A stretch of 64,000 nt of DNA from an uncultured Planctomycetia bacterium (lineage in GTDB: Bacteria > Omnitrophota > Gorgyraeia > 2-02-FULL-51-18): the NCBI GenBank assembly GCA_964606485.1, contig CAZSGP010000003.1, positions 270,479 to 334,478 of the forward strand. The letters run 5' to 3'. A model generated the notes under the pieces. The model saw nothing but the letters and a program-made list of their open reading frames with translations, was not told the origin of the DNA and made no database searches. The position numbers were made by a program, and so were the translations under genes. Positions 1 through 64,000 of this stretch are shown in pieces (within the stretch, counting starts at the first letter, position 1; the number at the start of each line of letters is the position of its first letter).

Positions 1-539
1 CCTCGCACAAAGCCTGAGCGCGCATCAAAAAAAACTTTAGGCCTAGCTTCCTTACCGCTCAAAGCAATGCGCTCGCAAAGAATTCCCTCTTTCGCCGAAA
101 ATGTTTCTAAAAATCGATTGAGCAGCGAATTTCCGGAAAACTCAGGAAACGGCCTCGCAGCTCCCTCAAAAAGAAGAATGCGGGACGGCTTATAGCGTTC
201 AATAACCATTTGGGCTAGAAGAAGATTTTTTAGCATCTGCACCAGAGCGTATCCAAAATCCAAAAAAATGACTTCGGCTAAATTTAAAACCGCCTTGTCG
301 CTCTGTCTCCAGAAATCAATCCATTCAGCGGCTTTTTGACGCCCCCACGCATTCGCCTCAACCCATCGATCCTGTATCTGAAAATCATCCAACCGAATAA
401 AACCGGGGCAGATCAGATTCAGTTTCTCAAAATAAGAGGGGTTATCACAAAAAACGGTAATTTCTGACCAATTGCCGCCGAGTCGCGCACTCAAGGCCTC
501 ATATTGCCGTTCGTTGGAAATGACAACAGCTGTATTCAT
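1..539 (-). CDS. Hypothetical protein, N-terminal part only (gene continues past the window start)
   Basis: Minus-strand ATG at 539..537 (MNTAVVISNERQYEALSARLGG...) sits 2 nt after the stop of the SDR gene. The frame is open to position 1. I recognise no family motif. Confidence 0.4.
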   Translation of the reverse strand, partial: MNTAVVISNERQYEALSARLGGNWSEITVFCDNPSYFEKLNLICPGFIRLDDFQIQDRWVEANAWGRQKAAEWIDFWRQSDKAVLNLAEVIFLDFGYALVQMLKNLLLAQMVIERYKPSRILLFEGAARPFPEFSGNSLLNRFLETFSAKEGILCERIALSGKEARPKVFFDARSGFVR

Positions 540-541
540 TA

Positions 542-1279
542 TTAGAGCGTCCACCCATCATCAACAATAAGATTTTGGCCATTCATATACCGCGATAAAT
601 CCGACAAAAGATAAACGAGCGTGCCGTTAATATCGGTGCGGTCAAGCATGCCCTTAGTTTTACCGAACACATTGTATTTTTTTAAAAATGCTTTGGGCTG
701 AGCATCCAAAATACCCCCGGGGCTGATGCAGTTAGCCCGCACATTCCATCCCTTAAAGTAATTTGCCATATAACGCGTCAACTGAACCACTCCTGCCTTA
801 ATGGCCGCATACTCAACGGGCATGGTCATGGGTGTTCCGTCATAAATTGAAAAGCGAGGGGCCGCCGTCGCGTACATTGAACCCAAGTTGATGATGTTGC
901 CATGACCTTGTTTCTTGAAAAAAATCGCTAATCTCTGAGACACAAGAAAATATCCGCCCAGCTGCAGATTCACGTTTTCACAAAAATCTTCATAACGCAC
1001 CGCCTCAAACTTGGCGCCGTAACGCTTATTGCGCGGATAAGCACTGTTGACCACGGCATCAATGCGGCCAAATTTCTTTTTCACCGTTTCAATCATTTGA
1101 TCGACGGATTCCGTAGAGTTCACATCAACCTGAACCGGAAATACATTCGATGACCCATCGAGTCTTTTGATATCGGCCGCGGCAACTTTACCACCCTCCG
1201 CAACCACCGCCTTGACAAATTCACGACCGAGCAGTCCCCCGGCACCCGTAACAATGACGATTTTATTTTTTAAAATCAT
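542..1279 (-). CDS. Short-chain dehydrogenase/reductase (SDR) family oxidoreductase
   Basis: N-terminal TGAGGLLG Rossmann glycine motif and a ~245-aa length typical of classical SDRs. It is the last gene of the legionaminic acid operon. Confidence 0.75.
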   Translation of the reverse strand: MILKNKIVIVTGAGGLLGREFVKAVVAEGGKVAAADIKRLDGSSNVFPVQVDVNSTESVDQMIETVKKKFGRIDAVVNSAYPRNKRYGAKFEAVRYEDFCENVNLQLGGYFLVSQRLAIFFKKQGHGNIINLGSMYATAAPRFSIYDGTPMTMPVEYAAIKAGVVQLTRYMANYFKGWNVRANCISPGGILDAQPKAFLKKYNVFGKTKGMLDRTDINGTLVYLLSDLSRYMNGQNLIVDDGWTL

Positions 1280-1283
1280 TTTC

Positions 1284-2282
1284 TTAAGCCTTTCTCAATA
1301 CGACTTGCATTTTGTAGCCCCAGAGATTCTGGTGCAGTGTTTCAGCCGGAATCGCCCCCAAGAATTTTTCACCGCCATAAGGCGACTGCCCGAAATACGG
1401 ATCCTGATAACTCAGATAATTATTCATCACCGCGATTTCCGAAATCACGGTCGTCAAATGCACAACGCTATAGCCGCACTTTTCGGCAATTCTGCGAATG
1501 GTGTCGGGATTGTATAAATTCACGTGTTCCACTCCGTCAAACATGCGGCATTTGGCCTGCATGAGGCGCGGCGCCAAACCTCCGGCGTTGGGGATCTGAA
1601 GAAACAATACACCCCCGTCTTTAATGAGGCTGCGCATAAAATTCAGCTGCCCCTGTCCGTCGGGGATATGCTCAAACACATCCCACATTGTGATTGCATC
1701 GAATTTTGTGTTTAGTTTCAAATCGCGGACGTCTTGCGTGTACAAGACATGACCTTTTTTTCGGCAAAGCTCGGCTTCTGCGAGACCCAGCTCAATCCCA
1801 TTCGTGCTCCAGCCTTTCTCGCGCGCAACATCAAGAAAAAAACCGCTAGAACAACCAATATCGAGAATCGTTCCCGGCTTTTGATGCGTCGCAATGGCCG
1901 AGAGGCCCATCGAATAAATTTCGCGGTGAAACGCGCTTTCATTGGCTGTAATCGCTGCTTGCCCTGTATTTAGATCTCGGTAATACATCTTTAAATGCTC
2001 ATCCTTGAAAACCGGGTCCAGATACACCATCGTGCAGGCCTCGCAACTCACATAAGTCCCGCCTGAACTGTCAAAAGCCTTCAAAGGTTGATCGGCTCCG
2101 CAAACCGGACAAACGCGGTGCTCGGTGTAACGCGTATCAAACCGACCCGTTTTAGGGTCGATAAATTTCTGGTGATACGCGTTTACAAGTTCATAACTGA
2201 AAGCCCGGCCCTCGTGAAGCGCTTTGGCGTTTTTGGATTCGGTCTTGATCATTTTTAACTCACCCGATGTTTCAGGTGCCAA
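1284..2282 (-). CDS. Class I SAM-dependent methyltransferase with an N-terminal Zn-ribbon
   Basis: CPVCG...CEAC zinc-ribbon followed by the ILDIGCSSGFF glycine-rich SAM motif (Methyltransf_11/23-like). Start may be the internal Met at 2252 (MIKTESKN), which would remove the 28-nt overlap with the upstream gene. Confidence 0.7.
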   Translation of the reverse strand: MAPETSGELKMIKTESKNAKALHEGRAFSYELVNAYHQKFIDPKTGRFDTRYTEHRVCPVCGADQPLKAFDSSGGTYVSCEACTMVYLDPVFKDEHLKMYYRDLNTGQAAITANESAFHREIYSMGLSAIATHQKPGTILDIGCSSGFFLDVAREKGWSTNGIELGLAEAELCRKKGHVLYTQDVRDLKLNTKFDAITMWDVFEHIPDGQGQLNFMRSLIKDGGVLFLQIPNAGGLAPRLMQAKCRMFDGVEHVNLYNPDTIRRIAEKCGYSVVHLTTVISEIAVMNNYLSYQDPYFGQSPYGGEKFLGAIPAETLHQNLWGYKMQVVLRKA

Positions 2283-3451
2283 TCGCTACCGCGTTTTTCC
2301 CATAAGTGAGGGCGGCTTAAGCGGTAATAATCGATAATTTCCCAAAACTCTGCCTCCGTAATGTCGAGGTATTTTAAGAAAACCTGGAAATGCTTTTCCG
2401 GAAACTCGCCGTCGTAACGGTGCACGAGTGCAATCCCCTCTTCACGCGTTAAATGGCTGTCGCGTATTTCATGTGCAGCATCCGAAGTCGCGCGGCAAAT
2501 GCCAAATTTGATGTAGGCCAGCCAATAATGAAATCCGTCGGTTTGGTCATCAATGCTTGCGTATTTGGAATAGGTGCCTTCAGAGCGGCCGGGGTTGGCT
2601 TTGAAACCGCAGTGCTGGGTCGCATAGTAAAAATTTTCCTGCGGCACCCATTTTTTGAAATACGAAAACCAGTGCATTTGAGCGTTGAGTGCTTTAATTT
2701 TTTCAATGGCCGGAGGCCGGTAATGTTCAAAATTTGTGCGCTCCAATTCTTGCTTAGTGAAGCGTCCGTGCTTCTTTCCCTCTTCAACCAAATTATCGAC
2801 ACCGCCTCCGTGAAAATAAATCTCATTCCAATTTTCGGTGCCTTCCGCAGACACATCTTTATTTTCCGTTGAACCTCCGTACTCCACTTCACCGCTTTCG
2901 CCGTAAAAAATCAGCGGAATGCCGTATTTCACAGCCATGTGAAATGCGAGCGCTTTCTGGCCATAGCCGAAGGGCAGAAAATGATCGCCGTATACTTCGA
3001 AAGCAATCCGTGCAAGCTTACGGTGAATTTGCCCGTTTGGAAACACCAACACATTGTCAAAACCTGAATCTTTCCAAGCTACATAATTGTCCCAGCCGAT
3101 TTGCGTGTATACGTAAGGCGCCCAGGTCACTGTGAGCGGATTCATGTTGTACTGGTATTTGAGCATATGGGATACGTAAGCACTGTCCTTGCCGCCCGAT
3201 CCGGGAACCACGCAATCGTAACTACCGTCTTTGGAACGGTATTTATCAAGCAAGGCGTGCAACTGCTCCTCGCGCTTCTTCCAATCAATAACGTGGTGCT
3301 TTTCATGCGCATATTCACACGCACTGCAAACGCCATCCTTGTTAAACGTGATCCGCGGTCGCTGATTGGAAACCACGCATTTTTTACAGTAAAAAACATC
3401 TTTAGGGCTTTTGGCTAGCTGGGTATCGCGTATATTTTTAATAATGGCCAC
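2255..3451 (-). CDS. N-acetyl sugar amidotransferase (WbpG/PseA-type PP-loop ATPase)
   Basis: N-terminal CKKC...CSAC zinc-ribbon and a PP-loop SGGKDS motif, immediately followed by HisH- and HisF-like genes. The likely start is a GTG at 3451 (VAIIKNIRD...), overlapping the HisH-like stop by about 10 nt; the longest ORF runs to 3553. Confidence 0.75.
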   Translation of the reverse strand: MAIIKNIRDTQLAKSPKDVFYCKKCVVSNQRPRITFNKDGVCSACEYAHEKHHVIDWKKREEQLHALLDKYRSKDGSYDCVVPGSGGKDSAYVSHMLKYQYNMNPLTVTWAPYVYTQIGWDNYVAWKDSGFDNVLVFPNGQIHRKLARIAFEVYGDHFLPFGYGQKALAFHMAVKYGIPLIFYGESGEVEYGGSTENKDVSAEGTENWNEIYFHGGGVDNLVEEGKKHGRFTKQELERTNFEHYRPPAIEKIKALNAQMHWFSYFKKWVPQENFYYATQHCGFKANPGRSEGTYSKYASIDDQTDGFHYWLAYIKFGICRATSDAAHEIRDSHLTREEGIALVHRYDGEFPEKHFQVFLKYLDITEAEFWEIIDYYRLSRPHLWEKRGSDWHLKHRVS

Positions 3452-4118
3452 TGGTTTTCTCTTTCTGGGTTTGACACAGTCTGGCAAAGTTGCGGTAAAT
3501 CCGCAGACCTGCCTCGCCGCTTCTTTCAGGGTGAAATTGAAATGCAAAAACATTTTTAAATCTCAACGCCGAACAAAAATTCGTCTGACCGTACTGGGAC
3601 TCGGCAAGCACCACCGCCCTGTCCGCAGGTCTTACATAATAGGAGTGGACAAAATACATAAAATCACCCGGCTCAACTTCATCCATAATCGCACCGCCCC
3701 AGCGGCCGGCCGGAGGATTTATGCGGTTCCAGCCGACATGAGGCACTTTCAGAACTTCGCCCGATTCCTTCGGTTTTTCAAAACGAACCACGTCTCCCGG
3801 GACAATATCAAGACCACGATGCTCTCCAAATTCAAAACTTTTAGACATTAAAAGCTGCATACCTAGACAAATACCCATCACCGGCTTTTCGGCATGAACC
3901 GCCTCCTTCAAAATCGCCTCAAGCCCTAAATCTTGAATCGCCTTCATCGCATCGCCAAAAGCTCCAACGCCCGGCAAAATAATCGCCGGAGCATTTTTGA
4001 TTTGAGCCGGATCGGATAAGATCTTGCCGTTTAAACCCACGTGCTGACAAGCCCGCAGGATACTATAAAGATTTCCAAGACCAAAATCGATGATGGCGAC
4101 CGTGGGAGCGCTAGACAT
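3438..4118 (-). CDS. Imidazole glycerol phosphate synthase HisH-like glutamine amidotransferase subunit (sugar-amidotransferase partner)
   Basis: Class I GATase signatures GICLGMQLL (catalytic Cys) and HPERS. The likely start is the internal Met MSSAPTVAIIDFG at 4118, just after the HisF-like stop; the ORF extends to 4157. Confidence 0.75.
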   Translation of the reverse strand: MSSAPTVAIIDFGLGNLYSILRACQHVGLNGKILSDPAQIKNAPAIILPGVGAFGDAMKAIQDLGLEAILKEAVHAEKPVMGICLGMQLLMSKSFEFGEHRGLDIVPGDVVRFEKPKESGEVLKVPHVGWNRINPPAGRWGGAIMDEVEPGDFMYFVHSYYVRPADRAVVLAESQYGQTNFCSALRFKNVFAFQFHPERSGEAGLRIYRNFARLCQTQKEKTSGHY

Positions 4119-4983
4119 GGGCGGCCTCGCTTTGCGCCGGGCGGCAATCAAGACCATGGTTGATCAGATATTGTTTCACCTGAGCCACCGTAGCGCCAAA
4201 AGTGCGGTTGGATATTTTTTTATCATTCAAAAAATGAAGGTTGCCCTCAGACGAAAAATCGCCTTCAATAGCGTTGTTGTTCACCATGTGATAATGAAAG
4301 AGTGACGCAATACAAGCCGCATCTGCCTTAGCCTTCTCAAACACGTCCGCAATATGCGATAGTTGGCCGGCTCCGCCGCAGGCCACCACAGGAATCGACA
4401 CGGATTCCGAAATGCGGCGCGTAAGCTCCAAATCGTATCCGGTGCCTGTGCCCTCTCGGTCGATCGATGTGATAATAATTTCACCGGCGCCTAATTTAGC
4501 TGCGCGAATCGCCCATTCATAAACATCGAAACCAGTATGTTCACGGCCGTTGTCAGTATAGGCTTCGTAGCTGCCGTCAGGTTTTTTCAGCGCCTCAATC
4601 GAAACAACTATTGTCGAAGAGCCGAATTTGTTTGCCGCTTCAGAAATAAGCTCAGGCCGCTTTACCGCCGCCGTATTCAGCGTTACTTTGTCAGCGCCGG
4701 CGCAGAGAATCTTTCGAATGTCGTCAAGACTGCGAATCCCGCCGCCCACGATGAGCGGAATAAAAATTTCTTTCGATGTTTTTTCGATAATATCCAACAA
4801 CCCATTTCGACCATACAAACTGGCGACCACGTCCATATAAAGAAGCTCATCGACGCCGGCCGCATAATAATGCCGCGCAAATTGCTCGGGCTTTCCCATC
4901 ACACGCAAACCTTCTAAGTGTACGCCTTTAACCAGATTCGGCCCTTTAATATCAAGTCTCGCGATAACGCGCGGGTGTGACAT
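4111..4983 (-). CDS. Imidazole glycerol phosphate synthase HisF-like cyclase subunit (WbuZ-type)
   Basis: (beta/alpha)8 HisF-like sequence (RVIARLDIKGPNLVKG..., GAGEIIITSIDREGTGTGYD). It pairs with the HisH-like gene and the PP-loop amidotransferase, as in O-antigen acetamidino-sugar loci. Confidence 0.75.
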   Translation of the reverse strand: MSHPRVIARLDIKGPNLVKGVHLEGLRVMGKPEQFARHYYAAGVDELLYMDVVASLYGRNGLLDIIEKTSKEIFIPLIVGGGIRSLDDIRKILCAGADKVTLNTAAVKRPELISEAANKFGSSTIVVSIEALKKPDGSYEAYTDNGREHTGFDVYEWAIRAAKLGAGEIIITSIDREGTGTGYDLELTRRISESVSIPVVACGGAGQLSHIADVFEKAKADAACIASLFHYHMVNNNAIEGDFSSEGNLHFLNDKKISNRTFGATVAQVKQYLINHGLDCRPAQSEAAHV

Positions 4984-5690
4984 TAGCTTTTTAATCCTTC
5001 CGCAAAAAGTTCGGCGACTTTAAAATCATAGGGCGTATCAATCTCAATTGAGCGCTCTCTGGGCATTTCATAAAGCCGCGTTCCAAGATTAAACACTTTC
5101 CCTTGTTTTAGTGAGCGCCGGGTCCACAAATAAATCGAAGCGTTTAAATCGTAGCAAATTGGCGAATCCTGGCGGCGCACCACTTTAAAGCGCGGCGCCT
5201 TCGAAAGCTTCACCGTCCCCACCGAGGTTTTCTCTGCCAAGTTGAAATAGGGCGATTTCCGGGCCAAAGCTCCGGTGATCACATTGGGAGCCTTGGTTTT
5301 TTTTAAAAGATCGATGCAGCCGCGGATATCCCCAATCGTTCTAAACGGTGACGTTGGATCTAGATCGCAGATGAGGTCAAATGTCATACCCGTCACCCTT
5401 TCGACTTCGGCCACACAATGCTGTATAGCAGGTACTTTCGGAGCGTTGTCAGTGGCAAGGTGTGCAGGTCGTTTAATCAGATAATCAGCCCCCCATCTTT
5501 TCGAAATCTTTAGAATATCTTGAGAGTCACTTGACACTGCAACCCTATCAAATAAACCTGATTTTTTAGCCAAAAGAATCGTATGAGCAATTAAGGGTTT
5601 GCCATTTAAAAGCTTGATATTCTTGCTCGGTACGCCCTTAGAGCCACCACGCGCGCAAATCGTACAAATAATTTTCAAAGTTTCACCCAT
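4983..5690 (-). CDS. CMP-nonulosonic acid synthetase (acylneuraminate cytidylyltransferase family; LegF/NeuA-like)
   Basis: CTP_transf_3-type N-terminus (ICTICARGGSKGVPSKNIKLLNGKPLIAHTI) and a ~235-aa length. It lies next to the NeuB/NeuC homologues. Confidence 0.8.
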   Translation of the reverse strand: MGETLKIICTICARGGSKGVPSKNIKLLNGKPLIAHTILLAKKSGLFDRVAVSSDSQDILKISKRWGADYLIKRPAHLATDNAPKVPAIQHCVAEVERVTGMTFDLICDLDPTSPFRTIGDIRGCIDLLKKTKAPNVITGALARKSPYFNLAEKTSVGTVKLSKAPRFKVVRRQDSPICYDLNASIYLWTRRSLKQGKVFNLGTRLYEMPRERSIEIDTPYDFKVAELFAEGLKS

Positions 5691-6586
5691 TTTTTTTGAC
5701 GCGCCGCTTTTTCCACAGCATCAACCACGCGAACAACCTCTAACGCATCCTTCACGGAACATAAATTGTCATTTTTTTTCAAAATAACTGCGCGATGCTG
5801 TTCGCGGTAGGTAAAATCTCTTTCTGCCGCATAACCTTCTTCTTTTCCATCAATACTCACCATCCCTTTGACCAGATCTGCTTTAAAAGTATGCCGGTCA
5901 GTGTTCACCAGAATCTCGCGACGTCCCGGACGATCCAAATAATTAATTTGTACGGTTACCAGTGGACAGCGGCTGGTTTCCATAAGCATACCAAAAGCAT
6001 CATCTGAATCAATCTTCAAAGCGCTAAAATGTCCGCCGATTGCTGCCACTCGCTTACAAGAGCCAAAAACCCAGCCAATTACGTCCAACTCGTGACTTAA
6101 GTCCCTTAATACTCCTCCGCCTTGATTTTTTTTGGCAGAATAGCATTTACGATAATCGCCCGGCCGCCAATTGGGTAAATAACCTCCCGCATACACCTGC
6201 GCCGAAATAATCTTTTCCTTTTTTAAAAGCGTTTTTAATCGCACAAGCGCCGGATGGAATCTCAGATTATAACCGACCGCCACGCTTTTAAAGTCGAACC
6301 TTCCCAGTTTTTGAGGTGTGTCGTAGAGAGGCTTTTCGACAAGGACTGCACCCTTAAAACCGCTTAAGTCCAGCACTCTTAGACTTTCCGCATGCGCCGA
6401 GGTCTCATTCGCTACTACAACGTATTCGGGCAACCAACCCTTAACAGCTTTGGCAATGGATGCGAACACCGGAAATGGCTCGGAAAGCTTGCGGCGCGAC
6501 ACCAAAGCAACATCACAACCCAGTTCTTTCAACACGCGCGCATGGCGCCGTCCGATCGAACCATAACCAATCACAAGGCTTTTCAA
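5675..6586 (-). CDS. Gfo/Idh/MocA-family NAD(P)-dependent oxidoreductase
   Basis: N-terminal Rossmann MKSLVIGYGSIGRRHARVL and a family-typical length. A similar oxidoreductase gene occurs in legionaminic acid loci. Confidence 0.65.
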   Translation of the reverse strand: MKSLVIGYGSIGRRHARVLKELGCDVALVSRRKLSEPFPVFASIAKAVKGWLPEYVVVANETSAHAESLRVLDLSGFKGAVLVEKPLYDTPQKLGRFDFKSVAVGYNLRFHPALVRLKTLLKKEKIISAQVYAGGYLPNWRPGDYRKCYSAKKNQGGGVLRDLSHELDVIGWVFGSCKRVAAIGGHFSALKIDSDDAFGMLMETSRCPLVTVQINYLDRPGRREILVNTDRHTFKADLVKGMVSIDGKEEGYAAERDFTYREQHRAVILKKNDNLCSVKDALEVVRVVDAVEKAARQKKWVKL

Positions 6587-7632
6587 CGGAATACCTCCGA
6601 AAACTCCCCGTTGGCGCGCTCTAAATCATCCATGCGGCCGATGTCGAGCCAATACTCACGAATCGGAAATGCTGCGGCCTTGTATTTTTTATAAATTAAT
6701 TTCTGGAAAAGCTGCGGCATGTCCATCGCTGCATTTTTAGGCAGATACTTCAAAGTATCGGGACCGAGCAAATAAATGCCGGCATTCACATAAAAACGAT
6801 GCGCTGGCTTTTCATCAATCCCAAGAATGTGATGCCCCGTCATTTTTACTACACCAAACGGCACCTGGAAATCGTATTCACGCACGCACATCGTCGCATC
6901 GGATTTATTTTGCGCATGAAAATGCAAAAGCTGGCTGAAATTAACCTTAGTCAAAAGATCCCCGTTCATCACAAAAAACGGTTTAGCCGGTTTGGAAGGC
7001 AAAAGACTTAGCGCTCCGGCCGTACCAAGCTTCTGGGTTTCCTCAAGATAGCGAATATGAACGCCCCATTTCGAACCGTCTCCAAAGTGGCGCTTCACCA
7101 TTTCATTCTTGTAGTTCACGGCAATATAAAAATTCTTAAATCCGTATTCAATAAAGTTTTCTAAAATGGTTTCGAGAATGGGTTTAGTGCCAACGTTCAG
7201 AAGCGGCTTGGGGCAATTGTCGGTGAGCGGCTTCAAACGCGAGCCCAAGCCCCCCGCCATCAACACCACCCAGTTCTCCCGTGATCCTGCGCTCAAAAGC
7301 TCGTCGAGATATTCTAGTCCCGCCACACGGTTTTTTTTGTCGACGAGCGGAACTTGATGGATCTGCTTTTTTTTCATCAGCGTCAATATCGTCTCACGAT
7401 CCTCTCCTAACGGAGCGGAGACACAGCGCTTTCGCATGATTCGCTCGACCGGCTCATCGAGACCGATGCCTCGCAGAATTCCGCGCCGCACGTCCCCATC
7501 CGTCACCGTGCCTAATAATTTTTTTTCAGCGTCAACCACAACACCGATTTGAAGTGAGTGGGTATCGATAATTTTAATCAGATCCCGAATAGGGGTCTTG
7601 GGCTTAACCAGCGCTTTTTCCCAGAGCTTCAC
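6583..7632 (-). CDS. CBS-domain sugar-1-phosphate nucleotidyltransferase (PtmE-like GlcN-1-P guanylyltransferase candidate)
   Basis: N-terminal CBS pair followed by the nucleotidyltransferase motif MAGGLGSRLKPLTDNCPKPLL. This architecture matches the Campylobacter legionaminic acid pathway enzyme PtmE. Confidence 0.75.
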   Translation of the reverse strand: MKLWEKALVKPKTPIRDLIKIIDTHSLQIGVVVDAEKKLLGTVTDGDVRRGILRGIGLDEPVERIMRKRCVSAPLGEDRETILTLMKKKQIHQVPLVDKKNRVAGLEYLDELLSAGSRENWVVLMAGGLGSRLKPLTDNCPKPLLNVGTKPILETILENFIEYGFKNFYIAVNYKNEMVKRHFGDGSKWGVHIRYLEETQKLGTAGALSLLPSKPAKPFFVMNGDLLTKVNFSQLLHFHAQNKSDATMCVREYDFQVPFGVVKMTGHHILGIDEKPAHRFYVNAGIYLLGPDTLKYLPKNAAMDMPQLFQKLIYKKYKAAAFPIREYWLDIGRMDDLERANGEFSEVFR

Positions 7633-8219
7633 TGAGGCATCCCCTTGCCCACTGTAGAGCCCGCCGAAACAAAACCTTTAATAATCTGCCCTTGAATTGA
7701 TTCAGCGCCTGTGCCAACATGCGTATTCGGCTCCACGCAAACACCGCCGCTCAAAGTAACTCTAGGTGCCAAATGGACGTGATCTCCAATTTTACAGTCA
7801 TGATCTACGGATGCGCATGTGTTGATGATTGTATTTTTTCCGATTACAGTTCCTGTTTGAATTACAACGCCGGCCATGATTTGCACCCCTTCTCCTAATT
7901 CGGTCCCCTGTGCCAGCACCGCGGACGGATGGATCACATTAGTGAAGGAGTACCCCATTTTTTTAAAGCGTTCATAAATTTCGCGACGCTTGGAAGTGTC
8001 TCTGATCGAACCGATACCGTTGACGAGTCCCACTTCTTTTTTCCATTTTTCATTCTGAAGCACTTCGTCTGCACCTAAATAAGGCACCGACCGCCCACCC
8101 ACGCTCATTTGGGTTTGAACCGGATCGACGAAACCCACAATTTTAATTTTATTTTTTAACAGCGTGTCCACTAGGACGCGCGCATGCCCGCCGCCGCCAA
8201 TCACAATAACAGACTTCAT
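7629..8219 (-). CDS. NeuD/PglD-family hexapeptide N-acetyltransferase (LegH-like)
   Basis: N-terminal Rossmann-like IVIGGGGHARV followed by left-handed beta-helix hexapeptide repeats in the C-terminal half, in a ~196-aa protein. Confidence 0.75.
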   Translation of the reverse strand: MKSVIVIGGGGHARVLVDTLLKNKIKIVGFVDPVQTQMSVGGRSVPYLGADEVLQNEKWKKEVGLVNGIGSIRDTSKRREIYERFKKMGYSFTNVIHPSAVLAQGTELGEGVQIMAGVVIQTGTVIGKNTIINTCASVDHDCKIGDHVHLAPRVTLSGGVCVEPNTHVGTGAESIQGQIIKGFVSAGSTVGKGMPQ

Positions 8220-10444
8220 GAGACCTCCACTGCTTCGTCGCGTTTAAAACTTTTTTTAGCTGTTTTACCAATCAAATCCCAATACTGCATGGGCGATAAG
8301 CCGCTTCCCGGTCTCTTGGCCGTTAAATTTTTTTCGGTAAACCGCTCACCTTTTCGAATATCTTCTTTGGCCACCAGGCTTTTGCGCGCCACCATTCGGT
8401 TCTTTATTTCGCAATCCGCCGGCTTTTTTTCTGACGAACCCAGAAGCACTTCGACCTGTCTAACCATTTGAACAAGTTCGGAAAATTCGCTCGGCGATAG
8501 CGATGCGCGGTGATCCGGTCCTGGTAGCTTTTTATCAAGCGTTAGATGTTTTTCAATCACTTGAGCTCCTCGAGCCGCAGCAGCCACCGATGCCGCAATG
8601 CCAACCGAATGATCTGAGAGTCCGACCGATAATCCAAAACGTGCTCGTAAAGTGTCCATCGCAAACAAATGGATAGCTTCGAAAGGTGCCGGATACTCCG
8701 TCGTGCAATGCAGCAAGGTTACTTTTTCGCGCAAAACTGCAGCTCCTTTAGCCGAGTAAAATGCTTTCTCAAAATCAGCCTGGCCGGCGGGTTTGGCATA
8801 ACGATTCAGATAGCCAAAAGCCAGCGCCCCTAATGCGCGCTCAATATCATTCAAATCCGTCATTCCCGTAGACACAATAACCGGAAGCCCGGTGCGCGAC
8901 GCCGCCAGCAAAAGCGGCGCATTGGTAATCTCACCGGACGGAATTTTCAAACGTTTTAGGCCTAGAGCTGTTAAAAGCTCAAGGCTCTTTAGATCAAAGG
9001 GTGTGGATAGAAAATCAATGCCTGCGCGTGCCGCGTAAGCCAAAAGCTCACGATGCGCGCGCTCATCCAGCTCCAGTTTTTTGAGCATTTGCCACTGGGT
9101 TTCAGAGACGCTAGTGGATTTTTTTTGATAATCAGCCTTCTCGGCATTTTTTGAAACAAGCGCGTCCGCTTTGAAGGTTTGAAATTTCACCGCATCAGCC
9201 CCAGCCGCTTTTGATGCATCAATCAAACGTTTAGCTAAATTTAAATCACCGTTATGATTCACCCCTGCTTCCGCAATCACATAAACTTTTTGGGCAAAAC
9301 AGTCAGTAGAACAAAAGCTCTTTTTAACCAACGTTTGTGAATCAACAAGTTTTTCCTTCAAGATCCGGTGAATGCGCCCCGCGCTTTGGCCATCGCCGTA
9401 CGGATTGATGGCATCGGAACAATCCATCAAAAAACTTTTGTGGATTGCGGTAAGGATCGCATCCTTGTCAGCGCGAGATTCAATCACTGACGATGCGGCA
9501 AGTCGTCCCTTTTGGCGATCTCCGATATTCACGGTAGGAATTTTAAAAGACGGCACTTCGTAGAAACCACTCGAGGAGTTACCGACCACCACATTCACAT
9601 GACTCAGAACACTGTAATAAAGCTTTTGACCTAGAGACGGGTAAAAGTGCGCGTTTTTATGCTGCCGGCAAAAAACCTTAATGGCCGCTCGAATTTCATC
9701 GGAGCCCGGATCTGAATTAGGCGCCGTAAAAATAAGACTCGTGTCCGGTCCGAGCTCCGCCAAAGCCGTTAAAAGCGCGGCGATTCCCTGTTTCGAATTT
9801 TGAGCGATTGTTTCCGGATGATACGTTACGAGAAGGTTTTTGGTTAAAAATTTAAATCCCAACGCTTTTTCAGTTTCTTCGCGCGGCAAAAGAGCAAGCG
9901 TACGGATTAAATCCAGCGCCGGACTACCGACGTTAAAAACATTCGACGGATTCTCGCCCATCTGCAAAATCCTTCCCCGCGAAGATTCATTCGTTGCAAA
10001 ATGAAGGTGCGAAAGCTTGGTGATCGCATGACGCACCGAATCATCAAACGCTCCCTCGGTAAGATCGCCGCCGGCGATGTGCGCCACGGGAATATTTGCA
10101 AGAACCGCTGCCTGGGCTGCGCCCAAGATCTCATAACGATCACCGACCACAACCACTGCATCCGGCTCCAGTCGCTTAAAAGCTTCGCCTAGTCCCTTTA
10201 CGGCTTTGGCTAACTCAGTTGCCGTCCCGCCGCCCAAAATTGGCACGCGCGCATCCACTCGAAACCCGTCTTTTTCAATTTCACGCACGGTAAAGCCATG
10301 TGCTTTACTCAAATGTGTTCCGGTCACCACGATCTGCAGACGCATGTCGCGATCGGCTTTTAAATTTCGCATCAACTGGCTTAAATAGCCGTATTCGGCT
10401 CTTGAGCCCGTCACAACACATACCTTTCGAACTCTTTTCTTCAT
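8216..10444 (-). CDS. Bifunctional fusion of a hydrolysing NDP-sugar 2-epimerase (NeuC/LegG-like, N-terminal) with a nonulosonic acid synthase (NeuB/LegI-like with SAF domain, C-terminal)
   Basis: One uninterrupted 742-aa ORF. Residues 1-~380 look NeuC-like (CVVTGSRAEYG..., HPET..). Residues ~385-742 look NeuB-like (VYVIAEAGVNHNGDLNLAKRLIDASKAAGADAVKFQTF, plus a C-terminal SAF/antifreeze-like segment). Confidence 0.8.
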   Translation of the reverse strand: MKKRVRKVCVVTGSRAEYGYLSQLMRNLKADRDMRLQIVVTGTHLSKAHGFTVREIEKDGFRVDARVPILGGGTATELAKAVKGLGEAFKRLEPDAVVVVGDRYEILGAAQAAVLANIPVAHIAGGDLTEGAFDDSVRHAITKLSHLHFATNESSRGRILQMGENPSNVFNVGSPALDLIRTLALLPREETEKALGFKFLTKNLLVTYHPETIAQNSKQGIAALLTALAELGPDTSLIFTAPNSDPGSDEIRAAIKVFCRQHKNAHFYPSLGQKLYYSVLSHVNVVVGNSSSGFYEVPSFKIPTVNIGDRQKGRLAASSVIESRADKDAILTAIHKSFLMDCSDAINPYGDGQSAGRIHRILKEKLVDSQTLVKKSFCSTDCFAQKVYVIAEAGVNHNGDLNLAKRLIDASKAAGADAVKFQTFKADALVSKNAEKADYQKKSTSVSETQWQMLKKLELDERAHRELLAYAARAGIDFLSTPFDLKSLELLTALGLKRLKIPSGEITNAPLLLAASRTGLPVIVSTGMTDLNDIERALGALAFGYLNRYAKPAGQADFEKAFYSAKGAAVLREKVTLLHCTTEYPAPFEAIHLFAMDTLRARFGLSVGLSDHSVGIAASVAAAARGAQVIEKHLTLDKKLPGPDHRASLSPSEFSELVQMVRQVEVLLGSSEKKPADCEIKNRMVARKSLVAKEDIRKGERFTEKNLTAKRPGSGLSPMQYWDLIGKTAKKSFKRDEAVEVS

Positions 10445-11586
10445 AAAAAGGCACTCGACGGAATATTGAGAATTCGCCGCTCTAGGTCCTCTGCGATACT
10501 CAAATCCATTTTTGGACAGCTCTTAAACATGGGGAGCTTGTGCATTAAAACCCAAGCCGGCCGCGTCATCAACCCACTCTCGTTGGTTTTGGCCAACACG
10601 GCATCTCTGTGGCCGGAATTTTTGGAATCGAGCAGAAGTACATTCAGCCAGTAATTACTCTTAGCATACGAAGGCTCCTTAAAAAACCGAACCCCCTCGA
10701 TTTTTTCAAAATTTTTCTGGTAGCGCGTTGCAAGCTTTCGCTTCGCCTCGAGCATCTTGGGAAGCGTTTCCAGCTGTGCGCAACCTAGTGCCGCATTAAG
10801 ATTGGGGAGCCGGTAATTAAAACCGACTGCATCATGGTAAAAATTCCACGGGTGTTTGGCCTTTGCGGTCGTGGTTAGATGCTTGATTTGTTGGGCCAAC
10901 TTCGGATCTGCGGTCATCACGGCGCCGCCCCCGCCCGTAGTCACGATTTTGTTGCCGTTAAAACTAAGACAGGAAAACTTTCCGGCAAAACCCGTATGCT
11001 TTTTCTTATAAAAACTACCGAGCGACTCTGCTGCATCTTCGATCAGAACAATATGATGACGATCCGCCGTCGCTTTAATGGCGTCCAAGTCTACCGGATG
11101 CCCGTAGGTATGCATTGCAATCAGCGCCGGAATGCGCTTACCGGTTTTTTTATTAAAGCATTCACCGTTTTTTTGAAGCGTTTCTTTTTTTAGCCAGGCA
11201 TCAAGTTTGCTGGCATCAACACCGAGAGAATTTTCTTCACTGTCCACGAAATGCGGCTCCGCCCCGCAGTAGGTCACCGCATTGGCCGTCGCGACAAAGG
11301 TTAGAGTCGGCACGAGCACCTCGTCCCCTTCTTTTACGCCGGCCATTCTCAAGCAGATATGCAGCGCTGCCGTTCCGTTCATCGTCGCAACAGAAGAAAT
11401 GCCCGTAAAATCGGTGAGAATCTGCTCGAAGCGGTCTACAAATTTACCAGCTGAGGACACCCATTTGGTGTCAATGCATTCTTTCACATAATCGGCTTCA
11501 TTGCCCTCAAACAAAGGCTCGTGCAAATTGGCCTTTGCACCCACGGTCGCACGAATCGCCGAAAAAATCGCGTCGGAAACGGGCAT
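10441..11586 (-). CDS. DegT/DnrJ/EryC1/StrS-family PLP-dependent sugar aminotransferase (LegC/PglE-like)
   Basis: Fold-type I sugar aminotransferase sequence of ~380 aa with the FNGNKIVTTGGGGAVM region. It is located within the nonulosonate operon. Confidence 0.8.
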   Translation of the reverse strand: MPVSDAIFSAIRATVGAKANLHEPLFEGNEADYVKECIDTKWVSSAGKFVDRFEQILTDFTGISSVATMNGTAALHICLRMAGVKEGDEVLVPTLTFVATANAVTYCGAEPHFVDSEENSLGVDASKLDAWLKKETLQKNGECFNKKTGKRIPALIAMHTYGHPVDLDAIKATADRHHIVLIEDAAESLGSFYKKKHTGFAGKFSCLSFNGNKIVTTGGGGAVMTADPKLAQQIKHLTTTAKAKHPWNFYHDAVGFNYRLPNLNAALGCAQLETLPKMLEAKRKLATRYQKNFEKIEGVRFFKEPSYAKSNYWLNVLLLDSKNSGHRDAVLAKTNESGLMTRPAWVLMHKLPMFKSCPKMDLSIAEDLERRILNIPSSAFL

Positions 11587-12254
11587 TAGTCGCGATCCTT
11601 GATAATATATTTAGGGGTGTTGCAAAAAGGGAAACTGCGGATTTTAACTTTCCTGCCTTTAAAATAATCATCCACCGCTTTGGTTTCACCGGCAAAAACC
11701 CCGTAATCATCCAGCGCCAAAATCCCGCCCTTCACAAGCCTTGGGTAGAAACGCTCTAAGATAGTCACCGCCGGTTCATATATATCGGTATCCAGATTCA
11801 ATAGGGAAATTTTCAGATTTGGATACTTGCGCAGATAAGCAGGGACGGTTTTTAAAATATCTCCTTTAAGGCATTCTATATTTTTGGAAGTTTTTTTAGC
11901 CGCTAAAACTTTCATCAATTGCTCTGCGCCGATACCCTCTTCACCGGCCGTTTGAATAAAACGCTTACGAAGTTTTTGATCATCAGCAAAACCTGTTTCG
12001 GGAAATTTTCCAAAGGCGTCGAAACCTAAAATTTTTTTTGAGTCCGCTTGGCCAAAAAGCTCACGAAAAATAGCAAAACGACAGAGCGACGCACCTTTAA
12101 AAACACCGCACTCAACTATCGCCCCCTTAACACCCATGCTCATTTTATAAAGTTCGTAATGAGCGAGCATTTTCCCGATTCGCTGTGGCTGACAGGATAA
12201 ATAGAATGAGTTTTCGTATTCGAATGCTTTTTTAAAATCAGGCAATGTGATCAT
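11586..12254 (-). CDS. TylF/MycF-family SAM-dependent O-methyltransferase
   Basis: Macrocin-O-methyltransferase-like sequence (GAIVECGVFKGASL, LDTDIYE). Start is taken at the internal Met MITLPDFKK (12254), which gives a 17-nt overlap with the upstream gene; the ORF extends to 12389. Confidence 0.65.
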   Translation of the reverse strand: MITLPDFKKAFEYENSFYLSCQPQRIGKMLAHYELYKMSMGVKGAIVECGVFKGASLCRFAIFRELFGQADSKKILGFDAFGKFPETGFADDQKLRKRFIQTAGEEGIGAEQLMKVLAAKKTSKNIECLKGDILKTVPAYLRKYPNLKISLLNLDTDIYEPAVTILERFYPRLVKGGILALDDYGVFAGETKAVDDYFKGRKVKIRSFPFCNTPKYIIKDRD

Positions 12255-13266
12255 AGGCGTCCTTGTAATGAATAACATAATTACCGTAAAAATTGCGGTT
12301 TTGGACAGTGTCGGTGAAAGCGCCGGCTTTAAGTGCCGCCAAGAGCTCCTCAATCCCCATCGGAATTGTGTAGCGAGGCTCAAAACCAAGCCGGGATTTT
12401 ATTTTTGAAAAGTCGACGCGATAATTACGCGGGTCGGAACCATGTTCTTTGAATTGGACTACCGCCCCCGGTACGCGCCGGCGAATCTCATCGAGAATTG
12501 TTTGCTTGGTTGCATTATTGGCTTGCCCGCCGGCATTAAAGACCTCGAAGGCCACATCTTGAGAGCGCGCCTCTATTGCCTTCTGAATCACGACTGCAAA
12601 ATCCTTCACGTGGCAATAGGGCCGCCACGTATGTGCGTCGTACACCAAAAGCTCTTTGCCTCGCGCCAACTCATGTGTAAATTCGTTAACCGTCAGATCA
12701 AAACGCATGCGCGGTGAAAGCCCAAAAGCTGTGGCAAAACGCAAAATCACAGGCTCGTAATCGACCTGGCCTTTAAGCGATAACAATGTTTTTTCCATCT
12801 CGACTTTGGCTTGGGCGTAGGTAGACAGCGGACTCAACTTGAAATTTTCATCGGCAAGCTCGTTATCCTTAATCAGTCCGTAATTCGAGCAAGTTGAAAC
12901 GAAAATCACGCGGCTCAGCTTCCTCCCATTCAAATCTGCAATCAAGTCAAGCATTCCGTCACGATTAATTTTTTTAGATTCTTCAGGATATTTTTTGGTG
13001 ATAGGGTCTCCGACGAGGCCCGCCAGTATCACAACCTCGGAAACACCCTCGAGCGCCTTTCGCCGCGCAGCGGGTTCCACAAAGTCGCCGGTCATACACT
13101 CAAAGTTTGGATGGTTCAAAAGCGGTTCGATCGATTTGTGATTCTGGTAAAGAAACAGATCCAGGCATCGCACTGAGTAGCCGTTTTTTAATAGTGCCTC
13201 GCACAACACTGATCCGATATACCCTGCACCACCGATCACCAGTACATTTTTTTTCATTTTAAGCAA
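12238..13266 (-). CDS. NAD-dependent sugar epimerase/dehydratase (extended SDR)
   Basis: N-terminal VLVIGGAGYIGS Rossmann motif, extended-SDR length (342 aa) and a YAQAK (YxxxK) catalytic motif. Candidate 4,6-dehydratase/epimerase step of the nonulosonate pathway. Confidence 0.7.
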   Translation of the reverse strand: MLKMKKNVLVIGGAGYIGSVLCEALLKNGYSVRCLDLFLYQNHKSIEPLLNHPNFECMTGDFVEPAARRKALEGVSEVVILAGLVGDPITKKYPEESKKINRDGMLDLIADLNGRKLSRVIFVSTCSNYGLIKDNELADENFKLSPLSTYAQAKVEMEKTLLSLKGQVDYEPVILRFATAFGLSPRMRFDLTVNEFTHELARGKELLVYDAHTWRPYCHVKDFAVVIQKAIEARSQDVAFEVFNAGGQANNATKQTILDEIRRRVPGAVVQFKEHGSDPRNYRVDFSKIKSRLGFEPRYTIPMGIEELLAALKAGAFTDTVQNRNFYGNYVIHYKDAYDHIA

Positions 13267-14458
13267 CCCTCGACTGAATTCGATTCACCACAATGTCCGC
13301 AAAAGCGAAGCTACTCGTAAAAGCCGGTGACACCGCATTAAGAATGTGTGTTGACCGCGGGCCGTCTTCAATTAAAAAATCCATCACGAGTTTTAAAGAT
13401 TTTTTATCAACGAGCTGAGCACGAAGCCCGACTTTTCCGCAAGATTGAATGTCTTCTTTTTTTAAGAACGGCGCCAAGCGCTGGATACACTTTAGAAATA
13501 CAGACGGATTGTATTTGAAAATTTCCTGACGCACCAACGTGCGAAAGCCGTTTAGATTTTTTAGCATCATCCTGGAAAGATCGCGAGCGATGCCGGCCCA
13601 TTCACCGTCAATACCACTAAACAAACCATAATTTTCACGGCCAAAAGCCGGAATAGCCGTCGGACCCACGTACACCTCGCCCGAGACGGTTTTGGTGGTG
13701 TGAACCCCTAGAAACGGTACATCCAGATCTGGTACCGGGTAAATGGATCCGCGAAAACGCGACGCCGCCTCTGGGCGCAGCTTGCGGTAGATTCCCTTAA
13801 ACGGCATAATTTTGTAACGCTCTCCCACTCCCATGGCATGAGCCACTTCGTCAGCATGAAGTCCCGCGGCATTGATAAGGTGTCCGAAGTGAATTTTAGA
13901 GGATCCACAAGATAAGAAACCGCTTTCAATGTCGCCCAACCGCGCGTTTTTCCGAATCGTCACGCCTTGCGCTGTGATGTCATTTTCCAAAGCAGCCAAC
14001 ACAGCCTTTGAATCAATCACATTAGTATCTGGTGAAAAAATAGCGGCCTCAACCGTGCGCGCTTCTGGCTCAATCTGAGAAAGCCTTTTTTCGTCGATGA
14101 GTTCAACGCGTACGCCGTTGGCACGGCCGCGGTCAAATAAATTTTTCAAAGAAGACACTTGAGAAACATCAGATGCAACAATGACTTTTCCGTTCTTAGC
14201 CAAAGGAAGTTTTTTTTCAGCGCAGTAATCCGCAAGTAGTCGCGCGCCGGCGGCGCAAACTTTAGCTTTTAAGGAATCGGGAGCGTAGTAAATACCAGTG
14301 TGCAAAACACCGCTGTTGCGGCCGCTAGAATGAAGGCCAAGTGCGCGCTCTTTTTCGAGAATGCAGACCGTACCCAGCTTCAGCGCCGCAATTTTTCTAG
14401 CCACCGCCAAACCCACGATGCCCGCCCCGACAATAACGAAGTCGTAACGCTCGCTCAT
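13259..14458 (-). CDS. FAD-dependent oxidoreductase, L-2-hydroxyglutarate oxidase (LhgO)-like
   Basis: Dinucleotide-binding N-terminus YDFVIVGAGIVGLAVA and a DAO-family length. The substrate is unknown in this context. Confidence 0.6.
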   Translation of the reverse strand: MSERYDFVIVGAGIVGLAVARKIAALKLGTVCILEKERALGLHSSGRNSGVLHTGIYYAPDSLKAKVCAAGARLLADYCAEKKLPLAKNGKVIVASDVSQVSSLKNLFDRGRANGVRVELIDEKRLSQIEPEARTVEAAIFSPDTNVIDSKAVLAALENDITAQGVTIRKNARLGDIESGFLSCGSSKIHFGHLINAAGLHADEVAHAMGVGERYKIMPFKGIYRKLRPEAASRFRGSIYPVPDLDVPFLGVHTTKTVSGEVYVGPTAIPAFGRENYGLFSGIDGEWAGIARDLSRMMLKNLNGFRTLVRQEIFKYNPSVFLKCIQRLAPFLKKEDIQSCGKVGLRAQLVDKKSLKLVMDFLIEDGPRSTHILNAVSPAFTSSFAFADIVVNRIQSRVA

Positions 14459-14688
14459 TCGTCTTTGTGTGCCCAGTTGCGGGCCTTGTTGTAGGCCTTA
14501 CCGACTTTGTCTTCAAGCTTGGGCGATAAAAGTCGGAGCAATTCTTTTCCGAGAATCCGGTATTGTTTTCCCACCTTGGCCGAACGGATCAAGCCCTTCT
14601 TAATCATCCGGGTCACCGTGCTCGAGCTAAGCTTTAGAAGCTGCTGGGTCTCTTCGTGCGTATAGACTTCATTTTCTTTGATTTCCAT
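14455..14688 (-). CDS. Small helix-turn-helix DNA-binding protein (excisionase/MerR-type HTH_17)
   Basis: 77-aa protein with YTHEETQQLLKLSSSTVTRMIKKGLIRSAKVGKQYRI, typical of excisionase-family HTH domains. It is the first gene of the minus-strand operon, 4-nt overlapped (ATGA) with the next gene. Confidence 0.6.
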   Translation of the reverse strand: MEIKENEVYTHEETQQLLKLSSSTVTRMIKKGLIRSAKVGKQYRILGKELLRLLSPKLEDKVGKAYNKARNWAHKDE

Positions 14689-14706
14689 CGAATTCAGACC
14701 CTCTAA

Positions 14707-14717
14707 TTGACCGTCAA
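14707..14717. promoter_or_regulatory. Inverted repeat TTGACcGTCAA in the divergent intergenic region; candidate operator
   Basis: Perfect 5-nt arms around a central C, followed by the direct repeat CAGTCAttggCAGTCA (14731..14746). It sits between the divergently transcribed HTH gene and the MBOAT gene. Confidence 0.3.
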
Positions 14718-14813
14718 ATCATATCATTACCAGTCATTGGCAGTCAAACATAGATGTGGGAGAGCTTAAAAATATCATTGCAGGCCCTATCAATAAAATA
14801 TAGAATTTCTCCC

Positions 14814-16286
14814 ATGCTCTTCAATTCCTTTGAATTCGCAGTATTTTTCCCTATCGTCACACTCCTCTACTTTGTTTTACCTCATTCAATGCGATGGTTA
14901 CTGCTGTTAATCGCCAGTTGCTATTTTTACATGGCGGCGATACCCGTTTATATCCTAGTGCTTTTCATACTGATTGGAATTGATTATGTCGCCGGCATTT
15001 TCATCGAGCAAAGCTCCGGGAAAAGACGTAAGTTGTATTTGATTATCAGTTTGATTTCAAATTTAAGTGTTTTGGCTTTATTTAAATACTTCAACTTCTT
15101 TAACGCCAACATAGCTGCACTTGCCAAACTCTTAAACTGGAATTACCCCGTCCGCGCGCTTGAACTCATATTGCCCATCGGGCTGTCCTTTCACACATTT
15201 CAAGCAATGAGCTACACCATTGAGGTTTATCGCGGCCAACAAAAAGCCGAACGACACCTGGGGATTTATGCTTTGTATGTCATGTTCTATCCTCAGCTCG
15301 TTGCAGGTCCAATTGAGCGCCCGCAAAATCTAATTCATCAGTTTCACGAAAAACATACGTTCGATGCGATCAGGGTTTCTGATGGCCTAAAATTAATGCT
15401 ATGGGGGCTTTTCAAAAAAATCGTGATAGCGGATCGTCTTGCAATTCTGGTCAACCACGTTTACGACTCACCACTGGACAAGCCTGGAGCCATCTTGCTC
15501 CTTGGCACCGTGTTTTTTGCCTTTCAGATTTACTGCGATTTCTCCGGCTACGCGGACATCGCAATCGGCTCCGCTCAAGTGATGGGTTTCAAGCTCATGG
15601 ATAACTTCAATAGGCCCTATGCCGCGCGCTCTATCGCTGAATTTTGGAAACGCTGGCACATTTCACTCAGCACCTGGTTCAAGGATTATCTCTACATTCC
15701 GCTCGGCGGAAACCGCGTTGCTCAACCGCGTCTTTACTTTAATCTATTGATCACCTTTTTGATCAGCGGTCTTTGGCACGGAGCCAACTGGACATACGTA
15801 GTATGGGGCGCGCTTAATGGCTTTTATCTAGCTATGTCAATGACGACGGTTCATATTCGAAAAAAAATAACGGACGCATTAGGCTTCGACCGCAGGCCCA
15901 CACTTCACAAGTGGGTTAAAGTAAGTTCGACTTTTTCGTTAATTTGTTTCGCCTGGATTTTTTTTAGAGCCAATTCTATCAGCGAAGCGCTGATGATTAT
16001 TCAACGCATTTTTTTGGATTTTGGAAAGTCAATAAATCCAACTTATCTTCGCTACGATGTTTTCACGTTAAAGAATATGGGTTTTTATAAAACGGACCTA
16101 CTACTGGCCCTTGTGTCCATTGCGCTTATGGAATTTATTCACAAAATCCAGACGCACGGCAGCATTCGCCACATGCTTAGGCAGTATAATATTTTCATTC
16201 GCTGGGGCCTTTATTACGCAATGATTCTATCTATTGTCTTTTGCGGCGTTTTTAAATATACACCGTTTATCTATTTTCAGTTTTAG
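14814..16286 (+). CDS. MBOAT-family membrane-bound O-acyltransferase (AlgI/DltB-like)
   Basis: MLFNSFEFAVFF start typical of AlgI/DltB, multi-pass membrane sequence, and the conserved His region (WHISLSTWFKDYLYIPLGG, LWHGANW). Start is taken at the internal ATG 14814; the ORF begins at 14754. Confidence 0.8.
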   Translation: MLFNSFEFAVFFPIVTLLYFVLPHSMRWLLLLIASCYFYMAAIPVYILVLFILIGIDYVAGIFIEQSSGKRRKLYLIISLISNLSVLALFKYFNFFNANIAALAKLLNWNYPVRALELILPIGLSFHTFQAMSYTIEVYRGQQKAERHLGIYALYVMFYPQLVAGPIERPQNLIHQFHEKHTFDAIRVSDGLKLMLWGLFKKIVIADRLAILVNHVYDSPLDKPGAILLLGTVFFAFQIYCDFSGYADIAIGSAQVMGFKLMDNFNRPYAARSIAEFWKRWHISLSTWFKDYLYIPLGGNRVAQPRLYFNLLITFLISGLWHGANWTYVVWGALNGFYLAMSMTTVHIRKKITDALGFDRRPTLHKWVKVSSTFSLICFAWIFFRANSISEALMIIQRIFLDFGKSINPTYLRYDVFTLKNMGFYKTDLLLALVSIALMEFIHKIQTHGSIRHMLRQYNIFIRWGLYYAMILSIVFCGVFKYTPFIYFQF

Positions 16287-16293
16287 AAATCCT

Positions 16294-17298
16294 ATGAAAA
16301 AATGGCTCTTAAGATACGCTGGTTTTACTGCTGGATTTGTTACACTCTACATCGCATTCATGTGGCTGGCAGCGCTTCCGGTTCTCGATAAGTACCCTCA
16401 CCTGCGATATCTGTTTCTGGATCGTAAAATTGTGAAGCTCGTAACAAATGCCGGCAATCTTGAAGCTGACAATAACGATGGTGCTAATTTATTAAGATTT
16501 CAAGAGCTTCGAAAAACCGGCCAAGTTGATATTTTGGCCCTTGGCTCATCGCATTGTTACATGTCGTTTGATCCGCGCGTATTCTCGCAATACGGACTAT
16601 CCAGTTTTGCGTTGGGTAGCGGCAGCCAAACACCCCTAAACTCCTACTATCTGCTCAAGACCTATTTTCCGCAACTAAAACCCAAATTAGTCATCTTAGA
16701 CGTCTATTCACTCGTCAACGAAAGCGATGATGGACTGGAAAGTTTTTGCGAAATCTTGGTTAGTAGTCCGATCCACGTAAATTTAATTCGAATGGCTATG
16801 GCAACTTCCTCGATGCACGCCTTCAACGCACTAACCTTTGAATGGATGCGGCGAATTTGGCTACCTCTCGAGAATCGGGTTCAATCCCCAACTTTTTCGG
16901 GTGAGTATGTATCCGGCGGTTATGTGGTCGACAATACCACCTTTGACGGTACCGGTTCGTTTAAAAACCGGAATTTGCGTTTGTCAAAAAAGCAGTTGGG
17001 CTACTTAGAAAAGATCATCCGCGCCGTTCAAAAAGAAAACTCAAAGATTGTGCTAGTGACAGTTCCGTACTCGTATGAGTATCGCCAAAGTTTTTTGAAT
17101 GATGAGGAGCTCGCGGGCACCTATCGATTGCTGGCCACAAAACACCACATCTCTTACTATGACTTTAATGCGTTAATGGACACTCGAAACAACGCTTATT
17201 TTTCCGATAAAAGCCATTTGAATGGTTATGGCGCTGAAACCTTTTGCCATCTTTTGATGAAGGTAATAAAATCAGATCCGCTCTATCAGTCGCTCTAA
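16294..17298 (+). CDS. DltD/AlgX/AlgJ-like SGNH-type partner protein of the MBOAT acyltransferase
   Basis: N-terminal membrane anchor MKKWLLRYAGFTAGFVTLYIAFMWL followed by LALGSSHC (a SGNH-like Ser-His region). It starts 8 nt after the MBOAT stop; the ORF begins at 16234. Confidence 0.55.
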   Translation: MKKWLLRYAGFTAGFVTLYIAFMWLAALPVLDKYPHLRYLFLDRKIVKLVTNAGNLEADNNDGANLLRFQELRKTGQVDILALGSSHCYMSFDPRVFSQYGLSSFALGSGSQTPLNSYYLLKTYFPQLKPKLVILDVYSLVNESDDGLESFCEILVSSPIHVNLIRMAMATSSMHAFNALTFEWMRRIWLPLENRVQSPTFSGEYVSGGYVVDNTTFDGTGSFKNRNLRLSKKQLGYLEKIIRAVQKENSKIVLVTVPYSYEYRQSFLNDEELAGTYRLLATKHHISYYDFNALMDTRNNAYFSDKSHLNGYGAETFCHLLMKVIKSDPLYQSL

Positions 17299-19160
17299 TT
17301 TTTACGCCTATAAATGCTGTATGAAAATTTCTTGGGCTTTTCGGTGAAAGAGTACATAAACACTCTCGTGTAATTTTTCTCAAGCTCTTTTGCCAGGAAC
17401 GGCTCAACGCCGCTAGACTCCTCAACCCATACCAACGCAAAGCATTCCCGTTTAAGATACGCCTCGAAGCTGTCATCCGCTTTTTCAAGTGCCTGTCGCT
17501 CAGCCGGCATTACAATTATCGGCAGAGTTCCTTGGTCATAAAAATAACGCCTCTCTCCGGACACCAGCACCCTCTCTCCGGGCTTTAAGTTTTGCTTTAA
17601 ATACTCATAACCCTTAAACGATCGCTCATGCTCTCTCAAATAATCTTCGGTGCTCTGCAGACCGGTAATCACTCCCCAAGAATCGCGCGTGCGGTACAAA
17701 AATAATGCCGAATGAATGATAATCACCAACACAAACAGCACTCGGATCGCCACTCCAGCCAACCGCTTTTGGTCCCACAATGCGTTAAGAGCAACGCCGC
17801 ACCCTAAGGCCAAAAATGGCAAAAGCGCCAAGATGTACCGGATCTGTTGGGACTGGGTAAATAAAAAGAGAATCCCAAAAAATGTGAACGCCGCCATCCA
17901 GCGCGCCGGTGCTGTTGATTGCTTGATTTTAAAAATAAGCGGCGGTAAAAACATGAGGTACAGCGGCCCTAATATCTCACCGCCAAACGGTTTCGGATGC
18001 AGTGTCATGTTCCATAAAAGTTTCAAAAATGCAGCTGGACCGTAACCCAATCCGTCGCGAATATTCATTTCGTATCCGTTCCCCCCAAAAAACGAAGGAA
18101 AAAATGGGTACAACGGATTACCTAAAATCCACCAGCTTCGCAAATACCAAATACCAGCCGTTAAAAATGATCCAAGAAAAAAAAGCGCGCAAGCTTTCAG
18201 TTTGTTTTTTGACCGGATTCCCCAAAAAATGAATAGAATGCCAGCAAAACCGAGCGCCAGGTACTTCGTGGCGAGTGCCCCGCCCATAAAAACCCCCGAC
18301 CACCAGGCCGCGCGGCTCTCACTCTTGTGCTGCACCAGAAATAATTGAACTGAAAGAAACGTAAAAAATGCGAGAGCTAGATCGACATAGGCTTGGCTCG
18401 ACTGAGTAAAGATAGCGGGTGTAAAAATAAATACGGCGGCACCAAGCGCTGCTGAACGAGAACTTGTGTATCGTTTTCCAAAAATGTAAATTGCCGTCGC
18501 GGTTAAAACGTAAAATGCCCAGTGAAATAGCTTGGCCAATGCCGTTCCTTGCAATAAAAGTCCGAGTGTAAAAAGCATTTCGGTTTGCAACGGCCATAGA
18601 GAGGCAAAACTGTAAGGCAAATAGTCGATTCTGCCTTTTAAAATAAAGTCCCGCGGATAAGCCAAATGATACGCAAGCGCGTCACTTTCGATGGGAGGCG
18701 TCAAACACTGAGTCCAAGCTAGAAAAAAAACAGGCGCGATCATTATTGCTAGTCGCCATCCATTCTTCTCAAATCCTAACGGACTGGGTTTAGTTTTAAT
18801 GAGGAAGAATGATCCGAGAAAAAGAAAACAAAGTAACAGCGTAATTGAAACCGTGCTAACAAATCCCGCTATCCCCAAAAGAAGGACTCCCAGCGCAAGG
18901 ACAATAATTCCCGTCCCCATCGCAAAGAAGGCGGTTTCTTCCATAGCGACAGCTGCGGCTCCAAGCCCACCACTCAAATGAATGACTTTTTGGCCGGTTT
19001 GAAGAGCAATTCTTAATATAACCGCCAACCAAACGGATGCTAAAACGGCTTGCAGTAAACCCGTCCGGACAAACTCCATTAAAATGCGCCTTGAATCTTG
19101 GGTAGCAGCACCCAAAACCCGTAGAGAGTCAGCACCAAAATACTCCAAAAAAGGGCGCAA
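17295..19160 (-). CDS. GT-C-fold membrane glycosyltransferase (ArnT/PMT_2-like)
   Basis: 621-aa polytopic protein with about 12 hydrophobic segments and a large C-terminal soluble domain. An acidic-His motif (ESDALAYHLAY) follows the first TM region, as in ArnT/PMT enzymes. Confidence 0.6.
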   Translation of the reverse strand: MRPFLEYFGADSLRVLGAATQDSRRILMEFVRTGLLQAVLASVWLAVILRIALQTGQKVIHLSGGLGAAAVAMEETAFFAMGTGIIVLALGVLLLGIAGFVSTVSITLLLCFLFLGSFFLIKTKPSPLGFEKNGWRLAIMIAPVFFLAWTQCLTPPIESDALAYHLAYPRDFILKGRIDYLPYSFASLWPLQTEMLFTLGLLLQGTALAKLFHWAFYVLTATAIYIFGKRYTSSRSAALGAAVFIFTPAIFTQSSQAYVDLALAFFTFLSVQLFLVQHKSESRAAWWSGVFMGGALATKYLALGFAGILFIFWGIRSKNKLKACALFFLGSFLTAGIWYLRSWWILGNPLYPFFPSFFGGNGYEMNIRDGLGYGPAAFLKLLWNMTLHPKPFGGEILGPLYLMFLPPLIFKIKQSTAPARWMAAFTFFGILFLFTQSQQIRYILALLPFLALGCGVALNALWDQKRLAGVAIRVLFVLVIIIHSALFLYRTRDSWGVITGLQSTEDYLREHERSFKGYEYLKQNLKPGERVLVSGERRYFYDQGTLPIIVMPAERQALEKADDSFEAYLKRECFALVWVEESSGVEPFLAKELEKNYTRVFMYSFTEKPKKFSYSIYRRKN

Positions 19161-19212
19161 TACACGTAGGGAAAATCATTTTTCATAGCGGGTATGTTAT
19201 CACAATTCAAAT

Positions 19213-19240
19213 TGATTTTAGCCCTAAAAAGTCGTAGATT
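19213..19240 (+). promoter_or_regulatory. Candidate sigma70-type promoter (TTGATT-16-TAGATT) for the plus-strand glycan operon
   Basis: Hexamers at 19213..19218 and 19235..19240 lie 7 nt upstream of the ATG at 19248, with AAGG as a possible RBS. Confidence 0.3.
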
Positions 19241-19247
19241 AAGGCCC

Positions 19248-20237
19248 ATGAATTATAATTTTAAGGGTCGCCGCGCGCTCATTACCGGCGGCCTTGGATT
19301 CATCGGCAGTAATCTAGCGCTAAAACTGGTTGAGCTCGGCGCTCACGTCACTTTAGTTGACGCCATGATTCCCGAATATGGCGGCAACCCTTTCAACATC
19401 GAACCCGTCAAAGACAAAGTCACTATTAATTACGGTAATATTTGCGATGCGCACGCGATGAATTGGCTTGTGCGCGACCAAGACTATGTTTTCCATTTGG
19501 CAGGCCAAGTTTCCCACGTCAAAAGTCTTCATGATCCATTTACTGATATTGAATATAACATTAAGGGCACCGCTACGCTTGCCGAAGCCATGCGAACACA
19601 TAACCCCAAAGCAAAGCTCGTATTTACCGGTACGCGCGGCCAATACGGATCCGTGGCAAAGCTCCCCGCTGCAGAAGACACGCCGGTAAATCCCAAGGGA
19701 ATCTACGAAATTACAAATCTGGCCGCCGAACAAATTATTAAAGCCTATCATCGCTCGCACAATCTCCAGGCGGTATTACTTCGCTTGACAAATATCTACG
19801 GTCCCCGCGGCCAGATGAAGCATTCACAGTTTGGCGTTGTAAATTGGTTCGTTAGATTGGCCATTGATGGAAAGACCCTTCCGATTTTCGGAGACGGAAA
19901 AATTCTACGCGACTTTGTTTACGTGGATGACTGTGTGGATGCTATTTTGATGGCAGCCGCAAAACCAGAAGCTGTCGGAGAAATTTTTAATGTTGGTACC
20001 GATAAACCCTCGGATTTTCTAACACTCGCTAAAATCATAACCAGCCAAACCGGTAAGGGGCGTTGGGAATTTGCTCCATTTTCCGAAGAACGAAAAGCTC
20101 AAGAACCCGGTGATTTTTATTCTGACATCTCCAAAATCCGCTCCATTGTCGGCTGGGAGCCTAAGACGAACCTTGAGGACGGCATTCGTCAGACAATCAC
20201 CTATTACCAGCAACACCAATCCCGCTACTGGCCGTGA
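19248..20237 (+). CDS. NAD-dependent epimerase/dehydratase (extended SDR) with an atypical catalytic motif
   Basis: ALITGGLGFIGSNL Rossmann motif and extended-SDR length. The canonical YxxxK reads YEITN (Lys replaced by Asn). Start is taken at the ATG at 19248 (MNYNFKGRRALITGG), downstream of the candidate promoter. Confidence 0.65.
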   Translation: MNYNFKGRRALITGGLGFIGSNLALKLVELGAHVTLVDAMIPEYGGNPFNIEPVKDKVTINYGNICDAHAMNWLVRDQDYVFHLAGQVSHVKSLHDPFTDIEYNIKGTATLAEAMRTHNPKAKLVFTGTRGQYGSVAKLPAAEDTPVNPKGIYEITNLAAEQIIKAYHRSHNLQAVLLRLTNIYGPRGQMKHSQFGVVNWFVRLAIDGKTLPIFGDGKILRDFVYVDDCVDAILMAAAKPEAVGEIFNVGTDKPSDFLTLAKIITSQTGKGRWEFAPFSEERKAQEPGDFYSDISKIRSIVGWEPKTNLEDGIRQTITYYQQHQSRYWP

Positions 20238-21409
20238 TAGAGAAAGGTCGCATCCCAGCTCTGGACGGCGTCCGGGGGCTGGCCATTCTCTTAGTCTTAT
20301 TCCATCACTTTACAATTATCATCCCCCGAACTCGTGTCGAAACTTATTGGAAAGAAATTTCTGAGCTAGGCCGCTACGGCGTAGATCTGTTTTTTGTTCT
20401 ATCCGGCTTTCTAATCACGGGTATCTTGATTAATAGCCGGAACAAACCCGATTATTTTCGGAATTTTTATATCCGCCGCTCACTCCGCATCTTCCCTTTG
20501 TATTATTTATTGGTCATCGGCAGCCTAACGGTGCTTCCAAAGCTGTTAAACCTACTGCCCCCGCCACTTTCCGAGCAAATCGCCTCACAAACGGTCGCGG
20601 GCCACTGGCTTTGGTACGCCACTTATTGCTCCAACTTCTTAATTGCCCTTCAGAACAAGTATTCTCACGGCACCTTAGATATCAGCTGGTCGCTTTGTAT
20701 CGAAGAGCATTTTTATTTAATATGGCCATTTCTTATTTACACCTGCGGAAACAGCACAGTAAAAAAAATTTGTGTTTGGGCTATTTCAGGCGCTCTGGCG
20801 TTGCGTATTTTATTGTGGAGCTTGGGTTTTTCTCGCCTGCAAATCTACGTGCTAACCTTCACGCGTATAGACGCCATCTTATTCGGCGCGCTGCTTGCGG
20901 TGTTATTCGCGGAACCTTCTACCCGAGCCAAATGGGCATCGCTCAGCCGAAAAAAACTATTTCTTGGATTGGGATTTGTGCTGGCAGCGCTCGCTCTCTA
21001 CGGACAATTCCGCTATGATTCCTTTACAATGAACACCATTGGCTACACGGTAGTTGCAATATTCTTTCTACTCCTCATTGATTTATGTCTGCCCGGTCAA
21101 AACGGAAACAACTTTGAAAGATTTTTTGACCATCCTTTCTTTAAATTTTTCGGAAAATACTCCTATGCGCTGTATATTTTTCACCTGCCCTCAACCTACT
21201 TCACCAAACACGTTTTTTTTAGGGGCAACGACTTTCATTCGCTTCCGGGTTTTGCTATACTATGGCAGTTTATTTTTTACGTCATCGCAACACTTGTCAG
21301 CGTTCTCCTAGCTCTGGCAAGCTGGAATTTATTAGAAAAACCAATGCTTTCTCTAAAAGAGAAATTGACAAAAATGAAGCCGGTCAATGCCGTCCATCCA
21401 AAACTCTAG
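20234..21409 (+). CDS. Acyltransferase family 3 (OafA/YrhL-type) integral membrane O-acyltransferase
   Basis: [18 protein letters not shown]-terminal motif and about 10 TM segments. ATGA overlap with the upstream gene. Confidence 0.75.
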
Positions 21410-22505
21410 CGCCGTACGTTTTGGCGATTTATCCCGTGAGTACTCTGCCCTCAAAAGTGAAATTGATTCGGTTGTCGGAAATGTTCTTACCAGCGGCTCA
21501 TTTATCTTAGGACAAGAGCTGGTTCACTTTGAAAAAGCGTTTTCTGCATATCTAGGAATACCTCACTGCGTCGGAGTCGCCTCTGGCACCGAGGCAATTG
21601 CGATTGCTCTTTTAGCTTGCGGCGTTAAGCCGGGCGACGAAGTGATCACCGTTTCTTATACTGCCCCGCCAACCGCCATGGCCATTTCTATGATTGGAGC
21701 CGTCCCAAAATTCGTGGATATTGAGGAGCGCTCTTGCTTAATGGACATTTCAAAATTTGAACAAGCCGTAACCCCCAAAACAAAAGCTGTGGTTCCGGTC
21801 CACATGTACGGTCAATGCGTGGATATGGACCCCCTCTTAAAAATTGCGCGTGCGCATGGTTGCCGCGTTGTTGAAGATTGCGCGCATGCCCATGGAGCGA
21901 CTTACAACGGCAAAAAAGCCGGCACCTTGGGTGACGCAGCCGCTTTCAGCTTTTATCCCACGAAAAATCTCGGCGCCTATGGTGATGGCGGCGCGGTCAC
22001 GACGAATGACGCCGCCATCTATGAGAAGGTCCGTCTATTGCGCAATTATGGCTTGCAAAAGCGCGGACACTACACGCTAAAAGGTTGGAACAGCCGCCTC
22101 GATGAAATACAAGCCGCGATTTTAAGCGTTAAGCTTAAACACCTGGACCAATGGAATCTTCGCCGCCGTGCCATTGCCGCTCGGTATCAAAATGGGTTAT
22201 CGGGGCTTAATCTTAAGCTTCCCCAGGAAATACCGGGACGCTTTTCGGTGTATCATCTCTATGTCGCACACACTGCGCGACGCGATCAGGCAATCAACTA
22301 TCTGAAAGAACGCGGCGTCGAGGCCATGGACCACTACGCATTTGCTTCACACACACTGGAAGCGTTTAAAAATCTTTCTTCCCCTTCACTTCCGGTCACC
22401 GAACAAAAGGCCGCCCAATCTTTGTCACTGCCCATCTACCCTTATTTACAGGATTCCGAAGTCGACCGTGTCATCGAAGCTGTGAGGGATTTTTTCAAAT
22501 CATGA
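21387..22505 (+). CDS. DegT/DnrJ/EryC1-family PLP-dependent sugar aminotransferase (ArnB-like)
   Basis: Typical sugar aminotransferase sequence ([29 protein letters not shown]). Confidence 0.8.
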
Positions 22506-23437
22506 AAACGCTGTCCATCGTCGTTCCTGTTTACTGTAATTCCGGCAGCCTTCAGGCTCTCAAGGTAGAATTCGACAAAGTTGCAGCGGCGCTTTCAGAG
22601 TACGTCTGCGAATTCGTTTTCGTTGATGACGGCTCTCCTGACGATTCTTATTTGGTATTAAAGGAATTAGCCGCAGATCCCCGCGTGCGCGTGGTCAAGC
22701 TTTCGCGCAATTTCGGATCAAATGCGGCTATCCACGCAGGTCTTACACACGCCAAGGGCGACGCCGTGGCCATCATATCCGCTGATCTCCAAGATCCCCC
22801 AGAAATGATTCCCGATCTCGTCCGCTCCTGGGAAAAAGGTTTTTCTGTAGTATTAGCCGCGCGGAACAACCGAGAGGACGGCCTTCTCACGCGCTTTTTT
22901 TCCAATATTTTCAACCAGCTCTTCCGCAAATTCGTATTTCGAGATTTCCCGCGCGGGGGCTTTGATTTTCTGCTCATCGACAAAAAAGTGGTGACGATTC
23001 TTGTTGATTTGGCCGAGAAAAATTCTTATATTTTTGGACAAGTGCTCTGGGTTGGCTTTAAGCGCACAGTTCTTTACTACAATCGTCGTCAACGCCACAG
23101 CGGCCGCTCTCATTGGACATTCTTGAAAAAAATTAAGTACTTCATCGACGCTTTTACTGCATTCTCCTACTTGCCTATACGGCTTATGTCAGCACTCGGC
23201 TTCATCATGGCAACGCTTGGAATTCTTTATGCTGGCACCGTTGTGATTTTATCGAGGGTCTTTTATTACAAAATTCCCACAGGCTGGGCGTCGCTGGTAA
23301 TCATCATTCTGACCGTTTCAGGCACCCAGTTAATTCTAATGGGCGTGCTTGGCGAGTATCTCTGGCGTGTACTAGATGAATCGCGTCGGAGACCGCTCTA
23401 CGTCGTTGAATCCGTCGACGAAAAAATCCAACCATGA
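22502..23437 (+). CDS. GT2 polyprenyl-phosphate glycosyltransferase with C-terminal TM helices (ArnC/GtrB/CsbB-like)
   Basis: VVPVYCN...VDDGSPD...DLQDPPE GT-A motifs. Two C-terminal hydrophobic helices ([43 protein letters not shown]) are typical of ArnC/GtrB. Confidence 0.8.
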
Positions 23438-24093
23438 AGCGTGGCCAAAACGTTACCATTTATCCTAATGTATCAATTGGCAAAGACTGCATCCTCTTTG
23501 ACGGCGCCGTAATCGGTCGTCCGCCGATGGCCACAAAGACAATGAACCGTTTAATTCCAAAAAAAATTCCGGGCCTCAAAATCGGCTCCTCCTGCATCAT
23601 TGGAGCCAACAGTGTTCTGTATACGGGTAGCCGGCTTGGCGACGGCGTCTTAATAGGAGATCTCGCCTCAATCCGCGAAGGCTGTCAAATCGGAGAAGGG
23701 TCGGTGATTGGACGCGGTGCCATGTTGCTTTATGACTGCATGATTGGAAACTACGTTCGCATTCAAGATCAAGTGCATATTGCCGGAAAAACCATAATTG
23801 AGGATCATACTTTTATTGGTATGGGGGTAGTGACGTCCAACGATAACGATGTCTATTTGTCCCGTTTCGGCTTGGCGCCATTACGCCATCAAAAACTGGT
23901 AATTCGTAAATATGCTTTTATCGGCGTCAACGCCACACTCTTGCCGGGGATCGAAATTGGGAGAGGCGCCATCGTTGCGGCCGGTGCCGTAGTCACAAAA
24001 GATGTTCCAGCTTGGACAATGGTGGCCGGCGTCCCGGCGCGCCATTTTAAAAATATACCCAATGATTGGCGCCGCAAAGTAGAAAAAAAATAA
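23434..24093 (+). CDS. Left-handed beta-helix (hexapeptide repeat) acyl/acetyltransferase
   Basis: Repeated [LIV]G-x-x-x-x-I hexapeptides throughout the 219-aa protein. ATGA overlap with the upstream GT2 gene. Confidence 0.7.
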   Translation: MKRGQNVTIYPNVSIGKDCILFDGAVIGRPPMATKTMNRLIPKKIPGLKIGSSCIIGANSVLYTGSRLGDGVLIGDLASIREGCQIGEGSVIGRGAMLLYDCMIGNYVRIQDQVHIAGKTIIEDHTFIGMGVVTSNDNDVYLSRFGLAPLRHQKLVIRKYAFIGVNATLLPGIEIGRGAIVAAGAVVTKDVPAWTMVAGVPARHFKNIPNDWRRKVEKK

Positions 24094-24103
24094 AGCAAAA
24101 CCC

Positions 24104-25582
24104 ATGACACCTTCTCCAAGCCTCTTTTATTATCTCTACAAACTACTAGAAACTAATCGGTACACAGGTTATCTTCTGTTGTTGGTAGCAGCGCTACCTT
24201 TCCTGAAATTTATTAAACTACCAAAGTTCTCCCCCAAAATAACATTGATTCTAATCCTCCTGCTGGGCGCTCTCTTAAGGTTAGGTTGGCTTGGATTTTC
24301 AAGTCACACCCCCAAAACATCCTACGCTCAGGGATCAATCTATGAAGGCGACATCATTAATATTCATGCCGTTGATATTACACGTGGCGTATGGTTTTAT
24401 AATTCCGAAAATCTACCCTCTGCCCGCAGGCCCATCGGCTACCCGGTCGTCCTCGGCGTTTTTTATAAGCTTTTTGGCGTAAGTACGGCTGTAGCCTACG
24501 GGTTGCACCTGGCGCTGCATCTAGCAACAATCCTTCTGCTTTATTTAATCGGTAAGCGGCTATTCGGCGAAGGTCCGGGGCTTTTGGCGGCATTTCTCTT
24601 CTCTATTTACCCCATTTCTATTTACAGCATCAAGCTGATTACGGACGAAAACCTTTTCCTGTCCATTTGGTACGCTGGGCTCTATTTATTAATCCGGGAC
24701 ATTTCCGGACGGCGCATTCCTTTCGCGCCGCTCTGGTATGGAATTATTTTTGGTTATGCTGCCATGACACGAACGCATGTCATTTTTATGCCTCTCGTCG
24801 TTGCGTTGGCATATTTGCTAGTAAAGCGTTCTTGGAGAAAAATTATCACTGCTTTTATTATCACAGCGCTCGCCATGCAGCTTGTAAATCTGCCCTGGAT
24901 CCTGCGCAATTACCATGTCTGGAAAACATTCGTCCCCTACACACTGAACGGACGCGGCATCTATTCGGCGGTCAACTCCACCTCAACCCCTGAGGGCGGG
25001 CAAGTGCCGGAGCGCGGCCAACCAGGATACTCGGAGGAACTAGAAGCCGCTGTCAAGTCGGAGAATATTTTAAGCGTCCATCGCATATCCAATCATCTGA
25101 TGACGCGCTGGATCATAGAACATCCGGTTGATTTTTTAGACTTGGGCTCAAAGCGGCTGGTTGTTTTTTTGGGTTGGCAACGCTTAGGCGTCTGGCCAAT
25201 TTGGTTCCAGTATTATGATAATCATTTTGATCCAACCAGGCCAATTTCGCAAAAATTTAAAGACTCGCTTGAGGAATATGCTTATATTTTTTACTATATT
25301 CTCTTCTTCGCCTTCTTCTTTTCCCTTGTACTAGTTTTCAGGAAAAGAAAATCACTTACTCCGGAGATGCGCAACGGTATCATCGTAGTAGGGGCGTGCT
25401 TTCTATTGTACTGCGCGGAACAAATGATTATTTACCCCGACCGGAAATACCGCTATCCCCTCGAACCGCTGATGATTCTTTTTGCTTCCTACTGGATCGT
25501 TTATTGGGCGGAATCATTCCGCTGGAGGGAAATGAAAATTATTTCGTGGGTAAACCGAAAGTTTCTAAAAAAAATTATCTAG
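24104..25582 (+). CDS. GT-C-fold membrane glycosyltransferase (ArnT/PMT_2-like)
   Basis: 492-aa polytopic membrane protein with an acidic-His motif after TM1 (SIYEGDIINIHAVD). It immediately follows the aminotransferase, GT2 and acetyltransferase genes, in an Arn-like gene order. Confidence 0.6.
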   Translation: MTPSPSLFYYLYKLLETNRYTGYLLLLVAALPFLKFIKLPKFSPKITLILILLLGALLRLGWLGFSSHTPKTSYAQGSIYEGDIINIHAVDITRGVWFYNSENLPSARRPIGYPVVLGVFYKLFGVSTAVAYGLHLALHLATILLLYLIGKRLFGEGPGLLAAFLFSIYPISIYSIKLITDENLFLSIWYAGLYLLIRDISGRRIPFAPLWYGIIFGYAAMTRTHVIFMPLVVALAYLLVKRSWRKIITAFIITALAMQLVNLPWILRNYHVWKTFVPYTLNGRGIYSAVNSTSTPEGGQVPERGQPGYSEELEAAVKSENILSVHRISNHLMTRWIIEHPVDFLDLGSKRLVVFLGWQRLGVWPIWFQYYDNHFDPTRPISQKFKDSLEEYAYIFYYILFFAFFFSLVLVFRKRKSLTPEMRNGIIVVGACFLLYCAEQMIIYPDRKYRYPLEPLMILFASYWIVYWAESFRWREMKIISWVNRKFLKKII

Positions 25583-27858
25583 CTTGGGTTAGGCAAGTAA
25601 GTTGCGCACAATCCCACCAAAACCAACGCCAGCACTGCCAGATGCGCCCATAGGCCAATGGTGTAGTATTTTGGCTCGAATTTAAACCACAGCTCGTGAG
25701 AGCCCGCTGATAAAAATACTCCCTGGAAAGCGCCGAGCGCGCGCTCAACCAAACTCTTCCGCCCGTCAGCCGTGACCGTCCAATTCTGGTCGTACGTTTG
25801 ATTACGCACAAGATAGCCGGCCTCCGGCATCGTCACTCGAAGCCGCACTCCGTCGTTTTGACGGTCAATAATTTCGGAGGAGACCTGTTTGGATGCAGAA
25901 AAATCAGCACCCTTATTAATATTTTTTAAAAAACTAAACTCCTGCTTCCTGGCGGGATTGCGAAAATATTCCTTTTCGGTGCCTCCGACTTTTAATCGGC
26001 CCTCGGAAGAAAAATCATTAATCGGAATATCGCTGAGCACATAATCCACTCCGAGAAAATTGATCAGATCCCGCTTCTCATTAAAGGCAGTTTCGCTAAA
26101 AGGCCTGCGCCCTAGAGAATCATCGCTCCCCCCCAAATCTTTAACCAGCGCGTAATAGTCTTTATCCAAAAGTGGCGAATAAGCATTCACGTTTGAGTGT
26201 CCGGTGGGTATGTTCATGCTTGGAGGGCAAAGGTCTTTGCCATTCTTTGAAATCTCAAGCCATTTACCTTGCGGAGCGCTAGCTAAAGGCCGTAAATCCA
26301 AAAAATTCCCACGCCCACAAATAATACTCGTGGCCTTGGCCTTAAAACCGGGTAAACCATAACCATAGACAACCAAATCTAAGCAGAGTAAAAATAAAAT
26401 TATACGGGCAGCGTTTATCCATGCAATCTTCCGTCTCCATACCACCGCAAAAACAAGAATCTGAATAAACGGCACAAGTATGACAGGATTTTGAAAAGGG
26501 TTTGTTGAGGCTCTAAGCTCAGCGATTGCTGTTTGAATTAAGCCAAAGTAGGTATCGATGCTTCGCTGATGAAAACTTTTACCAGCGACAAAGTTTTTAA
26601 TATACCAATGCCCGAACGCATCTAAAATCCCTGCTCCCACGTGCGCCATAGCAAAGAGAAGCGCGGCCATTGCGGCTACGCTCAGTGCCAAGATCAGAAA
26701 ACGCTGATGAATACGCTTTGTCCAATCAGCGGTCGGTTGCTTTAATTTCATCATGAAAGCATCGAAAGAAAATCCGGCAATCATCGACAGAAAAAAAGCC
26801 GCAAAAAATAGAAACTTCGAAGGATTACGCAGAAGCGATGCGATCGGAAATTTTATTAGGATCCAATAAAGCGGGTTAAAACGTCCAAGTGCCATAGCCA
26901 AACTAATCGCCAATAGAACCCACCACAATCCGGAGCGACCGCTTCTAGGTATCAACACTGCCAATGCAACAGGCGCAAACCCTATGTAAAAATTGCTGCT
27001 TAAAATTCCGTTCCAGCCGTAAAAAAATAAAAGGCTCAATGACCACGGTGCCATTGAACCCCAAAGTGCGAATTCCGGCTCCTGCAGGGTGCGCGTCGAA
27101 TGGGCCGCGAGCTCCAGCGTTGCCCAAATCTGAGGCAATCCAATTACCAATGCCGCTAACAAACTCCCCGCCAGCAAAACTGGGTTCGAACGTTTAAAAC
27201 CTCCGCTCAAATAATAATAAAACACCGCGAATCCAAACTGATACGCCGCCATCTGCACAAAACCCGCCAGCCATGTCTGTCCCACGATTAACGCCAGCCA
27301 GAACAATTCCCGAATACGATTAGTCTGGGAATAACGGTCAATCAAAAGAAGAATTAAAGGAAACCAGCAGAGCGTCTTCAGTGTTCCGAGCGTATAAAAA
27401 CCACCGGCCGATGCGCTGCCGAATGTAAAACAGATTGCCGTTAATGTGCCTGCTGCGCCCGACAAGCCCTTCGATCGTCCAAACATATACGCAAATGTGC
27501 CGCCCAATAAATAATGAATTAAAAAGTCGGTGTTATAGGCTATATGAAACGGTAGAAAGCGGAAAAGGGCCAGATTTGGAAGGTACAACATACCAGTTTG
27601 ACCCTCGGCAAAAAGTGGAAAACCTGACTGGATGAGCGGTGTCCACAAGAGTATTTTGCCGTGCTTCAGCGCCTCTGCGTAGGCCCAAGACCACGGATAA
27701 AATTGAGCCCCGTAGTCGCCCTTCACCAACCCTTGCGTGAAAGTTAAAAATGGCGCTACAAAAAATAGATATAGAACACCAAAGAAACTCAGAAAGACAG
27801 AGTGATCTTTAAGAAAATCCAAGAAACCGGATTTATTTTTTAATGCGGTAGAGTTCAA
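25579..27858 (-). CDS. YfhO-family membrane glycosyltransferase (GT-C-like)
   Basis: 759-aa polytopic protein with the YfhO-typical N-terminal region (GDYGAQFYPWSWAYAEAL) and a large C-terminal extracytoplasmic domain. Confidence 0.6.
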   Translation of the reverse strand: MNSTALKNKSGFLDFLKDHSVFLSFFGVLYLFFVAPFLTFTQGLVKGDYGAQFYPWSWAYAEALKHGKILLWTPLIQSGFPLFAEGQTGMLYLPNLALFRFLPFHIAYNTDFLIHYLLGGTFAYMFGRSKGLSGAAGTLTAICFTFGSASAGGFYTLGTLKTLCWFPLILLLIDRYSQTNRIRELFWLALIVGQTWLAGFVQMAAYQFGFAVFYYYLSGGFKRSNPVLLAGSLLAALVIGLPQIWATLELAAHSTRTLQEPEFALWGSMAPWSLSLLFFYGWNGILSSNFYIGFAPVALAVLIPRSGRSGLWWVLLAISLAMALGRFNPLYWILIKFPIASLLRNPSKFLFFAAFFLSMIAGFSFDAFMMKLKQPTADWTKRIHQRFLILALSVAAMAALLFAMAHVGAGILDAFGHWYIKNFVAGKSFHQRSIDTYFGLIQTAIAELRASTNPFQNPVILVPFIQILVFAVVWRRKIAWINAARIILFLLCLDLVVYGYGLPGFKAKATSIICGRGNFLDLRPLASAPQGKWLEISKNGKDLCPPSMNIPTGHSNVNAYSPLLDKDYYALVKDLGGSDDSLGRRPFSETAFNEKRDLINFLGVDYVLSDIPINDFSSEGRLKVGGTEKEYFRNPARKQEFSFLKNINKGADFSASKQVSSEIIDRQNDGVRLRVTMPEAGYLVRNQTYDQNWTVTADGRKSLVERALGAFQGVFLSAGSHELWFKFEPKYYTIGLWAHLAVLALVLVGLCATYLPNPS

Positions 27859-29488
27859 GGTATGGTCCTAGTCGTTTGCGGCTAAAGAGATCCAGCCACT
27901 GATGCGGCGCTGCGGTTGCGGCGAAGCGGTCCTCCACCTTCCTTTTGCTGACATCCCAATAAGGTGAAACGCTTTCAACCAGTTCAAGTCCCGGCAGAGT
28001 TTCCTTTAGCGCATGTTTACGCGCATCGATTTCCGCGTAATTCAAAAGAAGGTATTCGGCACCTGTCTCAAGCACGCTCTCGGCGTCGGGCGCCACAGTC
28101 GGCCGATAAAATAAATAAGCATCGCTCACATCATCCGTGGAACGAATCACATAAACGTTATACGTGGGTTTCCCCTCGACAACCTTAAGACTCAGGTCCA
28201 AACGCTTTTCTCGTGCAGAGCCCTTTTCCGAATCCGACAAAAATGCATATTTTTCAAGAATCTGCTCTATAGATTGCAATAAAGGCGCCCCAAAGAAGCG
28301 GTGATCAACCGCAATTACAGCGCCTGGCTTTACGTTGACGTGAATCCATTCGAGCATCTCAGCGCGAGTATCTTTTTTTGTCATCAAATAATCCGAATAA
28401 ATAGTAGGCGCCAAAAGCTCGGCCGTTACCGCCAACAGAAATAACGCCGATATCACCTTTATTCGGTGACGTGATTGCAAAAACTCAGCGCCAAGTCCCG
28501 CAAAAAGACATATCAGGGGCAAAATTGGCATCATATAGCGTGGAAACGGCTGGCTAAAAAAGATGCTGACGCCAAAATAAACAACTATAGCCAACGCGAT
28601 GACGGCTATTTTTTTTCCATAGACCCTACAAACCCCGACACCGACAGCTGACAACAATAGAAACAGTACACCTGTTCCGTACCGCAGAGAATACATGAGG
28701 TGATGCCCAACGCCCTGGTACCCTCTTACCTGCGATTGTCCGGCAACTTGAGAAATAAAATTAGGCCAATCAAGAAAACTAAAAGGGCTGATAGCTGCGT
28801 ATGTGGCAACTGAAATCATTCCAATAGCGATTAAATCCCGGATTTTATGTGAGGCTCTCGAAAAATAAATACTGACAGCCACCACCGGAAAAAAATAAAC
28901 GGCCGTGTATTTAACAGCCACACACCATCCAAATGCTAACCCTATAGCCCACAACCGACCGACGCTATATCGCTCAAGCGCACCCAGGCACAGATAAAAC
29001 AAAAGTAGACACGAAAACGATAGCACTATATCCATATAAATATAATGACTGTGTTGTGAATGTAAAAGACAAGCAGCCAGAAATAATCCCGACCAAAAAG
29101 CGCTTTTCTCGGAAAAAAAACGCCCGCATAGACGAATCAAAAGCCACACTGCAGCCACTCCCGGAATTACGCCCAACACCCATCGCCCAATCAAATAAAA
29201 TTCGGTGGGATCCGAAAGAAACTTTAAAGCAAAGTCCGCCGCACCGGTTACCCCGCCCACTGTTTTTAGGATGACGAAATACGCCGCATAAAAGAAAAAA
29301 AGGTAGTAGCTTGCAAATTGCGGCGGTAGATATGTGCGGGTATTCCAACCCTCGGCCCCGATAGCCATAGCATGATTAACCACGATTGGCTCATCTTGAT
29401 GAGTGGGGTACGGCAATCCAAAATCAAGACCGATAACGCGCAGAATAAGCGCTAGACTTAATATAAGAAAAATTTTATTTCGACTCAT
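27833..29488 (-). CDS. GT-C-fold membrane glycosyltransferase (ArnT/PMT_2-like; polyprenyl-phosphate-sugar dependent)
   Basis: Motif GLPYPTHQDEPIVVNHA after TM1 (the DE motif of the PMT/ArnT family), about 11 TM segments and a C-terminal soluble domain. Confidence 0.65.
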   Translation of the reverse strand: MSRNKIFLILSLALILRVIGLDFGLPYPTHQDEPIVVNHAMAIGAEGWNTRTYLPPQFASYYLFFFYAAYFVILKTVGGVTGAADFALKFLSDPTEFYLIGRWVLGVIPGVAAVWLLIRLCGRFFSEKSAFWSGLFLAACLLHSQHSHYIYMDIVLSFSCLLLFYLCLGALERYSVGRLWAIGLAFGWCVAVKYTAVYFFPVVAVSIYFSRASHKIRDLIAIGMISVATYAAISPFSFLDWPNFISQVAGQSQVRGYQGVGHHLMYSLRYGTGVLFLLLSAVGVGVCRVYGKKIAVIALAIVVYFGVSIFFSQPFPRYMMPILPLICLFAGLGAEFLQSRHRIKVISALFLLAVTAELLAPTIYSDYLMTKKDTRAEMLEWIHVNVKPGAVIAVDHRFFGAPLLQSIEQILEKYAFLSDSEKGSAREKRLDLSLKVVEGKPTYNVYVIRSTDDVSDAYLFYRPTVAPDAESVLETGAEYLLLNYAEIDARKHALKETLPGLELVESVSPYWDVSKRKVEDRFAATAAPHQWLDLFSRKRLGPYLELYRIKK

Positions 29489-30230
29489 CGGGCATTAGCA
29501 CATATACCGGCGTGGCTGTTTTTTTTCCAGCGCGGCGCGTTAGACGCCCAAGCGGAGAAAACTGCCAAAAGCCGTTGGCGGCTAATTTAAGCATTTTTGA
29601 TAAGGAATATTTGGTCTGACCCGCAAAACGGGCCTGTCGATGAATTGCAATGGGTTTTGGATTTTTAGCAGCGTAGGCCACCCATCCGCGGATATAAGGA
29701 TCTTTCTCATCAATCCCACGAATCACATCAGCAATGCTTTTGGACATCAGCCGGAAATCCCCGGTATCTAGCGGCAGCTTTACAGAAGAAAGGCTTCTCA
29801 GTGTTCTGTAAAAAATAGCGGCCGTCCATTTCTTGAAAAACGTTTCTCCATCACGTTTGGCTCGCATTGCGTAGACAACATCATACCCCTTCTCCCATTC
29901 GAGTAACATGTCCGCAAAGAGCTCGGGGGGGTCCTGTAAATCAGCATCAATAGTACCAACCGCTTCGCCCTTGGCATAATCGATGCCAGCCTTGAGCGCA
30001 ATCTGGTGGCCAAAATTCCTCGAGAAGCGTAAAACCCTCACATTCGGAGTCTGGGCGCGGATTTGGCTTAAAATTTCAGCGCTCCTGTCTTTCGATCCAT
30101 CGTCAACATAGATAATCTCGGATGAAACTTTCAACCCCTTAAGCGTTTTAAAAAGACGCGAATGAAACTCGCTCAACACCTCCTCTTCGTTATAAACAGG
30201 CACAACGATTGATAAGAATGGATCAGACAT
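29475..30230 (-). CDS. GT2 polyprenyl-phosphate sugar synthase (DPM1/ArnC-like, soluble type)
   Basis: SIVVPVYNEEE...VDDGSKDRS...[13 protein letters not shown] motifs. Start is taken at the internal Met MSDPFLSIVV (30230); the ORF extends to 30281. Confidence 0.75.
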   Translation of the reverse strand: MSDPFLSIVVPVYNEEEVLSEFHSRLFKTLKGLKVSSEIIYVDDGSKDRSAEILSQIRAQTPNVRVLRFSRNFGHQIALKAGIDYAKGEAVGTIDADLQDPPELFADMLLEWEKGYDVVYAMRAKRDGETFFKKWTAAIFYRTLRSLSSVKLPLDTGDFRLMSKSIADVIRGIDEKDPYIRGWVAYAAKNPKPIAIHRQARFAGQTKYSLSKMLKLAANGFWQFSPLGRLTRRAGKKTATPVYVLMPDESK

Positions 30231-31845
30231 TTTTCTCTTCCTTTTTATCACGGAAATCATAAATAAACATCGAGTACCCAATTACTGCGCTTGGCGGCGT
30301 GGATAGCGTCCATTCACACTGATCAATGCGATGCGCGCCAATCGCATAAACAGTTTTCTCAGGAACGCTTCTTTCGCTATCACGGATAGCTCTTGCTGGC
30401 AGCGACGGGTCTACAGGCCCAATTGTACTTAGCGCCAGGTCATGAACGTCGTTTTGACGCACGTATTCTCCCACGCGCTTCATTTCCTGCCCCCAATCGA
30501 GGTTCGAATCTCTTAAATATCGATAACCATTTTTCGGCCCGCCCACAAATTCATTAAAATAGGCCAGATGATTTGGAAAAATAAAAAGCGCCTCACAGAC
30601 ATGCCATCCCATCAAGCCAATCACAAACACTTTCATTACTTTTGTTTTGTTATAAATAAAAGCCAAGGCACCGCCACACAAAACAAACAATATTGGATAG
30701 ATGGGTAAAAAATAACGTATCCCGGCTTGCGCCTTGTCATTCAGTGTAGCAAAAAATAAAAAAATTACTGGAACTGAAATCAAAGCGATGGTTAATCGGT
30801 CAGGCAAAACCTTTTTGATTAGAATAAAACTGAGTAGTATGGCCAAAATAAAAGGAATTGAATTTTTGATTAAAAAAGCCACAAAATAATAATACCACCA
30901 TCCGTTTCTTGACCATTCACCCATGAGGTATGCATCAACTCCTCTGGCTCTCGTAAACATCATACTGATAAAGGCCGAAGAAAATGTCGATAAAGGCACG
31001 GGTACCTTTTGCGCGAATTCAAGCAACTTCTCACCACCCACCTTTTGATACATCTCCATTTTTTTTGATGGGTCAGGCGTGTCTTTTAAAAGTGGTTTCA
31101 ATTCAAAAAAATAGCCGGCCCAAATGGTTAAAAAACAGCTGACCGCAAATATCCCCATCTTAGACAAGCGAAGCTCTTTGCGTTTACCACCTGCCAACGC
31201 CACTAATAGTAAAATAGGCAGGAGAATCACTGCGCTGAATTTCGATAAAAAGGTCATCCCCGCCGCAATTCCAGTCCACGCGGCATTTGTTTTGGAAGGT
31301 TTTATGAGATAGGAATAAAAACAGATGAGGGTCAAAAAGAAAAAGAAAGCGACTGAGAGGTCCGCCGTCGCAAGACCCGAATGAGCAATAATATTAGGAC
31401 AAAAGCAGTACAGCCCAAGACTAAAAAGAGCTGCTACTCCGCCAAAAAGACGTTTGCTAAAAAGAAAAATGGTCAAACCAAATAACGCAGATAAAAAAAC
31501 GATCGGAATTCGAGCCCAGAATATGAACCGGTCCACAGCGTGATTAGCATGGAAAAAAAACTGCTTTGCAAACTCAGGACTATCCCCAACTTTCCAGGAC
31601 TCATGGTCCAAAGGAGCTTTGGCCCCCAGTAAATAAAGCGGCGCAGAAGCCAAGAGCCTAGGAAACGGTGGCGAAGCTGGGTTCATCTTGAAGTTGCCGG
31701 TCATCCAATAAGAGTAACCACTGGCAACATGGTGATAGAACTCGTCTGCAGTAGCCGACTTCGTTCGCATTCCAAGAATCGTTTGTGCGGCCAGACAAAT
31801 AAGGAGCACCGCTGCGCCCACCCAAAGCTGAGCCTTAGCTCTCAC
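30223..31845 (-). CDS. GT-C-fold membrane glycosyltransferase (ArnT/PMT_2-like)
   Basis: Motif KSATADEFYHHVASGY after TM1, polytopic membrane region and a C-terminal soluble domain; 540 aa. Confidence 0.65.
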   Translation of the reverse strand: MRAKAQLWVGAAVLLICLAAQTILGMRTKSATADEFYHHVASGYSYWMTGNFKMNPASPPFPRLLASAPLYLLGAKAPLDHESWKVGDSPEFAKQFFFHANHAVDRFIFWARIPIVFLSALFGLTIFLFSKRLFGGVAALFSLGLYCFCPNIIAHSGLATADLSVAFFFFLTLICFYSYLIKPSKTNAAWTGIAAGMTFLSKFSAVILLPILLLVALAGGKRKELRLSKMGIFAVSCFLTIWAGYFFELKPLLKDTPDPSKKMEMYQKVGGEKLLEFAQKVPVPLSTFSSAFISMMFTRARGVDAYLMGEWSRNGWWYYYFVAFLIKNSIPFILAILLSFILIKKVLPDRLTIALISVPVIFLFFATLNDKAQAGIRYFLPIYPILFVLCGGALAFIYNKTKVMKVFVIGLMGWHVCEALFIFPNHLAYFNEFVGGPKNGYRYLRDSNLDWGQEMKRVGEYVRQNDVHDLALSTIGPVDPSLPARAIRDSERSVPEKTVYAIGAHRIDQCEWTLSTPPSAVIGYSMFIYDFRDKKEEKNV

Positions 31846-32917
31846 GGTCGAATCCTCTCACCCAATTGCGCATGGGCAATTCATAAAAGTGAAAAGAAAA
31901 ATACGCGATCAAAAGAACAGAGATCACGAAGCTCAGGAAAAATGAGCCTGTTGAAAAAATATTGCGGTTAAGAGCCTTATAATCAAAAAAAGTAAGGACC
32001 GCGATTTGAATTGGGATATGCCACAAGTAAATGCTGTAGGTTAAATCACCAAAACCTTTAAAGTAGGAGCCGATTCTCCCCTCATCTTTGGCGTCCATCA
32101 GCGCTGCCATCAACACGATTGGTGGCAGCATCAACACAAATTGAATAGTCGACTCAATAAGGCCAGGCTTTATATAAACAATAATCACGGAAGCGGCTAG
32201 GCTAAGAGCGCTAAGAATCATCAAAACAACTGTATAAACACGAAAAATACGCCACACATAAAATGAGAGACAGCCCAAATAAAAATAAAGACCGCACTGC
32301 CAAATCGAGGATTGAGGGATCAACGCCTTTACTCCAAGACCAAAAAATACAATAAAAAATAAAACAGCCGTTATTCCCCGCTTAATCACGATGGGCAGCG
32401 TCATAAAGAAAAAAAAGTAAATCAACACCTCGATTGACACCGACCAAATTGGCCCGTTAAAAGAGTACCCTTTTTCAAGGCCCCAGTTAGAGACAAAGAA
32501 AAGGTTTAGAATAAAATGATAGGCATCATTAATGCCATATATCTGATAGCCCCCCGTTAAACGAAGGCTGATCAATTGCAAAACCAAGACCGCAATTAGC
32601 GTCAAAAAATGAAGCGGATAAAGCCTTGCCAGCCGGTGCACAAAAAAACTCTTAGAAGAAGTTCTTTTTGATTTAATGTACACAGTTGAAAAAACAAAAC
32701 CCGAGATCACCCAAAAAAGAAACACCGCATGACGACCATAATTGTAAAAAATATTCAAAACCTCGTAAAAGGGCTGGCTTGAACGATTAGCCAGCGCATT
32801 GGCCGTTTTTATAAAATAAAAATGCTGGTAATGCCAAACAAGGACTGCCAGCGCCGCGACGCCACGTAGGCAGTCAATCCAATAAAAGTATTTTATTTTT
32901 TTTGTAGTCGCGTCCAA
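31835..32917 (-). CDS. Acyltransferase family 3 (OafA-type) integral membrane O-acyltransferase
   Basis: WIDCLRGVAALAVLVWHYQHF N-terminal motif and about 10 TM segments. Confidence 0.7.
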   Translation of the reverse strand: MDATTKKIKYFYWIDCLRGVAALAVLVWHYQHFYFIKTANALANRSSQPFYEVLNIFYNYGRHAVFLFWVISGFVFSTVYIKSKRTSSKSFFVHRLARLYPLHFLTLIAVLVLQLISLRLTGGYQIYGINDAYHFILNLFFVSNWGLEKGYSFNGPIWSVSIEVLIYFFFFMTLPIVIKRGITAVLFFIVFFGLGVKALIPQSSIWQCGLYFYLGCLSFYVWRIFRVYTVVLMILSALSLAASVIIVYIKPGLIESTIQFVLMLPPIVLMAALMDAKDEGRIGSYFKGFGDLTYSIYLWHIPIQIAVLTFFDYKALNRNIFSTGSFFLSFVISVLLIAYFSFHFYELPMRNWVRGFDRES

Positions 32918-34248
32918 GCTAAAAGACCCCCATAAGCAGACAGCGCCATTAAATAAAGGGCTGAAATACGCTTAAAGTAAAAGAAAAGTCCCGGTATGCT
33001 ATAAAAAAGCGCCCAGCCTAATGCTATCGGAAATTCGCTCAATACCAAAAAAGGCAATGCCCAGATCAGATGGTGCCCATAAAAAGTAATGGTATAACTC
33101 AAATTCATAGCGACGAACATCCAGCTCACCGTTCGAAAAAGCACTTTCACATCTGCTTTTTTTGTCGTCATCCAACAGAGCGCTAAGATGCAATTCACCA
33201 TAAAAAATCCGAAAAAAATCTTGGTGATGACCGACTCCGAAAGAGACAAACCTGCCTTGCCCAGCATGAACCTAACCGCATACGGCACCGAACTACTTGT
33301 AAACCAACCACCGGCATTGGAAAAATAAATTAATGTTTTGGGCCCCACCCAAAACGGCGCATACAGTAAAACTGAAATCCCAAAAAAAAGGACTAAGCTG
33401 ATGAGCGTTGCCTTAAAAACACCGAATGTCGATCGGATCTCATGTTTTTTTATGTAATGAATCAGTAGCGGTGGCAAAAGAATAATGGCTGTGAATTTGA
33501 TGAGCACCGCCATCGTTGCTGCAGCGATTGCCGGATAAAAGAAATCTCTTAAGTGGAGATAAATCGCCAACAAACACCAAAAAACCATGACAATGTCATT
33601 ATGGCCATCGATGAGAATATTGCTAACAAGAATGGGGTTTAGCGCAAAAAATGCTGTTAAATACTCCCCGTGGCGTAAATTGGCCTGATAGCAAACTCGA
33701 CCCAACAACCAAACCGATGCCGCATAAAACCCAAAGAGCATCATCTTGAACAAAAATATATTACAGAAATATGAGTTGCCTGCAATAGCCGGAGCAATCC
33801 ATTGCAAAAGACTCCAGCCTGGGCCGTAGTTTTCTGGTAGCTTGACAATGCGTACCCACGTGGAAAGTTCATAAAAAAGATCCCCTGAGTATACCCTTGG
33901 CGCCAAGTAGGGATTTTCGTGGTAAACTCCCAAAATTCGACCCCGCATGATGTACTCATGCAAATCCCCTGAAAATATCGGCGGCAGCGCACATAAAAAA
34001 ATACCCACCAACCCCATAAAACACCAATCTATTTTTTTTAAAATTGATCCTTGCGTTTTTTTTGGCCAAAAAAGAAATGCAAAGGCCACTATCAGGTTAA
34101 GAAAAATCAGATTAATCCAAAAACGGGGCAAAGCTTTTTGGGGTGGGAGGTTGATATCTCCGCCGATCCGGCAGATCGTGGGAAACGCGAGCATCACCAG
34201 AACGCTCGCAGCGTAATAAATTTTTCTAAGTCTTTCCGAGAGGAGCAT
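32893..34248 (-). CDS. Polytopic integral membrane protein, possible GT-C/DUF2029-like glycosyltransferase
   Basis: 451 aa and highly hydrophobic throughout. An acidic-His pattern (SGDLHEYIMRG) follows the early TM segments. I see no other recognisable motif. Confidence 0.35.
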   Translation of the reverse strand: MLLSERLRKIYYAASVLVMLAFPTICRIGGDINLPPQKALPRFWINLIFLNLIVAFAFLFWPKKTQGSILKKIDWCFMGLVGIFLCALPPIFSGDLHEYIMRGRILGVYHENPYLAPRVYSGDLFYELSTWVRIVKLPENYGPGWSLLQWIAPAIAGNSYFCNIFLFKMMLFGFYAASVWLLGRVCYQANLRHGEYLTAFFALNPILVSNILIDGHNDIVMVFWCLLAIYLHLRDFFYPAIAAATMAVLIKFTAIILLPPLLIHYIKKHEIRSTFGVFKATLISLVLFFGISVLLYAPFWVGPKTLIYFSNAGGWFTSSSVPYAVRFMLGKAGLSLSESVITKIFFGFFMVNCILALCWMTTKKADVKVLFRTVSWMFVAMNLSYTITFYGHHLIWALPFLVLSEFPIALGWALFYSIPGLFFYFKRISALYLMALSAYGGLLAWTRLQKK

Positions 34249-34249
34249 C

Positions 34250-35527
34250 CTATTTTTTGCGTTGAGGCGGAATCAGCGTCATTTTTGGAAGCGGCACAAT
34301 AAATCGTCCCCCGGAACTCAAATATTTCTTCTCCTGCTTAACAAATACCTCTAGAAAATGCCACGGCAACACAAGAAAATAATCAGGCTTAGCTTCGCGC
34401 GCTTCATCCTCACTGACGATTGGGATCATCGTTCCAACAGTTTTTTTTCCAAATTTATCGGGGTTACGTTCAGCGGCACCCGCAATCAAACGATGATCCA
34501 GATCAAAATACTGGAGCAACGTATTTCCCTTAGTAGAGGCACCGTACACATAAACAACTTTCCCTTTTTTTACTTCGGTGTTAATAAAATGATAAACGGC
34601 CTCACGAACCGAATCAACGCGCTGAGCAAACTGGAAGTACGCTTCCTTTTCAAGAAGCTTGAGCCTCTTTTCTTTCTTTTCCATATCGCGAACACGCTCG
34701 AGACCCTCTGGGCTTGATGCGCAATCCTCGTGCTTAATATAGACACGAAAACTTCCAGCATTCACGTCGTTAAGCTCAACATCGACAACCTTAAAAGCGT
34801 GGCGTTTGAGCAAATTTTGCAGCGAATACAGCGAGTAATACTCCAAATGTTCGTGGCAAATATTATCAAACGCATTGCGCTGCAGCATCAGCGGCAGATA
34901 ACTCATCTGGATTATCCAAAGCCCTTCTGGGTCAAGGCATTTTGAGATATCCGATACGAACTTATTTGGATCATCAAGGTCGTAGAACATCGCAATACTT
35001 GTAATCACCTTCGCTTTCTTTCTATTAAAATTTTTTTCGAAAGCTGCATGGTTAAAGTAATCGTTGATGATTTTCGTCGTGCCCACCTTCGCTTCTGGGA
35101 CTAGGTTTTTTGCAGGGTCAAAACCGACGAGCTGGATACCCTTTTTCGTGTATGATCTTAAAAGCGTCCCATCGTTACAACCAATATCAATAACAAGATC
35201 ACCCTTCTTGAGTGCGATGCGCTTTTCAGCTGAATGCGAAATATCCGCAAGGGCCTTTCGCATCATTGAGTTTGTCCCAGAGTGGTAGTAGTAAAAGCGG
35301 TACATTTTTTCAGGATTCACTGTGTGTCTTAATTGCAAAAGACCGCAACCGTTCTGCTCCGGATCACAAAGAACAAGCTCGAGGGGATAAGTTTTCTCGG
35401 TGGCTGACGCACGATCAGTAACAAAATCTGAAACGTAAATACTTCCCAGGGACAGAATAAACGCCAAATGCTCAGAACCACAAACACGGCAGCGCGAAAT
35501 AATTTTAAAATCAAAATCCTTTTCCAT
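34250..35527 (-). CDS. Sugar C-methyltransferase (TcaB9/TylC3-like, with N-terminal Zn-ribbon)
   Basis: N-terminal CRVCGS...CG zinc-ribbon, central SAM motif VIDIGCNDGTLL, and a C-terminal C-methyltransferase-type domain; 425 aa. Confidence 0.6.
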   Translation of the reverse strand: MEKDFDFKIISRCRVCGSEHLAFILSLGSIYVSDFVTDRASATEKTYPLELVLCDPEQNGCGLLQLRHTVNPEKMYRFYYYHSGTNSMMRKALADISHSAEKRIALKKGDLVIDIGCNDGTLLRSYTKKGIQLVGFDPAKNLVPEAKVGTTKIINDYFNHAAFEKNFNRKKAKVITSIAMFYDLDDPNKFVSDISKCLDPEGLWIIQMSYLPLMLQRNAFDNICHEHLEYYSLYSLQNLLKRHAFKVVDVELNDVNAGSFRVYIKHEDCASSPEGLERVRDMEKKEKRLKLLEKEAYFQFAQRVDSVREAVYHFINTEVKKGKVVYVYGASTKGNTLLQYFDLDHRLIAGAAERNPDKFGKKTVGTMIPIVSEDEAREAKPDYFLVLPWHFLEVFVKQEKKYLSSGGRFIVPLPKMTLIPPQRKK

Positions 35528-35529
35528 TC

Positions 35530-36312
35530 CTAGTCCCTTCTTTTATGATTCATGGCAGACCTAGCCTCTCCCATGGACGATTTGCTCAATAAATAGCGGT
35601 TTTTTTGAAAAATAGTTCGGCCCCAAATATAAACCAAAAGCCATACACTTTGACTAATGTCCTGAACCTTCATTTTGGAATGCCCATAGGTACGCTTGGG
35701 CAAGCTAATCGAAATCTCGTGCACTGAATATCCGTTAAAAGAGAGGATATACAGACTTTCAAAGAAAAATGAATAACTCTTTGAAACCACTAAACCAAAC
35801 ACATCCTTAGTAATACGGTCGAGACGGTACACCCGAAAAGCGCCTGATGCGTCGTGCGGAATCTTCAAAAGATGCCTTGTTAAAAAATGCCCTAAATGCG
35901 TTAGGGTTTTACGGTAGAGATTCCAATCAGACAAACTCTTTTTGTCAAGATACCGCGACCCAATCACCACATCATATTTCTTAGAACACTCGACAAACTG
36001 AGGAATATCATCGGGCTGATGCGTAAAATCGCAATCTAGAGTCACGAGCGTCTGAAAACCTCGTTCGTACGCCCAGCGAATCCCCTCGCTATGGGCGCTT
36101 CCGATCCCCATCTTACCCTTGCGATGAATCACGCTTACAAGCGGATCATTTTTAGCGATCGCATCAGCAACGTCGCCTGTGCCATCAGGAGAACCGTCGT
36201 CCATAAAGAGTATTTCGGTTGCCAAGCCGAGACTTTTTAATTTTTCATACATCGGGCCTATATTTTCACGCTCGTTGTATGTTGGGATAAAAATCAGCGT
36301 GTCGTTTTTCAT
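35530..36312 (-). CDS. GT2 polyprenyl-phosphate sugar synthase (DPM1-like)
   Basis: LIFIPTYNEREN...MDDGSPDGT...LDCDFTHQPDD GT-A motifs. Start is taken at the internal Met MKNDTLIFI (36312); the ORF extends to 36351. Confidence 0.75.
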   Translation of the reverse strand: MKNDTLIFIPTYNERENIGPMYEKLKSLGLATEILFMDDGSPDGTGDVADAIAKNDPLVSVIHRKGKMGIGSAHSEGIRWAYERGFQTLVTLDCDFTHQPDDIPQFVECSKKYDVVIGSRYLDKKSLSDWNLYRKTLTHLGHFLTRHLLKIPHDASGAFRVYRLDRITKDVFGLVVSKSYSFFFESLYILSFNGYSVHEISISLPKRTYGHSKMKVQDISQSVWLLVYIWGRTIFQKNRYLLSKSSMGEARSAMNHKRRD

Positions 36313-37058
36313 TTTTCTAAAACTCCAGCGCTCCGACCCCAACACAACCACAGCAGCGCAAAATACCCACCAATTGTTTTAAGCGGCTTGTTTTTACTGG
36401 CACCTGCCTTTTTTTCATAGTGAAGGACGAACGGAATTTCGGTGATTCTGCATTTCATGAGACGAAATTTAATGAGAATTTCCGGTGTCACCACAAAACC
36501 CATATGCGGCAGCTCGACAAATTTGTCACCAAAAATCCGAAACGCTTTTTGAAGTGTCTCGGCGCGCATTGCGCGGTAACCGCAGCTGTATTCCCAAACA
36601 CCTTTGATGGGAAAAAAAAGTTTCAAAAAAAGTCCCGCGCCACGGCTTAAAACACTTCGAACACCGGACAACCCCTCTTCCCCGCCGCCTTTTTGATAGC
36701 GCGACAAAATCACAACGTCGTAACCTTCGCTTAGCTTTTGCATCGCCTTCGGAATGTACACCGGGTCATGCGTGTCATCGCAGTCCAGAGTAACAATCGT
36801 ATCGCCGGGAGCGGACGTTTTAGCTGCGTGATGAAGCCCGTCAATCATCGTCTGCCCCAAACCTCGGTTAACCTCATGACGAAGAATCTCGAATGGAAAT
36901 TTCACGGACAATTCTTTTGCTTTTTCATACGTCCGGTCGCTACTACCGTCATCCAAAATTAAAATTCGGTAGCCAGAACCGAGAGCAGCATGAATTTTTT
37001 GAGCGATCGGCTCGAGAGCGAGCTCCTCGTTATAGGCAGGCAAAAAAACGGTGATCAT
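36309..37058 (-). CDS. GT2 polyprenyl-phosphate sugar synthase (DPM1-like)
   Basis: ITVFLPAYNEE...LDDGSSDRT...LDCDDTHDP GT-A motifs. ATGA overlap with the upstream gene. Confidence 0.75.
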   Translation of the reverse strand: MITVFLPAYNEELALEPIAQKIHAALGSGYRILILDDGSSDRTYEKAKELSVKFPFEILRHEVNRGLGQTMIDGLHHAAKTSAPGDTIVTLDCDDTHDPVYIPKAMQKLSEGYDVVILSRYQKGGGEEGLSGVRSVLSRGAGLFLKLFFPIKGVWEYSCGYRAMRAETLQKAFRIFGDKFVELPHMGFVVTPEILIKFRLMKCRITEIPFVLHYEKKAGASKNKPLKTIGGYFALLWLCWGRSAGVLEK

Positions 37059-38155
37059 TCGAAAAAGAGGCGCAGCGCCGCCACCACGTGTTTCTGGGCG
37101 CCGAGCGTTAAGCCGTTAAACATGGGAAGCGATATCATTCGTTCGCTAACACTCTCCGTTACAGGCAGATCCCCTTGCTGGTAACCCAGCTCCTTATAAC
37201 ACTCCTGCAAATGAAGCGGTACCGGATAGTAAATACCCGTCCCGATACCTTTGGCCGTGAGAAATTCGCGGAGCGCATCACGCTTTTCGACAAGCAGTGT
37301 GTACAAATGAAAGACATGCGTCTGATTTTTAGGCACAAACGGAACAGTTACAGACACATTCTTCAGTAGTGCGTTGTAGCGGGAGGCTATTTGATTGCGC
37401 TCCTTGTTCCATCGCTCGATGTATTGCAGCTTGATCAAAAGCACCGCAGCTTGCAAATCATCCAGCCGACAGTTAAATCCAACAATCTCGTGATAGTATT
37501 TTTTTCGTGAGCCATAGTCTCGATAAAGCTTGATCTGATCCGCAATCTTGTCGTCGGAAGTCAACACCATACCCCCATCTCCGCACCCACCTAAATTTTT
37601 TGTCGGGTAAAATGAAAGACAGCCCGCATCCGCAATCGAACCCGCATTTTTACCTTTATAAATTGCGCCGTAGCTCTGAGCGGCGTCTTCCACAACTTTC
37701 AGATTGTACTTTTTTGCAATTTTTTGAATCGGCTCCAAATCCGCACAGAGACCGTAAATGTGAACCGGTAGAATTGCTTTTGTTTTTTTAGTGATTGCCT
37801 TTTCAATTTGGGAAGGGTCAATGTTAAAAGTCTTAGGATCAATATCCACAAACACCGGCTTTGCACCAATGCGCGAAATCGATCCGCCCGTTGCAAAAAA
37901 AGTAAACGGTGTGGTGATTACTTCATCACCGGGACCCACTCCACAAGCTAAAAGCACGAGATACAACGCGTCAGAACCCGAAGAAACACCGATAGCGTGT
38001 TTCACGCCACATCTTTTAGCAATTTCTTTTTCAAGGCTCACCACATTGCTTCCCAGTATGAATTGGCGGGACTTCAAAACTTTCGAAAATGCTTTTTCAA
38101 TCTTCGAATCAACAAGGCGAAACTGAGGATTTAAATCAATAAACGGAACCTTCAT
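37055..38155 (-). CDS. DegT/DnrJ/EryC1/StrS-family PLP-dependent sugar aminotransferase
   Basis: [30 protein letters not shown] and a ~366-aa length typical of the family. Confidence 0.8.
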   Translation of the reverse strand: MKVPFIDLNPQFRLVDSKIEKAFSKVLKSRQFILGSNVVSLEKEIAKRCGVKHAIGVSSGSDALYLVLLACGVGPGDEVITTPFTFFATGGSISRIGAKPVFVDIDPKTFNIDPSQIEKAITKKTKAILPVHIYGLCADLEPIQKIAKKYNLKVVEDAAQSYGAIYKGKNAGSIADAGCLSFYPTKNLGGCGDGGMVLTSDDKIADQIKLYRDYGSRKKYYHEIVGFNCRLDDLQAAVLLIKLQYIERWNKERNQIASRYNALLKNVSVTVPFVPKNQTHVFHLYTLLVEKRDALREFLTAKGIGTGIYYPVPLHLQECYKELGYQQGDLPVTESVSERMISLPMFNGLTLGAQKHVVAALRLFFE

Positions 38156-38165
38156 GAATACTCTC

Positions 38166-40151
38166 TTAAGCTAAAACGGCTTGAGCCGGTGTTGAATGAA
38201 CTTTGACAATTTCGTAGTTAGTGTTGCGCTGGAAAGGCGTTTTGCCAATTTCGGAAATCAAACGGATCGCTTCGGCTTTATCGACGCCAGAATAAAGCTT
38301 ATCACTCTTAGTAGCGCTTACCACATTTTCTTCCATTAGAATTCCGCCAAAATCATCAGCGCCAAAACGGAGTGCTGCTTGCGATAATTTTGGACCTTCG
38401 GTGACCCAACCTGCTTGAATATGTTGAATATTGTCGAGCATAATGCGTGACAGCGCCACCATGCGAAGGTATTCGCTTCCCGTGCGGCGCGGCATCAACA
38501 TCTGTGTAGACTCTGATTCAAAACTCCACGGAATAAACGCGCGGAAGCCACCAGTCCTGTCTTGTAGAGTGCGGTACTGGTCAAAATGAATCATCCGCTC
38601 TTCGATGGTTTCTCCAAGCCCGTAAACCATGGTGCTCGTGCTTTTTAAACCGGCGCGGTGGGCGGCTTCATGAACTTCAAAATAATCTTTCACGGTGGTT
38701 TTGAGCGGACTTACGATTTGACGCACGCGATCCACTAAAATCTCGGCTCCCCCACCCGGAAGACTGTTTAAACCCGCCTTTTTTAAGCGCGCAATCACTT
38801 CATCGATAGAAATTTTAGAAATTTTGGACATATGTTTAATTTCAGATGCTGAGAACGAGTGCACGTGAACCTGTGGAAACGTCGTGTGCACAAACGTCAC
38901 CAGATCTTCGTAGTATTCGATACCGAGCTCAGGATTGTGCCCGCCCTGCAGCAGCACTTGTGTTCCGCCAATATCCAAAAGCTCCTGAATTTTGTTGCGA
39001 ATTTCTTCCTGCGAGCGCACATAGCCTTCACTTTTGTCGCCCGGCAAACGATAAAACGCGCAGAACTTGCAAAGCGTGTAGCAGTAATTGGTGTAATTGA
39101 TATTGCGATCCACCACAAAAGTTGCTTGGGTCGCGGCATTCGGATTTTTTCGCTCGCAAATCTCATTTGCTACCGCACCCAATGCATGCAAACTCGCTTC
39201 ATAATAAAGTTTTACACCTTCTTGAATCGAAACCCGCTCGCCCTTCAAAGCTTTCCCGAGAATTTCCTCGCAAGATAGCGTGCTGTGCGATGACTGGGAA
39301 TGATCCTTAAAAAGAGACGGGAGCTCTTCTAAAACTACCGCTTCCTTTAAAAGACCGTATTCTGCAGCGTACTCCAAAAAGATTCTCAAACCATTTTTTA
39401 GCGAATCATCGAAATGATAACGCAGAACCGAAAAATAATCTTGAAGCACGGTGCGTGAAAGTTCGGTTTTTTCGAACGCCTTATTCAGAACCTCTTGTGA
39501 GTTGGCCTTACCCCAATCACGGGAACGTAAAATTCCTTCGTAAATAGCCGTTACGGCATCGGGGTATTGATCATAAAACTCACGGCGTACGGCCCAGAGC
39601 GCAAATACGAACGGTGTTTGGGTGGTCTCCTGCCAAACTTTGGCCAAATCAATAAAATGAAGCCCCGCGTCTTTTTTGTGGGATTCATACGCATGAAGCG
39701 CCTGATCGCCAATCAGCAGCACCGCATCGAAACCTTGCGGAATCTCTCCAAAATCGGAGGATGCAATAGTTAAATCCGGATCAAATCCGTGGCGCGTGCG
39801 GCACAGCACTTTTAAAAGCGCCGGCGTGGTGCTCCCCTTGTCAGTGATCGCTATCTTTTTTCCCTTAAGCTCGGCAAGTGTAAACCGGCTCACCAAAAGA
39901 ACACTATAAACCGCGCTTTCGGAGCTAATGGACAGATCTGGCAACAGATAAAATTTCTCCGAGTGAGACGCGTACCAAAAAGCTGAGATCGGACTAATAT
40001 CGAGATCCCCACTCAACATTTTTTCGTTGAGCTGCATCGGAGTGCCTTGAACGATTTGTGCGTTCAAACGGATTTTGGAATTTAAAATTCCCAAGTCCAC
40101 CGGCAAAGAATTGATGAATTCAATTGAGCCTACTTTTGCGAGGGATTTCAT
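38166..40151 (-). CDS. Fusion of an MqnA/MqnD-family (VitK2_biosynth) domain with a radical-SAM MqnE/MqnC-family domain (futalosine pathway)
   Basis: Single 661-aa ORF. The N-terminal ~270 aa are MqnA-like (GSIEFINSLPV..., ISPISAFWYA). The C-terminal ~380 aa are radical SAM with CYTLCKFCAF (CxxxCxxC) and the CofH/MqnC/MqnE-type C-terminus. Confidence 0.7.
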   Translation of the reverse strand: MKSLAKVGSIEFINSLPVDLGILNSKIRLNAQIVQGTPMQLNEKMLSGDLDISPISAFWYASHSEKFYLLPDLSISSESAVYSVLLVSRFTLAELKGKKIAITDKGSTTPALLKVLCRTRHGFDPDLTIASSDFGEIPQGFDAVLLIGDQALHAYESHKKDAGLHFIDLAKVWQETTQTPFVFALWAVRREFYDQYPDAVTAIYEGILRSRDWGKANSQEVLNKAFEKTELSRTVLQDYFSVLRYHFDDSLKNGLRIFLEYAAEYGLLKEAVVLEELPSLFKDHSQSSHSTLSCEEILGKALKGERVSIQEGVKLYYEASLHALGAVANEICERKNPNAATQATFVVDRNINYTNYCYTLCKFCAFYRLPGDKSEGYVRSQEEIRNKIQELLDIGGTQVLLQGGHNPELGIEYYEDLVTFVHTTFPQVHVHSFSASEIKHMSKISKISIDEVIARLKKAGLNSLPGGGAEILVDRVRQIVSPLKTTVKDYFEVHEAAHRAGLKSTSTMVYGLGETIEERMIHFDQYRTLQDRTGGFRAFIPWSFESESTQMLMPRRTGSEYLRMVALSRIMLDNIQHIQAGWVTEGPKLSQAALRFGADDFGGILMEENVVSATKSDKLYSGVDKAEAIRLISEIGKTPFQRNTNYEIVKVHSTPAQAVLA

Positions 40152-41246
40152 TTAGGCCACCAAATGCTCTTTGTGAATCGCGGTATAAGTGCTATTAACT
40201 TCCACCGGCTCAAAATGACAAGCCTTAATCAAATTCACAAGTTCGCTGTAAGTAAACCCTTTGGAGGTGGACCCGGCAACCTTTGCAATGACTTCATCAA
40301 AGTTCGTGCCGCCCAAATCATCCACGCCATACTCGAGCGCCACGTGAATGAGTTTTTCGTCGACATAATTCCAAAGCTGGCGAATATGCGGGAAATTATC
40401 AATCATCAGCCGCGCCGTCGCAAGCACCTGCAAATCGGTGGCGCCGCTGGTTCTAGGAATGTAGGACAGTTCGTTATTCTCCGGCTGAAACGCGAGCGGC
40501 ACAAAAGCAAGGAATCCGCCCGTTTCATCCTGCGTCTCGCGCAAACGAATCATATGATCCACGCGCTCTTCCGGTGTCTCGACATGACCGTACAACATGG
40601 TTGCGTTTGATCGCAGTCCTGAACGGTGAACCATTTTGTGAACGTCAAGCCAACGCGTGGCGCTAATTTTGGGCGCACAAATAAGAGCCCGGGCGCGTTC
40701 ACTGAAAATTTCAGCTCCTCCACCTGGCACGCCGCCAAGCCCAGCAGCAATAAGACGATCGATCACTTCCTGAACATTAATTTTTTCAAGTCTGGCATAA
40801 AAATCAAGCTCAACCGCCGTGAACGCCTGAATTAAAACGCCGGGGCAGGATTTTTTAATGCGCGAGAGCATTTCTTCGTAGTAAGAAAGTTTGAGCTCGG
40901 GGTCGAGCCCCCCAACAATGTGAACCTCCCAAACGCCGTGACTTGCCGCAACCTTGACGCGCCGCTCAATCTCATCGATCGAAAGCTGATAAGCATCCGA
41001 CTCCATTTTCTTTTTGGAGAATGCGCAAAACTTACACTCCAAAACGCAAATGTTCGTGTGATTGACGTTGATGCTATGCGTAAAATGGGCTTTGTTTGCA
41101 TGTAAGCGGCGGCGCACAAAATCAGCCATTGCGCCAAGCTCCGGTAAATTGTGGCTACGAATCAACCGGTGCCCATCCTCACGGGAAAGACGCGTGCCTG
41201 CTTTTACTTTTTCAAAAATATCCGCAAATTCTTTGACGATTGTCAT
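40152..41246 (-). CDS. Radical-SAM enzyme of the MqnC/MqnE (CofH-like) family (futalosine pathway)
   Basis: CVLECKFCAF CxxxCxxC motif; 364 aa. The sequence is homologous to the C-terminal half of the adjacent fusion protein. Confidence 0.75.
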   Translation of the reverse strand: MTIVKEFADIFEKVKAGTRLSREDGHRLIRSHNLPELGAMADFVRRRLHANKAHFTHSINVNHTNICVLECKFCAFSKKKMESDAYQLSIDEIERRVKVAASHGVWEVHIVGGLDPELKLSYYEEMLSRIKKSCPGVLIQAFTAVELDFYARLEKINVQEVIDRLIAAGLGGVPGGGAEIFSERARALICAPKISATRWLDVHKMVHRSGLRSNATMLYGHVETPEERVDHMIRLRETQDETGGFLAFVPLAFQPENNELSYIPRTSGATDLQVLATARLMIDNFPHIRQLWNYVDEKLIHVALEYGVDDLGGTNFDEVIAKVAGSTSKGFTYSELVNLIKACHFEPVEVNSTYTAIHKEHLVA

Positions 41247-41854
41247 TCAGCTCCAGCCTCTTTCCAGCGCTTAAAAAGGTTATGTTCTATTTTCAACAAA
41301 TCAAAAACTCGCCCAATCGTAAAATCCACCATCTCTTCAATTGTTTTGGGCTTGTGGTAAAACGCTGTGGTGGCCGGCACAATGTGAACACCGATCTCCG
41401 ACAGATAGAGCAAATTTTTCAAGTGAATCGGACTTAAAGGACTCTCGCGCGGCACAAGTAGCAGCGGTCGCTTTTCCTTGATCGACACGCTCGCTGCGCG
41501 ATGAATCAAATTCATCGTAATCCCATTCGCGATGGCTCCCACCGTGGACAAGCTACACGGGATCACCACCATGGCGTCCATTTTAGCAGAACCACTGGAA
41601 ACTTTTGCAGCAAAATCATCGGCCGGATAAACGGTGAGATTCTTGCTATTTCCAAAGTGTTTCTTAAAATTTTTGTCAATTTCGCCGTGCGTCTTTCCCA
41701 GAAAAATTTCGCGCTCTTGGGCGAACACCTCAACCCCATCTCGACTAATGACAACATGCGCCTCGTGACCTGCTTTAAGCAAATGCCCCACAAAGCGCTC
41801 TCCTAAGATCGCGCCGCTAGCACCCGTAATACCAACGATAATTTTTTGACCCAT
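41243..41854 (-). CDS. ubiX: UbiX-family flavin prenyltransferase
   Basis: MGQKIIVGITGASGAILG N-terminus typical of UbiX/Pad1. Start is taken at the internal Met (41854), so the gene abuts the UbiA-family gene; the ORF extends to 41884. Confidence 0.75.
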   Translation of the reverse strand: MGQKIIVGITGASGAILGERFVGHLLKAGHEAHVVISRDGVEVFAQEREIFLGKTHGEIDKNFKKHFGNSKNLTVYPADDFAAKVSSGSAKMDAMVVIPCSLSTVGAIANGITMNLIHRAASVSIKEKRPLLLVPRESPLSPIHLKNLLYLSEIGVHIVPATTAFYHKPKTIEEMVDFTIGRVFDLLKIEHNLFKRWKEAGAE

Positions 41855-41855
41855 A

Positions 41856-42701
41856 CTACAAGATCTCCAATAGGGTAAACACAAAAAGAAGCACGCCCAC
41901 CCAACCGTTCACAGTAAAGAAAGCAGCGTTAATATTTGACAGATCGTCTTCCGAAACAAAGTTATGCTCGACTTTGAGTAGAACGGCCGTGACACAAACC
42001 CCCGCCCAATACACCCAACCCAGTCCCGCAATCACTCCAAAAAAACCGAGCAGAACCACGGTTGCAATGTGGCAGATCCGGGCAATTCGAAGAGCCCCGC
42101 CAATTCCAAATCGAACCGGCACAGAGTGAAGTTTGTTTGCTCGGTCAAAATCCAAGTCCTGCAAACTATAAATAATGTCAAAGCCCGCTACCCAGAGTAA
42201 CACCGCAAACGCAAGCGGCACAGGGATCCACGAAAACGCGCCGGTCACCGCAATCCATCCGCCCATCGGCGCCATGGCGAGCACCAGGCCCAGCACCCAG
42301 TGGCTTAGAAAGCTAAAGCGCTTTACGCTGTGATAACCCACCAAAAAAACAAGTGCTACAAAAGACAACTTAAAACAAAGTGCGTTCAAAAAATAAGCGC
42401 TTAAGAAAAATATCGCGAGTGACACTCCCGCGACCATCCACGACACTTTCGCAGAAATTTGCCCGGTGACACTCGGCCGGTCCTTGGTCCGCGGATTTTG
42501 CGCGTCTATTTTTAAATCGATAATCCGGTTTAAAACCATGGCGGCGGTTCTTGCTGAAACCATTGCAAGCGTGATCCAAAAAAAAGTCGCACCATCCGGA
42601 AATCGCCGACGCGCCAGCACCATCCCCAGATACGCAAATGGAAGCGCAAATACTGTATGCTCAAACTTAATGAGATTAAAAAAAGTTCGGACTTTATTCA
42701 C
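41856..42701 (-). CDS. UbiA-family aromatic prenyltransferase (menaquinone/MqnP-like)
   Basis: 281-aa polytopic membrane protein with Asp-rich motifs (NRIIDLKIDAQN; DIIYSLQDLDFD) characteristic of UbiA prenyltransferases. Confidence 0.75.
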   Translation of the reverse strand: MNKVRTFFNLIKFEHTVFALPFAYLGMVLARRRFPDGATFFWITLAMVSARTAAMVLNRIIDLKIDAQNPRTKDRPSVTGQISAKVSWMVAGVSLAIFFLSAYFLNALCFKLSFVALVFLVGYHSVKRFSFLSHWVLGLVLAMAPMGGWIAVTGAFSWIPVPLAFAVLLWVAGFDIIYSLQDLDFDRANKLHSVPVRFGIGGALRIARICHIATVVLLGFFGVIAGLGWVYWAGVCVTAVLLKVEHNFVSEDDLSNINAAFFTVNGWVGVLLFVFTLLEIL

Positions 42702-42708
42702 TTAAAGG

Positions 42709-43026
42709 CTAATAAACTTTTACGATTTCGTTGACGCGTGTCACATTCAAAACTTTTTTAACCGTATCAGAGGCATTGACGATAGCCACGTTGATCTTTC
42801 GCTCCGACGCGACTTGCGCCAACTCAAAGATGAGACCGATGGCGGCGGAGTCGATGTATTCGGCTTCCTTAAAATCCATAAAAAATTCACGCCCGGTGAT
42901 TTCGCGAATTTTATCGAGCATGGAGTCGTGAATTTTCATCACGTCTTCCCCAGCCATCTCCCCTTGTATCCGCGCAATGCAGGAACCATTTTTTTGAATA
43001 TCGTAAAAAATTTTAAGATCGTCCAT
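42709..43026 (-). CDS. STAS-domain protein (anti-sigma-factor antagonist SpoIIAA-like)
   Basis: About 105-aa STAS-like sequence (DSAAIGLIFELAQVASERKINVAIVNASDTVKKVLNVT). Start is taken at the internal Met MDDLKIF (43026); the ORF extends to 43104. Confidence 0.55.
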   Translation of the reverse strand: MDDLKIFYDIQKNGSCIARIQGEMAGEDVMKIHDSMLDKIREITGREFFMDFKEAEYIDSAAIGLIFELAQVASERKINVAIVNASDTVKKVLNVTRVNEIVKVY

Positions 43027-43028
43027 TT

Positions 43029-44483
43029 CTAGACTCCTAATTTGCTCCACAGCGCATCGACTGTTTTTTTGGTTGTGTCGTCCATCTGAATCTCTTCGGG
43101 CCACTGCCGAGCGTAGCCCTCATCTTTTCGTTTGGCCGTCGCATCAATTCCAAGTTTTGAACCAAAATCTCTTTCGGGTGAAGCGTGATTCAGGGTGTCC
43201 ACCGGCCCCTCCACCACAAACAAATCACGCTTAGGGTCAATATTGTTAAAAACGGTGAGTGCAACTTCGGAAAGATTGTGCACGTTTACGCTTTTGTCGA
43301 CGACAATCACCACTTTGGTGAACGACAACTGACCCAAACCCCAGATGGCATGCGCAACCTTGCGCGCTTGGTGAGGATACTGTTTGTCGATGGATACGAT
43401 CACGGCGTTGTTAAAGGTGCCTTCCATTGGGAAATTCATATCCACGATTTCCGGAATCTGTTTTTTTAAAATCGGCAAAAAACTTTTTTCAATCGCCTTG
43501 CCCATGTAATAGTCCTCCATCGGGGGTTTTCCGACAATTGTTGTCAGATAAATTGGATTTTTTCGCATCGTGATGCAGTGCACTTTGAAAGCAGGGAAAT
43601 ATTCGACCGGTGTGTAAACACCCGTATGATCGCCAAACGGACCTTCAATTCGCAAGTCGTCCGGATCCACCGTGCCCTCTAAAATAATTTCACTCTCAGC
43701 CGGAACGTCCACATCAATTGTTTTGCATTTGACGAGGTCGACACCTTTGCGCCTTAGAAAACCGCTGAATAGTAATTCGTCCATTCCAAATGGAAGCGGC
43801 ACCACACCTGCAAATACCGTCGCAGGGTCTCCACCCAAAGCCACGGCCACTTCCAGCTTCTTCCCCATTTTTTTTGCTTTTTGGGCGTGAATCGCGCCGT
43901 CCTTTTGCGTCTGCCAATGCATTCCGGTAGTCTTATCATCATACACATGCATTCGGTAAACGCCCATATTGCGCTCACCCGTTTCAGGGTCCTTCGTGCA
44001 AACGAGCGGAAGCGTGATAAACGGGCCACCATCATTCGGCCAACATTTTAAAATAGGGATCTGGGAGAGCCTGGGTTCATGAATCACAATTTCTTGGCAC
44101 GGCGCTGACTGAACGTGTTTGGGTGGAATCTTAGACAAATCTAAAAGCGTTCCGAGTAATTTTACTTTTCCCTCGAATGTTTTAGGCACACCTTTGATTT
44201 CTAGAATCTCATGAATGGACTTCGCAGCATCGTCGATGGTTTCGCAGCCCATGGCCATGGCCATTCGTTTGTAAGAACCAAAAGCATTGATGAGAACCGG
44301 AATGTTGTGGCCTTTGACGTTTTCAAAAAGCAAGGCTTTGCCGCCATCCGGGCTCTTAGAGACGCGGTCTGTGATCTCGGTGATTTCGAGCTCTGCTGAA
44401 ACTTCCTGGCGGACACGGACAAGTTCGCCGGCACGGTCTAGCGCTGAAATAAACTCTCGAAGATTTCGGTGGTGACCCGCCAT
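43029..44483 (-). CDS. ubiD: UbiD-family (prenylated-FMN dependent) decarboxylase
   Basis: 484-aa UbiD-like sequence located between UbiA/UbiX and UbiE homologues. Confidence 0.75.
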   Translation of the reverse strand: MAGHHRNLREFISALDRAGELVRVRQEVSAELEITEITDRVSKSPDGGKALLFENVKGHNIPVLINAFGSYKRMAMAMGCETIDDAAKSIHEILEIKGVPKTFEGKVKLLGTLLDLSKIPPKHVQSAPCQEIVIHEPRLSQIPILKCWPNDGGPFITLPLVCTKDPETGERNMGVYRMHVYDDKTTGMHWQTQKDGAIHAQKAKKMGKKLEVAVALGGDPATVFAGVVPLPFGMDELLFSGFLRRKGVDLVKCKTIDVDVPAESEIILEGTVDPDDLRIEGPFGDHTGVYTPVEYFPAFKVHCITMRKNPIYLTTIVGKPPMEDYYMGKAIEKSFLPILKKQIPEIVDMNFPMEGTFNNAVIVSIDKQYPHQARKVAHAIWGLGQLSFTKVVIVVDKSVNVHNLSEVALTVFNNIDPKRDLFVVEGPVDTLNHASPERDFGSKLGIDATAKRKDEGYARQWPEEIQMDDTTKKTVDALWSKLGV

Positions 44484-45199
44484 TACTTCGTTGCCTGATA
44501 AAGCGTTACGGTTCCCAACATAAAGGAACGAAAGCGAATATCACGAAAACCTGCCTTTTTTAATTTCTCGATAAATTCCGGAACTTTCACAAATCGCTCC
44601 GCAGAATCCGGCAGATATGCGATTGGGTACACTTTTCCAAAAAGAAGCCGCCCGTATAACGCGGTCATGGTGTGCATGTAAAATCTAAAAAATTTCACGC
44701 GCCATTCTTGCTTGGGTGCCGTGATGTCTAGAAAACTAATTTGGCCGCCTACTTTAAGCGAAGCGCTCACCCCTTTTAAAATCGCATCTATGTTTTGATA
44801 GAGATTTCTTAAAACAAATCCAGAGACCACGAGGTCAAACGGTTGTTCGTTGGCAATCGGCAATTCCTCGGCTTTCATGAGAACAAAGCGCGGCTTTGAG
44901 CCAATTTTTGACTCGAGCGACTGCCCCCTCTGATTGGCCACTTCCAGCATCTTGTCCGAGAAATCTATTCCGACAACGCTGCCCTCTTTACCAACAAGAG
45001 GCACGGCTCCCAGCGACAAATCTCCCGTTCCACAACCCAGATCCAAAACGCGCATTCCCGGTTTTAGAGGCTTCAACGTCTCTTTTCTCCAACCCGTGGC
45101 GAGGCCCATGCTCGTTAAGTGATTAAAAAGATCGTATTTGAGCGCAAGATTATCGAACATGGTCTTGATGTATCTAGAATCAGGTTGACTGGACGGCAT
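44483..45199 (-). CDS. ubiE: Demethylmenaquinone/ubiquinone C-methyltransferase (UbiE/MenG family)
   Basis: UbiE-type sequence with VLDLGCGTGDL SAM motif; 238 aa. It is the first gene of the minus-strand menaquinone operon. Confidence 0.8.
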   Translation of the reverse strand: MPSSQPDSRYIKTMFDNLALKYDLFNHLTSMGLATGWRKETLKPLKPGMRVLDLGCGTGDLSLGAVPLVGKEGSVVGIDFSDKMLEVANQRGQSLESKIGSKPRFVLMKAEELPIANEQPFDLVVSGFVLRNLYQNIDAILKGVSASLKVGGQISFLDITAPKQEWRVKFFRFYMHTMTALYGRLLFGKVYPIAYLPDSAERFVKVPEFIEKLKKAGFRDIRFRSFMLGTVTLYQATK

Positions 45200-45216
45200 C
45201 GTTTTTTTATGCGAAA

Positions 45217-46404
45217 ATGTGGCAATATCCTACTATGGAAGAACTTAGATTACAAGAAGAACTCAAGAAAACCCGCCGCGAACTGCAGCTTTTTTATGAA
45301 ATCGGCAACCTCATCCGGAAAACACTTTTTTTGGATGAAGTTATTTATTTAATTTTAAGCGCCATCACGAGTCACGAGGGAATGGGATTTAATCGCGCTG
45401 TTCTTTTTCTCGTCGACGACACTGGCACTTTGCTGGAAGGAAAAATGGGCATCGGTCCAAAAGACCCTCAGACATCGAAAGCCACATGGAAAACGATTGA
45501 ACAAAACCACATCACCCTCGAAGGTCTGCTGGATGTTTATCATAAGGCCAACAAAGTAATTGATCCGGAACTCAACGAAACGATTCGCCAGGTCAAGCTT
45601 CCGATTCAGAAAGATTTTGGAATTCTTCCCAAAACAATTATTTACGACAACCCATCTCTGATTGAAAAAGAAGATGCGAACCACGAGTTGTGTGATATGA
45701 AGCTGCAGGAGCTCGGCGCTGAGCAATTTGTGACAGTTCCCTTGCGCGGCAAGGACCGCGTTATTGGAACTCTGTTTATTGACAATGTCTCCACTCGCAA
45801 AGCCATCTCCGAAAATGATGTGCAGCGTCTCATGATGCTCGCCAATCACGCAGGGCTTGCCCTTGAAAATGCCCTCACCTTTAGCGCGCTAGTCGTCAAT
45901 TCGCAACAGGATTCCCTGACCAAACTATGGAATCATGGCCACTTTCAGAAACTTCTTCATGAGTGTCTCATGGACTCCAAAATTCACAAGCGCCCACTCA
46001 GTCTCGTTATTTTTGACGTTGATAATTTCAAAGAGTACAACGATAGCTTCGGTCATCCGGCTGGCGATCGCGCCTTGGAACTGATTGCCCTCAACGCAAA
46101 AACCGTGATGCGACGCATGGATTATTTGGCGCGCTACGGCGGGGAAGAATTTGCGGCTGTTTTGCCGGGGACCTCTAAAGAGGAAGCGATTAAGCTCGCG
46201 GAACGCCTGAGAGATGGCATTGAAAAAGAAACTTCGAGCAAATCCATCGCCCCACGCAAAGTAACCGTTTCGGTGGGAGTGGCCTCATATCCGGAAGATG
46301 CGGATGAAAAAGAGAAATTGATTTTCTGCGCCGATGGCGCCCTGTACGAAGCTAAGAAATTAGGAAAGAATCAAACCCGCGCTTATAAAAAGCCGACCCG
46401 CTAA
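45217..46404 (+). CDS. GAF-GGDEF diguanylate cyclase
   Basis: N-terminal GAF-like region and a C-terminal GGDEF domain with an intact RYGGEEF active-site motif. Confidence 0.75.
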   Translation: MWQYPTMEELRLQEELKKTRRELQLFYEIGNLIRKTLFLDEVIYLILSAITSHEGMGFNRAVLFLVDDTGTLLEGKMGIGPKDPQTSKATWKTIEQNHITLEGLLDVYHKANKVIDPELNETIRQVKLPIQKDFGILPKTIIYDNPSLIEKEDANHELCDMKLQELGAEQFVTVPLRGKDRVIGTLFIDNVSTRKAISENDVQRLMMLANHAGLALENALTFSALVVNSQQDSLTKLWNHGHFQKLLHECLMDSKIHKRPLSLVIFDVDNFKEYNDSFGHPAGDRALELIALNAKTVMRRMDYLARYGGEEFAAVLPGTSKEEAIKLAERLRDGIEKETSSKSIAPRKVTVSVGVASYPEDADEKEKLIFCADGALYEAKKLGKNQTRAYKKPTR

Positions 46405-49358
46405 ACCAGCACTTCTTCTTTGTCTTTATCCTTCACAGCGTCTTTTTCTTTGGCCTTCTCAGAAAACTTCACAGAAACAATGCGACTTACTCCGGTTTGA
46501 GCCATGGTGATGCCGTACATGGCATCCGCCAAACTCATGGTGCGCTTGTTGTGAGTGATTAAAATAAATTGGGACCCCGTAATAAATTCCTTTAGCACGT
46601 TGCAGAAGCGTTCTACATTGGTTTCGTCAAGTGGTGCATCGATTTCGTCGAGCACACAGAACGGGCTAGGACGCACTTTGAAAAGTGCAAAAACCATGGC
46701 AACGGCCGTCAGCGCTTTTTCTCCACCCGACAACAGGGAAATATTTTGTAATTTCTTTCCGGGAGGACGCGCGACAATTTCAATACCGCTTTCTAAGATA
46801 TTATCCGCATCAAGCAGTACGAGCTCCGCGGTGCCACCATTAAAAAGGATTTTATAGTACTCGGAAAAATATTGCTGAACCTTTTCAAAGGTTTCCGCAA
46901 AAAGCTCACGGGTTGTGCGGTTAATTTTTAAGATCGCCTTATGCAGATCCTCTTTGGCTTGAACTAGATCCTGCTCTTGTTTGGTGAGGAAATCGTATCG
47001 CTCACGCATCTCATCATACTCTTGCATGGCCGCTAAGTTCACTGGGCCGAGCTTTTGAATTTTATCTTTTTGGGTTTGAATTTGAGCTCTCGCCTCATCC
47101 AGGTCTGAGATTTCCGATTCGGGCAGCGTGGCGAGCGCCTCAATCGTGAGCTCAAAGTTATACGCATTAAAAACGCGGTCACGCAAACGGCTAATCTCAA
47201 ACTGATCTTTGGCGTTTTCAAGTTCAGCGTGATGAGCTTTGTCGCGGCACTCTTTGATAAAATCTTCTTTTTCGTCTTTTTGGGTTTCTAAAAGCTCGAG
47301 ACGCGCAGAGGCGTCTTCCAGATCCCGCCGCAATCCTTCGCTCTGACGCAGAATTTCATCGCGTTCCTCGGCGGCTTTCATAGACTCTTCTTCGAGCGCC
47401 AGATTTTCCTCTTCCAACTGGTCTTTCTTGGAAACGGCCTCCATGACTTCTTTTTCAAAATTTAGGATTTGTGCTTCTTCCGAACGCCTGGAACTTTCAA
47501 CCCAAGCGCGATCTTTTTCGATTTGCTCACACTTGGCACTGCGACTCGCCTGCTCTGAACGCGCTTGGGTGAGACGAATCAACTTTTCGTCCTTCAATAC
47601 TGCGCTCTGGCTAAAACTCTCTTCGATTTTTAAGATTTGTGCGGCGATATTCCGTTCTTCTTCAAACACCTGATTCAAGGACTGTGAAATGGTCTGCTCT
47701 TTTTCAAGGAGAGCATTTTCTTCATTTAGCACCTGCTGAATTTCACCAGCAATTACCGCAAGCTTGGCTTCGAGCTTGTTTCGAAGCTCGGTTAACGCTT
47801 TTTGGCGGGTTTGGTATTCGAGTGTTTGTGCATGCAAGCCAACCACGTCGTCCGTGAAACGCTGAATCTCACTCTCAATTAAAAGCTCTTCTTCGGCGCC
47901 AGGCGACTGCTTGCCAGCCTGGAAAAGATTTTGGAAAATTTCAATCAGCTTCGTTTTAAAATTTTTAAAGCGGTCGTTTAAGCGCTCCACTGGCGTCTGG
48001 ACGGGCAACGACCCCTCTTGGCCCGCATTCTCAAAGAGAGGGAGACCGGAGCCGATGCTCGCTTCGCGGATCTCTGCTAAAAGCGCCTCTTCTTCGGACT
48101 TGATACGCTTCAATCTTCCCTGTAAACCAGCTGTCAAAGAGGTTGCGCGGGAAAACTCTGACTGCCAGCGGTTTTTCTCGTCACCCAATTCGTTAAGCCT
48201 TACACGCAAAGCGTGCCGCTCGGATTCGGTTGAGGCGACTTGGCTTTGAAATTGATTAAAATCTGATTCTGCCGATTGCAATACAACAACCGCTTCTTCC
48301 TCTTCGCCTTTCAGCATTGAAAGCTGTGCATCCAGACGCTCAAATTCCTGCGAAAGTCCGGCAGCGCGGGTTCGGGTGTCTTCAATTTGCCGCGTCAAAT
48401 TTTCACGACGCTCCACAAGCTCGCCGATGCGTTCGCGATTCAAAAGAACGCGGTCGCGGCTTTTCTGCACACGCGCATCGATTTCAAAAATTTTAGACTG
48501 ACTAAGGCTCGCCTGCACCTCGAGCTCATGAAGCGCTTCTTTTTGTTCGTGATAGCTCTGCGCAAGTTCCGTCAAACCATTTTCTGCATTTGACACTTCT
48601 TCGCGAAGGGCTTCCAGATTTTCCTGGGCAAATTTAAGCTTCGCCTCAAGGCTTAAAAATTCCTTACTCGCTACAGCAATTTCGAGATTCTTTAATTTTT
48701 CAAACTCAATTTTATAGCTTTCGGCTTTTTTGGCTTGGCGCTCCATCGACCCAATCTGGCGCTTCACTTCCTGGATGATGTCATTGACGCGGAGTAAGTT
48801 TTGTTCGGTTTGCTCAAGCTTACGGAGCGCTTCTTTTTTCTTGGCCTTAAATTTGGTAATACCGGCAGCTTCTTCGAAAATCTCGCGGCGCTGATCAGGC
48901 TTTGCGTTGATCACCTGATCCATCTTCCCCTGCTCGATGATGGAATAACCTTCCGTTCCAATACCGGTTCCCAAGAGAAGCTCTTGAATATCTTTTAAGC
49001 GAACCACATTTTTGTTGAGAAGGTATTCACTGTCGCCTGAGCGATACAAGCGGCGCGTAATCACCACTTCATCGTAATCAATGGCGAGCAGTCGGGTTTC
49101 GTTGGCAAGGGTTAGTGAAACTTCGGCGAGATTTTGAGCATCGCGGCTAGAGCTACCGTTAAAAATAACATCTTCCATGCTAGAGCCGCGCAAAGACTTA
49201 GCGCTTTGCTCACCAAGCACCCACCGAATGCCGTCGGAAATATTGGATTTGCCGCAACCATTCGGCCCGACAATGGCGGTGACACCCGGCTCAAATAAAA
49301 TCTCGGTTTTATCGGCGAAGGACTTGAATCCGAAGATTTCTAATTTTTTAAAATACAA
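46401..49358 (-). CDS. smc: SMC-like chromosome segregation ATPase (compact, hinge apparently absent)
   Basis: Walker A GPNGCGKSN; SMC C-terminal motifs LGPVNLAAMQEYDEMRERY, LSGGEKALTAVA (signature) and DEIDAPLDE (Walker B); long coiled-coil regions. It is only 985 aa, and the mid-region (~430-500) lacks the glycine-rich SMC hinge motifs. TTG start at 49358 with an AAGGAG RBS. Confidence 0.7.
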   Translation of the reverse strand: MYFKKLEIFGFKSFADKTEILFEPGVTAIVGPNGCGKSNISDGIRWVLGEQSAKSLRGSSMEDVIFNGSSSRDAQNLAEVSLTLANETRLLAIDYDEVVITRRLYRSGDSEYLLNKNVVRLKDIQELLLGTGIGTEGYSIIEQGKMDQVINAKPDQRREIFEEAAGITKFKAKKKEALRKLEQTEQNLLRVNDIIQEVKRQIGSMERQAKKAESYKIEFEKLKNLEIAVASKEFLSLEAKLKFAQENLEALREEVSNAENGLTELAQSYHEQKEALHELEVQASLSQSKIFEIDARVQKSRDRVLLNRERIGELVERRENLTRQIEDTRTRAAGLSQEFERLDAQLSMLKGEEEEAVVVLQSAESDFNQFQSQVASTESERHALRVRLNELGDEKNRWQSEFSRATSLTAGLQGRLKRIKSEEEALLAEIREASIGSGLPLFENAGQEGSLPVQTPVERLNDRFKNFKTKLIEIFQNLFQAGKQSPGAEEELLIESEIQRFTDDVVGLHAQTLEYQTRQKALTELRNKLEAKLAVIAGEIQQVLNEENALLEKEQTISQSLNQVFEEERNIAAQILKIEESFSQSAVLKDEKLIRLTQARSEQASRSAKCEQIEKDRAWVESSRRSEEAQILNFEKEVMEAVSKKDQLEEENLALEEESMKAAEERDEILRQSEGLRRDLEDASARLELLETQKDEKEDFIKECRDKAHHAELENAKDQFEISRLRDRVFNAYNFELTIEALATLPESEISDLDEARAQIQTQKDKIQKLGPVNLAAMQEYDEMRERYDFLTKQEQDLVQAKEDLHKAILKINRTTRELFAETFEKVQQYFSEYYKILFNGGTAELVLLDADNILESGIEIVARPPGKKLQNISLLSGGEKALTAVAMVFALFKVRPSPFCVLDEIDAPLDETNVERFCNVLKEFITGSQFILITHNKRTMSLADAMYGITMAQTGVSRIVSVKFSEKAKEKDAVKDKDKEEVLV

Positions 49359-49390
49359 ACGCGCTCCTTGGACAAACTTTAATTTTTAGG

Positions 49391-49419
49391 AGATTATCAC
49401 GCTAGTGGTCCCCCGTCAA
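49391..49419 (-). promoter_or_regulatory. Candidate sigma70-type promoter for smc (TTGACG-17-TAATCT with upstream TG)
   Basis: On the minus strand the -35 is TTGACG (49419..49414) and the -10 is TAATCT (49396..49391) after a 17-nt spacer. The AAGGAG RBS lies at 49369..49364 and the TTG start at 49358. Confidence 0.4.
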
Positions 49420-49451
49420 GGGGAATACTATATATAGGGGGTTAAAAAGGA

Positions 49452-50228
49452 CTAGAATCCGATGATATTGTAGCCAGAATCCACAAAAATGACTTCGCCG
49501 GTAATTCCGCGGCTCAAGTGGCTAGCTAGGAACAAAGTGGTGTCGCCGACTTCCTCGGGCTCCGTGTTGCGTCGAAGCGGAGATTTTTCACGCGCAAGTC
49601 TCAAAATATCCTGAAGTCCGGAAATGCCGCGTGCTGCAAGCGTGTTGATGGGGCCGGCTGAAATAGCATTTACACGAATATTTTTAGGGCCCAAATCAAA
49701 CGCCAAGTATTTTACGCTCATCTCAAGTGCTGCTTTAGCAACGCCCATCACATTGTAATGCGGCATCACGCGCTCACCACCCAAATACGTGAGCGTCACT
49801 ACACTTCCGCCGCCTCTTTTTTCAAAGAGCGGAACAAATTTTTGGCAGACCCCTGTGAGCGAATAAGCGCTAACGCCGAGTGCCGTGTCAAAACCATCTT
49901 TTTTGGTGCGAAAATAATCCGTCTCCAAATCTTCCGCTTTAGCGAAAGCGACGGCGTGCAGAATAAAATCAATTCCACCCCAAGCCTTATCGATTTCCGT
50001 CACTAGCGCATCCACTTGCGCCTCCTGCATCACATCACATGGAAAGACGAGCGAGTTCGGAAGCGTCTTAGCAAGTTCTTCCACATTTTCCTTGAGCCGC
50101 TCCCCTTGATAGGAAAAAACGATTTGAGCGCCTTCGCGCGACAAACTCTTTGCGGCCGACCAAGCGATACTGCGCTTATTGGCGACGCCTAAAATTAATC
50201 CTTTTTTACCTTCCATTAGATTTGCCAT
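49452..50228 (-). CDS. fabI: Enoyl-[acyl-carrier-protein] reductase (NADH), FabI
   Basis: FabI-type SDR sequence (GLILGVANKRSIAW..., catalytic Tyr/Lys region). Start is taken at MANLMEGKKG (50228), which abuts the fabF stop; the ORF extends to 50276. Confidence 0.8.
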   Translation of the reverse strand: MANLMEGKKGLILGVANKRSIAWSAAKSLSREGAQIVFSYQGERLKENVEELAKTLPNSLVFPCDVMQEAQVDALVTEIDKAWGGIDFILHAVAFAKAEDLETDYFRTKKDGFDTALGVSAYSLTGVCQKFVPLFEKRGGGSVVTLTYLGGERVMPHYNVMGVAKAALEMSVKYLAFDLGPKNIRVNAISAGPINTLAARGISGLQDILRLAREKSPLRRNTEPEEVGDTTLFLASHLSRGITGEVIFVDSGYNIIGF

Positions 50229-50229
50229 A

Positions 50230-51474
50230 TTAGCCCCTGAATTTTTTAACGATAACCGACGTATTGTGCCCGCCAAATCCTAGTGAATTCGATAGACAAG
50301 CTTCAACCTTAGTCTGGCGTGCGGCGTTTGGCACATAATCCAAATCACATTCCGGATCGGGTGCGGTCAGATTCATCGTCCCGTGAAGTGTTTGATGCTC
50401 GAGCGACAAACAGCAGGCTACAAATTCAATTCCACCGGCGGCACCTAGCGTGTGACCTGTCATCGACTTTGTGGAATTGACCTGAAGTTTTTTAGCGTGA
50501 TCACCAAATGTTTTCTTGATCGCCAATGTTTCGATTTTATCGTTAAGATCCGTTGAGGTTCCGTGCGCGTTGATGTATTGAATATCAGAAGGATTCATCT
50601 TGGCGTCTCTTAGCGCAAGATTCATGCAGTGGGAAGCGCCCTCTCCGTCCGGATTTGGGGCGGTCATGTGGTACGCGTCCCCATTCAAAGCGTAACCCAC
50701 AAGCTCTCCGTAAATTTTGGCACCGCGTTTTTTAGCGTGCTCTAATTCTTCAAGCACCACCACACCTGCACCTTCGCCCATCACGAATCCATCGCGCTCT
50801 TTGTCAAACGGCCGCGAGGCGGCGTGCGGGTCATCATTTCTCGTAGAAAGCGCTTTGAGCGCGCAGAATCCGCCAATTCCCAAAGGGGTTATGCAGCTCT
50901 CAGTTCCACCTGCAATCATGACTTTAGCTTGGCCGTGTTGAATGATGCGAAAGGCCTCGCCAATCGAATGAGTTCCCGTAGCGCACGCTGTGACGACCGC
51001 TAAATTAGGACCCTTAAAATTCAGGAGAATTGAAATCCAGCCGGAGGCCATATTGATAATTAGAAGCGGGATCATGAATGGAGAAAATTTCTCCGGTCCC
51101 TTGTTTAGATAAATCGAATGCGTTTCTTCGACAATGCGCAGACTTCCAATGCCAGAACCAACCAGAACGCCGAGCTCCCGAGGATCTTCCTTGGAAACAT
51201 CAAGCCCCGAATCTTTAAAAGCCTCCAACGCCGCAGTCACCGCAAACTGAGCAAACTGCTCCATGCGGCGGGACTCTTTTAAAGGAATGGTTGCTTTGGG
51301 ATCGTAGCCTTTGACTTCCGCGGCAATTTTAGCGTCGAATCTCTGAGGGTCAAAATAGGAGATTTTTTCGACACCACTTTTACCGGAAAGAAGAGACTTC
51401 CAAAACTCTGGGACGTTGTTGCCCACAGGCGTGACAGCGCCAAGACCTGTAACAACAACCCGTGAATAGGACAT
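50230..51474 (-). CDS. fabF: Beta-ketoacyl-ACP synthase II
   Basis: RVVVTGLGAVTPVGN N-terminus, active-site Cys region (AVVTACATGTHS) and the His-His region; 414 aa. Confidence 0.85.
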   Translation of the reverse strand: MSYSRVVVTGLGAVTPVGNNVPEFWKSLLSGKSGVEKISYFDPQRFDAKIAAEVKGYDPKATIPLKESRRMEQFAQFAVTAALEAFKDSGLDVSKEDPRELGVLVGSGIGSLRIVEETHSIYLNKGPEKFSPFMIPLLIINMASGWISILLNFKGPNLAVVTACATGTHSIGEAFRIIQHGQAKVMIAGGTESCITPLGIGGFCALKALSTRNDDPHAASRPFDKERDGFVMGEGAGVVVLEELEHAKKRGAKIYGELVGYALNGDAYHMTAPNPDGEGASHCMNLALRDAKMNPSDIQYINAHGTSTDLNDKIETLAIKKTFGDHAKKLQVNSTKSMTGHTLGAAGGIEFVACCLSLEHQTLHGTMNLTAPDPECDLDYVPNAARQTKVEACLSNSLGFGGHNTSVIVKKFRG

Positions 51475-51499
51475 TCGTGGGGTCTAAAAAGCCTGGAGT

Positions 51500-51748
51500 T
51501 TATTTAGAAGCTTTGCTGGCTTTTTCTTCGATATATCGGACAGCTTCGCCGACATTCGTCATCTTTTCGGCGTCTTCATCAGGAATCTCGATACCGAATT
51601 CTTCTTCCAAAGCCATCACAAGCTCAACCGTATCCAGCGAATCTGCTCCCAAATCATCTACAAAAGAAGCGGTGTCACTGACTTCTTCAACCTTAACACC
51701 TAGCTGTTCGGCAATAATGGACTTCACTTTCGCTGCTACTTCGGCCAT
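51500..51748 (-). CDS. acpP: Acyl carrier protein
   Basis: 82 aa with [20 protein letters not shown] around the phosphopantetheine Ser. A strong AAGGAGG RBS lies upstream. Confidence 0.9.
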
Positions 51749-51776
51749 CGATTCCTCCTTTTACCGCGTTTGAAAT

Positions 51777-52535
51777 TTATTGCATCACCATTCCACCGTC
51801 TACGGTGATGACTTGCCCTGTTACGTAATTACTTTCGTCGCTAGCCAGATAAAGCGCTGTTTTTGCAACGTCCAACGGTTTACCGAAGCACGCCGCCGGA
51901 ATATTTTTGAGTATTGCTTGTTTGGTCTCCTGGCTTAAAGCGTCTGTCATTTCCGTTTCAATGAACCCAGGAGCGATTGCGTTCACTAAAACGTTGCGCG
52001 AACCTAATTCTTTGGCGAGTGACTTGGTTAGAGCGATGATCCCCGCTTTGCTAGCGGCGTAATTGGCCTGCCCGGCATTGCCAGTCAATCCAATCACGGA
52101 AGCCATATTAATAATGCGCCCCGCTCTTTGTTTCATCATTGCTTTTGAAGCGGCGCGCATGCATAAAAATGTGCCTTTGAGATTGGTGTTAAGCACTTCA
52201 TCCCATTGGTCTTCCGACATTCTAACAAAGAGCCCGTCGCGTGTGATTCCCGCGTTGTTGACGAGTATATCAATGCGACTATAATTGTCAAGAGTTTTGT
52301 CCGTCATTTCCTCCACTTTGGCCGCGTTTTTCACGTCCAATTCAAAAACCATCGGCGACTTTCCGCCGAATGCCGTAATTTCTTGGGCAAGTTTTTGGAG
52401 TGCGTCCAAACTTCTGGCTGTAAGCACGAGCTGGGCGCCCTCTTTGGCAAAAAGGAGCGCAATCTCGCGGCCAATGCCGCGACTCGCACCCGTTACGATT
52501 GCAACCTTCCCCTCTAATTTTTTAGTCGAGGACAT
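51777..52535 (-). CDS. fabG: 3-oxoacyl-ACP reductase
   Basis: GKVAIVTGASRGIGREIA Rossmann motif with the SDR catalytic region. Start is taken at the internal Met MSSTKKLEGK (52535); the ORF extends to 52583. Confidence 0.85.
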   Translation of the reverse strand: MSSTKKLEGKVAIVTGASRGIGREIALLFAKEGAQLVLTARSLDALQKLAQEITAFGGKSPMVFELDVKNAAKVEEMTDKTLDNYSRIDILVNNAGITRDGLFVRMSEDQWDEVLNTNLKGTFLCMRAASKAMMKQRAGRIINMASVIGLTGNAGQANYAASKAGIIALTKSLAKELGSRNVLVNAIAPGFIETEMTDALSQETKQAILKNIPAACFGKPLDVAKTALYLASDESNYVTGQVITVDGGMVMQ

Positions 52536-53442
52536 GGAAGTCTCCAATCGAGCTGAGTGAAATAGTTTCGACCGTAGGATCAATTTTTTTAAGCAGTCCC
52601 TTTAATACCTTGCCCGGCGAAAATTCAACAAACGTTTTGACACCATTGGAAATCATAAAACGCATCGAGTCTTCCCAGAGCGTGCGGTGATTCATTTGAA
52701 GCACCAGATTCTGCTTAATTTTAATGGGGTCATTTTCAATATTGGCCGTCAGATTGCTCACTACTGGAATGAGCGGTTTTTGAACGGGTACAATTTCAAG
52801 CGCCTTCTCAATTTTTTGACAGGCGGAGTTCATGCAGGAAGAGTGAAACCCACCGCTAACTTCCAATGGAATTACTTTGCGGGCACCCGCCTCGCGCAAT
52901 TTTTCAATGGCCACCTCTACTTTGTGTTTGAATCCAGAGATAACAATCTGACCGGGCGCGTTTAGGTTCCCCACCTCGGCGCCGGTTTCATGGCAAATCT
53001 TTTCCACAATGGCAAGTTCGAGACTCAGCACCGCAGCCATCATTCCAGGCTTCTCGGCGGCTGCTTCGTCCATAAAAAGTCCACGCGAACGCACAAAACG
53101 AACGCCATCATCAAAACTAATAGCCCCTGCCGCGCAAAGTGCGGTGGCTTCGCCTAGTGAAAGTCCGGCGGTAAACTTAGGGTTATAATTATTGGCCTTA
53201 GCATAGGTTTTAAAAACTGCCAGTGCGGCCATGCTGGTCGTAAATATAGCCGGCTGGCTATAGCGAGTCTTTGTGAGCTTGTCTTCGGGTCCGTCAAAAC
53301 AGGCGCTCTTCACATCAAAATCTAAAAGTTCAGCGGCGCGGTCAAAAATCTTTTTAGCTTCGGGATGGTGATCATAGAGATCCTTGCCCATTCCCACAAA
53401 TTGCGAGCCCTGGCCCGGAAATAAAAAGGCTGCGTCTACCAC
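52522..53442 (-). CDS. fabD: Malonyl-CoA:ACP transacylase
   Basis: AFLFPGQGSQFVGMG and GLSLGE motifs. The likely start is a GTG at 53442 overlapping the fabH stop; the longest ORF begins with TTG at 53463. Confidence 0.85.
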   Translation of the reverse strand: MVDAAFLFPGQGSQFVGMGKDLYDHHPEAKKIFDRAAELLDFDVKSACFDGPEDKLTKTRYSQPAIFTTSMAALAVFKTYAKANNYNPKFTAGLSLGEATALCAAGAISFDDGVRFVRSRGLFMDEAAAEKPGMMAAVLSLELAIVEKICHETGAEVGNLNAPGQIVISGFKHKVEVAIEKLREAGARKVIPLEVSGGFHSSCMNSACQKIEKALEIVPVQKPLIPVVSNLTANIENDPIKIKQNLVLQMNHRTLWEDSMRFMISNGVKTFVEFSPGKVLKGLLKKIDPTVETISLSSIGDFHVLD

Positions 53443-54413
53443 TCCATCACCACAGCACCCCAAACAAGCCCGCTTCCGAAAGTTGCCATAAGCACTTTGT
53501 CGCCCTTCTTAATTTTTTGTGTCTCCACCGCTTCGCATAGCGCGATCGGACAAGACGCGGCTGAAGTATTACCATATTTTTGTAGATTCACAAACACTTT
53601 TTCTTTTGGAAAGTCCAGCCGCTCGGCAATCGCGTCGATAATTCTTTGATTGGCTTGGTGTGGAATCAAGCACGCCACCTCTTCCTTGGAAACCTTTGCC
53701 TGAAGAAGTGCTTTTTCGATGGCGTCACTCATCCCTCGAACTGCGAGTTTAAAAACCTCTGAGCCGCTCATCTGCAAATAATGCCCTTTTTCGGAAAGGG
53801 TTTGGCTCGACGCCGGAAATTTTGATCCGCCTGCACAAATTTTTAAGAGCTCCGCGTATTGGCCGTCGGACCCAAGAACGCTCGATAAAATTCCGCCGCT
53901 TGTCACAGGACCTAGCACCGCCGCCCCAGCTCCATCCCCAAACAACACGCAGGTCGAGCGATCCGTCCAGTCAATGTAAGATGAAATAAGGTCCGCGCCA
54001 ATCAAAAGAATATTTTTGTAAAGACCGCTGCGCACAAAGCCGTCCACCGTCACAAGCCCGTAAACAAACCCTGCACAAGCTGCGCCGAGGTCAAACGCCG
54101 CCGCGTTCTTAGCGCCAATCTTTGCTTGAACAAAACAAGCTGTCGATGGAAGTGGCATATCAGACGTTGTAGTTGCACAGACAATAAGATCCAAATCTTC
54201 GGCTTTTAAGTTTGCATTTTGGAGTGCTAGTAGAGATGCTTTGGCTGCCAAATCACTGACACCGGTTCCCTTTTCCGCAATACGCCTCTCAGAAATTCCC
54301 GTACGCGTGCGAATCCACTCGTCAGTGGTCTCGACCATTTTGGTCAGATCGTGATTTGTGAGTTTTTTTTCGGGAACGTAAAACCCGATTCCTTTAATTC
54401 CCGTTCTCATCAT
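53436..54413 (-). CDS. fabH: Beta-ketoacyl-ACP synthase III
   Basis: KGIGFYVPEKKLTNHDL N-terminus and the active-site Cys region (AFDLGAACAGFVYG); 325 aa. Confidence 0.85.
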   Translation of the reverse strand: MMRTGIKGIGFYVPEKKLTNHDLTKMVETTDEWIRTRTGISERRIAEKGTGVSDLAAKASLLALQNANLKAEDLDLIVCATTTSDMPLPSTACFVQAKIGAKNAAAFDLGAACAGFVYGLVTVDGFVRSGLYKNILLIGADLISSYIDWTDRSTCVLFGDGAGAAVLGPVTSGGILSSVLGSDGQYAELLKICAGGSKFPASSQTLSEKGHYLQMSGSEVFKLAVRGMSDAIEKALLQAKVSKEEVACLIPHQANQRIIDAIAERLDFPKEKVFVNLQKYGNTSAASCPIALCEAVETQKIKKGDKVLMATFGSGLVWGAVVMEW

Positions 54414-55424
54414 TTATTCTGCTTCGGAGGATTCTTTGGAAGCGCGAAGGGCTTCGACAATGTGGTTGTTGATTTCGTATTTTACAAATTCAGACGCAAC
54501 TCGAATTGCATTTTTAATAGCGCGCGCGTTTGACGATCCGTGAGTGATAATACAGGTGCCGTCGATTCCAAGAAGTGGCGCGCCACCCTGCTCAGAATAA
54601 TCGATTTCTTTTTTAAGCGCGTTGAATGCGGGCTTGGCGATAATTGCGCCAAGCATGGTGATCCAGCTTTCTTTTAATTTTTGCTTCAGCAATTTACCGA
54701 TCACATCGGCGATGGATTCGGAAACTTTTAAAACCACATTTCCGACAAACCCGTCACAAACGACAATATCCACGCGGCCGTTAAAAATATCGCGGCCTTC
54801 GACATTGCCAATAAAATGAAGCTTGCTCTTATTTAAGAGCTGGTGAGCTTCTTTAATATTCTCGGTGCCCTTGGACTCTTCTTCGCCGATGTTGAGAATT
54901 CCAACCGAAGGCCGGTTCTTGCGGAGAATGTAGCGAAAATACACATCACCCATGATGGCGTACTGCACGAGATTCATGGGCTTGGTGTGAATATTGGCAC
55001 CCACATCTATGAGAAACGACGGAGTCCCGAGCGTCGGAAAAACAATTCCGATTCCAGGCCGATCGATTCCTTCGAGCAGTCTCAGTTTGAGCGTGCAAGC
55101 CGCGACGGCCGCTCCGGTGTGACCTGCCGTGACAATCGCATCCGCCTGACCCTCTTTAACAAGATCCGCGCAAATAGACACAGACGCATCCTTTTTCTTA
55201 CGGATGGCATTTGCGGCGGACTCGTCCATGCGAACAAAACTTCCCGCGTGATGAATGGAAATATTGCTCGAAACCGGCCCGTGCTTTTCAAGCTCGGACC
55301 GAAGCAGCGTTTGATCGCCGACTAAGATGATTTTACAACCATATTCCTTGGCTGCTAAAACCGCTCCGGCAACAATTTCCTGCGGGGCGTTGTCGCCCCC
55401 CATTCCATCGACGGCGATGCGCAA
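54414..55424 (-). CDS. plsX: Phosphate:acyl-ACP acyltransferase
   Basis: RIAVDGMGGDNAP N-terminal motif. The likely start is a TTG at 55424 (M-RIAVDGMGGD), just downstream of the rpmF stop; the longest ORF extends to 55505 and would overlap rpmF by 76 nt. Confidence 0.8.
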   Translation of the reverse strand: MRIAVDGMGGDNAPQEIVAGAVLAAKEYGCKIILVGDQTLLRSELEKHGPVSSNISIHHAGSFVRMDESAANAIRKKKDASVSICADLVKEGQADAIVTAGHTGAAVAACTLKLRLLEGIDRPGIGIVFPTLGTPSFLIDVGANIHTKPMNLVQYAIMGDVYFRYILRKNRPSVGILNIGEEESKGTENIKEAHQLLNKSKLHFIGNVEGRDIFNGRVDIVVCDGFVGNVVLKVSESIADVIGKLLKQKLKESWITMLGAIIAKPAFNALKKEIDYSEQGGAPLLGIDGTCIITHGSSNARAIKNAIRVASEFVKYEINNHIVEALRASKESSEAE

Positions 55425-55429
55425 TTCTA

Positions 55430-55648
55430 TTAAGCCTTCTTCTTCTTTTCTTTGGTCTTTATCTGAATAACGGGACGGCCTTTGTAATAGCCGCACTTGG
55501 GGCAAACCCGGTGAGGCGCGTGAGGCACGCAGTTATCCGCACCTAGTGGGCAATGCGGATCCTTGGACGTTCCCATAGCCGTCATCACATCATGTGTGCG
55601 GCGCTTGCGCGTACGGGTATTTGAATGTCTTCGTTTTGGATTAGGCAC
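55430..55648 (-). CDS. rpmF: 50S ribosomal protein L32
   Basis: MPNPKRRHSNTRTRKRRTHD N-terminus characteristic of bL32, with a C-terminal CxxC..CxxC zinc-ribbon; 72 aa. Confidence 0.85.
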   Translation of the reverse strand: MPNPKRRHSNTRTRKRRTHDVMTAMGTSKDPHCPLGADNCVPHAPHRVCPKCGYYKGRPVIQIKTKEKKKKA

Positions 55649-56065
55649 TTATTCCTCCTGTTTACAATCACACTTTTCGTTGTTGAGATTGGCGCCGCAG
55701 AACGGGCACAACCCCCGGCAGTCCGGCCGGCATAAAATCCGGATCGGATGCTCCATGATCAATTCGTCGCGAACGTCCGAATCAATCGTGACAGATTCCA
55801 AACCCTTGATATCATAATGAAGGGTAAAGTCTTTTTCAAATACATTATTGAAGTTTTCGAGGCAGAGTGAACACTCCAACTCCTTCTCACCTTCTAAATG
55901 CACTTGCACCGTCAAATCCTTGTCAATCTTCCAAACTTCGGCCCGCAAATAAAGACTGCTCGGAAAATGCATCACCCCGATATCTAAATCCATATCTTCG
56001 GGGATAATTTCTTCCTCAAGCACTAAACTTTTGTCTTCGCGGAGCTGATTAAGAAAAATTTTCAT
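55649..56065 (-). CDS. yceD: YceD/DUF177 family protein
   Basis: 138 aa with the C-terminal Cys cluster CRPDCRGLCPFCGANLNNEKCDC typical of DUF177. Conserved position upstream of rpmF-plsX. Confidence 0.75.
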   Translation of the reverse strand: MKIFLNQLREDKSLVLEEEIIPEDMDLDIGVMHFPSSLYLRAEVWKIDKDLTVQVHLEGEKELECSLCLENFNNVFEKDFTLHYDIKGLESVTIDSDVRDELIMEHPIRILCRPDCRGLCPFCGANLNNEKCDCKQEE

Positions 56066-56549
56066 ATTTCTTCATTAAAGCTTTCACCACAAAATCAGGC
56101 GCGAAGGAACGGATATCTCCTTTCAACGAAGCAAGCTCCTTGATGAGCCGGCTTGAAAGATACGCGTACGCTTCGTGCGGCATTAAAAAAATAGTCTCAA
56201 TGTCTCCGGCTAATTTCCGGTTCGTGAGCGCCATTTGAAATTCGTATTCAAAATCGGAAATCATGCGCACTCCGCGAATCATGGAATGCGCCTTTTTCTT
56301 GCGCGCAAAGTCTACCACAAGTCCATCAAAAGATTCGACTCTCACGCCTTTTAAGCCTTTTACGGATTTCTTAAGCAGATCAACACGCTCTTCTAACGTA
56401 AAAAGCGGTTCCTTGCCGGCGCCCTGGGGCGCTACCGCCACAATCACCTCGTCAAACACGCGAAGCGCTCGTTTGATGAGATCGATGTGTCCGTTGGTTA
56501 CCGGATCGAACGTCCCGGGATAAATTCCAATTTTGGTCGATTTCGTCAT
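56049..56549 (-). CDS. coaD: Phosphopantetheine adenylyltransferase
   Basis: IGIYPGTFDPVTNGHIDLI (T/HxGH nucleotidyltransferase motif) and a 166-aa length. Confidence 0.85.
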   Translation of the reverse strand: MTKSTKIGIYPGTFDPVTNGHIDLIKRALRVFDEVIVAVAPQGAGKEPLFTLEERVDLLKKSVKGLKGVRVESFDGLVVDFARKKKAHSMIRGVRMISDFEYEFQMALTNRKLAGDIETIFLMPHEAYAYLSSRLIKELASLKGDIRSFAPDFVVKALMKKYENFS

Positions 56550-56588
56550 AAGGCGTGATTATAATCGATATGTTATACTGCGACAACA

Positions 56589-59150
56589 ATGAAATCACGT
56601 AAACGAACTCATTTTAAATTGTTTCTTTTTACGGGCTTTCTCCTCAGTTTATTGGCAGCCTACCTGGAGTTTGGCCTCTTGCCCGGAGACCTCAAAGCTT
56701 ACGCCATCCAAAAAATAGAGCCCGCAATCCAGCGCAAAGTCCGTTTTCGAAAAGTTCTCTATGTGCCCTTTCAAGGGCTATCCTTCTACGGACTCAAGGT
56801 CTACAAGCTCACCGGCGAACCCATTTTCGCAGCAAAACGTTTCTCGGTGCGCGTCGATCTTCTGGAATTTCTTAAAACAAAAAAATTTATCATTCGCCGC
56901 ATTCTGATTGATTCGTTCCGCTTCGACGTCATTCTTGAGCCGGAGGCCGACGCTAAAAAAGAAGCCCCGCCCGTCACCAAGCTTACGGGTCAAATCAATG
57001 TTCCAACGATTCCAGAAAACAAAAAAATCGACGCCGAACATCTAGCCGATGCCCCGGAACTTTTTTTACCAGAAAACGTATTTCTAGAAGAAATTGAAAT
57101 CAGTAACGGAACGGTGATCTTTAAAAAGACAAAAGACGGCCCTGGACTCGAAACAGCGCATTCCATTGATTTGCACGTTCGCTTTCAGAAACCGCCTCTT
57201 TTAGAAATATCGGGTTCGTTTCGCTTAGGTAAAAATTCTTACGCTTATCTTGGGGTAGATGGGCACTGGAATCTTCAAAGCGAAGATTATGAATTTAATC
57301 TCAAAACAAAGTGCGACACGATCCCCCTTTGGCTTCTGAGTTACCAAGAAGGGCATTTCCTCCGTCTTGAACAAGGAAAACTCACGATCACAAGCCACCT
57401 GAAGAGTCTCGGAGAAAGCCGCGTGCGGTTCGAATCCAAATGCAGTCTCGTTGACTCGCTTGTCGCCGTTAAGCAAACCAATTTTAGCGGGCGGATGAAT
57501 GTTGCAACGGATGGCATTTTTGATTGGGGCGATAAAAAATTCGAGACCTACAAAGGAACACTGCAACTAGAAGACGTCTTGGTTGATCATTTGTCCGAGA
57601 AAATTGAATCGCTGGAGCATTTGAGTGGAACTGTTCGGTTTGAGCCTGATCTTTTAGATGTCCAATCCCTGAAAGGCAAATACAAAGACATTGGCTTTAA
57701 TGCCGTAGGAAAACTCGAGTCCTTCAAAGAGCTGCGACTCTCCGGCGTGATTGAGTCGCACTTATCCGCGCAAAATATTCTCTCGCTACTTCCGCCCGAG
57801 CAGAAACAAAAAATAGCCGGATGGGACATTAGTGGTGACGCCCAGGCACTCACTCACCTTGAAGGAACACTGCTTGATGCTAAAAATATCCGTTCCTCTC
57901 ACGCCGTGCAACTCACAAACGGACTTGTGAAAGATAAAACCGGAAAAGAAATTTTAAAAGATGTTTCGCTCGAGCTTTCGGAAAACGAAAGCGCTTATCA
58001 GATCAAAAATGCTCACTTTACTTTTTCGGGCGCTGAGTACGCCTTGACGCTTGAGCATCCCAAAAACGCGGATCAGCGAGGGAAAATTTCACTCCGCTCA
58101 AAGGAATTAGACCTGGAGTCTTATTACATGCTCGCAGGCCAAAAAATCTCATTTGATAGGACTCAACTTAATTATTCCGGTATTCATCTTGAACCGAAAG
58201 GCACGCTCGAAAACTTTGCAAACCCTCGGCTCGACCTGCAAGGCCCCTTTCAAGCAAATCTCGAAACCGTCAGCTTAAAATTTGCTGACAAAAACGCCGC
58301 TCTTAAGACGTGCTCACCCAAAGGGCTGCTTTCCGGCTACTTTTCTCTAAAGGGCTTGTGGAATGATTTTAAGAACTGGGACTTTCAGGCGGACTGCTCA
58401 AGCCCATTTCTCACCCTTCAAAAATTCAAACTCTCTAATTTGGAATTTCAAATCCGGATGAACAATCAAATTCTCAATATCCCCTATCTGCGCTCAACGG
58501 CTTACCAGGGAATGTTGACGGGATCAGGGCTCTTCAATCTTTCTCGCCCCAAAACGTCGTTTGACGCAAGAGCGTATTTAACTCAAATGAATTTAGCGCC
58601 GCTCGGAGCGGATCTTGAATTAAAAAATAAGGATTTTTCCGGTACCGGCAACGCCCAGCTTTTTTTAAATGGCACACTTTCGGAGCCGCAAACATTTACG
58701 GGCCAAGGCTTTTTGGATGTTAAAAATGGAAATCTCTTTCAAAGCGATCTTTTTAAAAAAATGGGCCAGCTGCCGTTTGTGCGCGTGCAAGGACTCGACA
58801 TGGTCACGTTTCGAAATTTAGGAGCCAACTTTACGATTCACGATCAGAAAATATGGACCTCGGATCTTTTTATTCACGGCGAGACGGTGCACTTAAATCT
58901 AGACGGGTCGATCGGATTTGATCAGAAGCTTGATCTCTTGATGGACATTCATTTCTCGAATGAAGTTATTGCCGGCGCACAGGCTACCGGCGGACTGGTG
59001 CCGTTTGTGGTGCAGGAAGCGGAAGATTTTATTTCGCAGTATAAAGTCGTCGGAACACTCAAAGAACCTAAGTACGAAAAACAAACACTTCCCACCGGAA
59101 AAATTCTTGGGAAAAAATTAAGCGGATTTCTGCAGAATCTAACGCGCTAA
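56589..59150 (+). CDS. AsmA-family protein (large periplasmic/outer-membrane biogenesis protein with N-terminal membrane anchor)
   Basis: 853 aa with an N-terminal hydrophobic anchor (LFLFTGFLLSLLAAYL), followed by a long beta-rich soluble region with an AsmA-like C-terminal segment. Confidence 0.5.
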   Translation: MKSRKRTHFKLFLFTGFLLSLLAAYLEFGLLPGDLKAYAIQKIEPAIQRKVRFRKVLYVPFQGLSFYGLKVYKLTGEPIFAAKRFSVRVDLLEFLKTKKFIIRRILIDSFRFDVILEPEADAKKEAPPVTKLTGQINVPTIPENKKIDAEHLADAPELFLPENVFLEEIEISNGTVIFKKTKDGPGLETAHSIDLHVRFQKPPLLEISGSFRLGKNSYAYLGVDGHWNLQSEDYEFNLKTKCDTIPLWLLSYQEGHFLRLEQGKLTITSHLKSLGESRVRFESKCSLVDSLVAVKQTNFSGRMNVATDGIFDWGDKKFETYKGTLQLEDVLVDHLSEKIESLEHLSGTVRFEPDLLDVQSLKGKYKDIGFNAVGKLESFKELRLSGVIESHLSAQNILSLLPPEQKQKIAGWDISGDAQALTHLEGTLLDAKNIRSSHAVQLTNGLVKDKTGKEILKDVSLELSENESAYQIKNAHFTFSGAEYALTLEHPKNADQRGKISLRSKELDLESYYMLAGQKISFDRTQLNYSGIHLEPKGTLENFANPRLDLQGPFQANLETVSLKFADKNAALKTCSPKGLLSGYFSLKGLWNDFKNWDFQADCSSPFLTLQKFKLSNLEFQIRMNNQILNIPYLRSTAYQGMLTGSGLFNLSRPKTSFDARAYLTQMNLAPLGADLELKNKDFSGTGNAQLFLNGTLSEPQTFTGQGFLDVKNGNLFQSDLFKKMGQLPFVRVQGLDMVTFRNLGANFTIHDQKIWTSDLFIHGETVHLNLDGSIGFDQKLDLLMDIHFSNEVIAGAQATGGLVPFVVQEAEDFISQYKVVGTLKEPKYEKQTLPTGKILGKKLSGFLQNLTR

Positions 59151-59726
59151 AAACTTCTTCGATTTATCAAGCGCTCTGCCCCGATGGCTGATTTTATTTT
59201 TTTCAGCCGGATCGAGTTCGGCGTAGGTCTTTGTGAATCCATCAGGGATAAAGATCGGGTCATATCCAAATCCATTCTTACCGCGAACCTCGTGCGCAAT
59301 TTTGCCGCGGCACTCTCCCCGCACCGATTTTATAAATTTTCCATTATCGTAAAGAGCGATCACGCAAACGAATTTGGCATTGCGCTTAGAATCCGGCTTT
59401 CCCTTGAGGAGTTTGAGGAGTTTTTTATTATTGTCCGCGTAAGAGCAGCCCACTCCTGCAAAACGCGCAGAATAAACACCCGGACGGCCGTTAAGAGCGT
59501 TCACCATCAACCCCGAATCATCCGCCAAAACGAGCGATTTTGTGTGTTTTGAGTAAAACCGCGCTTTCAGCTTGGCGTTCGCAATAAATGTCTTGCCGGT
59601 TTCTTCTACGTCTTTGCAGGGCGGGAAATAATTGAGTGAGCGAACCTGAAACGGCAGTCCTTTTAAAACGCGGGCGATCTCGGCGGCTTTGTCTTTATTT
59701 TTACTCGCGATAACAAGAGTCTTCAT
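59139..59726 (-). CDS. rdgB: Non-canonical purine NTP pyrophosphatase (RdgB/Ham1 family)
   Basis: LVIASKNKDKAAE N-terminus, the FGYDPIF motif and a 195-aa length. Confidence 0.8.
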   Translation of the reverse strand: MKTLVIASKNKDKAAEIARVLKGLPFQVRSLNYFPPCKDVEETGKTFIANAKLKARFYSKHTKSLVLADDSGLMVNALNGRPGVYSARFAGVGCSYADNNKKLLKLLKGKPDSKRNAKFVCVIALYDNGKFIKSVRGECRGKIAHEVRGKNGFGYDPIFIPDGFTKTYAELDPAEKNKISHRGRALDKSKKFLAR

Positions 59727-59771
59727 GACGAGCTAGTATACGAAACGGCGAGCCGCTCAACAATAAAAGTT

Positions 59772-61637
59772 TTAAAAATCCGATAAATCTCTTGGTGGGA
59801 ACGCGGCCCGAAGAGCGTTTAAGACGGCGAGCAAATCGATCACTTCCTGGGTAATCGCTCCTAAAACAGGCGTCAAATGACCACTCGCTGCTAAAATCAT
59901 TCCGATCACGCTGAGCGCCATACCACCCACCGCACTCTGTAGTGCTATGGACCGCATGCGGCGACCAATGTGAATAAGTTCATCCACCTTCGTGAGTGAG
60001 CTATCCATAATCACCGCTCCGGCGGCCTGGCTTGTGATATCACTGTTTCTGCCGATAGCAACTCCCACCGTTGCAGCCATCAGCGCCGGCGCGTCATTGA
60101 TACCATCCCCAACATAAAGAGTTCGGGCAAGCCGTGTTTCTTCTTTCACAATCACTAATTTTTCTTCGGGGCTTTTTTCAGCAAAAATTTCAGTGATCCC
60201 TACTTTATCGGCCAAATACCGCACCTCGGACTCCCGGTCACCCGAAACGATGATGCTCCGGTGCAGCTGATGTCTTGGGCTTAAGTGTTTGATAAATGGT
60301 TGGCTTTCTGTCCGCGGAGAATCACGAAATCGAAAAGTTGCCGCATATGCGGCGCCCACAAACACAACCGCTTCAAGACCTTCTTTGGTAGGCGGTAGCG
60401 CGTCTAATCCGGTAAAATTTTTTTGTGAAACAAGATTGCGTCCGGTAATTTGAATCACACGTCCCGACACTGCCCCCTTAAGTCCTTCCCCTGGAATTTC
60501 GTGTATCTCGGACGCGTCCGGAATTAATAGCTGTTCTTTTTTTGCAGCAGCCGTGATCGCGCGCGCAAGCGGATGCTTGGAGTATCGCTCAAGCCCCGCG
60601 GCCAGTCCTAAAATCTCATTTTTTTGGGTTCCCGCGGCGCAAATAATTTCTGAAAGCTCCGGCTCTCCGTAAGTCAGCGTACCGGTCTTGTCAAAAATAG
60701 CCGTTTCGCATTTTCCGATTTGTTCCAAAATCGCCGGTTTTTTTATGATAATTCCCCTGCGCGCTGCGAGCGACACGGAACCAATCACCGCAACGGGAAT
60801 TCCAATTAAAAGCGGACAGGGTGTCGCCACAACAAGTACCGCTAAAAATCGAGTCGCATCACCACTGAATATCCACGCAAGAGCCGCGAGCACCAAAGTG
60901 ATCGGCGTATAAATGACTCCGAGTTGATCGCCCAGACGTCTCAGCTCGGGCTTATTTTGCTCGGAGACGCGCATCACCTCCATGATTTTGGCGTATCTGG
61001 AGTCCACAGAAAGTTTAGCGGCGGTAATGGTCAGCGCGGTATTCCCGTTGATGGCGCCGGAGATAACGCTTGCACCAGGTGCTTTATCAATTTCAAAAGG
61101 TTCGCCGGTCAAATAAGCTTCGTTCATCACGCCGTGACCTTCCAGTACCACTCCATCCACCGGACAAATTTCGTGCGGATAAATCAGCAGCGTGTCGCCG
61201 ACCGCGATGTCACTTGCTTTAATTTCTTCAACTTTCAAATTGTTTCGTCGGTGGGCCAGTGACGGCATGCGATTTGCCAGCGCCTTGAGCACGGACGATG
61301 CGCTCTCAACCGCGTACGATTCAAGCGCATTTCCGCCGGCGAGCATCAAAACTACAATCGTTCCGGCTAGATATTCGCCAAGCCATAAAGACGTAAGAAT
61401 GGCGATTCCCGCAAGGAGATCCGCGCCAAAATCTTTTTTTAAAATTTTTTGAAAAATACCAAAAAGAAGTGGGATGCCTCCAAAAAATAATGCCGCTAGA
61501 AGTGGAAAATGGGTTATGCGCGGGTCTTGGCGTAAAACAAATCGGGAGATTAGATAAGCGCAGATAGCAAGAAGCGAAAAAATCGCAATCACGCTGCTCT
61601 TGTGCTTTCGAATGAAGCACAAGAGATTATTCATCAT
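59772..61637 (-). CDS. P1B-type heavy-metal translocating P-type ATPase (minimal form, TPC motif, no N-terminal metal-binding domain)
   Basis: TGEP actuator motif, DKTGTLT phosphorylation site, the P1B HP dipeptide (SKHPLA) and GDGINDAPAL. The TM4 metal motif reads ATPCPLL (TPC instead of CPC). It is 621 aa and has no HMA/CxxC N-terminal domain. Confidence 0.75.
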   Translation of the reverse strand: MMNNLLCFIRKHKSSVIAIFSLLAICAYLISRFVLRQDPRITHFPLLAALFFGGIPLLFGIFQKILKKDFGADLLAGIAILTSLWLGEYLAGTIVVLMLAGGNALESYAVESASSVLKALANRMPSLAHRRNNLKVEEIKASDIAVGDTLLIYPHEICPVDGVVLEGHGVMNEAYLTGEPFEIDKAPGASVISGAINGNTALTITAAKLSVDSRYAKIMEVMRVSEQNKPELRRLGDQLGVIYTPITLVLAALAWIFSGDATRFLAVLVVATPCPLLIGIPVAVIGSVSLAARRGIIIKKPAILEQIGKCETAIFDKTGTLTYGEPELSEIICAAGTQKNEILGLAAGLERYSKHPLARAITAAAKKEQLLIPDASEIHEIPGEGLKGAVSGRVIQITGRNLVSQKNFTGLDALPPTKEGLEAVVFVGAAYAATFRFRDSPRTESQPFIKHLSPRHQLHRSIIVSGDRESEVRYLADKVGITEIFAEKSPEEKLVIVKEETRLARTLYVGDGINDAPALMAATVGVAIGRNSDITSQAAGAVIMDSSLTKVDELIHIGRRMRSIALQSAVGGMALSVIGMILAASGHLTPVLGAITQEVIDLLAVLNALRAAFPPRDLSDF

Positions 61638-61647
61638 GATTTAAAAA

Positions 61648-62715
61648 TCACAGAACCTTAACGTGCTTCATGGCTTGACGTATGCGGCCCAGGCCTTCTT
61701 CAATCTGCTTGATATTCAGCGCATAGCTTAAGCGAATACGGTCCGGCGCTCCAAACCATGCGCCAAGATACGTGATCACTTTGTATTCCTGAAAGAGCAC
61801 GCTTAAGAATTTTTGAGGATTCTTGCATTTTGGAAGCACGTAGAACGCACCCTCCGGTTTCCAGAGATCAAAACCAAGATCAAGCAAACCTTTATAAATA
61901 TAATCGCGCCGCTCGCGCCAGATATTCCGCTGGTCATGAATGTAGGATTTGGGTGCTTTCATAGCCGCTAAGGCCATGTCTTGTGCGATCAAACTCGTGT
62001 TCATCGACGTGTGCGTTTTCATTTCGCACACGGCCTCGACAATTTTTTTATCCGCACACCACAAATACCCAACGCGCACGCCGCACATGCAGTAAGTCTT
62101 CGAAAAAGAATTGATCGTAATGACATGATCGCCCTTGATGTGATAATTTTCACGTTCGTAAATCAAATCTTTGTAAACTTCGTCGGAAACGACGTGAACA
62201 CCGAGTTTATGCGTCACCTTTTCGATCATCTTAAGCGTCTCAATCGACTCCACGCGCCCGGTGGGGTTTGACGGAGAGTTAATTAAAACGGCGCGGCACC
62301 CGCGGATTTTTTTCTTAAAGTCATCCACGTCAATTCGCCCATCCACAAGATCCGTAAAAACAGGAACCATTCCCGCCATTTCAATAATCGGCAAGTAAGA
62401 ATAGTAATAGGGCCTCGGTAAAAGCACTTTCTGACCCTTGCCCCATGAGCGAAAGATAAGGTCGAGCGCTTCAGAGGCGCCGTTCGTGATGACAAAATTT
62501 TCGGCGGTTGAACCAGCATATTCGTGCGCCAGTGTTTGTCGGAGCTTGACCTCGCCTTGGATTAACCCATAGCGCAGATCGCCCTTACGGTCGAGCACCT
62601 GAAACGCTTCTTGTGGCGGCGGAAGATCCGGCTGCCCCGAACCAAAACTAATGACACCCGGCCCTTGTTTTCCGATAAAAAAGGCAGGACTTTTTAAATT
62701 GAGTAATTTAGACAT
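61648..62715 (-). CDS. Class I/II pyridoxal-phosphate-dependent aminotransferase
   Basis: NSPSNPTG and SFSKTY..GVRVGY (PLP-Lys region) motifs; 355 aa. Confidence 0.75.
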   Translation of the reverse strand: MSKLLNLKSPAFFIGKQGPGVISFGSGQPDLPPPQEAFQVLDRKGDLRYGLIQGEVKLRQTLAHEYAGSTAENFVITNGASEALDLIFRSWGKGQKVLLPRPYYYSYLPIIEMAGMVPVFTDLVDGRIDVDDFKKKIRGCRAVLINSPSNPTGRVESIETLKMIEKVTHKLGVHVVSDEVYKDLIYERENYHIKGDHVITINSFSKTYCMCGVRVGYLWCADKKIVEAVCEMKTHTSMNTSLIAQDMALAAMKAPKSYIHDQRNIWRERRDYIYKGLLDLGFDLWKPEGAFYVLPKCKNPQKFLSVLFQEYKVITYLGAWFGAPDRIRLSYALNIKQIEEGLGRIRQAMKHVKVL

Positions 62716-62774
62716 CGGATTAGTATACGCAAGGACGGACTTTAGGACAATGAAACTTTAAAGCCCTTGGCCGA

Positions 62775-64000
62775 TCAATCCGACTTACTGCTTGGGACGG
62801 AGGCCGATTTCCCTAAAATAATTTGGAAAATAAAAATAACATACGCCAAGGCTCCCATTGCAAAAATCGTATCCCCGGGCATGCGCATCCAACGCACAAA
62901 TTGTAAAAGCGGCGTTTGCAAAAACTCTGAACTACGAGCATACCAATACCCCTGATCGACAGAGGCCCAGGTCTGTATAAGGCCTACCGGCAAAAGGCTT
63001 AAGACGCACATCGCAAAAAGCCCGATATTCATCGACCAAAATGAAAAGCGTATTGTTTTTTCTTTCCATTCTCCACGCGGCTCATAAACTCTGAGACAAA
63101 ATAATATCAGTCCCAGTCCCAACATCCCGTACACACCAAATAATGCCGCGTGTCCGTGAAGCGGGGTTGTGTTTAGGCCCTGCATATAATACAAAGCGAT
63201 CGGAGGATTGATCATAAATCCAAAAAGTCCGGCGCCGACCATATTCCAAAAGGCCACCGCCACAAAAAAATAGATCGGCCATTTGTATTTGCGGATCCAT
63301 CCGGGCATTTGAGCACGGCGAATATTCTCCCACGCTTCAAAACCAACCAGTACTAGCGGCACAACTTCGAGCGCGCTGAAAGTGGCGCCAAACGCAAGGG
63401 CCGAAACAGGCGTGCCTGCAAAATACAAGTGATGCAGTGTTCCGATAATGCCACCAGAAAGATAGACAGTCGAAGCAAAAAGCGCGGCGCGCGCGGCATG
63501 GGTGACCTCAATCAGTCCCATCCTTGCAAATAAAAACGCGATCGTAACGGTGGCGAAAACCTCGAAAAATCCTTCCACCCAGAGATGCACCACCCACCAG
63601 CGCCAATATTCGGCAACCGTCACACTCGAATGCTGTCCGTAACAAAGTCCTGCCCCGTAAAACAAACTGATCGCAACCAACGACACAATAAAAAGGCCTA
63701 AAAGCGGCTTTTGCTCGCCTGCATTTTTGAGAGCGGGAATCAGCGATCGCACCACCATAAAAAGCCAAAGCAAGAGCCCTCCAAAAAGCGCCCACTGCCA
63801 AATGCGGCCCAAGTCCAAGTATTCATACCCTTGGTGCCCCAAATAAAACCAGCTGTCTCCCCCAAATTTTTGAAAGATGCTAAGCCATTCTCCGGCGAGT
63901 GAACCCACCACAACCACCACCAGCGCCGCGAGCAACGTCCACACTAAAAACTTTTGCCCCTTCGCCTCGCCGCCTGCAATGACGGGCGAAATAAAAAGAC
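62775..64000 (-). CDS. norB: Nitric oxide reductase large subunit NorB-like (heme-copper oxidase superfamily), C-terminal part; gene continues beyond the window end
   Basis: WWVVHLWVEGFFE, the HHLYF (His ligands) region and about 10 TM helices. The frame is open through position 64000; the GTG at 63944 is only the first in-window start. Confidence 0.7.
   Translation of the reverse strand, partial: LFISPVIAGGEAKGQKFLVWTLLAALVVVVVGSLAGEWLSIFQKFGGDSWFYLGHQGYEYLDLGRIWQWALFGGLLLWLFMVVRSLIPALKNAGEQKPLLGLFIVSLVAISLFYGAGLCYGQHSSVTVAEYWRWWVVHLWVEGFFEVFATVTIAFLFARMGLIEVTHAARAALFASTVYLSGGIIGTLHHLYFAGTPVSALAFGATFSALEVVPLVLVGFEAWENIRRAQMPGWIRKYKWPIYFFVAVAFWNMVGAGLFGFMINPPIALYYMQGLNTTPLHGHAALFGVYGMLGLGLILFCLRVYEPRGEWKEKTIRFSFWSMNIGLFAMCVLSLLPVGLIQTWASVDQGYWYARSSEFLQTPLLQFVRWMRMPGDTIFAMGALAYVIFIFQIILGKSASVPSSKSD

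What the first reader, a model, noticed from the sequence alone, without database searches (positions are those of the whole stretch)
46401..49358. 985-aa SMC-like ATPase with canonical head motifs but no recognisable hinge domain
- **Canonical parts.** The N-terminal Walker A (GPNGCGKSN), the C-terminal SMC signature (LSGGEKALTAVA), Walker B/D-loop (VLDEIDAPLDE) and the SMC-specific LGPVNLAAMQEYDEMRERY motif are all present, separated by two long coiled-coil arms.
- **Anomaly.** The central region (about residues 430-500: …ASIGSGLPLFENAGQEGSLPVQTPVERLNDRFKNFKTKLIEIFQNLFQAGKQSPGAEEELL…) is only about 70 aa. It lacks the glycine-rich motifs of the roughly 150-aa SMC hinge, and there is no Rad50/SbcC-type CxxC zinc hook.
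- **Implication.** Either this is a minimal SMC with an unconventional dimerisation/DNA-entry module, or an SMC-like paralogue.
Basis: seen in the sequence. Interest (0 to 1): 0.5.

Follow-up and report, generated by a model that had tools for sequence, protein, structure and literature searches.

The report
Hinge-less SMC condensin of Omnitrophota
This is the bacterium's ordinary chromosome-organising SMC gene, but in this lineage the "hinge" domain that normally joins two SMC molecules has been replaced by a short helical cap, a natural case showing the hinge fold is not indispensable.

Summary
ORF 46401-49358 (-) encodes a 985-aa SMC with intact ATPase motifs. No hinge is detectable by Pfam, a lineage-specific hinge HMM, profile-profile comparison or PDB search. 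There is no CxxC.

It is neither an assembly artefact nor an extra paralogue:
- About 42 protein clusters (90% identity) from independent assemblies, those that carry a name being Omnitrophota, share the architecture.
- The gene sits in the same fabG-acpP-fabF-fabI-smc-(GAF-GGDEF)-ubiE slot as the canonical 1205-aa smc of a related Omnitrophota genome.
- It scores above the TIGR02168 SMC cutoff.
- Heads, necks and arms are as conserved as in hinged relatives.

About 230 residues (the hinge plus distal arm) are missing. In their place is a family-specific apex: a loop with a PLF motif, a 25-residue amphipathic basic helix (residues 456-480), and a short loop. AlphaFold2 models this part confidently (pLDDT 91).

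I infer, but have not shown, that this cap takes over dimerisation and perhaps DNA binding.

Hinge-less SMCs are not unique. A 2025 paper describes a marine clade. I also found large hinge-less classes in other Omnitrophota (~1100 aa) and in Leptospirales-type spirochaetes (~915 aa).

Verdict: real, a new variant of a known kind, moderately interesting.

The parts
46401..49358 (-). smc gene, 985 codons plus stop; hinge-less SMC
   Evidence: ORF. SMC_N 1.3e-70 with no PF06470. TIGR02168 at 860 bits against a cutoff of 567.
49364..49368 (-). Shine-Dalgarno AGGAG, 5 nt upstream of the TTG start (49356-49358)
   Evidence: Read directly from the sequence.
48861..49358 (-). N-terminal half of the ATPase head (residues 1-166), including Walker A GPNGCGKSN (49242-49268) and the Q-loop IEQGK (48924-48938)
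   Evidence: Motif positions. Mean pairwise identity is 83% within the family and 81% to hinged relatives. Matches the Bs Smc head structures 5xg3 and 3zgx.
48051..48860 (-). N-terminal coiled-coil arm helix, residues 167-436 (~270 aa)
   Evidence: AF2 predicts one continuous helix, with most of the arm (about residues 170-430) at pLDDT ~75-91; the distal part is confirmed in the mid-region model.
47994..48050 (-). Apex loop, residues 437-455, with the semi-conserved (L/P)PLF motif (LPLFE = 48030-48044)
   Evidence: Non-helical and low pLDDT. L441 is hydrophobic in 86% and F442 in 74% of family members.
47919..47993 (-). Apex helix, residues 456-480 (PVERLNDRFKNFKTKLIEIFQNLFQ). It is amphipathic and basic, and is the lineage-specific replacement for the hinge.
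   Evidence: pLDDT ~95 in the mid-region model. Positions 460/464/467/471/474/478 are hydrophobic in 98-100% of members, with further hydrophobics at 472/475/479. K/R is conserved at 463/465/468/470/476/481. The element is present in all 42 hinge-less relatives. Nothing outside the family matches it among 1.84 billion representatives.
47898..47918 (-). Short loop, residues 481-487 (AGKQSPG), between the apex helix and the C-arm
   Evidence: AF2 secondary structure.
47049..47897 (-). C-terminal coiled-coil arm, residues 488-770. It begins with the conserved EE..L(D/E).EI..F..E segment (F501 in 40 of 42) and includes a variable loop at 734-752.
   Evidence: AF2 helices 488-733 and 753-770. Conservation.
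46404..47048 (-). C-terminal half of the head (residues 771-985): GPVNL junction, signature LSGGEKALTAVA (46698-46733), Walker B/D-loop VLDEIDAPLDE (46623-46655), H-loop ITHNKRT (46539-46559)
   Evidence: Motif positions. Identity is 84% within the family and 83% to hinged relatives.
49452..52583 (-). Upstream syntenic block fabG-acpP-fabF-fabI, which defines the canonical smc slot
   Evidence: ORFs. FabI Pfam match. The same order flanks the hinged smc in L001 and the hinge-less smc in L003 and L004.
44483..46404 (.). Downstream syntenic neighbours: GAF-GGDEF gene (45217-46404, +; convergent, overlapping the smc stop by 4 nt) and ubiE (44483-45199, -)
   Evidence: Pfam GGDEF/GAF. The same neighbours occur in L001 and L003.

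Best explanation
**What it is.** This is the single-slot, orthologous smc (condensin) gene of an Omnitrophota bacterium.

**What changed.** In its lineage about 230 residues were lost: the whole hinge plus roughly 55-60 residues from the distal end of each arm. They were replaced by a ~50-residue apex consisting of:
- a 19-residue loop carrying a PLF motif
- a 25-residue amphipathic, basic helix
- a 7-residue loop

**Predicted architecture.**
- The ATPase head, the kleisin-binding neck and ~270-residue antiparallel arms (about 40 nm) are intact.
- From the helix order and loop lengths I infer that the apex helix packs back on the arm tips as a three-helix cap; model coordinates could not be inspected.

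**Proposed mechanism.** The cap exposes a second conserved hydrophobic stripe (residues 472, 475, 479) and a conserved Lys/Arg face. I propose that two such caps associate to give the constitutive dimerisation normally supplied by the hinge. The basic face would substitute for the hinge's DNA-binding patch. The complex would then work as a shorter Smc-ScpAB-type ATP-driven DNA-organising ring.

**Shown:** absence of the hinge, orthology by position, conservation, predicted apex secondary structure.

**Inferred:** three-helix packing of the apex, apex dimerisation, DNA binding by the apex, partnership with ScpAB.
For: **No hinge:**

**Family and deletion boundaries**
- 42 hinge-less relatives of 821-994 aa sit among ~1200-aa hinged SMCs; every hit that carries a name is Omnitrophota/Omnitrophica, apart from one labelled Eisenbacteria.
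- The deletion maps to residues ~445-675 of hinged P0047.

**Identical synteny in independent NCBI, ENA, JGI and Logan assemblies**
- Hinged: L001.
- Hinge-less: L003, L004, L005.
- tblastn confirmation.

**SMC identity:** TIGR02168 scores 860 bits against a cutoff of 567.

**No relaxation of constraint**

| Region | Hinge-less group | Hinged group |
|---|---|---|
| Heads | 0.83 / 0.84 | 0.81 / 0.84 |
| Necks | 0.82 / 0.73 | 0.84 / 0.72 |
| Arms | 0.39 / 0.41 | 0.40 / 0.40 |

**Apex anatomy**
- AF2 full length and residues 390-550 (pLDDT 90.9).
- Heptad a/d hydrophobics are 98-100% conserved, with an extra hydrophobic stripe and a conserved K/R face.
- The motif is shared by every hinge-less relative, including the 821-aa forms.

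**Precedent (Buermann et al. 2017, PMC5344682)**
- B. subtilis Smc stays functional when its hinge is swapped for the unrelated Rad50 zinc hook.
- Mini-Smc with 253-267-aa arms is functional.
Against: - No multimer modelling or coordinates were available, so dimerisation through the apex is untested.
- The apex has no detectable relative of known function.
- ScpA and ScpB are not in the 64-kb window, judged by eye from the translations. The rest of the genome could not be searched, so a second SMC or MksBEF elsewhere is not excluded.
- The full-length AF2 model is poor in the heads (pLDDT below 50).
- The phylogeny does not resolve whether the hinge was lost once.
Confidence: 0.6

Rival explanations
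1. It is a functional orthologous SMC, but the apex does not dimerise. The two subunits are held together only by zipped arms, engaged heads and the kleisin. The amphipathic basic helix instead binds DNA, or the membrane.
For: - The helix has a strongly conserved K/R face and F/W/L residues, typical of nucleic-acid- or membrane-binding amphipathic helices.
- No structural match to any known dimerisation module.
Against: - The a/d heptad pattern and the confident AF2 model of the three helices suit a bundle element.
- Loss of hinge dimerisation inactivates B. subtilis Smc (statement in PMC5344682), so some apex joint is expected.
- The extra hydrophobic stripe would otherwise be solvent-exposed.
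Confidence: 0.25
2. It is an SMC-like paralogue with a different job (repair, defence or plasmid handling), and a canonical smc lies elsewhere in the genome.
For: - Only 64 kb of the genome could be inspected.
- NCBI labels some relatives merely 'AAA family ATPase'.
Against: - It occupies exactly the fab-smc-GGDEF-ubiE slot that holds the canonical smc in a hinged relative.
- It scores above the SMC equivalog cutoff, while Rad50, RecN and other models fall far below theirs.
- Constraint is unchanged on heads, necks and arms.
- There are no nuclease, Mks or Jet partner genes beside it.
Confidence: 0.08
3. Without a hinge, the two long helices pair between molecules rather than within one. This would give an antiparallel two-headed rod, with one composite head at each end.
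For: The short flexible central linker (residues 437-455 and 481-487) would permit either topology. AF2 monomer modelling cannot distinguish them.
Against: - AF2 places the N- and C-arm tips and the apex helix together as one compact hairpin tip at high confidence.
- ATP hydrolysis in SMCs needs two heads to engage, which a two-ended rod prevents unless higher oligomers form.
- The arm lengths are matched for an intramolecular hairpin.
Confidence: 0.05
4. It is an assembly artefact, or a decaying pseudogene that lost its middle.
For: None beyond the unusual length.
Against: - The reading frame is intact, with SD and start.
- About 42 diverged (50-56% identical) relatives from NCBI, ENA, JGI and Logan assemblies have the same boundaries.
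- All catalytic motifs are invariant.
Confidence: 0.01

Closest known systems
Canonical bacterial Smc of Smc-ScpAB condensin (TIGR02168; B. subtilis Smc, PDB 5xg3/3zgx heads)
   Same: - The head carries all ATPase motifs.
- The neck and the long antiparallel arms are present.
- The genomic slot downstream of the fab/acpP genes is shared with hinged Omnitrophota smc.
- It scores above the equivalog cutoff.
   Different: - There is no hinge domain at all.
- The arms are ~270 aa, against ~330 aa in the hinged relative P0047.
- A 25-residue amphipathic helix cap sits at the apex.
Engineered B. subtilis Smc(Zh) and Mini-Smc (Buermann et al. 2017, PMC5344682)
   Same: - The hinge is replaced by an unrelated small apex module, and the arms are shortened.
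- The paper reports functional arm lengths of 253-267 aa, close to the ~265-270 aa estimated here.
   Different: - Those are laboratory chimeras using a Zn-binding CxxC hook.
- Here the replacement is natural, Cys-free and all-helical, and its dimerisation is unproven.
'Hinge-less' SMC clade of ocean metagenomes assigned to Actinobacteria (Environ Microbiome 2025;20:65, PMC12153180)
   Same: SMC-type head and coiled coil, no hinge, no CxxC, a monophyletic environmental clade, and probably not a paralogue.
   Different: - It comes from a different phylum and habitat.
- The apex profile of the present family finds no relatives outside its own family.
- Positional orthology with a hinged smc is shown here but was not shown there.
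~915-aa PF06470-less SMC of Leptospirales-type Spirochaetota (e.g. Turneriella parva, P0262; L006)
   Same: A colinear hinge-less SMC, 34% identical over residues 1-966. It is annotated 'chromosome segregation SMC family protein'.
   Different: - It has its own central motif G(L/F)..ILF(E/D)K.G(I/V)H..KE.LD.
- It is not hit by the Omnitrophota apex profile, so it is presumably an independent loss.
~1100-aa PF06470-less SMC class of other Omnitrophota (P0134/L013 and more than 118 clusters)
   Same: Same phylum. The GAF-GGDEF neighbour is shared for L008, L011 and L015. No recognisable hinge.
   Different: - It keeps full-length arms.
- It carries a conserved, probably beta-rich 60-100-aa module (DPVVEGRF...TGIIGK...YEI.YETK.VELD).
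- hhalign against the helical apex gives probability 0.5%.
Rad50/SbcC, RecN, MukB/MksB
   Same: ABC-type head plus a coiled coil, with a small or absent hinge.
   Different: - No CxxC hook.
- Rad50 and RecN models score 41-56 bits, against cutoffs of 400-1087.
- No MukB-type Pfam hit.
- No Mre11/SbcD or MukEF-type neighbours.

Membership tests
Bacterial Smc (TIGR02168, Smc-ScpAB condensin) | ABC ATPase head with Walker A, Q-loop, signature LSGGE, Walker B, D-loop and H-loop | tested here: met
   All motifs are present and invariant or nearly invariant (at least 90%) across the family. SMC_N 1.3e-70. Bs Smc head structures match at 1e-138.
Bacterial Smc (TIGR02168, Smc-ScpAB condensin) | Whole-protein score above the curated equivalog cutoff | tested here: met
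   860.3 bits against a cutoff of 567.35, in two stretches that skip the hinge part of the model.
Bacterial Smc (TIGR02168, Smc-ScpAB condensin) | Two long helices forming an antiparallel coiled-coil arm | tested here: met
   AF2 helices 167-436 and 488-733, most of both arms at pLDDT ~75-91. The tip is modelled at pLDDT 90.9.
Bacterial Smc (TIGR02168, Smc-ScpAB condensin) | Central hinge dimerisation domain (PF06470) with conserved glycines | tested here: not met
   No hit at E<=10. Lineage-specific hinge HMM gives E=1.3. hhalign probability 0.7%. No hinge structure in the PDB search.
Bacterial Smc (TIGR02168, Smc-ScpAB condensin) | Occupies the genomic position of smc in related genomes (orthology by position) | tested here: met
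   The fabG-acpP-fabF-fabI-smc-GGDEF-ubiE order is identical to that around hinged P0047.
Bacterial Smc (TIGR02168, Smc-ScpAB condensin) | Kleisin ScpA and kite ScpB partners encoded in the genome | not testable with these tools
   No candidate was seen in the 64-kb window on reading the ORF translations by eye; they were not scanned with ScpA/ScpB profiles. Neck and head conservation is unchanged, which is indirect support only.
Bacterial Smc (TIGR02168, Smc-ScpAB condensin) | Constitutive homodimerisation at the apex | not testable with these tools
   Only single-chain AF2 was available. A conserved extra hydrophobic stripe on the apex helix is suggestive only.
Rad50/SbcC | CxxC zinc hook at the coiled-coil apex | tested here: not met
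   No CxxC anywhere. There is no cysteine between residues 36 and 609.
Rad50/SbcC | Score above the family cutoffs, and an Mre11/SbcD nuclease neighbour | tested here: not met
   Rad50 models score 41-56 bits against cutoffs of 700-1087. The neighbours are fabI and a GGDEF protein.
RecN | TIGR00634 above cutoff; about 550 aa with a short coiled coil | tested here: not met
   43.9 bits against a cutoff of 407.85. The protein is 985 aa.
Published hinge-less SMC clade (PMC12153180) | SMC-type head and arms, no hinge, no CxxC | tested here: met
   Description.
Published hinge-less SMC clade (PMC12153180) | Belongs to that monophyletic (actinobacterial, marine) clade | tested here: inconclusive
   Those sequences are not held here. 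Nearly all the closest named relatives are Omnitrophota. The apex profile finds nothing outside its own family. Membership is therefore unlikely but was not tested directly.

The most novel reading that the evidence does not exclude
Omnitrophota (and, independently, Leptospirales-type spirochaetes) run their only condensin without any hinge. In this lineage, either a bare helical cap is sufficient for ring closure and DNA handling, or no closed apex is needed at all. Together with the graded series seen here (hinged ~1200 aa; beta mini-module ~1100 aa; helical cap ~985 aa; helical cap with shortened arms ~821-843 aa), this would mean that hinge-dependent steps in current SMC models are dispensable in nature. 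Those steps include DNA entry through the hinge and hinge-DNA contacts during loop extrusion. It would also mean that arm length can be tuned downward, possibly in line with very small cells.
Probability: 0.15. Interest if true: 0.8.

Novelty: new variant of a known kind. Interest (0 to 1): 0.5.

Why it matters
**Background.** The hinge is treated as a defining and essential part of SMC proteins. It provides dimerisation and DNA binding, and in some models acts as a DNA gate. Engineering in B. subtilis showed that its fold can be swapped for another module.

**What this gene adds.** It shows evolution doing the same swap in the orthologous, presumably only, condensin of a whole lineage. The replacement is a minimal helical apex with shortened arms.

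**What it makes testable.** It provides a compact natural construct for asking three questions:
- What must an SMC apex minimally provide?
- Do hinge-DNA contacts matter for loading and translocation?
- How do arm-length classes evolve?

**Practical point.** Annotation pipelines label these proteins inconsistently, as 'AAA family ATPase', 'hypothetical protein' or 'SMC family protein'.

Tried and rejected
**Searches that led nowhere**
- The look-up of encoding contigs for the window's own protein found nothing on record.
It could not show whether hinge-less genomes hold a second smc.
- A PDB profile search of the apex and Foldseek of the apex model gave only generic coiled-coil noise. The best values were E=0.003 (keratin) and 0.08.
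- HMMs of the apex searched against hinged SMCs gave no significant hit. Only the conserved EE..L..EI..F..E part aligned weakly, just after the hinge. The origin of the apex helix stays open.
- I looked for ScpA/ScpB by eye in the translations of the window ORFs of at least 150 aa and saw no candidate.

**Analyses that did not resolve the question**
- The full-length AF2 model has unusable heads (pLDDT below 50), so it was not used for fold search.
- The NJ tree suggested one main hinge-less clade with five outliers. Bootstrapping gave no support either way: 0/200 for all hinge-less proteins and 5/200 for the main clade. I therefore make no claim of single or multiple loss from the tree. The shared apex motif is the only argument for one origin.

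**Considered and rejected**
- Rad50/SbcC, RecN and MukB identity.
- A degenerate hinge remnant at the apex.
- A frameshifted hinge in another reading frame.

Full report
**1.

The ORF at 46401..49358 on the minus strand is 985 codons long. An AGGAG Shine-Dalgarno lies 5 nt upstream of its TTG start. Residue 1 aligns with residue 1 of all homologues.

Several independent tests find no hinge:
- Pfam reports SMC_N spanning residues 3-958, and no SMC_hinge even at E<=10.
- NCBIfam's SMC equivalog TIGR02168 scores 860 bits against a cutoff of 567. It does so in two stretches, the first mapping protein 2-432 onto model 1-432 of 1181.
- A hinge HMM built from the hinged Omnitrophota SMCs among the hits and run without filters scores 1e-64 on hinged controls. 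On this protein it gives E=1.3, away from the apex.
- Profile-profile comparison gives 0.7% probability.
- PDB sequence search finds Smc heads (5xg3, 3zgx; 1e-138) but no hinge structure.
- No frame of the 64-kb window encodes a hinge or a second SMC.
- There is no CxxC.

**2. It is neither an artefact nor a one-off**

The identical protein is in NCBI on a 399-kb contig. Among the best 120 database clusters, 42 are hinge-less relatives of 821-994 aa, and the full-length ones (about 950-990 aa) are 46-57% identical to this protein. They come from NCBI, ENA, JGI and Logan assemblies; those that carry a name are Omnitrophota/Omnitrophica, apart from one labelled Eisenbacteria. They are interleaved with ~1200-aa Omnitrophota SMCs that do carry PF06470.

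Alignment shows one common gap. Relative to hinged P0047 (1205 aa), residues ~445-675 are missing.

**3. It is the orthologue, not an extra paralogue**

Hinged P0047 sits in the order plsX-fabH-fabD-fabG-acpP-fabF-fabI-smc-(GAF-GGDEF, opposite strand)-ubiE-ubiA (GCA_022072175.1, a 1.59-Mb contig). The window has the same order around its gene. So do the hinge-less relatives on a 220-kb ENA contig, a 153-kb JGI contig and a Logan contig, apart from the JGI and Logan loci, where a 105-aa ORF stands in place of the GGDEF gene.

Mean pairwise identity by region is the same in the hinge-less group and in its nearest hinged group, and cross-group identity is equally high:

| Region | Hinge-less | Hinged |
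|---|---|---|
| Heads | 0.83 / 0.84 | 0.81 / 0.84 |
| Necks | 0.82 / 0.73 | 0.84 / 0.72 |
| Arms | 0.39 / 0.41 | 0.40 / 0.40 |

Selection on the ATPase, the kleisin-binding neck and the arms has therefore not relaxed.

**4. What stands in place of the hinge**

AlphaFold2 on the 42-sequence alignment gives this layout for the full-length protein:
- one helix, residues 167-436
- a loop, 437-455
- a helix, 456-480
- a loop, 481-487
- a helix, 488-733

The heads are poorly modelled. A second job on residues 390-550 gives the same layout at mean pLDDT 90.9 and pTM 0.65.

The chain order and loop lengths fit a three-helix tip in which the N-arm end and the apex helix run parallel, both antiparallel to the C-arm start.

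Conservation across the family:
- Apex-helix positions 460, 464, 467 (F/W), 471, 474 and 478 are hydrophobic in 98-100% of members. This is a 3-4 heptad pattern.
- Positions 472, 475 and 479 add a second hydrophobic stripe (71-95%).
- Positions 463, 465, 468, 470, 476 and 481 are K/R in 69-98%.
- A PLF motif sits in the loop.
- F501 at the C-arm start is present in 40 of 42.

The motif LExK(I/V)RxFKxK(L/I)..I plus EE..L(D/E).EI..F..E occurs in every hinge-less relative, including the 821-843-aa forms with shorter arms.

A profile of this region searched against 1.84 billion representatives finds only this family: three hits at or below 1e-30, two of them fragments. The remaining hits are coiled-coil noise. 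Nothing in the PDB resembles it by sequence or fold. It has no detectable counterpart in hinged SMCs.

**5. Arm length**

The N-arm is about 270 residues and the C-arm about 264 helical residues, roughly 40 nm. In hinged P0047 the arms are ~330 residues.

Buermann et al. 2017 (PMC5344682) report natural arm-length modes at 238, 341 and 515 aa. They also report functional shortened B. subtilis Smc at 253-267 aa. The value here lies near that short functional window. My estimate is crude, however, and I do not lean on it.

**6. Mechanism**

*Shown:*
- The hinge is absent.
- A conserved helical module stands in its place at the apex.
- Heads, necks and arms are intact.
- The gene is orthologous by position.

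*Inferred:*
- Three-helix packing of the apex.
- The cap's extra hydrophobic stripe mediates apex-to-apex dimerisation.
- Its basic face substitutes for hinge-DNA contacts.
- The protein therefore still forms an Smc-ScpAB-type complex.

Two statements in PMC5344682 make this plausible. B. subtilis Smc with its hinge replaced by the unrelated Rad50 zinc hook grows normally. Loss of hinge dimerisation, by contrast, is lethal for function.

The rivals are an apex that does not dimerise (a DNA- or membrane-binding helix), a paralogue with another job, and an intermolecular two-headed rod. They are listed with their tests.

**7. Comparison with what is known**

Natural hinge-less SMCs have been described once in the library I could search. 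That case is a marine clade assigned to Actinobacteria, without CxxC, and argued not to be a paralogue (PMC12153180). I found no paper on Omnitrophota or Leptospira SMC lacking a hinge.

While following leads I found that the phenomenon is broader:
- **A ~1071-1166-aa class in Omnitrophota.** All 120 best clusters lack PF06470, and several lie on Mb-size contigs. This class keeps full arms but carries a conserved small module (DPVVEGRF...TGIIGK...YEI.YETK.VELD) unrelated to both the hinge and the helical cap.
- **A ~897-932-aa class in Leptospirales-type Spirochaetota.** It includes the complete genome of Turneriella parva and has its own central motif.

The present family is thus one of several independent hinge replacements. 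It is distinguished by its all-helical apex and by demonstrable positional orthology to a hinged smc.

**8. Limits**

- Only 64 kb of the genome could be read, so scpA, scpB or a second SMC elsewhere cannot be assessed.
- The genome-contig scan saturated.
- The NJ tree with bootstraps does not resolve single versus multiple loss.
- No multimer prediction was possible.

**9. Verdict**

The finding is real and correctly described. The 'minimal SMC' reading is supported over the 'paralogue' reading. It is a new variant of a kind that is already known but poorly characterised. It is of moderate interest to SMC biology, and of more interest if the apex proves either sufficient or unnecessary for ring closure.

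Noticed in passing
L013:6001-9378 (+) = P0134; also L008, L010, L011, L015, L018, L023, L031: This is a second and much larger PF06470-less SMC class in Omnitrophota, 1071-1166 aa. All 120 best clusters lack the hinge, and several lie on 0.8-1.6-Mb contigs. The arms are full length. A conserved 60-100-aa central module (DPVVEGRFI..V.P...QTGIIGK.K.V ... YEI.YETK.VELDL, with a variable insert) replaces the hinge. hhalign shows no relation to the hinge (1.1%) or to the helical apex (0.5%).
   Followed up: partly
L006:6001-8754 (+) (Spirochaetota MAG JBMOPL010000010.1); P0254-P0373, including P0262 (Turneriella parva): A ~897-932-aa SMC family without PF06470 is widespread in Leptospirales-type spirochaetes, including a cultured species with a complete 4.38-Mb genome. 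It has its own conserved central motif G(L/F)..ILF(E/D)K.G(I/V)H..KE.LD and no CxxC. I found no paper describing it.
   Followed up: partly
P0050 (840 aa), P0054 (821 aa; cluster includes OGW81369.1, labelled 'hypothetical protein'), P0060 (843 aa); also P0055 (874 aa) and P0059 (911 aa): These are members of the same hinge-less family with further, matched shortening of both arms. They lack roughly P0047 residues 367-425 and 726-799 but keep the apex motif. This points to stepwise arm reduction.
   Followed up: partly
window 8216-10444 (-): A 742-aa fusion of UDP-GlcNAc 2-epimerase (Epimerase_2), NeuB and a SAF domain. It lies inside a long glycan-biosynthesis region (roughly 542-38155) with several PMT/YfhO-like membrane proteins, DegT aminotransferases, GT2 enzymes and acyltransferases. 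Apart from the fusion and two membrane proteins (PMT at 17295-19160, YfhO at 25579-27858), these assignments were made by eye from the translations.
   Followed up: partly
window 38166-40151 (-): A 661-aa fusion of a VitK2_biosynth (MqnA-type) domain with a radical-SAM CofH/MqnC-type domain. In the related loci L001, L003 and L004 these are separate genes of ~290 and ~365 aa.
   Followed up: partly
window 46401-46404: The convergent smc (-) and GAF-GGDEF (+, 45217-46404) genes overlap by 4 nt at their stop codons, leaving no room for an intergenic terminator.
   Followed up: no
window 43029-44483 (-), compared with L001: A UbiD-family decarboxylase sits between ubiE and ubiA in the window and in the hinge-less loci L003 and L004. 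It is absent from that position in the hinged locus L001.
   Followed up: no
window 2255-3553 (-): A 432-aa ORF within the glycan cluster has no Pfam family at E<=1e-5.
   Followed up: no
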